From an uncultured Candidatus Saccharibacteria bacterium (GTDB lineage: Bacteria > Patescibacteriota > WWE3 > UBA101185 > UBA10185): a stretch of 35,476 nucleotides of DNA. The notes beneath the pieces were generated by a model. The model did not search any database. It saw only the letters and a list, made by a program, of their open reading frames with translations, and was not told the DNA's origin. The stretch is taken from contig CAZLHE010000003.1 of assembly GCA_964559585.1 (NCBI GenBank), positions 1-35,476 on the forward strand. The letters are read 5' to 3'. Of the stretch, positions 1 to 35,476 are shown piece after piece. Position numbers and translations under genes: made by a program. Each line of letters starts with the position of its first letter. The first letter of the stretch is position 1.

Positions 1-838
1 AGATGCGGAATAACCCATCCTATAAAAATTGTTGGAAGACAATACAAAATTAAAAACATCCCTCCCCATTTACTTTCAACTCTTAGCTTTTCGGCGTACA
101 AAACCCCAGTTGTCCAGAAAGTTACATCCAAAAGAGTAATCGCGAAGCTAAAAATAACCAGTGCCCATATTCTTTTTGTTAAAACCTTGATAATACTCAG
201 TTCCTTCCAAAAACTTCGTGGTTTTTCATCAGCACTTTGATTTCCATAATCTTTTTTCTTGTAAAAACTCGTAAAGACGAAAAATACAAGCATTGTTATA
301 GCAGTAATTATTAAAGATGCGTAAAGTGGAAGGTTAGTTTGTTTGCTCACAAGAAATACTGTTATTGCAGGGCCAAGCATGTAAGAGGTTGATTGAAATA
401 TGGTCATGACGGACCACGCCAGGGTGTTTTTTTCGGTCGGTAAAAATCGATGTACAAAATCGTATTTGGAGTAATTTCTCATCTCGTAATAAACGGACCA
501 TATAATCATTGCAAATATAAATGGCAAAAGATCTCTGGGTAAAAATAAAAAAGCCAAGGGCAGTCCCAGCGCAAACAGCAGAGTCCCTCCCATAAAGAAG
601 GTATAGTCTTTAAGTGAGAAAAACTGGGCAATAATGAAATTCAAAAACATTCCGAAAAACGCAGACACTGATAAAACTGCACCTACTAAAAATGTGTTGT
701 TGAGCCTGTCTTGAATTATGACCGGAGCCATGTAAGACATGATCCCGTCATGCAGTGAAATCAGAAAGATAATGAATGAAAACACAATGAGAGGAATGTA
801 TAACTTAAGCCTTTGCTTTCTTCGGGCAGAAAAACTCA
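1..838 (-). CDS. MFS-like multi-pass permease, partial (first ~279 codons; C-terminus lies beyond the left edge)
   Basis: Open minus-strand frame from ATG (838-836) to the window edge. It is absent from the ORF track because it has no stop in the window. My translation MSFSARRKQRLKLYIPLIVFSFIIFLISLHDGIMSYMAPVIIQDRL...FFGMFLNFIIAQFF... shows repeated hydrophobic spans typical of major-facilitator permeases. Confidence 0.7.
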
Positions 839-884
839 TATTTATAATATTAACAGGTTAGGGAAACGTTGTAATTAGAGTCTT

Positions 885-960
885 TGGAGCGACGGACCGG
901 GGTCGAACCGGCGACCTTCTCCTTGGAAGGGAGACGTTCTACCAACTGAACTACCGTCGC
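885..960 (-). tRNA. tRNA-Gly (anticodon UCC), CCA encoded
   Basis: The reverse complement folds as a cloverleaf: GCGACGG-TA-GTTC-AGTTGGTA-GAAC-G-TCTCC-CTTCCAA-GGAGA-AGGTC-GCCGG-TTCGACC-CCGGT-CCGTCGC-T-CCA. The anticodon is TCC (plus-strand 925-927) and the discriminator is U73. Confidence 0.9.
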
Positions 961-975
961 CTATCTTGACACCCT

Positions 976-1218
976 TTATTCTATACCATCGCCAAGCAGC
1001 TGATCAAACGGAGACGGCTCGTCATTTTCAAGTTCCGCAATGTAATCAACTTCGTGTATTTTCTTTTTGGGGCGTTTCTTTACAATTCCCAGCGCTTCTT
1101 GTACATCTTCAGGCAAATCCTCGTGTTCTGGTATAACTTGGTCTTTATCTTCCTCCTTAACTATAACTTTTTTGATCTGTTTTTTAGTTTCCTTTATTTT
1201 TTTAGGCATGTCTTTCAT
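976..1218 (-). CDS. small, highly charged hypothetical protein (80 aa)
   Basis: ORF-track frame with a Lys/Glu-rich N-terminal half and an acidic C-terminus (ELENDEPSPFDQLLGDGIE). I recognise no family. It sits in a gap between tRNA-Gly and trxB. Confidence 0.45.
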   Translation of the reverse strand: MKDMPKKIKETKKQIKKVIVKEEDKDQVIPEHEDLPEDVQEALGIVKKRPKKKIHEVDYIAELENDEPSPFDQLLGDGIE

Positions 1219-1260
1219 TGATAAATTTGTAAAATATTTTTAAATTGTACATAAGTGTAA

Positions 1261-1266
1261 TACAAT
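1261..1266 (+). promoter_or_regulatory. -10-like hexamer TACAAT, 6 nt upstream of the trxB ATG (candidate leaderless promoter)
   Basis: TACAAT at 1261-1266, ATG at 1273, no Shine-Dalgarno between them. Part of a recurring pattern across the window. Confidence 0.35.
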
Positions 1267-1272
1267 ATTTCC

Positions 1273-2220
1273 ATGACAAGTTCAAGTACAGTTTTTGATG
1301 TAATCATAATAGGGAGCGGTCCGGCGGGTTCAACGGGAGCTTTATATACCTCCAGAGCATCATTAAAGACGTTAGTTATAGGGGGTAACCCACCAGGAGG
1401 GCAACTTGTAAATACGACTTTGGTGGAAAATTTTCCGGGCTTCCCAAATGGGATTTTAGGTCCGGAGTTAGTTTCAAATATTAGAAAGCAGATGGAAAAC
1501 TATGGATCAACTGTTGTTAACGAGAATGTTGTTAACGTTTCTGGTTCGTTTAAAGATGGATTTACCGTAGAGACTGATTTAAATAATAAATATATTGGAA
1601 AAACTATTCTTGTGGCTTCCGGATCTTCAGCCAAATGGCTTGGAATTGAAAGCGAACAAAGATTAAAAGGATATGGGGTTTCCGCCTGTGCGGTTTGTGA
1701 CGGACCATTGTACAAAGGAAAGATCGTAGCGATCGTTGGCGGCGGTGACGCCTCTATGGAAGAGTCGTTGTACCTTACAAGATTCGTGCAAAAAGTTTAT
1801 GTGCTTGTGAGATCTGCTAAGGGGAAAATGAGGGCTAGCAAAATAATGCAGAAAAGAGCCTTTTCTAATCCAAAGCTTGAATTTTTATTTAATACAGAAG
1901 TAAAAGAGATATTGGGAGAAAAATTTGTTGAGGGATTAAGAATTTTCAACAACAAAACCAATGAAGAAAGCGAGCTTAAGGATATTAAAGGTGTGTTTAT
2001 TGCGGTAGGACACCAACCTAACACAGAGTTTGTAAGAGGGTTTGTTGAGTTGGACGAAAAAGGTTACATTAAGACATTCGGGAAACATATGACATCCGTG
2101 GAAGGTGTTTTTGTGGCTGGGGATGTTCATGATTATAACTATAGACAGGCCGTAACGGCTTCGGGATATGGTTGTATGGCCGCCACCGAATTAATAAGGT
2201 TTTTAACAGAAGAGAGGTAA
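1273..2220 (+). CDS. trxB: thioredoxin-disulfide reductase
   Basis: 315 aa. FAD-binding GSGPAG near the N-terminus, redox-active CAVCDG (CxxC), NADPH-binding GGGDASMEE, and C-terminal GDVHD...RQAVTA typical of low-Mr TrxR. Confidence 0.93.
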   Translation: MTSSSTVFDVIIIGSGPAGSTGALYTSRASLKTLVIGGNPPGGQLVNTTLVENFPGFPNGILGPELVSNIRKQMENYGSTVVNENVVNVSGSFKDGFTVETDLNNKYIGKTILVASGSSAKWLGIESEQRLKGYGVSACAVCDGPLYKGKIVAIVGGGDASMEESLYLTRFVQKVYVLVRSAKGKMRASKIMQKRAFSNPKLEFLFNTEVKEILGEKFVEGLRIFNNKTNEESELKDIKGVFIAVGHQPNTEFVRGFVELDEKGYIKTFGKHMTSVEGVFVAGDVHDYNYRQAVTASGYGCMAATELIRFLTEER

Positions 2221-2262
2221 ATTACAGCTATTTATTTTCTTTAGACACATTCTTAGGATTAT

Positions 2263-2709
2263 TCAGAAGAAGCCGGGCATTGTATGCTGATAGGTATCGG
2301 CATCCTCTTTTGGTTCTTCTGGAGTCTCTTCGAAAAGAGGCCATCCGGGATCATCAATTGCTGGTACGTTATAAAGTTCGTTCCACTTGTAGTACTTTCC
2401 CCTACTCGTTTGTTTTGTTACAGAGAAATATTTCGGTAATAGTCTATTTACTTCTTTTTCCTTAAGTTTCGATTTATAAACGATTTGCCTTTTTGTAAGT
2501 TCTGATATCCAATCCTGGTGTAAGGTCGCCCACATGGCCCTTGCACTTTTTCGGTCCTTTTCACTGACTAGTAAAGAGCCTACTTTTATTTCCGACTCCT
2601 CTTTAGCTGGAGTGGGGGTTTTAGTTTCTTCTTTTCCCTCCTTCATCATTGAATTAATTGTTTCGGCATTCTCATCTTCTTCTTTTGAAGTTTCCAAATC
2701 TTCTCCCAT
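2263..2709 (-). CDS. hypothetical protein (148 aa) with acidic low-complexity N-terminus
   Basis: ORF-track frame convergent with trxB. A TAGAAT box lies 6 nt upstream of its ATG. No recognisable domain. Confidence 0.5.
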   Translation of the reverse strand: MGEDLETSKEEDENAETINSMMKEGKEETKTPTPAKEESEIKVGSLLVSEKDRKSARAMWATLHQDWISELTKRQIVYKSKLKEKEVNRLLPKYFSVTKQTSRGKYYKWNELYNVPAIDDPGWPLFEETPEEPKEDADTYQHTMPGFF

Positions 2710-2715
2710 AATAAA

Positions 2716-2721
2716 ATTCTA
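2716..2721 (-). promoter_or_regulatory. -10-like hexamer TAGAAT (minus strand), 6 nt upstream of the ATG at 2709
   Basis: Plus-strand attcta at 2716-2721 equals TAGAAT on the minus strand. The whole divergent intergenic region is only 34 nt. Confidence 0.4.
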
Positions 2722-2731
2722 CAACATTATG

Positions 2732-2737
2732 TAGAAT
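2732..2737 (+). promoter_or_regulatory. -10-like hexamer TAGAAT, 6 nt upstream of the ATG at 2744
   Basis: TAGAAT at 2732-2737, ATG at 2744, no SD. Confidence 0.4.
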
Positions 2738-2743
2738 ATACGT

Positions 2744-3841
2744 ATGAAAAAGCTTTTGCCTTTTTTAAAAATTGGATTTATTTTAGGAATTTTTTTGGCA
2801 TCGACCTACTTAAAATATAGAGTTTTAGATGAGGCGGGTGGGGATCTGACGATTTTTAGACGGGCAGTTACAGAGTTTATGAGCGGTAAAAACCCATATT
2901 CCTATACTGTAGCCTCCTTTAAAAAGAATGATCCGGGTTTAGATCACGGGTACGCTTATTTTCCAACAATGCTTTATATTTATACCCCGCTTTATAATTT
3001 TCATTTAACCTCGAAAATCCCACTTCAAAGAGTTTGGAAAGCTTCTGTGTTTATAGCGGAGATAGGTGTTGCCTTGATGCTTATCAAAATTCTTTATAAG
3101 AAAGATTATCTTGTGTGTTTAGCTGGACTTGCAATGTGGTTTTTAAATCCTTTTTTGATAGCAAGAAATTCTTTTGTTTATACGGAGCCTTTTGGGATTT
3201 TGTTTATGTTGTTGGCCTTGTACTATCTTGAGAAAAATGATCTTTGGTCAGGAGTATTTTTTGCAATCTCATTCTCTTTTAAAGCTTTTCCCATTATTCT
3301 TTTCCCCGTATTTCTACTGAAATCCGAAAAGAGATTAAAATTTATTCTGGGAGGAGCGGTTTACATGTTTGTAATGAGCATTCCCTTTATGGGAAATTGG
3401 GAAAACTTTTGGACCTACATTCAAGGTTCCCTGCTTGTACACGGGATGAGAGACCCTCAAGGAAGGCCTCTTTTATTCTTTATTAGTAATTATTTAGGAT
3501 TCCCGCCCTACTCTTTAAAACTTGCATCTTTTTATAAGTACCTGTCTATATTACTTGGATGGGTAGTTACTTCTTACCTGTTACTAAAGAAAAAAGTAGT
3601 CGATAAATACGTTCTATCGGTAATTTCATTTGCGGTTTTCTATATATTTACCCCCGTACTAACCAGAACATATATGCTTTGGTTTATACCAATTTATGCA
3701 ATTGGCATGTATAAGGTTTTCGAAAAAAAGAACAAAGTTTGGTACTATCTTTCGCTTGTGGCCTTTTATGCCTTCTACGCAGGATACCTTGCTATTTGGA
3801 CAAGGGGTATAAGAATTACGGATGGAATTATTAGCTTGTAA
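2744..3841 (+). CDS. polytopic membrane glycosyltransferase, GT-C fold (DUF2029/GT87-like)
   Basis: 365 aa with about 9-10 hydrophobic spans. The N-terminal loop GGDLTIFRRAVTEFMSGKNPY resembles the first extracytoplasmic loop of DUF2029-type mannosyltransferases. The family call is from memory of the motif. Confidence 0.6.
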   Translation: MKKLLPFLKIGFILGIFLASTYLKYRVLDEAGGDLTIFRRAVTEFMSGKNPYSYTVASFKKNDPGLDHGYAYFPTMLYIYTPLYNFHLTSKIPLQRVWKASVFIAEIGVALMLIKILYKKDYLVCLAGLAMWFLNPFLIARNSFVYTEPFGILFMLLALYYLEKNDLWSGVFFAISFSFKAFPIILFPVFLLKSEKRLKFILGGAVYMFVMSIPFMGNWENFWTYIQGSLLVHGMRDPQGRPLLFFISNYLGFPPYSLKLASFYKYLSILLGWVVTSYLLLKKKVVDKYVLSVISFAVFYIFTPVLTRTYMLWFIPIYAIGMYKVFEKKNKVWYYLSLVAFYAFYAGYLAIWTRGIRITDGIISL

Positions 3842-5021
3842 ATAGTGTGATTTTAGGTTCCTGGGATATTATTTCTAATGCGGACTCGACTATATTTTTC
3901 ATATCGCATTTTTTTATAGCTTTAAGTTCATAAAGGTGGTTTTGGCTTTCGTTACCGTGAAGCAAAAGATCTGAATAAAACTCGGCAATCTGGGAAGTTT
4001 TTTCAAATCTAAATTTGAAATCAGCAATAATTCTTTTTTTCACGTGTTCGATATTTCTAACGCTTGCGATTTTTTGGATGTTGTTTAATGCGGCAAAAAC
4101 TACTTTTATAACTTCTTGAACTTTTTCTTTTTCACAGGATAAGGAGATACTAAAAAGTCCATAGGTTCCTGTTGAAAAAGAATTACAGGATATACCATAA
4201 ACGTACCCAAGCTTTTCCCGAATTAGGTTTTTAAGAAAAGTATCCAACACCAAAGCTAGTATTGCTGACGAGTACTTCCTATCCTCGTTTGTTTTGTATC
4301 CGTAGAAGTCTATCTTAATGTAGTTTTGTTTGATTCCATTCATCTTTATTCTTTGGGTTTCCCTTTTTTCATTTCTTTTGTGTTTCACGTGGTTGGACCT
4401 TTTACCTTTCAGTATGCGACAAAAAAAGTTCTCAATATAGGGGAAAATACTATTTTGACTAACATTCCCGCAAAGAACAAGAACAAAATTGTTTGGTGTG
4501 TAGCGTCTCTCCTGAAAGAAATTTATGTTTTTAGTACTAAGTTCCCTAATGTTGTTTTCATAACCCGTGTTTTTTATAGATAGTCTGTCATTTGGGAACA
4601 AAATTTTATAAGACATTGAGTTAATAAGTCTTTCAGGTATATTTTGGGATCTTTTTATTTCCTGAATAACTACTTTTTTCTGAATCAATATGTCCTCACT
4701 TGAAAAGTCGTTTTTATCAAAAATGTGAGAAAGAAACTCAAGTCCATCCAAAACGTCTTCTTTTAGTACTTTGACCATGTACAAGACGTCATCTCTGCTT
4801 GTCACACCCAGAATCTTCCCACCGTTTATAAGAATTTTATTTTTGTTTCCTTTCAAGAGGTTTAAGTGCTCAAGCAGATGAGCCGCGCCTATTTGACTTG
4901 CGTTTTCATAACTACTTCCCGCAAAACCTTTTAGGTGGATAGTAACAGAATCTACATTTGCGCGAGGAATTACGCAAATCCTCAGCCCGTTTTTTAATTT
5001 CTTGACTTTAGGTACACGCAT
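3831..5021 (-). CDS. M16 (pitrilysin/insulinase) family zinc peptidase
   Basis: 396 aa with the inverted zinc motif HxxEH as AAHLLEHL near the N-terminus. Its 3' end overlaps the convergent gene by 11 nt. Confidence 0.8.
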   Translation of the reverse strand: MRVPKVKKLKNGLRICVIPRANVDSVTIHLKGFAGSSYENASQIGAAHLLEHLNLLKGNKNKILINGGKILGVTSRDDVLYMVKVLKEDVLDGLEFLSHIFDKNDFSSEDILIQKKVVIQEIKRSQNIPERLINSMSYKILFPNDRLSIKNTGYENNIRELSTKNINFFQERRYTPNNFVLVLCGNVSQNSIFPYIENFFCRILKGKRSNHVKHKRNEKRETQRIKMNGIKQNYIKIDFYGYKTNEDRKYSSAILALVLDTFLKNLIREKLGYVYGISCNSFSTGTYGLFSISLSCEKEKVQEVIKVVFAALNNIQKIASVRNIEHVKKRIIADFKFRFEKTSQIAEFYSDLLLHGNESQNHLYELKAIKKCDMKNIVESALEIISQEPKITLFTS

Positions 5022-5075
5022 TTTTTAACTAACATATTGACTTTAGCTTAGCCTGGATTTAATCTTAGTGTAATT

Positions 5076-5606
5076 ATGCTTCCCGAATATAAAAAATACA
5101 TTAAATTTTTCACTGTTGCACTTTTCCTTGTTTTTACCTTTGAATCAACGTTTGCAGCTACTTTGACACTCACAAAAATTGGAGTTTTGGATCTTGGAGG
5201 CAAAACTTATAATGAATGGTGGTATACGGGAACCAACCCAACCTTTTACGGTACAGCCGCGAAAGATTCTACTGTTAGTTTAAAGATTGCAGAAACGACT
5301 TTTACGACGACAGCGGATGTCGCGGGTAATTGGTCTTACCTCGCTAGTATGGCAAAAGGAGACTATGCGATTGAGATTTCGTCAGGGACGGAGAAACTCT
5401 CTTTCACTCTGCACCTCGGACAAACAATGCCCGACTCTACTTCACAAACCAGTCCCTCAGCCCCCGGCACATTATCCACAGGATTTAACCAATTTATCGG
5501 GATAACATTCGGGATCGGGGTAATACTACTGGCTACGTATCTATACTTTTCTACAGATAACAAAAGAAAAACTATTTTTGAGAATAGAATGTTGAAGGAA
5601 GATTAA
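5076..5606 (+). CDS. secreted, C-terminally anchored hypothetical protein
   Basis: 176 aa with an N-terminal signal-like segment (FTVALFLVFTFESTFA), a Thr/Ser-rich beta-type middle, and a C-terminal hydrophobic span followed by KRK. Confidence 0.55.
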   Translation: MLPEYKKYIKFFTVALFLVFTFESTFAATLTLTKIGVLDLGGKTYNEWWYTGTNPTFYGTAAKDSTVSLKIAETTFTTTADVAGNWSYLASMAKGDYAIEISSGTEKLSFTLHLGQTMPDSTSQTSPSAPGTLSTGFNQFIGITFGIGVILLATYLYFSTDNKRKTIFENRMLKED

Positions 5607-5615
5607 ACCCCCACT

Positions 5616-6014
5616 TTATTTTGTAATTTTCAAAGCTAACTCGTGGAGTTCCTTGTGTGTTGGGGTATAGCCTTTGGCATCTAAAACCATTTTCAAAGAC
5701 TCGCCTTTTCTTAGTGGATAAAGTTTCAAGTGTAGATGATCAATTTCGATTCCTTCAAAAACAGCGGAAACCCTTTCTATACTTAGAGTTTTTTCTAACA
5801 GTACCGAAACCTTTTTGGCAGCACTTATTAGGTTGTGGACATCCTTATCCTCGTTATCAAAAACGTTTGAGCCTAAATGTTGTTTTGGTATTATTAAAGT
5901 CATTCCTTCTGTCGTAGGGTGTATATCTAAAAAAGCAAGAAAATCTTTGTCCTCCCAAATCTTTTCACATGGAATTTCTCCTTTTGCAATTCTACAAAAT
6001 ATACAATTGTCCAT
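5616..6014 (-). CDS. HIT (histidine triad) family protein, with Lys in place of the third His
   Basis: 132 aa. N-terminal CIFCRI zinc-binding-like motif and DIHPTTEGMTLIIPKQH. The triad region reads DHLHLKLYP. Confidence 0.8.
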   Translation of the reverse strand: MDNCIFCRIAKGEIPCEKIWEDKDFLAFLDIHPTTEGMTLIIPKQHLGSNVFDNEDKDVHNLISAAKKVSVLLEKTLSIERVSAVFEGIEIDHLHLKLYPLRKGESLKMVLDAKGYTPTHKELHELALKITK

Positions 6015-6020
6015 GACTAA

Positions 6021-6029
6021 ATATTACCA
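6021..6029 (-). promoter_or_regulatory. extended -10 (TGgTAATAT), 6 nt upstream of the HIT ATG
   Basis: The minus strand reads TTGGTAATATTTAGTC then ATG (6014). There is no SD. Confidence 0.35.
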
Positions 6030-6089
6030 AAAACTAAATAGGTATTTTTATTGTCAGCTTTTGTGTTATTTAGTTCTCTTAAGCAACAT

Positions 6090-6593
6090 CTAGAATTGTA
6101 TATCGCTTGGAAGTACAAACTTTGAGTTATCAGTAGTCCAACGTATACACCCATTGCCTGTCTCGTTTACCGTTGATTCAAGCTCTGGATTGAAGCTTGT
6201 ATCACTTTGAGTCGACGCGGCAGTAATTTGTGTTTTTGTGCCTTTAGATTGTCCTGTGACCCATGAGTACATCCACTCACCGTCAGAAATGTTGTTGACT
6301 TCTAACGTCACACCATCGGCGTTTTTAATATTTGTAACTGAGTTAGATTTGTTTCCAGAGATGTAAACGGTTCCTGAAACAGTTCCCTTTTCGTCGGTCG
6401 TTGAGAAAGTACACTTTCGACCTTGGTCAGTGTCTGCAGTGTTAATGGGGGTTGTCTTCGCGGCCTCCTCCTTACTAGTAGTGGTCCCTGGCGTAGTACT
6501 GGTTTTTATTGCAGTAGTGCCCTTTTTAACGAATAAGAACACCAAAATTGATACACAAAGTAAAGCTAAAATAATAACGATTTTCTTTTTCAT
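6090..6593 (-). CDS. secreted or membrane-anchored hypothetical protein
   Basis: 167 aa with an N-terminal hydrophobic anchor (IVIILALLCVSILVFLFV), a Thr-rich linker, and two Cys in the beta-rich body. A strong SD (GGAGGGG) lies about 5 nt upstream of the ATG. Confidence 0.55.
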   Translation of the reverse strand: MKKKIVIILALLCVSILVFLFVKKGTTAIKTSTTPGTTTSKEEAAKTTPINTADTDQGRKCTFSTTDEKGTVSGTVYISGNKSNSVTNIKNADGVTLEVNNISDGEWMYSWVTGQSKGTKTQITAASTQSDTSFNPELESTVNETGNGCIRWTTDNSKFVLPSDIQF

Positions 6594-6632
6594 ATTTCCC
6601 CTCCAATAATTAAAATACTATACCTGCATAAA

Positions 6633-7415
6633 TTATACATATTTTTTGATCATATGTGTACAATGATTTTTCTTTTTCTGCTTATACATGTTTTGATCAG
6701 CTTCCTTAAGCACAAGTTCCATTTCCTTTTTATCTTCAGCTACTCCATAACCCATCGAAACCTTGATAAGCCTTTTGGATTTTTTGTTGTGAGTTTCAAG
6801 TTCTTTCTGAATTTTACCTATAATTCTTGATGCGACTTTATCATCAGTCTCCGGAACTAATATTACGAATTCGTCTCCCCCTACTCTTGCCGCAATATCA
6901 TTTTTTCTAATGGACTTCTTTAAAATTTCTGCAGTTTTAATAATTACAGTATCTCCGACAGTGTGTCCATACTTGTCGTTAATTGCCTTAAGTTTGTCTA
7001 TATCTAGGAAAATAAGAGAAACAGGAAAGTCTCTTCCGTTTTTGAATCTTTCAAATTCAGTTTCAAAAAACCATCTGTTATAAAGACCTGTCATGGAGTC
7101 GTGGGTAGCAAGATAAGCGTAGTCATTTTTATCTGGCGTTTCTCGGGCAAGAATTATACAACCGTCCCTCATCTTTTTTAATGGTTTTACATTAAGGTTG
7201 AAGTCCGGAAAATTGTCCACCAAAATAGTTTTTCCCATGTTTAGCTTTTGGAAGTTTTTTGATGAGATATTTAAATCCTTGAATTTTTTTGGGAAAATAT
7301 CTGGGGATATCCTACCGGCGTTCTTATTGGAATATATCAGATCCCCGTTTCCATCATAAAATGCAAAACCAAGGGGAAGTAATTCTAGGATTTTTTTATA
7401 TTCCTTTATATTCAT
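6633..7415 (-). CDS. diguanylate cyclase (GGDEF domain) with an N-terminal sensor-like domain
   Basis: 260 aa with the intact active-site motif RVGGDEFVIL. An RxxD I-site (RKND) lies 5 residues upstream, and DSMTGLYNRWFF marks the start of the GGDEF domain. Its start overlaps the upstream cyclophilin stop by 4 nt. Confidence 0.85.
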   Translation of the reverse strand: MNIKEYKKILELLPLGFAFYDGNGDLIYSNKNAGRISPDIFPKKFKDLNISSKNFQKLNMGKTILVDNFPDFNLNVKPLKKMRDGCIILARETPDKNDYAYLATHDSMTGLYNRWFFETEFERFKNGRDFPVSLIFLDIDKLKAINDKYGHTVGDTVIIKTAEILKKSIRKNDIAARVGGDEFVILVPETDDKVASRIIGKIQKELETHNKKSKRLIKVSMGYGVAEDKKEMELVLKEADQNMYKQKKKNHCTHMIKKYV

Positions 7416-8062
7416 TCTTCTATTATATCAATCGAGGTTATACTGACAGGCGAAACCGGCTTTGACATCTCACCATTTCCACTATCTACAACTGCAGATT
7501 CTGCAATTTTATCCACCGTTTCCATCCCATTTATAACAGTTCCAAATATCACATAGTTTTTTAGCAGGTCCGTTCTGTCTTTTTGCATTATAAAAAACTG
7601 GCTTCCATTTGTGTTGGGGCCGGCATTTGCCATCGCGACAGTTCCTCTGGTGTATTCTCCATCAAAAGGTTCGTCATTAAAATGGTATCCCGGGCCGCCG
7701 CTTCCCGTTCCGGTTGGATCGCCGCCTTGGATCATGAAATCCCTTACGACTCTGTGAAATATAGTGTTGTCGTAAAATCCCGATCTTGCGAGATAAATGA
7801 AGTTCGTAGCGGTTATCGTTGTGTCCAACGTATTAATTTGGATAGTTATATCACCGTAGGTGGTGTGTAGGACAGCTTTATAATCTTTTGTTATATCAAC
7901 TTTAGTCTGTGGCGGCCGAACCTGATTTTTATTTACAATGCTTGGTGCGATCTCAGCGGCCTGCTTAGGTGCCGAGTTAAATGATTTGTCGTTACCAAAA
8001 ATCACAACTATGATTATCAGAAGCGGAATCCCTGCAAGTATAGCAATTTGTTTTATATTCAT
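7412..8062 (-). CDS. peptidyl-prolyl cis-trans isomerase, cyclophilin type, membrane-anchored
   Basis: 216 aa with an N-terminal TM span (IAILAGIPLLIIIVVIF). Cyclophilin signatures are FHRVVRDFMIQGGDPTGTGSGGPGY and NGSQFFI. Confidence 0.92.
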   Translation of the reverse strand: MNIKQIAILAGIPLLIIIVVIFGNDKSFNSAPKQAAEIAPSIVNKNQVRPPQTKVDITKDYKAVLHTTYGDITIQINTLDTTITATNFIYLARSGFYDNTIFHRVVRDFMIQGGDPTGTGSGGPGYHFNDEPFDGEYTRGTVAMANAGPNTNGSQFFIMQKDRTDLLKNYVIFGTVINGMETVDKIAESAVVDSGNGEMSKPVSPVSITSIDIIEE

Positions 8063-8065
8063 AAA

Positions 8066-8295
8066 CTATTTTCCTAACTTTTCTTTAAAATATATTATAG
8101 TTTTCTTAAGTCCCGTTTCTAAGTCTATTGTAGGTTCCCACTTCAAGACCTTTTTTGCAATAGAAATATCGAACCTTCTTCTTAATGGATCATCTTGAGG
8201 CAACTGCAATAACTTTATCGCCCCCTTGAAGTAATTTTTCGCAAAGCTGACTTCCCAAAAAACCTGACACCTCCGGTTACAAGTATGTTTTTCAT
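8066..8295 (-). pseudogene. remnant of an extended-SDR NAD-dependent epimerase/decarboxylase (UDP-glucuronate decarboxylase-like), frameshifted and internally deleted
   Basis: The minus strand from ATG 8295 reads MKNILVTGG. After a frameshift it reads SGFLGSQLCEKLLQGGDKVIAV, a Rossmann GxxGxxG N-terminus. It then joins, in a third frame, DDPLRRRFDISIAKKVLKWEPTIDLETGLKKTIIYFKEKLGK* (stop 8068-8066). That segment matches the extreme C-terminus of UXS/RmlB-like enzymes. About 250 central codons are missing. Confidence 0.6.
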
Positions 8296-8368
8296 ATTGA
8301 TATCTTACACGATTGTCGTAAACTTTTAATTAGAAGCTTTAGTGAATCTTTGCTAATATTAAATAGGT

Positions 8369-9199
8369 ATGTATCTATCAATTGATTTAGGCAGATCTAC
8401 AACAAGGGTAGCCTCAACAACAGATCTTCAAAAGATCCATAAGATAGTTAAATTTCCAACCGACACAAACTTTGAAAAACAGGTAAAACATATAACTACT
8501 GCCATATATGATGTTTCAGATAATGACCACATTCACTCTGTTGCCTTAGGTGTTCCTGGGATATTAGATAAAAATTCAAAGAAGTTTGTTTCAAGTGCAA
8601 ACTACCCTGTTTTAGCAGGACTTTCATTTAATTCACTCCTTCCGGACAGTTTAAGAAACGCAAAATTGATTGTGGAAAATGACGCATTGCTTGGTGGGCT
8701 TGGGGAAGCTTACTTTGGGGCCGGAGTAGAATTTAACACCCTTGCCTATTTAACTTTGAGTACTGGGGTTGGTGGGACAAGAATAGAAAAAAACAAAGAA
8801 GGTAGTTATACATTTATTGAATCGGAGCCCGGACACCATATTATTTGTGAGACTGATAAGGTGGCTGATAAGACAGGGATATTTGGAACGTTTGAATCTT
8901 TTTGCTCAGGTTCATATTTTGAGATGAGATACGGTGAAAAACCTACCAATATTAAAAACGATAAAGTGTGGGAGGGTTACGCCAAACATCTATCAAGCGG
9001 AATTATTAATATCGTTTCTTTATGGAAACCACAGGTTATAGTTCTTGGAGGCGGAGTGTCCAACAACTTCGACTGCTTCTATCCGTATTTGAAAGAATAT
9101 TTATCAAAGCAGACCTTTTTCACAATTCCAGATATTGTAAAGTCTCAACTTGGAGATGAGTCCGGGATCTATGGTGGGTTTGTTTTACTTCGGGAGTAA
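8369..9199 (+). CDS. ROK-family sugar kinase (glucokinase-like), lacking the Cys-rich zinc motif
   Basis: 276 aa. N-terminal IDLGRSTTRV (DxGxT phosphate-1 motif), LGVPG, and ENDALLGGLGEAYFGAG (ROK signature-like). Confidence 0.7.
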   Translation: MYLSIDLGRSTTRVASTTDLQKIHKIVKFPTDTNFEKQVKHITTAIYDVSDNDHIHSVALGVPGILDKNSKKFVSSANYPVLAGLSFNSLLPDSLRNAKLIVENDALLGGLGEAYFGAGVEFNTLAYLTLSTGVGGTRIEKNKEGSYTFIESEPGHHIICETDKVADKTGIFGTFESFCSGSYFEMRYGEKPTNIKNDKVWEGYAKHLSSGIINIVSLWKPQVIVLGGGVSNNFDCFYPYLKEYLSKQTFFTIPDIVKSQLGDESGIYGGFVLLRE

Positions 9200-9202
9200 A
9201 AA

Positions 9203-9634
9203 ATGAAATTTTGCATAATATATAAATATCAAACGACTAAAGATAAATCTCAGCTTGGAAAGGAGCTTGAGCAGCTCTCCTCTCTTATCTCTGACCTTGG
9301 CGACAACGAAACCTTTATATTTGATAGAGATGTAAAAAACTGGAGTGATGTTGACATACCGCGTGAGGAATCTTCTAAAATGATGTTTTCCAGAATAAAG
9401 CAGTCTGATGGAGTTATTGCATATGTTAGCCACAACGAACCTAGCGAAGGCATGGCAATGGAATCCGGATATGCTAAAGCTTTAGGTAAAAAAATAATAT
9501 TGGCTTGCAAGAAAGGAAGTTCCGCTCCAAGGGTTAGAAGTATCTGTGACGCTTATATTGAGTTTGAAGATATGGAGGATTTAAAAATCCAAATGTCAGA
9601 TTACTTAAAAAGTGCCTTTGCCGTATCCCAATAA
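9203..9634 (+). CDS. nucleoside 2-deoxyribosyltransferase-like protein
   Basis: 143 aa. The segment DGVIAYVSHNEPSEGMAMESGYAKALGKKIIL resembles the catalytic-Glu region of the NDT/Rcl-like fold. It starts 4 nt after the ROK stop, so it is probably co-transcribed. Confidence 0.45.
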   Translation: MKFCIIYKYQTTKDKSQLGKELEQLSSLISDLGDNETFIFDRDVKNWSDVDIPREESSKMMFSRIKQSDGVIAYVSHNEPSEGMAMESGYAKALGKKIILACKKGSSAPRVRSICDAYIEFEDMEDLKIQMSDYLKSAFAVSQ

Positions 9635-10680
9635 TAGGAATTTCCATTAAGTTTCTGAAAATACCACCATTCTGCTCCCCACAGATAGAGATTTTTAAAG
9701 CCTGATTTCTGGGCGTAGCTTATCGTAGATATGAAATCAGCACGGGACATGGTTTTATCCGTCTCGTTTTGTGAGAGTTCTGAGTTAATGCCGGGTCCCC
9801 AAGGTTCCCCTTGGAGTTCAGTAATATAAATCTTATTGACCGGAACCCCAACTAGATTAGCCTTGATTTTATATGTCCAGTAGCTAAGTGGGTATTGGAA
9901 ATATATGAATCTGCCGCCAAAAACGTGCCAAAAGTCATACCAGATCTTTCTATACATCGATATTCCAAGATAGTCTCCAAGTTCATAGGTAGGCCTCCAA
10001 AACCCCCCCTCTCCGCTATCCTGAACAAGAATCGGTCTTTTATCCATGCTTCTTACCAACCCTATTTCTTTTATCACCAGTTCCCTTTTGATTTCAGGTT
10101 TGCTGCATGTTCCAAAAGGCCAGAAAGGCTCGTTTTCCACCTGCCACATCTTTATTGATGAGAAGTCTTTAAATTCTTTTATGGTAGCTTTTATGTAGTT
10201 AAGCAAGGCTTGTTCTCTTAAGGCATCGCTTGGTAACTCCTTCCACCAAGGTGGCTCGAAGCATTCCGGATATCTTGGTACTTTTCTTCCGATAGCTAAA
10301 ATCACGTTTAGATTTCTTTTTTGTGTTTCCTGCATCTGCCATTTAAGGTTTGAGAAGTCATAAACATCCGGATTTTTCTCTATCTCATCCCAATAGGCAA
10401 CCAACCTTACGTTTTTTGCCTTCAGATCATCAAGGATATTTAAGTAGGTTTCTCTCCAATTAAGCCCCATTTGTTCGGAGTATCTGTTAGAAAAAGTGAT
10501 TCCGTAATTAATTTCCTTTTGAACTTTAGGTCTTAGAGCAAAAAAAAGAATTACCGGGGAAATTAAAAGAAGAATCGAAAAAACTAGAATTATTTGGATT
10601 ATTTTAAGGGAAAATAACCTACGAAGCAGCCTCCCTGCTTTTTCAAATTGTCTTTTCAGGGCAGATTTGTGGGTAAACAT
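9601..10680 (-). CDS. membrane-anchored clan GH-A (TIM-barrel) glycoside hydrolase, GH5-like
   Basis: 359 aa with an N-terminal TM span (IIQIILVFSILLLISPVILFFAL). Candidate acid/base is WQVENEP and candidate nucleophile is YITELQGEPW. The exact family was not resolved by eye. Confidence 0.65.
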   Translation of the reverse strand: MFTHKSALKRQFEKAGRLLRRLFSLKIIQIILVFSILLLISPVILFFALRPKVQKEINYGITFSNRYSEQMGLNWRETYLNILDDLKAKNVRLVAYWDEIEKNPDVYDFSNLKWQMQETQKRNLNVILAIGRKVPRYPECFEPPWWKELPSDALREQALLNYIKATIKEFKDFSSIKMWQVENEPFWPFGTCSKPEIKRELVIKEIGLVRSMDKRPILVQDSGEGGFWRPTYELGDYLGISMYRKIWYDFWHVFGGRFIYFQYPLSYWTYKIKANLVGVPVNKIYITELQGEPWGPGINSELSQNETDKTMSRADFISTISYAQKSGFKNLYLWGAEWWYFQKLNGNSYYWDTAKALFK

Positions 10681-10681
10681 C

Positions 10682-11863
10682 CTATTCTCCTAATGAATTA
10701 TTATGGCAGATTTCACCATAGTAATAAAAGGACTTTCTTGGTTTTCTGGCTAAAGTTTTTCTGTCTATTGCAACAAGACCAAATTTTGGCCAGTAACCTT
10801 CGTGCCATTCAAAATTATCAATCAACGACCAATAGAAATACCCTTCCAATTGAACTCCCATTTGCATGGATTCGTAACAAGCAATAAGCATAGCCTTAAT
10901 AAATACTTTTCTAAGTTTATCCTCGGTATCTGCAAGACCGTTTTCTGTTATGTAGATTGGTACCTTATACCTTTTCATATGTAAAAGTACTTTCTTTAAA
11001 CCTTCTGGGTTAATCCACCAATTTAGGTTACTTACCATCCCAGCAGGATGCATGGGTCTTAGATTCTTAATTTGGTTGGTGAGGTAGTAATTTAGACCGA
11101 TTACGTCAACATGTTTTAAAATTGGGTGGATAAAAAAGTTAGAATTAAGGTAAAACAGGAACTTTGCTACAAACTTATCTAAAAAGAAAGGCTTTAGATC
11201 AAAAGTTTCATACCAAACAATGTGTTTGACGATGCCTACTGTGTAGTTACCAACTGATTTTATAGCCTTCGCGGCCTGATTATGCGTTTTCATTAAGATT
11301 AGTTGACATACAAGAGACAGTATCGGGCTTCTTTTGTGCGGCGGCCATATACCGAGTAGATAGCCCATCAAGGTTAAAACTTGCGGTTCGTTAATCGTAA
11401 AAAACACATTAGTTGAAGGTCCCAGTTCTTGAGCGCACTTTTTAGCGTATCTGGCAAAGTACCAAGGAGCTTTTAGATTTGTCCAACCGTGTTTTTTGGC
11501 AAACCAGATTGGGTTTGTAAAGTGATGAAGGGTTACATAAGTTTTTAAGCCTTTATCTCGGGCTGCTTTCAGGACTTTCTTATAATGATCTAATTCTTTT
11601 TGATCAAACACTCCCTCCTTAGGTTCTATTCTTGCCCATTCCACGGAAAGTCTTATTCCGTTGTTGTGCATTTGTTTTGCAAGTTCAAAGTCTTCTTCGT
11701 ATCGGTTATAGGAGTCACAGGCAAGTCCTGATGATTCTAGGGGGTATTTTTGGCCGCGTTTTTTGTTGTGTTCCCACAACCACCAGTCGGTGTTATTGTT
11801 GTTACCTTCAGTTTGATAGGCTGACACTGCCGTGCCCCAAATAAAGTCTGCTGGAAATTTCAT
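10682..11863 (-). CDS. GH1 beta-glucosidase (short form, 393 aa)
   Basis: FIWGTAVSAYQTEGN at the N-terminus, acid/base TINEP, nucleophile YITENG, and C-terminal WSLIDNFEW. Confidence 0.9.
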   Translation of the reverse strand: MKFPADFIWGTAVSAYQTEGNNNNTDWWLWEHNKKRGQKYPLESSGLACDSYNRYEEDFELAKQMHNNGIRLSVEWARIEPKEGVFDQKELDHYKKVLKAARDKGLKTYVTLHHFTNPIWFAKKHGWTNLKAPWYFARYAKKCAQELGPSTNVFFTINEPQVLTLMGYLLGIWPPHKRSPILSLVCQLILMKTHNQAAKAIKSVGNYTVGIVKHIVWYETFDLKPFFLDKFVAKFLFYLNSNFFIHPILKHVDVIGLNYYLTNQIKNLRPMHPAGMVSNLNWWINPEGLKKVLLHMKRYKVPIYITENGLADTEDKLRKVFIKAMLIACYESMQMGVQLEGYFYWSLIDNFEWHEGYWPKFGLVAIDRKTLARKPRKSFYYYGEICHNNSLGE

Positions 11864-12714
11864 ATTTTATCTTGACTGCCAAAGATTTTTATTTTGTATT
11901 CAACAACTTTTTGCATTTCTTCAATCGGTTTTTGCATATATTTATAGGCGGCTATTTCCTTTGTGTTTTTGAGTTCCTGTTCGAGAGTCATTTTGAAAGC
12001 AATTCTTAATTCCGAATTTACATTTATTTTCACAACCCCACATTTAATTGCCTCTTTTATATCTTCTTCTATAATTCCTGACCCACCATGCAAAGAAAGA
12101 AAAGTATTTGGATTTTCTTCATGGATTTGTTTCAGAAGATCCAGATTGAGATGTTTGTTTTCCGAATATATCCCGTGAAGGTTTCCAACAAAACTAGCAA
12201 ACACATCTATGCCAGTTTTTTCTATAAATTCTTTAGCTTTTATAGGGTTTGTATAAAGATTTTTGTTTACATTAGGTTTCTCACTCGTATGGTCGGAAGA
12301 ACTTCCTTCGATGTGGTCTATTTCCCCTTCAATAACCACCCCATTTTTGTGTGCATAGTCTGTAAGTTCTTTACCTATTTTTACAGCCTCTTCAAAAGGA
12401 AGTTTTCCTCCGTCAAAATGTACATAATCAAAGCCTGAGTCTATCGCCTCTTTAATCTTTTCTGGGTCAGTCCCATGATCAAGATTCAAAATTATAGGGA
12501 TGTGAAGTTGTTCCTCAAAAGTTCTTGCTAATGAAACCATTTGAGAAACACCAACGTGTTCAATTTCACCCGGAGAACATTCAATAAGTATCGGTGAGTG
12601 AAGGTTTTTTGCGGCGTTTGTAATTGCCTTTAGAGTTTCAATATTTGCACAATTAAAAGCGCCAATTGCAAATTTCTCTTTCCTTGCTTTTTTAAGATAT
12701 TTTAGTGCATTCAT
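11860..12714 (-). CDS. fba: class II fructose-bisphosphate aldolase
   Basis: 284 aa with AIGAFN, LNLDHG, EGEIDHIEG and SLHGGSG motifs. Its stop overlaps the GH1 start by 4 nt. Confidence 0.88.
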   Translation of the reverse strand: MNALKYLKKARKEKFAIGAFNCANIETLKAITNAAKNLHSPILIECSPGEIEHVGVSQMVSLARTFEEQLHIPIILNLDHGTDPEKIKEAIDSGFDYVHFDGGKLPFEEAVKIGKELTDYAHKNGVVIEGEIDHIEGSSSDHTSEKPNVNKNLYTNPIKAKEFIEKTGIDVFASFVGNLHGIYSENKHLNLDLLKQIHEENPNTFLSLHGGSGIIEEDIKEAIKCGVVKINVNSELRIAFKMTLEQELKNTKEIAAYKYMQKPIEEMQKVVEYKIKIFGSQDKI

Positions 12715-12804
12715 TTTAGGCAGCTTTCAAAAACTTCTCTTATATATATTCTATAGATACTGAGTGTGTTTTCAAACGACTTTGATTAGAAGACTCAAAA
12801 CACT

Positions 12805-12810
12805 TATAAT
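12805..12810 (+). promoter_or_regulatory. consensus -10 TATAAT, 8 nt upstream of the ATG at 12819
   Basis: TATAAT at 12805-12810, no SD before the ATG. Confidence 0.4.
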
Positions 12811-12818
12811 TTGACGAT

Positions 12819-13412
12819 ATGTATTTCACCCACAGTTTAGTCGGAGCAGTAGCTCAAAGATTTGTAATCGATAAAGTTGATAAAAAATTCACCGAAAAAG
12901 AAAAAAGGGTTTTATGGATAGTTGGGATTACAGCATCGGTGCTTCCCGATTTTGATCTTGTCTACTCAGCGCTAAACCAAATGACTAATCATCGAGATTT
13001 TATCACTCACGGCATTTTTATCTATCTAGTGATAAGTCTTTTGTTATATTTTTTAAGTCTTACCAAAGATAAGAAGGAGTTTGGAAGGGAGTTTTTCAAA
13101 ACACTGGCACTGTGTTTTTCCATTGGAATAATGACGCATTTCTTGATGGATTTTATAGTTGGAGGAATTGTTTTTCTTGCCCCCTTTAGTTACAAAGTTT
13201 ATGGTCCGGAGATGTCGTTTGAAAGATACAACGGGAATTGGCTTTTAAGGTACTTGAAGTCTAAATATATGTTTTTAGAATTGTTTAACTTAAGCTATTT
13301 CTTAATCGTTTTAAAAAATAATAAATATTTCTTCGGAAAGATTATAGCTTTTGGATACTTATTAATGGCAATCTTTGCTTTCGTTTTTATAAATATGATA
13401 TTCTTCACGTAA
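12819..13412 (+). CDS. membrane-bound metal-dependent hydrolase-like protein (YdjM/DUF457-like)
   Basis: 197 aa. N-terminal THSLVG, PDFDLVY, HRDFITHG and THFLMDF histidine-containing motifs between hydrophobic spans. Confidence 0.5.
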   Translation: MYFTHSLVGAVAQRFVIDKVDKKFTEKEKRVLWIVGITASVLPDFDLVYSALNQMTNHRDFITHGIFIYLVISLLLYFLSLTKDKKEFGREFFKTLALCFSIGIMTHFLMDFIVGGIVFLAPFSYKVYGPEMSFERYNGNWLLRYLKSKYMFLELFNLSYFLIVLKNNKYFFGKIIAFGYLLMAIFAFVFINMIFFT

Positions 13413-13414
13413 TA

Positions 13415-13442
13415 TTGACGAAATTGATTTTAACTATATAAT
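13415..13442 (+). promoter_or_regulatory. near-consensus sigma70-type promoter TTGACG-N16-TATAAT
   Basis: TTGACG at 13415-13420 and TATAAT at 13437-13442, located just after the stop of the upstream gene. Confidence 0.45.
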
Positions 13443-13508
13443 TTTTCTTATATGGACCGCAGATTAGTTGTAAAAATCTACAGAGGTTGGCATAACGCTT
13501 AAGTTGAA

Positions 13509-13576
13509 GCGGGCTAACTTTGGTGATGTCAAAAAACTAATCGAATACAAATTAACCCGCGAAAGCGGGATTTTTT
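13509..13576 (+). promoter_or_regulatory. candidate attenuator or leader with alternative antiterminator and terminator pairings (could instead be a ~125-nt small RNA)
   Basis: GCGGGCTAA (13509-13517) can pair with TTAACCCGC (13552-13560), 8 of 9 bp. That pairing competes with the terminator stem CCCGC (13556-13560) and GCGGG (13565-13569). Confidence 0.4.
13556..13576 (+). terminator. intrinsic terminator: 5-bp all-G/C stem, GAAA tetraloop, U6 tract
   Basis: CCCGC-GAAA-GCGGG-A-TTTTTT, 18 nt upstream of the M20 peptidase ATG. Confidence 0.5.
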
Positions 13577-13593
13577 GTACAAATTTCTAAATA

Positions 13594-14940
13594 ATGAGAG
13601 ATAAAAAGATGAATAAAAACTTAATTAATAAATTTAAAGAGAATTTAGGGGGTATTATAAAATATAAAAGTATCTCTACCGATAGGGCGTACAAGCAAGA
13701 GATGAAAAAGACAGTCGAAGCGTTAGAAACCCTTTTTAAGAGAAATGGATTTAAAACGCAGGTATTGAAAGGAAAAACAACAAATCCATATGTTTATGCA
13801 AGTCTAAACGTAGATAAAAACAAGAAAACCATACTTATATATGGTCACTACGATGAGATGCCGGTAGGAGATACTAATAAGTGGATAGGAGACCCTTTTA
13901 AACTTACTGAAAAAAATGGAAGACTATATGGCCGCGGGGTTATCGATAATAAAGGACAGTTCTTAGTTCACTTTACCGCAGTTACAGAACTAGCTAAGAA
14001 TAATAATTTAAAATACAACGTTAAGTTCTTACTAGAGGGGAATGAGGAAACAGGAAATACGGAGATTGCAGAAGTGATAAGAGTCAATAGAAAACTTTTA
14101 TCTTGCAACTTTGTTTTGATTTCTGATGGGGAGACGACAGATAATCGTCCAACCATCGAGGCAGGTTTTAGAGGAGGGTCCAATGTCACACTTGGTTTTA
14201 GAACCGCAGGAGGAGATGTTCACTCCGGTCTTTACGGCGGAGCAATACCAAATGCCGCTCACGAACTTAGCATCCTGATATCAAAGTTTTATGATAAAAA
14301 CAATAAAGTTGCGATCCCGGGATTCTACGAGGGTCTGGACAAACCCACTAAATCGGAGCTTTTAAATAACAAAAGTCTTAAATTTAGTTCACTTAAATTG
14401 AAGGAGCTGACAGGAATAAAATCACTTAAATGTGAAAAAGGGATAGATTTTTTTACCCAAACAGGTTTAAGACCGATGCTTACAGTGTCGGGAATGAAAT
14501 CCGGATACACCGACGAAGGCTACAACAATATAGTCCCCTGCTACGCTGAGGCTAAAATAAATTTTAGATTTGCGGCATCCCAAGACCCTAGGAAAATACT
14601 TTCGGACTTTAAAAAGTTTGTAATGAGAAACAAACCAAGCTATGTATCCTGCGAAATAAATGTTTCAAGTTCTTGGCCGGCATTAAAAATGGCTACCAAA
14701 ACAAAACTAGTGGAAAATATTAAAAAGACTCTAGAGGAAGTTTATAAGGAAAAGGTCGCATTTAGATTTGTTGGGGGAAGCATTCCCGTAATAGGTTTTT
14801 TTAAAAGCATACTAAAAACGCAGGTTGTTTCTATCCCACTTGCAAATGAGGACTGTAACATGCACGGTACAAATGAGAATTTTAAGCTTAAATTAGTAGA
14901 GAAAGCTTTAGAATTCTCAACAAGCTTCTTTGCCCGTTAG
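13594..14940 (+). CDS. M20 family metallopeptidase (dipeptidase / ArgE-DapE-ACY1-like)
   Basis: 448 aa with HYDEMPVGD, GRGVIDNKG and LLEGNEETG metal-ligand motifs. An alternative start is the ATG at 13609. Confidence 0.85.
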   Translation: MRDKKMNKNLINKFKENLGGIIKYKSISTDRAYKQEMKKTVEALETLFKRNGFKTQVLKGKTTNPYVYASLNVDKNKKTILIYGHYDEMPVGDTNKWIGDPFKLTEKNGRLYGRGVIDNKGQFLVHFTAVTELAKNNNLKYNVKFLLEGNEETGNTEIAEVIRVNRKLLSCNFVLISDGETTDNRPTIEAGFRGGSNVTLGFRTAGGDVHSGLYGGAIPNAAHELSILISKFYDKNNKVAIPGFYEGLDKPTKSELLNNKSLKFSSLKLKELTGIKSLKCEKGIDFFTQTGLRPMLTVSGMKSGYTDEGYNNIVPCYAEAKINFRFAASQDPRKILSDFKKFVMRNKPSYVSCEINVSSSWPALKMATKTKLVENIKKTLEEVYKEKVAFRFVGGSIPVIGFFKSILKTQVVSIPLANEDCNMHGTNENFKLKLVEKALEFSTSFFAR

Positions 14941-14974
14941 TATGAAGATTGTTATACTGACAAAGTAAGTGTTT

Positions 14975-15048
14975 ACCGGCGTAGCTCAGTGGCAGAGTAG
15001 CGGTCTCCAAAACCGTTGACGAAGGTTCGATTCCTCCCGCCGGTGCCA
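14975..15048 (+). tRNA. tRNA-Trp (anticodon CCA), 3' CCA encoded
   Basis: ACCGGCG-TA-GCTC-AGTGGCA-GAGT-A-GCGGT-CTCCAAA-ACCGT-TGAC-GAAGG-TTCGATT-CCTCC-CGCCGGT-G-CCA. There is one A-C mismatch in the T stem. Confidence 0.88.
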
Positions 15049-15057
15049 AAATCTGTT

Positions 15058-15063
15058 TATAAT
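15058..15063 (+). promoter_or_regulatory. consensus -10 TATAAT, 6 nt upstream of the trpS ATG
   Basis: TATAAT at 15058-15063, ATG at 15070. The box lies in the 21-nt gap after tRNA-Trp. Confidence 0.35.
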
Positions 15064-15069
15064 AAAAGT

Positions 15070-16101
15070 ATGAGTGAAAACATGAAAAGAGTTTTAACAG
15101 GAATAAGGCCTACAGGTCCTTTGCATTTGGGACACTATGTTGGGGCTTTGAAACAATGGGTTTTACTTCAGGATGAATATGAGTGCTTTTTTATGATCGC
15201 TGATGTTCAAGCTCTAACCACACATGCCGGTAACCCCAAGGTAATTGAAGAATCGGTTAGGGACGTTTTACTAGATTTTTTGGCAGTTGGACTGGATCCG
15301 ACAAAACCTAATGTTCATTTTATACTTCAAAGTGCAATTCCGGAGCTTACTGAGCTTACGGTTTATCTTTCAATGGTAACCCCTTTTACATGGATGCAAA
15401 GCAATCCTACAATTCAGCAAGAAAGCAAAGCCTTGGGTAAAGGAATATCCACAGGTTTTATGTGCTACCCTGTAAGCCAGGCAGCTGATATTTTGTTTGT
15501 TTCCCCTGATCCGGCTGAGTCAAGGGAAGAAATATTAGTCCCAGTTGGTGAAGATCAAGTGCCGCATCTAAGAGATACAAACAGCATTGTCTCCGCCTTT
15601 AATCGCATCTACTCACCAACTTTTAATGAATGCAAACCCTTATTGGGAGATTATCCAAGACTTGTTGGTACAGATGGACAATCGAAGATGTCAAAATCAT
15701 TGGATAACTGTATAAACCTAGGCGACGATGAAAAGACAGTTGAGAAAATGATAAAGGGAATGTTTACTGACCCAAACAGAATTCATCCAAACGACCCGGG
15801 GACAGTTGAGGGGAATCCTGTCTTTATATACCACGATATTTTTAATCCCAATAAGAAAGAAGTTGAGGATTTAAAGAAAAGATACAAGGAAGGAACGGTT
15901 GGGGATGTTGAAGTTAAAGAAAAACTTAACGTAGCCATTCAGTCTTTCTTGAAACCAATAAGAGAAAGAAGAAATCATGCTGAGAAGGTGGATATCAAGA
16001 AGTTTTTGGAAGACGGAACAGATTTTGCAAGAGGTCTTGCAGTTAAAACTTTGAGTAGAACTAGAAAAGCCATGCATTTGGATTATCCAAGTTTAAAGTA
16101 A
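15070..16101 (+). CDS. trpS: tryptophan--tRNA ligase
   Basis: Class I signatures PTGPLHLGHY (HIGH) and KMSKS. The start is set at ATG 15070 (MSENMKRVLTGIRPTG...) because the ORF-track start at 15016 lies inside tRNA-Trp. Confidence 0.93.
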   Translation: MSENMKRVLTGIRPTGPLHLGHYVGALKQWVLLQDEYECFFMIADVQALTTHAGNPKVIEESVRDVLLDFLAVGLDPTKPNVHFILQSAIPELTELTVYLSMVTPFTWMQSNPTIQQESKALGKGISTGFMCYPVSQAADILFVSPDPAESREEILVPVGEDQVPHLRDTNSIVSAFNRIYSPTFNECKPLLGDYPRLVGTDGQSKMSKSLDNCINLGDDEKTVEKMIKGMFTDPNRIHPNDPGTVEGNPVFIYHDIFNPNKKEVEDLKKRYKEGTVGDVEVKEKLNVAIQSFLKPIRERRNHAEKVDIKKFLEDGTDFARGLAVKTLSRTRKAMHLDYPSLK

Positions 16102-16107
16102 CTCCAT

Positions 16108-16137
16108 TTGACCCCTCCCTTTTTAACGTGTTATATT
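16108..16137 (+). promoter_or_regulatory. candidate promoter TTGACC-N18-TATATT for the two-tRNA unit
   Basis: TTGACC at 16108-16113 and TATATT at 16132-16137, about 40 nt upstream of the tRNA at 16179. Confidence 0.3.
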
Positions 16138-16178
16138 GTTTTTCTGTTATTGAATTCCGAACGATTGTCGGTTCAAAT

Positions 16179-16253
16179 GCGGGGGTAGCTCAGCCCGGTT
16201 AGAGCGCTACGTTTGATGCGTAGAGGTCGCGCGTTCAAGTCGCGTCCCCCGCT
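16179..16253 (+). tRNA. atypical class I tRNA, apparent anticodon UGA, Gly-type acceptor stem, no encoded CCA; identity unresolved
   Basis: GCGGGGG-TA-GCTC-AGCCCGGTTA-GAGC-G-CTACG-TTTGATG-CGTAG-AGGTC-GCGCG-TTCAAGT-CGCGT-CCCCCGC-T. The anticodon is at 16214-16216. Position 37 is U. The 5-nt variable region is not Ser-like. Confidence 0.7.
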
Positions 16254-16267
16254 TTTAGAGAGTACAA

Positions 16268-16409
16268 GTAGGCGTAGCTCAATGGTAGAGCGTCTCCTGG
16301 ATCTACTGATGATTAGGCTTTTATCGGTCCCTTGTGCCGAGCTTTATCCATCCACTGCCTAACATCTTTTATTAGGAGAAGGTTGCTGGTTCAAGTCCGG
16401 TCGCCTACA
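16268..16409 (+). tRNA. tRNA gene with a ~70-nt intervening sequence in the anticodon loop; anticodon unresolved; no encoded CCA
   Basis: A good cloverleaf apart from the loop: GTAGGCG-TA-GCTC-AATGGTA-GAGC-G-TCTCC-[77 nt, 16298-16374]-GGAGA-AGGTT-GCTGG-TTCAAGT-CCGGT-CGCCTAC-A. Confidence 0.65.
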
Positions 16410-16417
16410 TCTGAATT

Positions 16418-16460
16418 GAGGAACGATGTTTTGCTCATAAGCACTCGTTCCTCTTTGTTT
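16418..16460 (+). terminator. intrinsic terminator after the tRNA pair
   Basis: 9-bp stem GAGGAACGA (16418-16426) with TCGTTCCTC (16445-16453), followed by TTTGTTT. Confidence 0.6.
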
Positions 16461-16481
16461 ATCCTATTAATTTCTTATATT

Positions 16482-17750
16482 TTAATTGGCGTTGGCCAAG
16501 GATTTTATAGGCTCAAGCTTTTTGAAAAACCTGCCTATAAAGACTTGAGAAATAATTGCTGCTGTGGCGAGAAAAGCCACTAATCCCCTAGCTCCGATAA
16601 GCTCTGTTACTGATGCTGAAAGAGTTAACGGGATGATCGTAGCTAAAGTTACTAAAAACCAAATATTTCCAAATATTCGCCCTAACATATCCTTTGAGGT
16701 TGATTCCTGAATAAATGTTTGTGTTGGAACCTCGGCTCCAATAAAGGCTGCTCCAAAGCACAGAGATATTATCGGAATCACAATCAATCTTGCTATAGAC
16801 GGCAGATATCCGACAAACATTAAAGATATCAAGCACACGAAAGCAACTAGTAAAGAGTATTTTATAAATACTATTTTTCGAATTCCTTTTTTAATAAGTT
16901 TTGGTAATTGAGTTACTGCTATTATTGTGCCCAAAAGTGCCGGAGTTATGACAAGTATAGCGGCATCTTCAACTTTTAAATAAAAAAGCTGATGGGCCAT
17001 TACGGGGATATTTAAAGCAATTATTGTAGCTGTGATCTCAATGCCGGCAACAAAAACAAGCGGGTAAAGAATTGATTTATTAGCGCTTACGTATTTATAA
17101 CCATTTATGACTTCTTTTAGAAATCCCAAGAGTTGGTTTTCTACATTTATCTTTCTTATAGGTTTCGTTGAGGGTAATCTAAGAACACTTGCAAATGCTA
17201 TAAAACCTAAAATCCCACAAAAAATTAAACTGATATTAAAACCTAAAAATTTAAATAAAAATCCCGCTAACGCGTAAGCAGTAAAAGTAGCCACCTGTTT
17301 AGTTAAGTAAAATGTTCCGTTCACTTGAGGCAGGTCTTCCCGTTTAAAAAGTGTGGGAATAAATGCGGATTCTGAAGGTAGATAGAATTGATTAAGGAAG
17401 GAATAGATAAAAGCAATAGTATACATCAACATAAACTTATGGCTTACAGGAATGTAAAGAAGAATGGTGAAGGCTTGAAGAAGATTTGTAACTATAAGAA
17501 GTGTTCTTTTATTTACAAGGTCAACAAGGGTTGAAGCAAAGGGTCCTACAACTAAAACAGGAATGCTGTAGGCAAGCCACAGGAGTGTTACTGAGTAGGA
17601 CGATCCGGTCTCCTGGAATATTTTGAGAACGAGTAGATAATTGACAATACAAACCGAAAGTATCGAACTTATTTGTGATGCGAGGAGACATCTAAAGGCT
17701 TTGTTTTTGAGTGCGGCCTTTGAAAACATAATTGAAGTTAATTTTATCAC
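16482..17750 (-). CDS. MFS transporter
   Basis: 422 aa with about 12 hydrophobic spans. The loop motif TLVDLVNKRTLL resembles the MFS 2-3 loop. The ORF-track start is GTG (17750); the ATG at 17729 is an alternative. Confidence 0.82.
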   Translation of the reverse strand: MIKLTSIMFSKAALKNKAFRCLLASQISSILSVCIVNYLLVLKIFQETGSSYSVTLLWLAYSIPVLVVGPFASTLVDLVNKRTLLIVTNLLQAFTILLYIPVSHKFMLMYTIAFIYSFLNQFYLPSESAFIPTLFKREDLPQVNGTFYLTKQVATFTAYALAGFLFKFLGFNISLIFCGILGFIAFASVLRLPSTKPIRKINVENQLLGFLKEVINGYKYVSANKSILYPLVFVAGIEITATIIALNIPVMAHQLFYLKVEDAAILVITPALLGTIIAVTQLPKLIKKGIRKIVFIKYSLLVAFVCLISLMFVGYLPSIARLIVIPIISLCFGAAFIGAEVPTQTFIQESTSKDMLGRIFGNIWFLVTLATIIPLTLSASVTELIGARGLVAFLATAAIISQVFIGRFFKKLEPIKSLANAN

Positions 17751-17778
17751 TAGCTAGACTTTGTTTAAACCTGATTTT

Positions 17779-17784
17779 TATAAT
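17779..17784 (+). promoter_or_regulatory. consensus -10 TATAAT, 7 nt upstream of the ATG at 17792
   Basis: TATAAT at 17779-17784, no SD. Confidence 0.4.
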
Positions 17785-17791
17785 ATCATTA

Positions 17792-18517
17792 ATGGTAATG
17801 CCCGAAGCCCCCTATATTAAAAAACTTGAGGTGTTTGAAGACTTTGATGTTTGGGAGGTAGATGGCGAGCATGTTCGAAATAAGATAAACCGGGAGTTCA
17901 CGAACTTTGGACAGCATTTTAGATTTGATTTTATCCCTACAAAAGAATTTTGGATTGATAAACAACATGGGTCAGACGAGAAGGATTATTTCATAAATCA
18001 TATGATCGTTGAATGGAATATGATGAAAAACGGAGTTCCTTATGACAAAGCATTGGAAGCAGCGGATTCGCTTGAAAAAAGAGAACGTTCTAAGTCTGAT
18101 TTGATGAAGAAACTTGAAAAGAAAGTAAGCAGTATTAGTTCTGACATTCCAAAAGAAATATATAAGGAAAAACTTGATAAGTACAAGGGTGTGGTTGAAG
18201 TGTGTGTTGTAAGCGGAGAGGCCGTAAGGGGACTTTACTTTAACGATTTTACCGAGGGTGGGCATCATTTTGTGTATGACTTTATTCCTTTAAATGAGGT
18301 TTGGATTGACGATGATCTGCCTCCCGGAGAAAGAGGTTTTGTGATACTTCATGAGTTACACGAAAGATACCTTATGTCAGGTGGAATGGATTATGTTCAC
18401 GCCCACAGGTCTTCCAGCATCATTGAATACAGATGTAGAAATGACGAAAAACTTTTAAAGGAGGCAATTGACGCGGAAATCGAGAAAAATAAACAGATTC
18501 TGGAAACAATAGTTTAA
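17792..18517 (+). CDS. hypothetical protein made of two tandem copies of an uncharacterised ~90-aa domain
   Basis: The two halves align: VWEVDGEHVRNKINREFTNFGQHFRFDFIPTKEFWID...EKDYFINH with VCVVSGEAVRGLYFNDFTEGGHHFVYDFIPLNEVWID...ERGFVILHE. The start is moved from the ORF-track TTG (17732) to the ATG at 17792. Confidence 0.6.
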   Translation: MVMPEAPYIKKLEVFEDFDVWEVDGEHVRNKINREFTNFGQHFRFDFIPTKEFWIDKQHGSDEKDYFINHMIVEWNMMKNGVPYDKALEAADSLEKRERSKSDLMKKLEKKVSSISSDIPKEIYKEKLDKYKGVVEVCVVSGEAVRGLYFNDFTEGGHHFVYDFIPLNEVWIDDDLPPGERGFVILHELHERYLMSGGMDYVHAHRSSSIIEYRCRNDEKLLKEAIDAEIEKNKQILETIV

Positions 18518-18518
18518 T

Positions 18519-18527
18519 TGCTATAAT
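18519..18527 (+). promoter_or_regulatory. perfect extended -10 TGcTATAAT, 6 nt upstream of the GTG start at 18534
   Basis: TG at 18519-18520 and TATAAT at 18522-18527. Confidence 0.45.
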
Positions 18528-18533
18528 TTCTCC

Positions 18534-20087
18534 GTGATAAAGTTTCTTAAATTTTTAAGTTTGCTGCTTTTTGTCGGAATATTCCTGGGTGTGAGACTTC
18601 CAAGACTAGGCACCGAAAGTTTCAACAGTGACGAGGTGTATTGGCATGACAGGTCAGAGGACTTTTTAAACGCGCTAAGCACTAAAAATTACGCTAAAAC
18701 TTTTCAGAAATACCATCCCGGTGTTCCCATAATGTGGGAATTTACGATTACGTCTCTTATTACGAGCAAGTTACAAAATACTTCTGTGGGAAATATTTTT
18801 GCTAATGACGAAAAACTTCACATGGACGTAATGCTTGGTCTTGATATCTGGCTTTGTGTTCTTGCAGTTTGCATTTTACTTGTATTGAGCAAGGCTTTGA
18901 AAAACTGGTGGTTGGCTCTACTTTGCATGATAGTTTTGGTGGTAGAGCCGTTTTATCTTGGTAATTCAAGGCTTATTCATCACGATGCGCAGATATCTTT
19001 GTATGTGATTTTAGCTTTGGCGATAATTTATTTAAATATAAAGAAATTTAATTTTTTCCAGGTCGTGTTAGCTTCTTTGTTATTGTCACTAGCCGCCTTG
19101 TCAAAAACTTTGTTTATTGGAGCTTTTGTCTTTAGTTTGCTCGCGGGAGGTTCATTAACACTTCTAAATCAGGGCTTCAAAAAAACCATTTATTTTATGT
19201 TGACCCTTTTAGTTTTTTCGGTTGGTTTTTACTTTGCCTTATTTCCAGCACTTTGGGTGGAACCTAGTCAAACGTTAAACAAGATATTTATTCAAAGCCG
19301 AAAGGTTGGTGAGGATGATGGTCATGGCCAGATTTTCTTCGGGGTTCCAACTAAAAACCCGGGACCGTTCTTTTACCCGATACTTTTTCTCATTAAGAAT
19401 TCCTTATTTTTAATGATCGGCTTTGTGATTTTTGTAAGTAGTGTAATTTTTAGATTAGTAAAGCGGATATTTAGAAAAAGTTCAGGAAAACTTAAAGAAA
19501 TTTCTTTTGAGATATTTATGGGAATTTTTTACCTCGGTTATTTTTGTATACTTCAATATTTCAGTAAGAAGGTTGATAGGTACATAGTCCCCCTGTATCC
19601 ATTTTTCGCCATCGGGTCTGTTTTGGGCTGGGCAGAGTTTCTTAAAAAGAGATTTTATCTTGCAGTTATTCCATTGTTTTTGTTTGTCTACTCTGTCGCT
19701 ATTCCTCTTTATAAATTATTTCCTTATTACTTACTTTACAACTGCCCTATTTATGGAGATGCTTCGGTGGGGAACGAAATTATCGGGCAGAAACTATTCG
19801 GGGTTGGTGTGTTTGAACTTCGAGACAAAATCATTTCCAGATTTGGGGAAAGAGCTAAAATAGGCGCGAGCGATTTTGAATCGCTAGCATCTATATATAA
19901 GGGCGGGTATGTCGATAATGTTTTAGTTGCGCACCCGAACAGTTACAATGTAATGGTGCTTGGCCCAAATAAACCATTTCCACCAAGCATGAAAAACGAA
20001 CCTACCATTAAGTTTTATAAGGTTGATTCTGTTTATATTAATGGTTTGGAGTTTTGGAGGATTTATCACAAAAGAGTCCTTCACTAA
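18534..20087 (+). CDS. polytopic GT-C fold glycosyltransferase (ArnT/PMT-like, GT39/GT83-type)
   Basis: 517 aa with more than 10 hydrophobic spans. The first loop carries acidic residues (NSDEVYWHDRSEDF) as in ArnT/PMT-type enzymes, and there is a soluble C-terminal ~110 aa. GTG start. Confidence 0.65.
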   Translation: MIKFLKFLSLLLFVGIFLGVRLPRLGTESFNSDEVYWHDRSEDFLNALSTKNYAKTFQKYHPGVPIMWEFTITSLITSKLQNTSVGNIFANDEKLHMDVMLGLDIWLCVLAVCILLVLSKALKNWWLALLCMIVLVVEPFYLGNSRLIHHDAQISLYVILALAIIYLNIKKFNFFQVVLASLLLSLAALSKTLFIGAFVFSLLAGGSLTLLNQGFKKTIYFMLTLLVFSVGFYFALFPALWVEPSQTLNKIFIQSRKVGEDDGHGQIFFGVPTKNPGPFFYPILFLIKNSLFLMIGFVIFVSSVIFRLVKRIFRKSSGKLKEISFEIFMGIFYLGYFCILQYFSKKVDRYIVPLYPFFAIGSVLGWAEFLKKRFYLAVIPLFLFVYSVAIPLYKLFPYYLLYNCPIYGDASVGNEIIGQKLFGVGVFELRDKIISRFGERAKIGASDFESLASIYKGGYVDNVLVAHPNSYNVMVLGPNKPFPPSMKNEPTIKFYKVDSVYINGLEFWRIYHKRVLH

Positions 20088-20277
20088 CTATGAATAAAGT
20101 TGTTTCAAAAGTAAGATACGCCAGTGAACTTATGCCACAAAATCTTAGGAAAAAAGCAATGGAAAAGTAATTTCTAACAAGACACTTTGGAATAATCTTT
20201 TTATTGAGAATTGAGTTCTTTTGAACTACACTTAAAACAACTACCTAGGAACCTTAAAAAACGAATAGGAGAATAAA

Positions 20278-21246
20278 ATGACACCCCATACGAGTGCAGC
20301 AGCGCTGTCAGACTATCTGACCTGTCCGGCTTTGTACTACTTTAAGCACGTACTAAAGCTGAAGGGAATGATTAGTTACCCAATGTTATGTGGAAAGGCG
20401 GTTCATGAGTTTATCGCCGGCATGTATCGACAAAGACCGAAAGGCCGGAAGTTTTTCTATAAATCTCTTGAATCGGCATCAGGGGCGTGGCATTACAAAT
20501 GGTCAACAATGCTTAAGGAAAACGAAGAGTCATTGATGGAGCCCGATAAAGCAACTGCTGGGAAATACCGCAACATCGGGCTTAGATGTATTTCAAACTA
20601 TTGGAATGCTAATGAGTGTAAACCCGATCCAGTCGAAATTGAGCAAAGAAGAAGAATTAAGGTTTTTGGAGTGGATCTAGTTACTGTGTCTGATCAGGTT
20701 AGGGCTGTTAGCAATGAAGTAGTTGCTAGATATAGACCCGATCTTATTTCAGATGGGCAGTTAAATTCCGGCTACTCCCCGCAAGTAATAATTGACATAA
20801 AAACGTCTCTGAGTGATTGGGACAGGGGGAAAGATACATCTGAACTTGCAAAAGCAGGCAATCAGCACCACCTGGCGAGTAGTATTCAAGCCACGGCTTA
20901 TACCAGAGCCTATAAATACTATAACGGTGTGTGGCCAATTGGGTTTTTCTTTTACGCTCTTTACCACAACAAATTTTATTTTGTGTCGGTAGAAGATGAG
21001 GAGAGCCAAAAAAGATTAGATGAAGTCATCCTTCATTTAGTCAGGAATTTGAATTGCGAGTCTTTTCCGAAACACCCTACCCTAAACTGCAGAAATTGTG
21101 TGTGTCTACAACACTGCTTGGGAGAAAAAGGGATTCAGATATCTATAAATACAGACTCTCTAAGCGGTCCTGACATAAGACACATCTTCAAAAGAGAATG
21201 GAAAAGTAACCAACCAAAACAATTGAGATTTAAATTTCCTAGGTAA
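20278..21246 (+). CDS. PD-(D/E)XK nuclease with a Cas4/AddB-type 4-Cys (4Fe-4S) signature (orphan Cas4-like / RecB-family exonuclease)
   Basis: 322 aa. N-terminal SDYLTCPALYYFKH; GKAVHEF; IIDIKTS (D-x-K); QATAY (RecB-family QxxxY). C-terminal CRNCVCLQHC gives C-x2-C-x5-C, which with Cys16 completes the 4-Cys signature. AGGAG SD at 20267-20271. Confidence 0.75.
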   Translation: MTPHTSAAALSDYLTCPALYYFKHVLKLKGMISYPMLCGKAVHEFIAGMYRQRPKGRKFFYKSLESASGAWHYKWSTMLKENEESLMEPDKATAGKYRNIGLRCISNYWNANECKPDPVEIEQRRRIKVFGVDLVTVSDQVRAVSNEVVARYRPDLISDGQLNSGYSPQVIIDIKTSLSDWDRGKDTSELAKAGNQHHLASSIQATAYTRAYKYYNGVWPIGFFFYALYHNKFYFVSVEDEESQKRLDEVILHLVRNLNCESFPKHPTLNCRNCVCLQHCLGEKGIQISINTDSLSGPDIRHIFKREWKSNQPKQLRFKFPR

Positions 21247-21254
21247 AATGACCT

Positions 21255-21290
21255 AAAGCCATAAATTCGAAGTTTATGGCTTTCTTGTTT
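21255..21290 (+). terminator. intrinsic terminator
   Basis: 11-bp stem AAAGCCATAAA (21255-21265) with TTTATGGCTTT (21273-21283), followed by CTTGTTTTG. Confidence 0.6.
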
Positions 21291-21331
21291 TGTTATGGAA
21301 AGAAAGTATTAAAACAGTTAGTATTTATAAT

Positions 21332-23851
21332 ATGGGTTTTCCTAAATATACCGCCCTATCCGTCGAGGAAACTATAAATGATCTTGAGACGTCTTCAGAG
21401 TTTGGTTTAACGAATAAATCTGTTCGTGAAAGGCTTTTGAAATACGGCAGTAACGAATCCAGGTCTCATGAAGTTAGCATATGGGAAATTTTTTTGAGGC
21501 AGTTTAAATCTGCATTTATTTACCTTTTACTTATAGCTTCCGTTCTAACCTTTGTTTTAAAGGAATACATAGATTGTTCCATGATATTGGCCTTCGTTTT
21601 GATAAATGTTTTTTTGGGGTTTGTTCAGGAATACAAATCAGAAAAAACGGCAAAATATTTGAAAAAATTTACTGATCGAAAAGCCGCGGTTTTAAGAGAA
21701 GGTAAAGAAATACTAATAAGTTCTTCAGAATTAGTTCCGGGAGACATTGTTCAAATTGAAACCGGTGATATAGTCTCAGCTGATTTAAGACTAATTAAGG
21801 CTAATAACCTGGTGATTGACGAATCAACACTAACCGGTGAGTCAGTACAAATCAGGAAACACATAGAAAAACTGGATTCTGAAAAAACGGATCTATATAA
21901 GGCTACAAATATTATATTTTCCGGTACTACGGTTGTCGAAGGCAAAGGGTATGCAGTTGTGGTGGCAACCGGAAAGGATACTGTATTTGGAAAAATAGCA
22001 AAAATAACAACTGAAACTAAAGAAGTCAGTGCGTTTGAAAAACAAATTACTAAATTCAGCAAGTTTATACTATTTTTAACCTTAATTACCCTTGCGCTTG
22101 TTTTTGTAGTTCACCTTGTGTTTAAAAGGACGGTGTCATTTGTTGATTTAACGGTGTTTTCTGTGGCACTGGCGGTAGGGGTAATTCCAGAGGCAATGCC
22201 TCTTGTATCTACTTTTTCCTTGTCTCTTGGAGCTGCGATGCTTGCCAAGAAGCATGTTATCGTAAAGAGACTTTCCTCAATCGAAGATCTTGGAGGAATA
22301 CAAATTTTATGTTCCGACAAAACAGGCACTATAACTGAAAATAAGCTTACAGTTGCAGATATTTTTTCTGAAAATAAGGAAGAAACCATAAAGTACTGTC
22401 TTTTAGCGTCTTCAGTTACAAACGGCGATATAACCCCTAATAATGCCTTTGATTTGGCCATTCACTTACAAGCGAGTAATAAAGAGAAAAGATTATTCTC
22501 TAGCGAAAAAAAGATATATGAAATACCTTTCAACCCAGCAAGAAAAAGAAACAGCGTGCTTGTAAAAGATGAAAATCTTAATACCTTGATAGTTAGAGGT
22601 GCGCCAGAAGCAATAGTACCCTTTGTTAAAAATTTATCGGAGTCTATGGGGGATAAAGTTATAAAGTGGATTTTGCACGAGGGAAGACTGGGTAGAAGAA
22701 CCATAGCAATTGCAAAGAAAACTGTTGTAGACGAAACGTATGAAATAAGTGATGAGGAAAATAACCTTGAACTTATTGGTTTAATTTCCTTTGAAGATCC
22801 AATAAAAAAGAGTACTACTGCCGCTGTATCTAAAGCAAAAAGTTATGGGGTGACGGTAAAAATAATTACCGGAGATAGCCCTGAGGTGGCTGGTGCAGTT
22901 GGGTATAAAGTTGGTATTGCGAATAGGTTTTCGGATGTAATAACCGGAGAGGAATTTGCAAAACTTAAAAGAGATGAACAAAAGGAAGTTTTGAAATCAA
23001 TTAATGTGTTTGCAAGAGTGTCTCCCGAACAGAAATATCAAATTATCAAACTTTTACAGGAGGATTTTGAGGTTGGTTATTTGGGAGAAGGAATTAATGA
23101 TGCTCCGGCTTTAAAGGCAGCGGGAGTTGCGATAGTAGTAGACAGCGCTGCGGATGTTTCCAGAGAAGTTGCCGATATAATTTTGCTTAAACGCAACTTA
23201 CAGGTAATTGTAGATGGAATAGAACTTGGTAGAAAAACTTTCGTGAATGTAACAAACTACATAAAGGCGACCTTGGCCTCCAATTTTGGAAACTTCTACG
23301 CGATGGTATTTGCTACCTTAATGATAGATTACTTACCGATGCTTCCGGTACAAATCCTTCTTGTTAATTTACTCTCTGATTTTCCTATGATCTCAATTGC
23401 AACTGACAGGCCGGTAAAAAGTGAGCTTAGAGAGCAGAAAAACTACTCTATTAAGGATATACTTCTTCTCGCAACGTTGCTTGGACTTGTAAGCACTGCC
23501 TTTGACTTTATGATGTTTGGCATGTTTGTTAAAAAAGGTCCCGGCGTTCTTAGAACCAACTGGTTTATCGGAAGTATTTTAACGGAGTTAGTCCTAATTT
23601 ATTCTATCAGGACTAGAAAGTTCATCTTTAATTTGAAAAAAATGCCTTCCATCCAAATAATTGTTTTAACTTTAGTGGCTGCCTTTTTTACTGTGTATAT
23701 ACCCCTTACCAAATTTGGGGCGGAAGTCTTTCAATTTGTTAAGCCCACATCAAACTATTTATGGCTACTCCTAGCTATAGTGATAGCTTACTTTTTAAGC
23801 ACAGAAACTGTTAAAAGACTTTACTATAAACATATAAATTCTATTAAATGA
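21332..23851 (+). CDS. P-type cation-transporting ATPase (type II/III, Ca2+/Mg2+/H+-like; specificity unresolved)
   Basis: N-terminal cation-ATPase domain (LSVEETINDLETSSEFGLT), TGES, phosphorylation site CSDKTGTITENK, TGDSPEVA, and hinge GEGINDAPALKAAGVAIV. The start is set at ATG 21332 because the ORF-track TTG at 21290 lies in the upstream terminator. Confidence 0.9.
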   Translation: MGFPKYTALSVEETINDLETSSEFGLTNKSVRERLLKYGSNESRSHEVSIWEIFLRQFKSAFIYLLLIASVLTFVLKEYIDCSMILAFVLINVFLGFVQEYKSEKTAKYLKKFTDRKAAVLREGKEILISSSELVPGDIVQIETGDIVSADLRLIKANNLVIDESTLTGESVQIRKHIEKLDSEKTDLYKATNIIFSGTTVVEGKGYAVVVATGKDTVFGKIAKITTETKEVSAFEKQITKFSKFILFLTLITLALVFVVHLVFKRTVSFVDLTVFSVALAVGVIPEAMPLVSTFSLSLGAAMLAKKHVIVKRLSSIEDLGGIQILCSDKTGTITENKLTVADIFSENKEETIKYCLLASSVTNGDITPNNAFDLAIHLQASNKEKRLFSSEKKIYEIPFNPARKRNSVLVKDENLNTLIVRGAPEAIVPFVKNLSESMGDKVIKWILHEGRLGRRTIAIAKKTVVDETYEISDEENNLELIGLISFEDPIKKSTTAAVSKAKSYGVTVKIITGDSPEVAGAVGYKVGIANRFSDVITGEEFAKLKRDEQKEVLKSINVFARVSPEQKYQIIKLLQEDFEVGYLGEGINDAPALKAAGVAIVVDSAADVSREVADIILLKRNLQVIVDGIELGRKTFVNVTNYIKATLASNFGNFYAMVFATLMIDYLPMLPVQILLVNLLSDFPMISIATDRPVKSELREQKNYSIKDILLLATLLGLVSTAFDFMMFGMFVKKGPGVLRTNWFIGSILTELVLIYSIRTRKFIFNLKKMPSIQIIVLTLVAAFFTVYIPLTKFGAEVFQFVKPTSNYLWLLLAIVIAYFLSTETVKRLYYKHINSIK

Positions 23852-23873
23852 AACTTGCATCAGTTTCTTTTGT
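23850..23873 (+). terminator. intrinsic terminator
   Basis: GAAACT-tgcatc-AGTTTC followed by TTTTGT. It overlaps the TGA stop of the ATPase. Confidence 0.5.
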
Positions 23874-23911
23874 GTATATAAATATCCGAAGGAGTTGACG
23901 CAAATTTAATA

Positions 23912-23917
23912 TACAAT
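23912..23917 (+). promoter_or_regulatory. -10-like TACAAT, 6 nt upstream of the ATG at 23924
   Basis: TACAAT at 23912-23917, no SD. Confidence 0.35.
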
Positions 23918-23923
23918 TAGCTT

Positions 23924-24274
23924 ATGTTTAAAATATTAAAAACTGTTTTTATGTTAATAACGATTCTGGTCGGTTTAGTTATTATTTTTGCGTCCTACCA
24001 TCTATACAAGGGTTTTAAGTCAGGTGATATTACATCCTATCTTATGAAGTACGCGGTAAGGTCCGCTGTAGACAGAAGTAAATTATCTCCTACACAGGTG
24101 GAGTATTTGGATGCTGGGGATTTTGAAGGTTTAGTGAAAGATATAGAACAAAACATTACTCAGGAGCAAATCGATTGTTTCACTAGTATTGTTGGGGATG
24201 AGCGAGCAAAAGAGTTGGTAATTGACAAAAATCCCACACCGCAGGAAATATTAAAGCTTTCTAAGTGTCTTTAA
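23924..24274 (+). CDS. small membrane-anchored hypothetical protein (116 aa)
   Basis: N-terminal TM span (VFMLITILVGLVIIFASY) followed by a charged soluble domain with two Cys. Confidence 0.5.
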   Translation: MFKILKTVFMLITILVGLVIIFASYHLYKGFKSGDITSYLMKYAVRSAVDRSKLSPTQVEYLDAGDFEGLVKDIEQNITQEQIDCFTSIVGDERAKELVIDKNPTPQEILKLSKCL

Positions 24275-24296
24275 CTGTAAAAATGGATTTCTTTTC

Positions 24297-24382
24297 TGGT
24301 GGGAAGGGTGGGGTTCGAACCCACGAAGGCGTGAGCCAACGGTTTTACAGACCGCTCCATTTGACCACTTTGGTACCTTCCC
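24297..24382 (-). tRNA. tRNA-Tyr (anticodon GUA), long variable arm, CCA encoded
   Basis: Reverse complement: GGGAAGG-TA-CCAA-AGTGGTCAAA-TGG-A-GCGGT-CTGTAAA-ACCGT-TGGCTCACGCCTTC-GTGGG-TTCGAAC-CCCAC-CCTTCCC-A-CCA. Bacterial class II architecture. Confidence 0.9.
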
Positions 24383-24557
24383 ATAATTAAAAGACTGAAA
24401 GGATGATAGCACAAAAAAAACTACCGGAGAATGTGCTTGTTCTGCGACCCTGGAAATATAACGTGTTTAATCGAAGAAAAAAAAGACATAAAATGTTGTG
24501 TACATTATAACTGATTTTTACTTAGAGCTTAATTATGTTATTTTCTTACTAGAAGGA

Positions 24558-24563
24558 TAGAAT
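24558..24563 (+). promoter_or_regulatory. -10-like TAGAAT, 7 nt upstream of the ATG at 24571
   Basis: TAGAAT at 24558-24563. Confidence 0.35.
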
Positions 24564-24570
24564 TCTCAAA

Positions 24571-25698
24571 ATGAAAAAAGCTAAGGCAAGGATACTTATT
24601 CTATACGCATCGGTAGGAAATGGGCATCGGGTTGCTGCTACTGCGGTAGAAGAGACGCTTAAATCAATAGATAAAGATATCGTGGTTGCTAAAAAGGATC
24701 TGTTTGATTTCTCTAAGGCAAAAATCGCGGCTCCAATATCAAAGCTTCACACAAAATCTAAAATAACCGGAGCAATTTACGATTTTCTTTGGAAAAGTGA
24801 AAATTTAAACAAGATTGGAGAAAAAATTCTACCCATAATTTTTGACAACTTTTCCCCGCTAAGAAAATATGTATTAACCTCCAAACCAAATGTCGTTATA
24901 TGTACACATGCTCTGGCAGCTCAACTAATTTCAGACATAAGACAGAAAAGTAAGTTAAATTTTAAACATGTAGTTATAATTACGGACTTTCGACCCCATT
25001 CTTATTGGTCAGTGCCTCAAGTGGATCTATACTGTGCTCCAGATGTAGCGGCAAAGCTTGATTTAATAAAACTAGGAGTAGCTGGTAACAAAATAATGGT
25101 GACAGGAATACCTCTACGGAAGCAGTTTTTAGAATCTAAAAAAAATCATGGGGGCTTTATAGATAGAAAATTCAAAGGAGTCATAATTATCACAGGAGAT
25201 ATACAAAAAGATAAGGGTCTGTCCATCACCAAAGGTGCTAACCAATTAATTGGTTCTTTGAAGAAATTAGGTATACATACAACTGTAGTGTGCGGACGCA
25301 ATATAAAGCTTAGAAGAGCCTTGACTAAATACTACAAAAAATATGTACAAGCTGGCAGACTGAGAATATTTGGCTACGTAGATAAAATTGCTGATTTAAT
25401 TAAACAACACAGTGTATTAATTACTAAACCCGGTGGGTTAATATGCGCAGAAGCATTGGCATTAAACATACCTACTGTCTTAATTAGGTCGGATTATGGA
25501 GGACAAGAAGATGCGAATTCCCAATACCTTGTTGATAATGGTTTTGCTGTAGCAGTAAAAACTATGTCTGCGATACCAAGTATTATTCTCGAGTTATCAA
25601 CCGGGTCTGTTTTATCAGAGATAAGGGAAAAAATTAGACTTCTGCCTAAGAGAAATTCCCCAAAGATAATTAGTGATGAGGTTTTAAAGATTTCTTAA
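24571..25698 (+). CDS. diacylglycerol glycosyltransferase (MGDG synthase/UgtP-like, GT28)
   Basis: 375 aa. N-terminal ILILYASVGNGHRVAATAVEE and C-terminal ITKPGGLICAEALALNIPTVLI match the MGDG-synthase / GT28 pattern. Confidence 0.78.
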   Translation: MKKAKARILILYASVGNGHRVAATAVEETLKSIDKDIVVAKKDLFDFSKAKIAAPISKLHTKSKITGAIYDFLWKSENLNKIGEKILPIIFDNFSPLRKYVLTSKPNVVICTHALAAQLISDIRQKSKLNFKHVVIITDFRPHSYWSVPQVDLYCAPDVAAKLDLIKLGVAGNKIMVTGIPLRKQFLESKKNHGGFIDRKFKGVIIITGDIQKDKGLSITKGANQLIGSLKKLGIHTTVVCGRNIKLRRALTKYYKKYVQAGRLRIFGYVDKIADLIKQHSVLITKPGGLICAEALALNIPTVLIRSDYGGQEDANSQYLVDNGFAVAVKTMSAIPSIILELSTGSVLSEIREKIRLLPKRNSPKIISDEVLKIS

Positions 25699-25722
25699 TT
25701 TTAAAACTCGGCGATTTTAGAT

Positions 25723-26436
25723 TTATGGTGTGATCAGTGTACCTACTTTTTTCCCCTTGATCACGCGACTAACATTATTAAAATCTCGAACATCAAAAAC
25801 CACAACCGGGATATGCTGGGACTGGCAAAGAGCAAAAGCTGTGTTGTCCATCACCATCAAACCTCTAACCAACGCTTCCTGCAACGTAAGCTGTGGAAAC
25901 TTTTTGGCATTTGTATTTGTCTTGGGGTCACTATCGTAAACCCCATCTACATTAGTCCCTTTCAACAAAATATCAGCGTTTATTTCTGCCGCCTTCAGTG
26001 CGGCTGCGGAGTCTGTGGTGAAAAAAGGGCTGCCGGTACCTCCCGCCAGTATTAGAACGTAGCCTTTTTCCAAGTGGTGTATGGCTCGCAAACGAATAAA
26101 GGGTTCGCAAGCCTGATCCAGCCTTAAAGATGACATCACCCTTGAGGCAACCCCCAGAACGTTTAATTCTTGTTGTAATGCCAAAGCGTTCATGATCGTT
26201 CCAAGCATACCAATATAATCCAGCTGCGCCGGATCAACAGTTCCCTCCTGATGATCCCGTCCCCTAAAGAGATTGCCGCCACCGTTAACTATCGCTAGCT
26301 GAACACCAGTCTCCTCAATAAGTTTTTTGATTCCTGAGGCAATTAATCCTATCGCTTTGAAATCCAAACCCACTTTTTTTTCTCCACCAAACACTTCCCC
26401 GCTAAGTTTTAAAAGAACGCGTTTGTATCCTGACAT
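25723..26436 (-). CDS. pyrH: UMP kinase
   Basis: 237 aa with KRVLLKLSGE, VNGGGN and GTGSPFFTTDSAAAL signatures. Confidence 0.93.
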   Translation of the reverse strand: MSGYKRVLLKLSGEVFGGEKKVGLDFKAIGLIASGIKKLIEETGVQLAIVNGGGNLFRGRDHQEGTVDPAQLDYIGMLGTIMNALALQQELNVLGVASRVMSSLRLDQACEPFIRLRAIHHLEKGYVLILAGGTGSPFFTTDSAAALKAAEINADILLKGTNVDGVYDSDPKTNTNAKKFPQLTLQEALVRGLMVMDNTAFALCQSQHIPVVVFDVRDFNNVSRVIKGKKVGTLITP

Positions 26437-26444
26437 TGTTTTGA

Positions 26445-26450
26445 ATTATA
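26445..26450 (-). promoter_or_regulatory. consensus -10 TATAAT (minus strand), 8 nt upstream of the pyrH ATG
   Basis: Plus-strand attata at 26445-26450, ATG at 26436. Confidence 0.4.
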
Positions 26451-26727
26451 GACCCTTTAGACATGTTCTCCAAAACCTTTAGATTTTTCTGGACAGCGGA
26501 TAAATTTTTAATAGGGAAAAGTTACAGATTTGACATCTCAGTGAACTTATATATTTAGTGCGCCTAATATTGCTATGATAACGAAAGACCTGGCTGGCCG
26601 CGTGGGAATTTGTTGGAACTGTTTGTTGCTATAGCAGGAAAAGTCATTAGATAATAAAACTAAAAATAATCCTCGGTAACCTTACCTTAAACTCCTCTGT
26701 CCTGTAGAATGATTTAAGAGAAAAAGT

Positions 26728-29700
26728 ATGAACAATAAGATAAATTTCTACACATTAGGGCGGGATTTATCCATAAAGAAAAAATTTCCCTCAAAAAGGT
26801 TGTTTTCGCTGTTTAAATCAAATGAAGAATTAGATTACAAGAGCCTATTTATTGGAATAAACGATCTATACACCTATTTGGTTGTGGAATACGAAAAAAA
26901 TCCCGAGATAGTGCCATTGTCCGCCTCTTGGATTTTAGACAATTATTATTTAATCAGTCAGCAGTCTGTAATTTTTAAGGATACATTCAAACCAAAAATA
27001 CTCAAGAAGCTTCCTTTAGTGGAATACGAAAATATATATTTTCAAGTTCATTATATTGCTAAAAAGTATCTTGAAATTACGAGCTGCGAATTTTCACAAG
27101 AGAGCCTCATACCGTTTCTTAAGGGGTATCAGAAAATTTACCCGTTATCTAGTGTGGAGTTGTGGATTTTACCTACTGTGATAAGATACGAACTCCTCCG
27201 CTCCTTATTAATTAGAGGTCAGGAGATAAAGGAAAAGATACAGAACGGTAAGTTTGCTAATCGAGTTGTGGAAGAAATTTCATTAAATCTAAGTAAGGGA
27301 AAAAATCCAATTAAGAGGGTGAGAAAAATTTTGCATGTAGCAGACATAAATCCACACGTTTTGTTATCAGTATTAGAAGATATTCGAGAATTGGACTATC
27401 GCGTAGAGGATACCTTGGAACTTATTGAAGGGAAAATTCACGAAGATGACCTTAACTTAGAGGAATTTACCCGTGCAAGTGTCTTGAGAGATCTAGACTT
27501 AAAACAAAATCTAAATAATACGGTTACCTCCATAAAAAACTTTTCGTACATTAATTGGAATAAGCTTTTCAACAGAGTAAGTATCGTGGAAAGTACCCTG
27601 ATGAACGATCCCGCAAATGTTTATCCTTTGATGGATGAGATTAGTAAAGATAGGTATCGACATGTTATTGAAGATATGAGTGTTAATAGCAATTTTAGTG
27701 AATCCGAGATTGCAAGAAAGGTGGTTGAGACTGCAGAGGCTTCTAATATTGATATACAACGCCACGTGGGTTTTCACTTAATTGATAACGGTTATTTTGA
27801 ATTTTCCAACAAAGTGGGGTTTAAGCCGTCCTTAAAGGGAAAGATCAAAGACCTAATGAAAAAGCATCCCTATATTAGCTACATAGGAAGTATTGTTTTT
27901 TTAACCTTTTTATTTTCTGCTATTTCCTTTTTAGTTTTTGTCAGCATTACGCACCATACAAGTTTTGTAGTCTTGGCCTTGATATCACAACTAATACCTG
28001 TTTCTAATATTTCTATTTTCTTCGTCAATAAAATATTTATACTTTTTCTACCTCCGGCACTTCCACCTAAAATTGACTTAGTTGATCGGGTACCTGAAGA
28101 TTGTAAAACTCTGATTGTCGTTCCGTGTTTATTACCCAGTAACGAAAAAATTGATAGTTTAGTCAGTGACCTGGAAAAAAGGTTTTTGTCAAATAAATAC
28201 AACAATCTTTATTTTGCTTTGCTTAGTGACTACAAAGACTCAAATGAAATAGAGTCGGAGGAAGATAAGAAACCGCTTTTATATTTGAGGAGGAAGATTA
28301 GGAAGTTGAATCTCAAGCACCGTGCGGCGGGATTTGATGTATTTTATCTATTTCATAGGAATCGTTTGTTTAATGAAAAGGAAAATGTGTGGATGGGTTG
28401 GGAGAGAAAAAGAGGAAAACTTCTGGAGCTGGTAGACTGGTTAACCCGGAAAAAAGATAGCATTGCTACCACTTTCTCGGTTATAGACGGTAACATAGAT
28501 AAATTACAAAATATAAAATACGTTATAACGCTTGATGAAGATACTATGCTACCGGCGGACATCTCGCTTAAACTCATCGGTGCAATGACTCATCCGCTTA
28601 ATGTACCTGTTCTGGACCACGGAAAAAAAATTGTTGTACGTGGTTACGGCTTTATACAACCCAAAATTATAATAGAGCCTGAGGCGGAAAACCTGTCCCC
28701 TTTCACCAAGATATTTGTCGCAGAAAGTGGCTACGATTCCTACTCCACCGCTGTTTCAGATATTTACCAAGATTTATTTAATAGATCTAACTTTATGGGT
28801 AAAGGAATTTTTGACGTTTGGGCGATCAAAGAAAGTTTGGGAGAAAGATTTCCTGAAAATAAGCTTCTAAGTCACGATTTAATAGAGAGTTGTTTTGCAA
28901 AAGCCGGGTTTTTATCCGACACGAGTTTAATGGAAGAATTTCCTTCCGCCTTCCGCAGTTACTTATCAAGAGATAATCGTTGGGTACGAGGAGACTGGCA
29001 ACTCTTACCCTGGTTGTTACCACATATTGTTACAACTGATGGTAGGAAGATTAAAAACCCATTAGATCTACTATCTTATTGGATGATAGTAGATAATCTT
29101 AGAAGAAGTTTGGTTTTGCCGGCCTACTTACTTTTGTTTGTGTTAGGGTGGCTATTTATACCATCTGCCCTTTTGACTTTCTATATTGCGGTTTTGTTTT
29201 TCGCCCCTCTTTTTATTGATATTTTTAGTATTAAAAAATTTATTGTTCACAAAATACCCTTTGTAGAAAAGCTAAAACTTTCCTTAATTTTTATGATCGG
29301 AAAAACCACTTTCATATTTACGTCTTTCGTCCTTCTGTGGTCATTAGCTTTTAATAAAGTTAACGCCGTCATCACGACGCTTTATCGCTTAAGTCTTAAC
29401 AGGCGCCTACTGGAGTGGACCACGCATAGAGACGTGGAACAGCTAAAGAGTAAACAAAACAGTGTTTGGGACTTACTAATTTCAAAGTTCACTTTTTTCA
29501 ATTTGGTTATTCTAGCTGCGCTATTTTTATTAAATAGATTTTCTTTTCTTAATATTTCTATTATAGTTCTCTGGGCTCTTTCACCTTTATATATTTTTTA
29601 TATAAGTAAGCTCTACCCAAAACCTAAATTTTCAGACCAGATAAAAGACAAAGAAAAAATGCTTTTTTACGCTAAAAAGATATGGTCATTTTTTGAAGAG

Positions 29701-32700
29701 TACACGAATGAAGAAAGTAACTACCTTCCACCGGATAACTTACAACTATCTCCTGTAAAAAAAGTTACATACAGGACTTCTCCCACCAATATAGGGTTCT
29801 ACCTTTTGTCTCTTTTATCTTCCTATGATCTCAATATTATAGATTTAGACAATTTATTGGATAAACTAGAAAAAACCTTGGGCACTTTGTATAAACTGCC
29901 TAAATATAGGGGCCATATCTACAACTGGTATGACCTAAAAACTTTGGAACCTCTGAATCCTTACATTTCTACAGCAGACAGCGGTAACTTTGTAGTCTCC
30001 TTGATGTTACTGGAGTCTTCGTGTTTATCTTTATCCCAAGATATAAAAAAGGAAAGTGTAGAACAATCTAAAAGATTACTGAAGCTTTCACACCTAATTA
30101 AGAGATTGTATACAAAAACTGACTTTACCTTTTTGTACGACAAAGATCTGTCTATATTTTCTATAGGATTTAACACTCTCACGAAGAAAAAAGACGGCAG
30201 TTATTACGATCTCTTAGCGTCTGAGGCGCGTATTGTAAGTTACGTTGCCATAGCCTTAGATCAAGTGGAACTTAAGCATTGGTTTAAACTAGGGCGTCCT
30301 CTTAGAGTAAGAAATGGAAAATTTTATCTAATGTCCTGGGGAGGTACTATATTTGAGTATCTTTTACCGACTCTGCTTTTTAACGAAAAAAATAACACAA
30401 TTTTAAGTCAGACGAGTAGAGAGATTTATTACTTTCAAAAAAAATATGCCGCAGATAATGGAATTCCCTTTGGTGTGTCTGAATCAAACTTTGATGCTTT
30501 TGATTTTGACTATAATTATCAATATAAAATGATGGGCGTTCCTGGTTTGGCGCTAAAAAGATACGATACCAAAGATTTGGTAGTTTCTCCGTATTCTACT
30601 TTTTTGTCATTGATGATAAACCCAACCGAAGCTGAAGAAAATCTACATTTACTTGAAAATGAAGGAGTTTTTGGAGCATATGGATTTTTTGAATCTGTAG
30701 ATTTTAATAGATCGGTGGAAAATCCTAAGAAAGGGGAAAATGTAAAAATTTACACAGCGCACCACCAAGGTATGAGTTTGGTAGCTATAAATAATGTCCT
30801 TAATGAGAAAATAATGATAGATAGATTGCAAAAAAATGATTACATAAAATCTTGTGAGGTGTTGTTAGATGAGAAAATACCTGAAGTCTCAAATGTTGTA
30901 GAGCCAAATCAATACACTCTTGATAGAAGACTCACGTTAGTTAGGAAATTTGAAAAAGAGAGGGTTCGATATTCTAATACTCCAAATACTTTATTCCCAT
31001 TGGCACAAATATACGGAAATGGGAGCTACATGCTTATGATCACAAATTCTGGGGCGAGTTACAGCAAATTTAAAGACACCTACATTAATAGATTTAACGA
31101 GGACTTTACTTTGGATAGTTCTGGAAGCCATATCTATATTAAGGATGTGGATCTTAATTACGCGTGGTCCGCTACGTATCAGCCTACATTAACAAATCCC
31201 GATGAATATGAGGTGAAGTTTTATGCTGAGTACGCCCAATTTCATAGAATAGACAAGAAAACAGAAACTGAACTAAATATTTTCGTACCGCCGGAAAAGA
31301 ACTTTGAAATAAGGGAATTAACTTTATCTAATAAATCAAGTATGTCCAAATCTTATGAGATAACTACTTATACAGAAATAATGTTAGATGAATATAAATC
31401 AGGAATTAACCACCCTGCGTTTAATAAGCTGTTTATAGAAACCGACTATGAAAATGGCATGTTAACCGCCAGAAGAAAAAAAAGGTATTTCCATGACATA
31501 GAAAAATATGCTTTTCATTTTGCATTTTCTGAAGATGGCGACTTGTCTGTGGATTCATATGACACAAGCAGACCAAACTTTGTCGGTAGGTTAAAATCTG
31601 TACAAAATCCCGCTGCCTTAAATTCTGCACTTACCAATAGTGTGGGTACGGTTCTCGATCCTATTTTTAGTCTACGTTATAAAGTTAATGTTAAGCCCGG
31701 AGAGACAAGGAAAATACATTTTGTGTATGGGTACGCTGCCAACTTACATGAGGTTAGAGCAACAAAGGATTTACTTTTTTCGAAAGAGGAAATACAGGAA
31801 TTACGTTATTTGAATAGCCATTATATTGAAGCTAAGAGGACTCATTTAGGAATTGACGTGAGACAGGAGCTTAGTTTCCAAAAGGTTGCTTCGAGATTAG
31901 TTTATTCAGACCATCGTTTGAAAGAACAAATTAATATTGATTACACCAAAGAAAAAAGAATTTTATACAGATTTGGTATTTCGGGAGAAAACAAATTACT
32001 AGTGTTAAAAGTAAATAGTAAAAACATTGAATTAGTAAGAAATATGGCTCTCTTACACGAATACTTCAGACTTTTAAGATTTCGGTTTGACCTTGTATTT
32101 ATAATTGACGAAACACAGAGTTACGAGGAGAACCTAGAACGCGGTGTTTACGAAGTTATCGAAACTTCTCTACCCCATCCTTATAAAGATTCGGGGGTTT
32201 ATACACTAAATGTAAATAACATGTCCCTTGAGGAGAGATTTACATTACTGTCTTTGGCAAGAATCGTTTTTGACACGTCTTTAGGTTCTTTAGACGAACA
32301 GATCAACTTTGCTTCAAGCTCTGGCACACCCGACACGGTTGCCTTTAAAGAAGCAGCACAACAGGAATTAATTGGGAGTATCAGTTTAGTAAAAAATGTT
32401 AGTGAGGATCTAATTTATTACAATGGGTTAGGAGGTTTTACGTCTGAAGGAAAAAGTTATGTTATTAAGTTTTCTCCGGAAAACCCAACTCCCCTACCGT
32501 GGTCAAATGTGATCTCAAACGAAAAATTTGGCACATTGGTTACAGAATCGGGTTTGGGTTATACATGGAACATTAATAGCCAAATAAATAAAATTACTCC
32601 TTGGTCAAATGACTTTGTAAGCGATCCGCAAGGTGAAGTTTTGTATCTTAAGGATTTGGATTCGGGGAGTATTTTTAGTGCCACACCATTGCCTAATAAG

Positions 32701-34791
32701 AGCGGCGAGTTTAAAGTAACACACTCCCAGGGCTACTCTGAATTTATAGGTAAAAATGGAAATATAGAGCACACATTAAAGGTATTTGTAGATAAACAGG
32801 ATCCTGTGAAGATATTAAAGCTAACTTTAGCAAATAATAGTAATTATAGTAAGAAGATAGAGTGTTCCCATTACGTTGAATTTGTTTTAGGGGAGCATGG
32901 GAATTTAACTCAAGAAAACCTAAATATTAAATTTGAATCTGTAAGGCAAAGCATAATTGCTAGAAATCTTTTTAACGATTCCTTTACAAATCAGTTAGCT
33001 TTTATGGCTACAAGCAGACCAATAATTGCGGCAACTTCGGACAGGAAGAAATTTTTTGGCAGAGGTAGCTCTAGAAAAACACCGTTGTGGGTGTTGAATA
33101 ATAAGAAAGGTGTTACAGGGTTCAAGTCCGTTTCTGATAAATGCGGGGTTTTAACTACTGAAGTGGAAATTCCAAGTAACTCCCAAGTAAGTTTAGTATT
33201 TTTATTAGGACAAACTGATGAAATTGACAATGTAGGTTCATTAATTGATAAGTACACTAGTTTAGACCGGGTAGATAAAAGTTTTGAAGAAGTAAAGGAA
33301 TTATGGAACAAGCTTCAGTCTACTATTACGGTTAAAACCCCAGATAGTAAATTTGATTACCTGGTGAATAACTGGCTCCTTTACCAAGTGTTGTCCTGCC
33401 GTTTATATGGGCGAACATCTTTCTATCAAGCAGCAGGAGCTTTTGGTTTTAGAGATCAGTTGCAGGATGTTATGGCTCTGGTTTATGCCGACCCTAAGAA
33501 ATTAAGGAATCATATAATTTTATGCTGTGGCCACCAATTTAAAGAAGGAGATGTGCAACACTGGTGGCACTATCCGTCAAATGCGGGTGTTAGAACAAAA
33601 ATCAGTGACGATTTGTTGTGGCTTCCTTATGTAGTGAGTTACTACATTGAAAAAACCGGAGACACCGGTATCTTAAATGAAGAAGTTTCCTATTTAGAAA
33701 TGCAGGCTTTAGAACAGCACGAAGAAAGTGTATATGGTATTCCTAGCGTTTCGGGGGAACGAGGTAATGTGCTTGATCACTGTTTGAGGGCCATAAATAA
33801 ATCCCTAAATTTTGGAGCTCACGGACTGCCTTTAATTGGTTCCGGTGACTGGAACGATAGTTTAAATAGCGTAGGAGACGAGGGAAAAGGAGAAAGTGTC
33901 TGGTTAGGGATGTTTCTATTTGCTGTGTTAGATAACTTTACGGAAGTTTTAGAAAATACTGACCATAAAGAAGAATTATCCAGATATATGTCAGTTTCCG
34001 AAGAACTTAAGAAAAATCTAGATGTAAGTGGTTGGGATGGGGATTGGTATATAAGAGCTTTTTACGATGATGGTACTCCTTTGGGTTCCCATATTAATAA
34101 CGAATGTATCATTGACTCTATCTCGCAATCGTGGAGTGTAATTTCTAAAGTAGCAGCTCCTGAAAAGGCAATAAAAGCTATGGAAAGTCATGAAAAATAT
34201 CTTGAAAATAAGGATAGGAAGCTAATTAACTTACTCACACCACCTTTTAAGGACTCAGCACCTTTCCCGGGGTATATACAAGGTTATCCTGAGGGAATAA
34301 GGGAAAACGGGGGGCAGTATACGCACGGAGCGCTTTGGGCCGTGAGAGCCTACGCGATGCAAAAAAGAGGAGATAAAGCCTATGAATTGTTCGATATGCT
34401 AAACCCAATTAGTCGTTCGCTTGACAAAAAGAGCGTAGCAGAATACAAATCTGAACCTTACGTAATGGTAGCGGATGTCTACTCTAATCCACAACATTTG
34501 GGAAGGGGCGGTTGGAGTTGGTACACAGGATCAGCGGGTTTGATTTATCGTATTGGTATAGAAGATATATTGGGTTTTAAGAAGTATCCTGATTTCTTCA
34601 CTTTGGATCCGGTTATTCCAGGAGTTTGGGATGCCTTTGAGATGAAGTACACTTATGGAAAGACTACCTATAATATAAATGTTAAAAGAGGTGAGAACAC
34701 GGGTTTGTACATAGGTGGCAAAAAGTCTGATGAAAATAAAGTATTTTTAAAGGATGATATCGGGGATATAGAGGTTTCTTTAGTTATCTAA
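26728..34791 (+). CDS. giant multidomain cyclic beta-1,2-glucan synthase-like protein (N-terminal domain, GT84, TM block, central alpha-helical domain, C-terminal GH94)
   Basis: Uninterrupted 2,687-aa frame. Processive-GT motifs are LDEDT (nt 28531-28545) and RWVRGDWQLLPW (nt 28978-29013). Hydrophobic clusters lie at about aa 385-450 and 790-960. GH94-like motifs are FRDQLQD (nt 33448-33468), GDWND (nt 33844-33858) and ENGGQYTHGALW. Size and domain order match Cgs/NdvB/ChvB. Confidence 0.85.
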   Translation: MNNKINFYTLGRDLSIKKKFPSKRLFSLFKSNEELDYKSLFIGINDLYTYLVVEYEKNPEIVPLSASWILDNYYLISQQSVIFKDTFKPKILKKLPLVEYENIYFQVHYIAKKYLEITSCEFSQESLIPFLKGYQKIYPLSSVELWILPTVIRYELLRSLLIRGQEIKEKIQNGKFANRVVEEISLNLSKGKNPIKRVRKILHVADINPHVLLSVLEDIRELDYRVEDTLELIEGKIHEDDLNLEEFTRASVLRDLDLKQNLNNTVTSIKNFSYINWNKLFNRVSIVESTLMNDPANVYPLMDEISKDRYRHVIEDMSVNSNFSESEIARKVVETAEASNIDIQRHVGFHLIDNGYFEFSNKVGFKPSLKGKIKDLMKKHPYISYIGSIVFLTFLFSAISFLVFVSITHHTSFVVLALISQLIPVSNISIFFVNKIFILFLPPALPPKIDLVDRVPEDCKTLIVVPCLLPSNEKIDSLVSDLEKRFLSNKYNNLYFALLSDYKDSNEIESEEDKKPLLYLRRKIRKLNLKHRAAGFDVFYLFHRNRLFNEKENVWMGWERKRGKLLELVDWLTRKKDSIATTFSVIDGNIDKLQNIKYVITLDEDTMLPADISLKLIGAMTHPLNVPVLDHGKKIVVRGYGFIQPKIIIEPEAENLSPFTKIFVAESGYDSYSTAVSDIYQDLFNRSNFMGKGIFDVWAIKESLGERFPENKLLSHDLIESCFAKAGFLSDTSLMEEFPSAFRSYLSRDNRWVRGDWQLLPWLLPHIVTTDGRKIKNPLDLLSYWMIVDNLRRSLVLPAYLLLFVLGWLFIPSALLTFYIAVLFFAPLFIDIFSIKKFIVHKIPFVEKLKLSLIFMIGKTTFIFTSFVLLWSLAFNKVNAVITTLYRLSLNRRLLEWTTHRDVEQLKSKQNSVWDLLISKFTFFNLVILAALFLLNRFSFLNISIIVLWALSPLYIFYISKLYPKPKFSDQIKDKEKMLFYAKKIWSFFEEYTNEESNYLPPDNLQLSPVKKVTYRTSPTNIGFYLLSLLSSYDLNIIDLDNLLDKLEKTLGTLYKLPKYRGHIYNWYDLKTLEPLNPYISTADSGNFVVSLMLLESSCLSLSQDIKKESVEQSKRLLKLSHLIKRLYTKTDFTFLYDKDLSIFSIGFNTLTKKKDGSYYDLLASEARIVSYVAIALDQVELKHWFKLGRPLRVRNGKFYLMSWGGTIFEYLLPTLLFNEKNNTILSQTSREIYYFQKKYAADNGIPFGVSESNFDAFDFDYNYQYKMMGVPGLALKRYDTKDLVVSPYSTFLSLMINPTEAEENLHLLENEGVFGAYGFFESVDFNRSVENPKKGENVKIYTAHHQGMSLVAINNVLNEKIMIDRLQKNDYIKSCEVLLDEKIPEVSNVVEPNQYTLDRRLTLVRKFEKERVRYSNTPNTLFPLAQIYGNGSYMLMITNSGASYSKFKDTYINRFNEDFTLDSSGSHIYIKDVDLNYAWSATYQPTLTNPDEYEVKFYAEYAQFHRIDKKTETELNIFVPPEKNFEIRELTLSNKSSMSKSYEITTYTEIMLDEYKSGINHPAFNKLFIETDYENGMLTARRKKRYFHDIEKYAFHFAFSEDGDLSVDSYDTSRPNFVGRLKSVQNPAALNSALTNSVGTVLDPIFSLRYKVNVKPGETRKIHFVYGYAANLHEVRATKDLLFSKEEIQELRYLNSHYIEAKRTHLGIDVRQELSFQKVASRLVYSDHRLKEQINIDYTKEKRILYRFGISGENKLLVLKVNSKNIELVRNMALLHEYFRLLRFRFDLVFIIDETQSYEENLERGVYEVIETSLPHPYKDSGVYTLNVNNMSLEERFTLLSLARIVFDTSLGSLDEQINFASSSGTPDTVAFKEAAQQELIGSISLVKNVSEDLIYYNGLGGFTSEGKSYVIKFSPENPTPLPWSNVISNEKFGTLVTESGLGYTWNINSQINKITPWSNDFVSDPQGEVLYLKDLDSGSIFSATPLPNKSGEFKVTHSQGYSEFIGKNGNIEHTLKVFVDKQDPVKILKLTLANNSNYSKKIECSHYVEFVLGEHGNLTQENLNIKFESVRQSIIARNLFNDSFTNQLAFMATSRPIIAATSDRKKFFGRGSSRKTPLWVLNNKKGVTGFKSVSDKCGVLTTEVEIPSNSQVSLVFLLGQTDEIDNVGSLIDKYTSLDRVDKSFEEVKELWNKLQSTITVKTPDSKFDYLVNNWLLYQVLSCRLYGRTSFYQAAGAFGFRDQLQDVMALVYADPKKLRNHIILCCGHQFKEGDVQHWWHYPSNAGVRTKISDDLLWLPYVVSYYIEKTGDTGILNEEVSYLEMQALEQHEESVYGIPSVSGERGNVLDHCLRAINKSLNFGAHGLPLIGSGDWNDSLNSVGDEGKGESVWLGMFLFAVLDNFTEVLENTDHKEELSRYMSVSEELKKNLDVSGWDGDWYIRAFYDDGTPLGSHINNECIIDSISQSWSVISKVAAPEKAIKAMESHEKYLENKDRKLINLLTPPFKDSAPFPGYIQGYPEGIRENGGQYTHGALWAVRAYAMQKRGDKAYELFDMLNPISRSLDKKSVAEYKSEPYVMVADVYSNPQHLGRGGWSWYTGSAGLIYRIGIEDILGFKKYPDFFTLDPVIPGVWDAFEMKYTYGKTTYNINVKRGENTGLYIGGKKSDENKVFLKDDIGDIEVSLVI

Positions 34792-34844
34792 TAAACCATC
34801 CCCTTCTCTTTCAATAATGATACTATTTTATAGATACTCATTTT

Positions 34845-35476
34845 ATGAAAAAAGAAATTCTCGACTCAATATTTAGAGCTTACGATATCAGAGGCAAGTA
34901 TCCCTCGCAGTTGAATAAAGAATTCTACGAGTGTCTTGGAAAAGCTTATGTGACCTTTTTTAAACCAAGAAAGGTGGTTATAGGTTATGATATGAGACCG
35001 GAAAGTGTTGAGTTAAAAGGAGCTCTGATAGATGGTGTGCGCCAAATGGGTTGTGATGTTGTAGATTTGGGAGAAATTGCCACCGAGATGCTATATTTTG
35101 CCGTTGGGGAGAACCATAATACATTTAACGGAGGTATTGTAATCACCGCTTCTCACAATGGAGTCGGTTGGAATGGCTGTAAGCTGGTAACTAAGAAAGC
35201 GAAACCAGTTAGCGGTATAACCGGTCTAATGGATTTAAAAAGAATAATTTTGGAGGATAGATACGAAAAGGTTTCAGAAGAAGTGGGTACTTTAGAAGAG
35301 TTAGACATATATCCAGCATATAGAGATAAGGTTTTATCCTTTATAACTTCCAAAAACAGGTGTCCTTTAAATATAGTTGTTGATGCCGGCAACGGTATGG
35401 GCGGAAAAGTCTTTGATTATGTTTTTGATAAATTGGATATAGATGTAGAGAGGATGTATTTCAATCCGGATGGAAC
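34845..35476 (+). CDS. phosphomannomutase/phosphoglucomutase (alpha-D-phosphohexomutase), partial (N-terminal ~210 codons)
   Basis: My translation from ATG 34845 is MKKEILDSIFRAYDIRGKYP...GGIVITASHNGVGWNGCKL... It contains the RAYDIRG and active-site TASHN motifs and runs off the right edge. It is absent from the ORF track because it has no stop in the window. Confidence 0.85.
   Translation, partial: MKKEILDSIFRAYDIRGKYPSQLNKEFYECLGKAYVTFFKPRKVVIGYDMRPESVELKGALIDGVRQMGCDVVDLGEIATEMLYFAVGENHNTFNGGIVITASHNGVGWNGCKLVTKKAKPVSGITGLMDLKRIILEDRYEKVSEEVGTLEELDIYPAYRDKVLSFITSKNRCPLNIVVDAGNGMGGKVFDYVFDKLDIDVERMYFNPDG

Follow-up and report, generated by a model that had tools for sequence, protein, structure and literature searches.

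The window, by which we mean the whole 35,476-nucleotide stretch of contig CAZLHE010000003.1 analysed here, is ordinary chromosomal DNA of 37% G+C that carries housekeeping and envelope genes and a tRNA-Tyr gene with a bacterial long variable arm. Its host is a WWE3-like, groundwater-type bacterium of the Patescibacteria. In tblastn, the trpS product shares 97% identity with its counterpart in the Patescibacteria MAG L001 and 67–81% with the counterparts in WWE3 and further Patescibacteria MAGs. A comparison of the window with L001 shows collinear sequence at ~93% identity up to position 16100 and again from 17753, with a segment between the two that differs. Within this segment, downstream of trpS, lies a small strain-variable accessory operon of two tRNA genes, t1 and t2, framed by a promoter-like site and a terminator hairpin of its own.

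The features of this unit all lie on the forward strand. A consensus scan places the promoter-like site, TTGACC-18-TATATT with an extended −10 (TGTTATATT), at 16108–16137. The same −35 element, together with TGTTATATT or TGTTATAGT, stands upstream of the first tRNA in three related loci (L089, L084 and L085), in which a leader hairpin is conserved as well. The first tRNA of the operon, t1 (16179–16253), scores 56.6 bits with Rfam and is called 'Ser(tga)' by ARAGORN. It has the anticodon loop UUUGAUG (anticodon UGA, U37) and a Gly-like acceptor (G1 C2 G3, U73), and it lacks a long variable arm. A spacer of 14 nt separates it from t2. The unit ends in a terminator-like hairpin (GAGGAACG...CGUUCCUC; 16418–16453) followed by UUUGUUUA, the whole element spanning 16418–16461. 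This hairpin folds at −18.3 kcal/mol (z = −4.98), with none of 200 shuffled sequences as stable, and its long loop explains why a simple terminator scan missed it.

Comparison with relatives shows how readily the content of this site changes. In L086 trpS is followed directly by an MFS gene and in L090 directly by dinB, while L002 has no tRNA downstream of trpS and has a 237-aa ORF on the reverse strand ahead of the MFS gene. The lack of the tRNA unit in these distant relatives marks it as accessory. In the close relatives L001 and L093–L098, a different tRNA, here called the S tRNA, occupies the site with the loop GUUUAAA and the ochre anticodon UUA; t2 is missing from these genomes and is thus dispensable. 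The operon of L089 consists of t1, t2 and a third tRNA. Its t1 orthologue has the loop UUCGUUA, so that three of the seven loop bases are changed as against 3 of 68 elsewhere (p = 0.009), and the t1 orthologues of L084 and L085 have the loops UUAUCAA and UGCUCAA. The S tRNA orthologue of L089 has the loop AUCUAAA with the amber anticodon CUA. Between the L001-type S tRNA and that of L089, one acceptor-stem pair changes from G-C to A-U on both sides, which indicates that the S tRNA is under structural selection too. As judged from these sequences, the island is a set of spare tRNAs whose anticodon loops appear to turn over fast. Ochre and amber suppressor anticodons occur in it although TAA ends 19 of the 26 genes in the window.

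The second gene of the operon, t2 (16268–16409), is a real tRNA gene whose anticodon loop holds a folded insert without a match among known intron and ribozyme types. It aligns to Rfam family RF00005 at model positions 1–71 with a 76-nt insertion within the anticodon loop, and its score of 51.1 bits (E = 2.7e-8) exceeds the gathering score of 29, so that the covariance model accepts it as a tRNA. The arms are those given in the preliminary description of this DNA: an acceptor stem GTAGGCG/CGCCTAC (16268–16274 and 16402–16408), a D stem GCTC/GAGC (16277–80 and 16288–91), a T loop TTCAAGT (16390–96) and an anticodon stem TCTCC/GGAGA (16293–97 and 16375–79) that encloses 77 nt (16298–16374). In the Rfam alignment the 5' exon (16268–16297; positions 1–31) comprises the 5' strand of the acceptor, the D arm and the 5' strand of the anticodon stem, and the 3' exon (16375–16409) comprises the 3' strand of the anticodon stem, the variable loop AGGUU, the T arm, the 3' strand of the acceptor and A73; CCA is not encoded. 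On inspection, the class-I tertiary contacts are all present (U8, A14, A15-U48, G18 G19, A21 and G26.A44), as are G10-C25-G45, C13-G22-G46, U54 U55 C56 A58 and G53-C61. The anticodon loop is the exception: in place of seven nucleotides with U33 and a purine at 37, the gene has 77. ARAGORN overlooks t2 in its default mode and detects it in an intron search, as 'tRNA-Stop(tta)' with a 68-nt intron.

By Rfam alignment, folding and ARAGORN together, the 77 nt between the stem strands (16298–16374) divide into an intervening sequence of 66–70 nt, depending on the register, and the residues of the future 7-nt loop. At minimum energy the whole gene folds as a cloverleaf whose anticodon stem, as had been proposed, extends into the insert, here by 3 bp, U16298-A16374, G16299.U16373 and G16300.U16372 (5' strand 16298–16300, partner 16372–16374). 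A 7x5 internal loop separates this extension from the insert helices. Their 5' strands, GAUG-A-UUAGGC (16308–16318), form a 4-bp and a 6-bp helix with A16312 bulged, and the 3' strands are supplied by GCCUAACAUC (16357–16366). The helices described earlier (GAUG/CAUC, UUAGGC/GCCUAA and the UCGG/CCGA hairpin) are thus recovered; the 3' arm GCCTAACATC is present as well, at 16357–16366 and not one base further on at 16358–16367. The block at 16319–16342 holds the hairpin UCGGU-CCCUUGU-GCCGA (16324–16340). It is followed at 16343–16356 by a predicted single-stranded linker, of which 16343–16345 are variable and indel-rich and AUCCAUCCA (16346–16354) is conserved. The loop region closes with UUUUAUUA (16367–16374), a conserved 3' end that must supply the mature anticodon loop. 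The whole gene has a fold z-score of −2.0, and the arm one of −2.6.

An assembly artefact, for which the preliminary description had allowed, is excluded, since the interrupted gene recurs in independent assemblies from other samples. A 20-kb contig from another sample (L089, depth ~12) carries t2 at 1281–1425 in the same interrupted layout, and further copies lie on short Logan contigs from five additional groundwater or sediment runs (among X2 and X5–X9). The L089 and Logan copies are ~10% diverged from that of the window. In total, independent metagenomes supply the interrupted gene in at least four sequence types: type A from the window, type B from X5, X6 and X7, type C from L089 (= X8) and X9, and type D, partial, from X2, types B and D having been rebuilt from difference tables rather than read directly. 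The trpS neighbourhoods of 80 GTDB species and 15 loci reached through proteins contain no uninterrupted t2 orthologue, and L089 alone among them has a full-length second copy of t2. A scan of JGI metagenomes with an exon pattern gave zero matches, and one with an insert pattern gave three, all chance matches in GC-rich coding DNA. Scans of viral contigs with insert blocks, exon halves and the S tRNA gave zero matches, while blastn of phage records returned generic tRNA-fragment matches only, so a phage-derived insert was rejected. The window and 98 loci contain no second copy of the insert. Since the same runs gave no further copy either and there is no target duplication, a MITE-like mobile-element copy was likewise rejected. 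The gene is an unusual feature of limited distribution.

The sequence types show that the exons and the insert evolve differently. Between types A and B none of the 65 exon positions has changed, whereas the 77-nt loop region has accumulated six substitutions and three indel events, or nine events in all (p = 0.03 for substitutions and p = 0.004 for all events). The 5' exon up to 16292 is without difference among types A, B and C. Type C differs from type A at seven exon positions, and six of the seven changes keep the cloverleaf: four are pair changes that leave pairing kept or improved (C-G to U.G, two G.U to A-U and G-C to G.U), as at G16385A, G16399A and C16408U, and two fall at positions 59 and 60 of the T loop, which are variable. 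The remaining change breaks the 27:43 pair, leaving an A.A mismatch. Exon constraint greater than that of the insert, together with changes that keep the cloverleaf, makes a dead pseudogene improbable. Of the three options raised in the preliminary description, a new intervening sequence, an inactivated tRNA and a tRNA-like regulatory RNA, simple inactivation thus appears the less likely, and what stands is that the insert is real, inherited, structured and not a group I intron.

The inactivation reading deserves a fuller hearing. It would treat t2 as a tolerated or decaying accessory gene, a dispensable tRNA disabled when a short piece of DNA, for example a footprint left by rearrangement, entered its anticodon loop, with a neutral insert that folds by chance. 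Gain, loss and mosaicism are concentrated in the island, and t2 is missing from the closest relatives and from other WWE3 genomes. The insert diverges by 8–13%, close to flanking non-coding DNA, its fold z-scores of about −2 to −2.6 are modest, and its helices contain no compensatory double change. Yet the insert has been neither lost nor shortened over ~10% divergence and four types, the promoter and terminator are retained, and the changes at 16299 and 16300 leave the stem extension paired. With the exons clearly more constrained than the insert, decay is an unlikely account of the gene.

The similarity of insert divergence to that of flanking non-coding DNA means that any constraint on the insert is local. 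The most conserved parts are the block 16319–16342, with C16329U in the loop as its single change across types A, B, C and D, the linker segment AUCCAUCCA and the 3' end UCUUU(U/A)AUUA. The 5' end of the insert (16299–16307) and 16343–16345 are variable, with many indels, and the 5' end of type C is misaligned in the MAFFT alignment. Applied to types A, B and C, RNAalifold recovers the type A fold, and type C folded alone has the same architecture. In the stem extension, the pair 16299:16373 changes from G.U to A-U in type C and 16300:16372 does so in types B, C and D. In the insert helices, type C has U.G in place of both U16310-A16364 and U16314-A16361, and in types B and D the latter pair is a C.A mismatch. 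Type C also combines U16370A with the loss of C16303, which closes much of the internal loop and lengthens the arm helix. The alignment of orthologous loci, suggested in the preliminary description, thus bears out conservation of the insert in relatives, but the pair changes are one-sided: across the types compared no double compensatory change occurs in the insert helices, whose support consists of one-sided changes, with two mismatches, in 3–4 closely related sequences. An alternative UGGAU/AUCCA pairing was dropped because type B changes its 5' side alone, and a peptide-coding insert was rejected, the 17-codon ORF at 16309–16362 being frame-shifted among types A, B and C.

Could the insert nonetheless belong to a known intron or ribozyme type? 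Parts of it invite the comparison. The motif CUGAUGA (16306–16312) could be taken for a hammerhead core or for box C, and the 4-bp helix GAUG/CAUC lies between unpaired bases. Rfam confirms the tRNA and matches zero families to the insert at E<=10, alone or in context. The judgement that it is too short for a group I intron was sound: it measures about 70 nt (66–70 by register), Intron_gpI is unmatched at E<=10 in 16150–16520 and in the insert alone, and no terminal G is present, the last G before the 3' exon being G16357. The registers that keep U33 all end the intron in U or C. A brute-force search for a bulge-helix-bulge, which tried every pair of cuts in types A, B and C, found one outer-helix candidate and no normal loop; the candidate would leave type A with the loop UGGAUCA (G33), type B with UGAAGCA and type C with a loop of 6 nt. 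The 4-bp helix of the minimum-energy fold is flanked by a 1-nt bulge and the 7x5 internal loop rather than by 3-nt bulges. The 26 proteins of the window, which is 35 kb of the genome, include neither an EndA nor an RNA ligase. Hammerhead, twister, pistol, hatchet and HDV-like ribozymes have no Rfam match at E<=10, and on inspection CUGAUGA is accompanied by neither GAAA nor a three-helix junction. A box C/D RNA fits no better: UGAUGA (16307–16312) has the 3' partner CAUC, fully Watson-Crick paired to GAUG, types A and B have CUAA nearby, a box D CUGA occurs in type C only, and the insert has no snoRNA-type Rfam match. Taken with the recurrence of the insert in independent assemblies, these results leave a known type or an assembly chimera highly improbable. 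ARAGORN finds no tmRNA, and the match to YrlA (Y RNA-like), 22 bits against a gathering score of 69, is a weak echo of the tRNA-like part. Staggered cutting of the RNase III type was set aside by reasoning alone, as it fits none of the excision registers.

If the insert is removed, three registers yield a 7-nt loop that ARAGORN accepts as part of a tRNA. The preliminary description recognised one way of excision that keeps U33. With a fixed 5-bp stem this is correct: removal of 70 nt gives the loop UUUAUUA, with the anticodon UAU in types A and B and AAU in type C, and keeps the canonical stem and G26.A44. Two further registers have to be added. Removal of 68 nt, ARAGORN's choice, gives UUUUAUU through a one-base stem slip (anticodon UUA in types A and B, UAA in type C), and removal of 66 nt gives CUUUUAU (UUU in types A and B, UUA in type C), the sole register with a purine at 37 (A37), which needs a 7-bp stem. 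The only change in the conserved 3' block helps to choose among them. Position 16370 is U in types A and B and A in type C and X9; with the stem fixed it becomes the wobble base, and U16370A keeps an NAU (Ile-box) anticodon. Because it keeps the canonical body and places this substitution at the wobble position, still within the Ile box, the 70-nt register appears favoured, an argument that falls short of proof. A73, A38, U12-A23 and the GGUUCAAGUCC T arm are features that we take to resemble those of bacterial tRNA-Ile.

The 68-nt register would make t2 something quite different, an ochre suppressor with the anticodon UUA. ARAGORN's best model points this way, the 27:43 A.A mismatch of type C fits a slipped stem, and such a product would match the suppressor tRNA that replaces t1 and t2 in L001-type genomes: an intron-less tRNA(UUA) sits at the same site in L001 and L093–L098, and a tRNA(CUA) occurs in L089. 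The slip, however, disrupts the canonical G26.A44 contact and gives U37 and U38, and type C in the same register would read UAA (Leu) and be no suppressor. Moreover, TAA is the main stop codon, ending 19 of 26 window genes, so that an efficient ochre suppressor would be costly. A suppressor product of t2 is accordingly quite improbable.

A different outcome is that nothing is removed. The 142-nt transcript would then undergo tRNA-like end processing, retain its insert and persist as a stable non-decoding RNA scaffolded by the tRNA body, with the long anticodon arm as a putative functional module such as a protein or RNA binding site. The neighbouring tRNAs give this reading some appeal. Their loops are non-canonical and fast-changing (UUUGAUG against UUCGUUA in t1, GUUUAAA against AUCUAAA in the S tRNA), which suggests roles beyond normal decoding; the fast turnover also weakens any argument from anticodon conservation and leaves room for a non-decoding t2. 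The block 16319–16342 and AUCCAUCCA are kept at the sequence level, U16370A and the loss of C16303 make the type C arm nearly one continuous helix, and the searches for a splicing signal were negative. The same layout is used in engineered tRNA scaffolds, in which foreign RNA replaces the anticodon loop and is stable and unspliced in bacteria; there, too, the acceptor, D and T body is intact and the anticodon stem closes a structured insert, the difference being that those scaffolds are artificial and t2 is found in a genome. What speaks against retention is that t2 keeps all its decoding features, including G26.A44 and the 5-bp anticodon stem, which a mere scaffold would not need, and that the insert as a whole diverges about as much as flanking intergenic DNA. 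An unspliced RNA is thus a credible but rather unlikely reading.

A comparison of the insert with the known tRNA introns of the three domains shows partial likenesses only. Archaeal and eukaryal tRNA introns rely on a bulge-helix-bulge, cut by EndA and joined by RtcB or Trl1, and the tRNA-Ile(UAU) of yeast has a protein-spliced intron of 60 nt. They resemble the t2 insert in size and in pairing with loop bases so as to extend the anticodon stem, and one possible t2 product is also a tRNA-Ile(UAU). They differ in position, 37/38 as against the 5' side of the loop (~31/32–32/33) in t2, and in host, which is bacterial here; the 3-nt/4-bp/3-nt geometry occurs nowhere in t2 in a way that restores a normal loop. 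Group I introns in bacterial tRNA-Leu(UAA), tRNA-fMet, tRNA-Ile2 and tRNA-Arg share the bacterial host and the anticodon-loop site, but they have a P1–P9 core and a terminal G, and the 66–70-nt insert has neither. Bacterial tRNA group I introns are mostly longer than 200 nt, and the genes they interrupt are missed by default tRNA finders (PMC8450103), as t2 is.

The closest parallel comes from phages. Lak megaphages carry 'enigmatic' tRNA introns of 79–114 nt (Devoto et al. 2019, PMC6784885, Table S6), which narrows the earlier statement that short tRNA introns belong to archaea and eukaryotes alone; for cellular bacteria that statement holds in the literature on short tRNA introns in bacteria and Patescibacteria, where no case was found. 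Like the t2 insert, the Lak introns are short, lie in the anticodon loop, fall into no Rfam class and are conserved between strains. They follow position 37, however, with the anticodon on their 5' side, and contain T-arm-like GGTTCGAATCC segments (PMC6784885). In t2 the 5' flank is variable (UGGAUCU, UGAAGCU, UAACUUA) and lacks U33, the conserved loop bases are 3' of the insert, and no GGTTCGA-like or T-arm-like motif is present. The position and the T-arm-like segments of the Lak introns place them in a family different from the t2 insert.

We tentatively prefer to explain the insert as an intron-like sequence of unclassified kind, which may be removed to yield a 72-nt tRNA with an NAU anticodon. 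Under this model t2 would be an expressed accessory tRNA gene, presumably transcribed with t1, that carries a heritable, folded intervening sequence of 66–70 nt in its anticodon loop. The precursor would fold to a normal L-shaped body, and the first bases of the insert would pair with U36, U37 and A38 on the 3' side of the later loop, so that the anticodon stem grows into a long arm. Removal would proceed by neither group I self-splicing nor archaeal bulge-helix-bulge cleavage; the candidates are a host endonuclease with an RNA ligase, or an unrecognised small ribozyme. With the junctions of the 70-nt register, the product would be a 72-nt tRNA with the loop UUNAUUA, read as UAU in the window and AAU in the L089 relative, probably an isoleucine-type, AUA-reading tRNA with an unusual U37.

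This intron reading draws on the intact tRNA body, the inherited insert, the constrained exons and the promoter and terminator signals, as well as on a stem extension kept by G.U to A-U changes and the shared architecture of type C. Against it stands U37 itself, which is highly unusual for an ANN-reading tRNA. The gene has no group I core, omega-G or bulge-helix-bulge motif, and it is missing in close relatives. Its neighbours are intron-less tRNAs with odd, fast-changing loops, so the island may not consist of ordinary decoders, and in type C U16370A and the loss of C16303 may be structural instead of a wobble change. That the insert is a true bacterial tRNA intron of a new class with ~70 nt, either a miniature self-splicing or self-cleaving RNA or a substrate of protein-based splicing in Patescibacteria, is conceivable but, on sequence comparison, somewhat doubtful.

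In the literature consulted, the tRNA introns of cellular bacteria are large group I introns only, and protein-dependent tRNA splicing is regarded as a trait of archaea and eukaryotes. A short, conserved tRNA insert that is not group I could mean either a new bacterial splicing route or a natural use of the tRNA body as a scaffold for an RNA module. If the protein-based route is true, bacterial RNA ligases such as RtcB would have in this gene a natural substrate for splicing. The setting also raises the question of how candidate-phyla bacteria use spare tRNAs. The codon that the putative isoleucine product would read, AUA, is frequent in the window at 32.6 per 1000.

The segment between trpS and the gene for a 241-aa protein is mosaic among close relatives, as a comparison of the window (16101-17752) with the related loci L001 (4032-4755) and L089, a 20-kb contig from another sample (1114-4383), reveals. 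The window carries tRNA genes and an MFS gene, L089 carries tRNA genes, dinB (IMS) and an MFS gene, and L001 carries one tRNA gene and a dinB remnant split into 50-aa ORFs. The second tRNA gene, t2, of L089 is identical to that of the window as far as 16292 and diverges beyond this point, which suggests recombination within the t2 gene itself. Directly upstream of the segment lie trpS (15070-16101) and, immediately before it, a tRNA-Trp(CCA) gene (14975-15048), a pairing that is kept across the WWE3-like relatives.

The first tRNA of this strain-variable island, t1, is found at 16179-16253 in the window, 1193-1267 in L089, 3129-3200 in L084 and 4440-4512 in L085. It has a Gly-like acceptor (G1 C2 G3, U73) and lacks a long variable arm. 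Its body is near-constant and its anticodon loop is different in each relative: UUUGAUG, UUCGUUA, UUAUCAA and UGCUCAA, respectively. Between the window and L089, 3 of the 7 loop bases are changed versus 3 of 68 elsewhere (p=0.009). ARAGORN names the four copies Ser, Thr, Asp and Ser, on the basis of the anticodon only.

Nonsense-suppressor-type tRNAs also occur downstream of trpS. Five genomes share the loop GUUUAAA with an ochre-reading UUA anticodon (L001, 4124-4200; L093-L095 and L098, about 3611-3700), while the L089 gene (1451-1524) has the loop AUCUAAA with the amber anticodon CUA. These tRNAs show a double-sided change of one acceptor-stem pair from G-C to A-U. Despite their presence in relatives, TAA is the stop codon of 19 of the 26 genes in the window.

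An 86-aa ORF (MICVGNITKFFSDHPE...), conserved in L085 (4547-4807) and L084 (3235-3411), is placed between the first tRNA and a tRNA(GCG) in these island versions, and a Pfam search with it gave no match. A 17-codon ATG...TAA frame (16309-16362) lies entirely within the t2 insert; because it is shifted among t2 sequence types A, B and C even though the nucleotides are conserved, a coding role was ruled out.

A scan of L089 and L090 at Rfam gathering thresholds left L089 t1 and t2 (1193-1425) unreported, even though ARAGORN detects the two genes and their window counterparts reach 51-57 bits in Rfam. Evidently, the speed filters can drop such genes, and therefore the negative scans of relatives were re-examined with ARAGORN in intron mode. 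Metagenome run X1 is listed as containing every sampled word of 16150-16480, yet none of its contigs could be aligned there.

Elsewhere in the window, a PD-(D/E)XK (PDDEXK_1) nuclease-family gene (20278-21246), for which no connection to the t2 tRNA was found, occupies a site held by a DNA_alkylation-repair gene in L089, L090 and L092; this is a further variable spot. Farther downstream, 26728-34791 encodes a 2687-aa protein, big for a small-genome bacterium, whose GT2, glucoamylase-like and GH94 domains form the domain architecture of a cyclic beta-1,2-glucan synthase.

Follow-up and report, generated by a model that had tools for sequence, protein, structure and literature searches.

[quoted passage not shown] The annotation itself is routine, and one member of the clade to which the protein belongs has already been labelled 'cyclic beta-1,2-glucan synthetase' by JGI.

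Cyclic beta-1,2-glucans are familiar above all from Proteobacteria, where they lie in the periplasm and serve in osmoprotection and in interaction with hosts. CPR bacteria have genomes of roughly 1 Mb and very limited biosynthesis and are thought to depend on other cells; the host studied here presumably has neither outer membrane nor periplasm. The presence of a complete synthase under selective maintenance in such a bacterium extends the enzyme to small-genome, biosynthesis-poor organisms, and offers both a concrete, cloneable candidate for a CPR surface or host-interaction glycan and a naturally minimal Cgs in which to study, by structure and function, what sets ring size when the cyclase-domain insertion described below is missing. 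In the literature searched, no paper linking CPR, Patescibacteria or Saccharibacteria with a Cgs enzyme was found.

Architecture and catalytic residues of the Cgs-type protein

As the initial annotation had noted, cgs is a single uninterrupted frame of 2,687 codons taking up about 23% (22.7%) of the window, and it is not open by chance, since roughly 7% of random codons are expected to be stops at 37% GC (an estimate). The closest well-characterised counterpart is Agrobacterium tumefaciens Cgs (ChvB; cryo-EM structures 8RF0, 8RF9 and 8RFE), orthologous to Brucella Cgs and Sinorhizobium NdvB, with which the window protein shares domain order and catalytic residues. It is collinear with 8RF0/8RF9 over aa 47-2656 (phmmer, 1,527 bits), the match consisting of two adjoining stretches, q47-1101 (E about 1e-157 vs 8RF0) and q1093-2656. 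Both proteins have an N-terminal domain, two transmembrane (TM) segments, a GT84 domain, about four further TM segments, a GH189 cyclase and a GH94 phosphorylase (Table 1); as a further similarity, the part of the window protein that aligns with the Rossmann-like subdomain lying between GP1 and GP2 runs without a break. Pfam profiles recover a GT2-like domain (a weak Glyco_trans_2_3 match at aa 598-825), DUF3131/Glycoamylase where the cyclase lies and, for GH94, a pair of supersandwich domains followed by the catalytic domain (aa 2193-2616; PF17167, E 3.9e-111); their order agrees with the alignment to 8RF0/8RF9. The full Cgs architecture claimed at the outset is therefore borne out by collinearity, Pfam order and, as follows, retention of the catalytic residues.

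Table 1. Coordinates of cgs domains and adjoining features in the window
Feature	Position	Strand	Basis
Upstream intergenic region, 291 nt	26437..26727	+	Sequence and promoter scan
cgs N-terminal scaffold domain, aa 1-~380	26728..27867	+	Alignment to A. tumefaciens Cgs starting at residue 72; dN/dS 0.07
cgs first hydrophobic cluster, aa ~385-440, about two TM helices	27880..28047	+	Kyte-Doolittle; aligned to 8RF0 TM1-2 region
cgs GT84 glycosyltransferase domain, aa ~441-794	28048..29109	+	Residue mapping to A. tumefaciens Cgs (PMC10901819); Pfam Glyco_trans_2_3
cgs second hydrophobic cluster, aa ~795-959, about four TM helices	29110..29604	+	Hydropathy scan
cgs cyclase/GH189 domain, aa 960-1400, compact form	29605..30927	+	phmmer to 8WY1; AF2 model; Foldseek
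cgs GH94-type phosphorylase half, aa 1401-2687 and stop	30928..34791	+	Pfam GH94 supersandwich (two stretches) and GH94 catalytic domain
Gap between cgs and mutase, 53 nt	34792..34844	+	No terminator-like hairpin found
Phosphohexomutase gene, 5' part (PGM/PMM type)	34845..35476	+	NCBIfam and Pfam PGM_PMM domains I-IV; synteny

The two predicted clusters of TM helices were recovered in a hydropathy scan at aa ~385-440 and ~795-960, a simple method whose count of 2 + ~4 helices is approximate. The same layout of about six segments, 2 + 4, flanks the glycosyltransferase domain of A. tumefaciens Cgs, in which the solved structure has six TM helices in total and all catalytic domains are cytoplasmic (PMC10901819).

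Alignment to 8RF0 places D501, R560 and D603/D605 of the GT84 domain at At D527, R586 and D624/D626, the catalytic base D717 at D739, and R751-W752/R754 at R773-W774/R776 (PMC10901819); all 11 clade members have these residues, as do at least 118/119 homologues. LDEDT (aa 602-606) and SRDNRWVRGDWQLLPW (747-762) are present as first reported, but the literal QxxRW reading was mistaken, the motif being SR-x-x-RW, as in SRQHRW of Agrobacterium Cgs. Tyrosine 672 (GYDSYST), in the IF1-homology loop, aligns with the tyrosine of At GIDPY694VF, and all 119 homologues have Tyr at this position; Y672 is thus the putative counterpart of Y694, the autoglucosylated primer of the Agrobacterium enzyme.

The C-terminal motifs FRDQLQD (aa 2241-2247), GDWND (2373-2377) and GGQYTHGALW (2528-2537) are likewise all in place. 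The key GH94 residues are R2242-D2243, the catalytic acid D2377 (in GDWND), H2533 and T2600: D2243/D2377 correspond to At D2393/D2528 in an alignment with 8RF0 and cellobiose phosphorylases, and H2533 and T2600 fall at the phosphate-binding His and Thr positions of GH94. Over its whole length, the C-terminal part of ~760 aa can be aligned with cellobiose phosphorylases (E 1e-74). GH94 phosphorylases acting on cellobiose, chitobiose or 1,2-beta-oligoglucan are, however, stand-alone catabolic enzymes, whereas the module here is fused to a synthase, an arrangement that serves chain-length control in Cgs (PMC10901819). Together, the mapped GT84, GH189 and GH94 residues are invariant in 11/11 clade members; every position whose importance mutagenesis or structures have established is retained, the primer Tyr included.

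The cyclase domain matches that of the GH189 founding member, Thermoanaerobacter italicus TiCGS-Cy (PDB 8WY1; phmmer E 1.3e-107), whose host is monoderm, as that of the window presumably is. Its key residues are S1081, D1084, E1166 (acid/base), E1210, E1252 (nucleophile) and H1345/H1346; the shared Glu/His set (E1166, E1210, E1252, H1345/H1346) corresponds to Ti E1356, E1400, E1442 and H1536/H1537 (PMC10834661) and is invariant in the clade. A structure prediction of this domain, proposed earlier as a check, gave an AF2 model (pLDDT 86.6, pTM 0.91) that matches characterised CGS cyclisation domains in Foldseek (TM-score 0.84-0.86 to 8WY1 and 8RF0), with a predicted (alpha/alpha)6 barrel bearing the Glu nucleophile and Glu acid/base. 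Against TiCGS-Cy the query-normalised score is 0.84 and the target-normalised score only 0.65, because TiCGS-Cy carries helices that are absent here.

The window protein is about 130 aa shorter than A. tumefaciens Cgs, a difference owed mostly to the cyclase stretch At ~1122-1223, which it lacks. No helical insertion follows aa ~1106 in the clade: nothing aligns to At ~1122-1223 or Ti ~1142-1293, and zero residues fall in 167 majority columns after aa 1106. We rejected the idea that the compact cyclase is the clade's own invention, as 51 of the 150 nearest representatives (50% identity) can be matched to the domain without interruption and the sister lineages P0012 and P0393 are compact too; the compact form accounts for 39/102 aligned full-length proteins. 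Since roughly one in three of the family's nearest representatives share it, the alignments identify the missing insertion as a subfamily trait that gives no ground for exclusion from GH189. Cyclisation efficiency or ring size could nevertheless differ from those of the characterised enzymes, both of which have the insertion.

The cgs-mutase pair and its relatives

The phosphohexomutase gene (pgm) begins 53 nt 3' of the cgs stop with no terminator hairpin between, in accord with the initial annotation; in the twin contig L023 the alpha-D-phosphohexomutase is 467 aa long. The mutase adjoins cgs in about 10/11 clade loci, with gaps of 8-53 nt: it lies directly 3' in the window/L023, L024, L001-L005, L009 and L014, and is truncated in L011. 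In a blastn comparison with L024, an 83%-identical relative, a single collinear block of 9.6 kb spans both genes. From this conserved tight pairing within a collinear block, cgs and the mutase are probably an operon, so that the co-transcription suggested earlier is well supported as probable. The mutase scores below every NCBIfam equivalog cut-off, and we therefore make no choice among PGM, PMM and GlmM, which the profiles do not tell apart. A tightly linked phosphohexomutase gene distinguishes the window clade from A. tumefaciens Cgs. Within the window no UDP-glucose pyrophosphorylase was seen; it also carries a GH1 beta-glucosidase and a ROK sugar kinase.

Upstream of cgs are a genus-specific motif of ~30 nt (26590-26619; CTGGCTGGCC..GGGAA..GGAAC) and, in the promoter scan, a sigma-70-like hexamer pair at 26626-26655. 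The last 48 nt of the leader are conserved with L024, the collinear block starting 48 nt before the ATG. No Rfam family scored above noise in the 291-nt leader, and neither there nor downstream of pgm was a riboswitch or known RNA found.

The Cgs family is very widespread, the cyclase domain alone matching 2,111 50%-identity clusters at E <= 1e-30. Within it the window clade is monophyletic (100/100 NJ bootstraps), comprising proteins of 2,686-2,692 aa in ten clusters with 65-83% identity; its neighbours are P0012, then P0393, P0015 and P0014 (identity 51% for P0012, 44% for P0014 and 40% for P0015), and the nearest proteins beyond the clade and its immediate sisters are only ~40% identical. 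The compact, uncharacterised metagenome proteins P0393, P0012 and P0398 (~2,650-2,760 aa) lack the cyclase insertion as the window protein does, and P0012 and P0393 branch beside the clade, but they are only 45-51% identical to it and the compact-homologue loci L018, L028 and L029 have no downstream mutase; the gene context of L028 is Firmicute-like. No donor lineage was identified, and the contigs of P0012, P0393, P0015 and P0014 carry no taxonomic signal.

Host, selection and gain or loss of the module

The host is a CPR bacterium, as judged from its genes. Coding plus tRNA density in the window is 93%, bearing out the compact genome surmised at first, and housekeeping genes are up to 96% identical to those of Patescibacteria MAGs. 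The nearest named matches of TrpRS are Patescibacteria (96%), WWE3 (67-68%), Woesebacteria and Portnoybacteria, and those of PyrH are Patescibacteria (95%) followed by Roizman-, Shapiro- and Amesbacteria; no named Saccharibacteria protein is in the top 120 of either search. Five ENA MAG records of relatives are labelled 'Candidatus Saccharibacteria', in conflict with these marker searches, and we accordingly leave the class uncertain.

Compared with L024, cgs has a dN/dS of 0.09 overall and 0.07-0.19 per domain at a dS of about 1, and is therefore under strong, long-term purifying selection. Composition speaks against a recent foreign insert: GC (35.8% vs 37.1% for the rest), GC3 (33.7% vs 34.6%) and codon frequencies (r 0.89) are host-like. 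Yet the closest genome (88-93% nt identity) has no cgs-pgm at this locus, so that the module is accessory rather than core and dispensable for that relative. The early suggestion of a small-genome host and strong selection on this gene thus stands, with the qualification that the gene is accessory and not indispensable.

Synteny with the closest genome ends exactly at the pyrH/cgs junction, near position 26460, and gene contexts resembling those of Firmicutes likewise harbour compact Cgs proteins (L028), as would be expected if the contig were chimeric or mis-binned and the gene came from a non-CPR organism such as a low-GC Firmicute. We consider this scarcely credible: the same junction recurs in another assembly (Logan SRR13007705; L019/L023), 100% identical along 9,749 nt; neither GC, GC3 nor codon usage changes from one side of it to the other; and four more distant relatives (L001, L002, L003 and L005) carry cgs on contigs with orthologues of other window genes (the MgtA-like ATPase and YdjM-family genes in all, TrpRS, aldolase and GH1 in some). 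In these four the ATPase-cgs order is that of the window, where the ATPase lies ~2-3 kb 5' of cgs; this shared position points to loss in the close relative over recent gain in the window.

The same absence in the closest genome is compatible with cgs-pgm being a 9.6-kb cassette that moves between CPR genomes as a passenger, with little or no role for this cell. In L024 the block sits in an unrelated gene context, a short direct motif flanks it both there and in the window, L004 has cgs broken into two ORFs and L011 a truncated mutase, and a serine recombinase lies near cgs in L025. Against such a passenger, which we regard as very improbable, stand the dN/dS of 0.09 at dS about 1, the length held at 2,686-2,692 aa across ten clusters, the fully host-like composition, and the ATPase-cgs position common to L001, L002, L003 and L005. 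Recent horizontal acquisition as such is unsupported: composition is host-like, the ATPase-cgs linkage is common to more distant relatives, and the nearest proteins beyond the clade and its immediate sisters are only ~40% identical.

Predicted product, export and role

By homology to the Agrobacterium enzyme, about six helices would anchor the protein in the cell membrane with all catalytic domains in the cytoplasm. GT84 would glucosylate its own Tyr672 with UDP-glucose and then extend a beta-1,2 chain; the C-terminal GH94 domain would trim over-long chains with phosphate, releasing glucose-1-phosphate; and the GH189 (alpha/alpha)6 domain (nucleophile E1252, acid/base E1166) would transglycosylate the chain onto itself, freeing a ring of roughly 17-25 glucoses. 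By analogy, we infer that the product is a cyclic beta-1,2-glucan of DP about 17-25 made from UDP-glucose. The mutase may link Cgs to glycolysis both ways, supplying glucose-1-phosphate for UDP-glucose and recycling that released by trimming.

Alternatively, the main product may not be an exported cyclic glucan but mainly linear beta-1,2-glucan or oligosaccharides, or a cytoplasmic carbon reserve in which chains are built from UDP-glucose, the GH94 half returns glucose-1-phosphate and the co-transcribed mutase feeds glycolysis. The helices missing from the compact cyclase are described as unique to CGS enzymes (PMC10834661), and the domain is sized like endo-beta-1,2-glucanases (TM-score to target ~0.75): the GH144 and GH162 enzymes (Chitinophaga pinensis SGL, 5GZH; Talaromyces SGL, 6IMU) share its (alpha/alpha)6 fold at near-equal size, with TM-scores of 0.70-0.76 in both normalisations at 12-20% identity, but they are hydrolases with inverting chemistry, whereas the window domain has the GH189 nucleophile Glu and His pair (PMC10834661). 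No ABC exporter is nearby, the mutase pairing is clade-specific and absent from the non-CPR loci among L006-L017, and the GH1 beta-glucosidase and ROK kinase lie in the same window. We nonetheless judge the linear or reserve product unlikely. The nucleophile, acid/base, E1210 and H1345/6 are all invariant; purifying selection on the cyclase domain (dN/dS 0.07) equals that on the remainder of the protein; a comparably compact domain is found in roughly one in three of the family's nearest representatives; and in TiCGS the cyclic or linear outcome follows substrate length, not any known role of the insertion (PMC10834661).

For the cyclic glucan, an osmoprotective or envelope function would rank first and host-cell interaction second. 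In Agrobacterium and Sinorhizobium a dedicated ABC exporter gene (Cgt/ChvA/NdvA) adjoins the synthase gene, whereas the window has no adjacent chvA/ndvA-type gene; a scan for Walker-A + LSGGQ ORFs found no ABC exporter in the window, in the twin contig L019, or within about 10 kb in nine relatives' loci. Only in L025, a locus beyond that scan, does cgs have a MacB-type ABC system in its vicinity. It is conceivable, though doubtful, that this CPR lineage makes cyclic beta-1,2-glucans with a streamlined Cgs and delivers them to its surface or to a host cell by a route other than Cgt/ChvA, using them as Brucella, Agrobacterium and rhizobia do, from a mobile or lossy 9.6-kb cgs-pgm module gained, lost or moved among close relatives. 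If so, no earlier candidate for a polysaccharide acting as a symbiosis factor in the CPR would precede it. The presence/absence polymorphism of cgs-pgm between near-identical genomes could be correlated with habitat or host.

The synthase and its catalytic domains

The longest open reading frame of the window, cgs (26728-34791, +), opens with ATG and runs uninterrupted for 2,687 codons, or 22.7% of the window (the 23% of the initial annotation), a length beyond chance because about 7% of random codons would be stops at the 37% GC of the window (an estimate). The motifs quoted for its product in that annotation all occur in the order given, and the two predicted clusters of transmembrane helices coincide with hydrophobic clusters at aa ~385-440 and ~795-960. 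The processive glycosyltransferase pattern also stands, but not as a literal QxxRW: the actual motif is SR-x-x-RW (SRDNRW), as it is in the Agrobacterium enzyme (SRQHRW). Pfam and PDB matches place the modules in their expected families (see table). Among all PDB sequences the top matches are the cryo-EM structures of Agrobacterium tumefaciens Cgs (8RF0 and 8RF9; 1,527 bits), aligned in two adjoining stretches (aa 47-1101 and 1093-2656 of the window protein), followed by the crystal structure of the Thermoanaerobacter italicus cyclisation domain (8WY1), and then by cellobiose and chitobiose phosphorylases.

Key residues (PMC10901819, PMC10834661) were transferred by pairwise alignment and then checked in a 119-sequence alignment. 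All mapped residues of GT84, the primer tyrosine, the cyclase and GH94 are present in the window protein and invariant in 11 of 11 members of its clade, and no catalytic residue is substituted. The assignment to Cgs/NdvB/ChvB thus holds in every catalytic and architectural respect tested, and the enzyme is mechanistically unsurprising. Against the 83%-identical Cgs of a relative (L024), dN/dS is 0.09 overall with dS ~1 (Nei-Gojobori); by region it is 0.07 in the N-terminal part, 0.075 in the GT, 0.19 in the second transmembrane cluster, 0.07 in the cyclase and 0.10 in GH94. Purifying selection thus acts on every domain.

By homology to the A. tumefaciens enzyme, the basis of the mechanism proposed here (PMC10901819), about six helices would hold Cgs in the membrane with all catalytic domains facing the cytoplasm. 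GT84 would use UDP-glucose to glucosylate Tyr672 and then to elongate a beta-1,2 chain; the GH94 half would shorten over-long chains by phosphorolysis, releasing Glc-1-P; and the GH189 domain would release the ring by intramolecular transglycosylation. We infer these steps from that homology; the residues required for each are in place.

Modelled with AlphaFold2 (pLDDT 86.6, pTM 0.91), aa 960-1400 match the characterised cyclase domains of 8WY1 and 8RF0 with query-normalised TM-scores of 0.84-0.86, and GH144/GH162-type beta-1,2-glucanases with about 0.70-0.73. A variable segment of 60-200 aa that most homologues have after aa ~1106 (A. tumefaciens ~1122-1223, T. italicus ~1142-1293) is missing from the clade, whose members have zero residues in 167 majority columns of the alignment. 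According to the model, the compact domain is still a closed (alpha/alpha)6 barrel of glucanase size. That this form might be a novelty of the clade was ruled out by an exhaustive search of representatives: of the 150 nearest representatives (50%-identity clusters), 51 align with the cyclase domain without interruption, and 39 of 102 aligned full-length proteins, one with a Firmicute-like gene context, have the compact form. It is a widespread, uncharacterised subtype, both characterised enzymes being, unlike the window protein, of the long type; the insertion is the sole descriptive Cgs feature missing here, and much of the family is without it as well.

The cgs-phosphohexomutase pair

The reading frame that starts 53 nt past the cgs stop encodes an alpha-D-phosphohexomutase, and the gap contains no terminator-like hairpin, as the initial annotation had noted. 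The protein (467 aa in the window's twin contig, with PGM_PMM domains I-IV) is nearest to PMM/PGM models, yet falls under every equivalog cut-off. The gene that follows cgs, after a gap of 8-53 nt, encodes a mutase in the window and its twin (L023), in L024, and in the related loci L001-L005, L009 and L014; in L011 it is in the same place but truncated, lacking domain I (9759-10643). No mutase adjoins cgs in the non-CPR loci within L006-L017, in the sister locus L018, or in L025, the most divergent clade member. The only homologous DNA shared by L023 and L024 is one collinear block of 9.6 kb (83% identity), which begins 48 nt ahead of the cgs ATG and ends 51 nt beyond the mutase stop. The conserved tight pairing and this single block together suggest that cgs and the mutase gene (pgm) are a two-gene unit, very probably an operon, in line with the co-transcription first suggested. 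The mutase would provide Glc-1-P for UDP-glucose synthesis and recycle the Glc-1-P released by trimming.

Between L023 and L024, dS is 0.99 for cgs and 0.35 for the mutase gene, a roughly three-fold difference between adjacent genes that may reflect recombination inside the module or differing codon constraints. In L004, cgs (2356-10574) is split into two overlapping frames of 1,214 and 1,547 aa; this split and the domain-I-less mutase of L011 represent frameshifts, decay or assembly errors. Just past the pair, four relatives encode a conserved protein of 437 aa, a possible membrane partner, which has several hydrophobic segments and matches nothing in Pfam. An intergenic motif of ~30 nt (YTGGCTGRSC-N-GGG-N-GAAC) flanks the pair in two genomes, before cgs and after the mutase gene in direct orientation, and recurs in a few other intergenic regions of the genus; it was not found in more distant relatives, an Rfam search gave no match, and it may serve in regulation or be a repeat prone to recombination.

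Locations of features, by contig or protein (At, A. tumefaciens Cgs; Ti, T. italicus cyclisation domain)
Feature	Location	Strand	Remarks
Weak GT2-like domain	Cgs aa 598-825		Pfam
DUF3131 + 'Glycoamylase' (cyclase region)	Cgs aa 981-1368		Pfam
GH94 supersandwich domains (n=2)	Cgs, between cyclase region and GH94 catalytic domain		Pfam
GH94 catalytic domain	Cgs aa 2193-2616		Pfam E 3.9e-111
GT84 residues	Cgs D501, R560, D603, D605, D717, R751/W752, R754		At D527, R586, D624, D626, D739, R773/W774, R776
Primer tyrosine	Cgs Y672		At Y694
Cyclase residues, At numbering	Cgs S1081, D1084, E1166		At S1101, D1104, E1300
Cyclase residues, Ti numbering	Cgs E1166, E1210, E1252, H1345, H1346		Ti E1356 (acid/base), E1400, E1442 (nucleophile), H1536, H1537
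GH94 residues	Cgs D2243, D2377		At D2393, D2528 (catalytic acid)
GH94 phosphate-site His, Thr	Cgs H2533, T2600
437-aa protein gene	L002 19834-21147; L003 19803-21116; L004 13710-15023; L011 10995-12308
~30-nt motif copies	window 26590-26619; L023 19566, 19670; L024 1986, 11705, 13686, 14293; L020 13881
cgs-flanking regions	L025 513-2321 and 18755-22861
ROK sugar kinase	window 8369-9199	+	recurs in L001
GH1 beta-glucosidase	window 10682-11863	-	recurs in L001, partially in L003, L005
Class II fructose-bisphosphate aldolase	window 11860-12714	-	recurs in L002, L003
PD-(D/E)XK nuclease-family gene	window 20278-21246		missing from L020
MGDG-synthase/GT28-like glycosyltransferase	window 24571-25698		predicted UDP-sugar user; missing from L020

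Host, origin and fate of the product

The window is as compact as first described, with 93% coding plus tRNA sequence. Orthologues of its cgs, ATPase and YdjM-family genes (in some cases also of TrpRS, aldolase and GH1) follow one another in the same order on MAG contigs of relatives that are labelled 'uncultured Candidatus Saccharibacteria' or 'Patescibacteria group'; TrpRS matches proteins of NCBI 'Patescibacteria group bacterium' MAGs at 96% identity and PyrH at 95%, and their remaining named neighbours are all CPR (WWE3, Woesebacteria, Portnoybacteria, Roizmanbacteria, Shapirobacteria and Amesbacteria). On these sequence comparisons, membership of the host in the CPR, though not in any one CPR class, is secure. 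The Saccharibacteria label is not adopted, because no named Saccharibacteria protein is among the best 120 matches of either marker. The records of L002-L005 and L011 bear the label 'uncultured Candidatus Saccharibacteria bacterium', whereas the nearest named TrpRS and PyrH are from WWE3 and Microgenomates-type CPR. An episymbiotic lifestyle for this lineage would be an extrapolation from cultured CPR.

In composition cgs is at home in its host (GC 35.8% versus 37.1% for the rest, GC3 33.7% versus 34.6%, codon-frequency r = 0.89). The clade's Cgs proteins (P0001-P0011) are 62-83% identical, 10 of the 11 being full-length at 2,686-2,692 aa, and are monophyletic in 100 of 100 bootstraps of neighbour-joining trees; P0012 (51%) is sister to them, followed by P0393, P0015 and P0014, and all others are ~40% identical. 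This pattern argues against recent transfer from a sampled donor. The closest genome found, GCA_018813105.1 (458-kb contig, L020), whose arrangement recurs in the Logan contigs L021 and L022, shares 88-93% DNA identity with the window over a 517-aa gene, the ATPase, a 116-aa gene and pyrH, beyond which HisRS and histidine-utilisation genes stand in place of cgs-pgm. No Cgs more than 83% identical was found in a collection of 5.8 billion proteins that includes those of this genome; this genome, as assembled, therefore seems to lack the module. The strong selection first proposed for cgs is thus confirmed as purifying selection but not as indispensability. The cgs junction of the window is no product of faulty assembly, because a second assembly carries it at 100% identity. 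In the window, L001, L002, L003 and L005 the module lies 2-3 kb downstream of an MgtA-like ATPase gene, with differing filler genes, and in L024 it is flanked by unrelated genes (YkuD, Ddl); the simplest reading is an ancestral site near the ATPase gene with later loss or relocation in some lineages.

Two more window segments (20106-21213 and 24459-25720) are missing from L020, which has six other genes in place of the latter. In L025 (486-kb scaffold), cgs is flanked on one side by a serine recombinase, a heavy-metal ATPase and an ImpB/UmuC region, and on the other by a MacB-type ABC transporter and adaptor.

In Proteobacteria the glucan is exported by a dedicated ABC transporter, Cgt/ChvA/NdvA. 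Neither the window nor any of ten related loci (nine relatives and L019, also a twin contig of the window) yielded an ABC ATPase in a scan for Walker A plus LSGGQ; the MacB-type system of L025, outside that scan, lies 1-5 kb from cgs. A role at the cell-cell interface, as first suggested, as a cytoplasmic or envelope osmoprotectant, or as a reserve fits the data equally well. One clade member is named 'cyclic beta-1,2-glucan synthetase' by JGI, and others 'glucoamylase family protein' or 'DUF3131 domain-containing protein' by NCBI; in the part of the literature searched, no paper was found that ties CPR, Patescibacteria, Saccharibacteria or TM7 to Cgs. This is a known kind of enzyme in a new kind of host, and the module is of use in two ways: it is a candidate system for a CPR surface or host-interaction glycan, and it supplies a natural minimal Cgs.

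Other genes of the window

Genes for a ROK sugar kinase, a GH1 beta-glucosidase and a class II aldolase are grouped in the window; a Streptomyces GH1 active on beta-1,2-gluco-oligosaccharides has recently been reported (PMC12369401). A GGDEF diguanylate cyclase domain protein (6633-7415, -; Pfam E 7.5e-42) is encoded in this CPR genome.

A tRNA-like gene (16268-16409, +; Rfam 51 bits), on which ARAGORN makes no call and which was not found in the related loci compared, has intact acceptor, D, anticodon and T stems and 77 nt in place of the 7-nt anticodon loop; the insert of ~70 nt, too short for a group I intron, forms its own hairpin in a minimum-free-energy fold that keeps the cloverleaf arms. 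The 75-nt tRNA at 16179-16253 (+) has anticodon UGA (Ser), U at position 37 and a variable loop of 5 nt, unlike bacterial tRNA-Ser, in which a long variable arm is the norm. A tRNA-Trp gene (14975-15048, +) directly precedes the tryptophanyl-tRNA synthetase gene (15016-16101, +), whose mechanically called TTG start overlaps it; the true start is probably the ATG at 15070, because homologues are 339-346 aa long.
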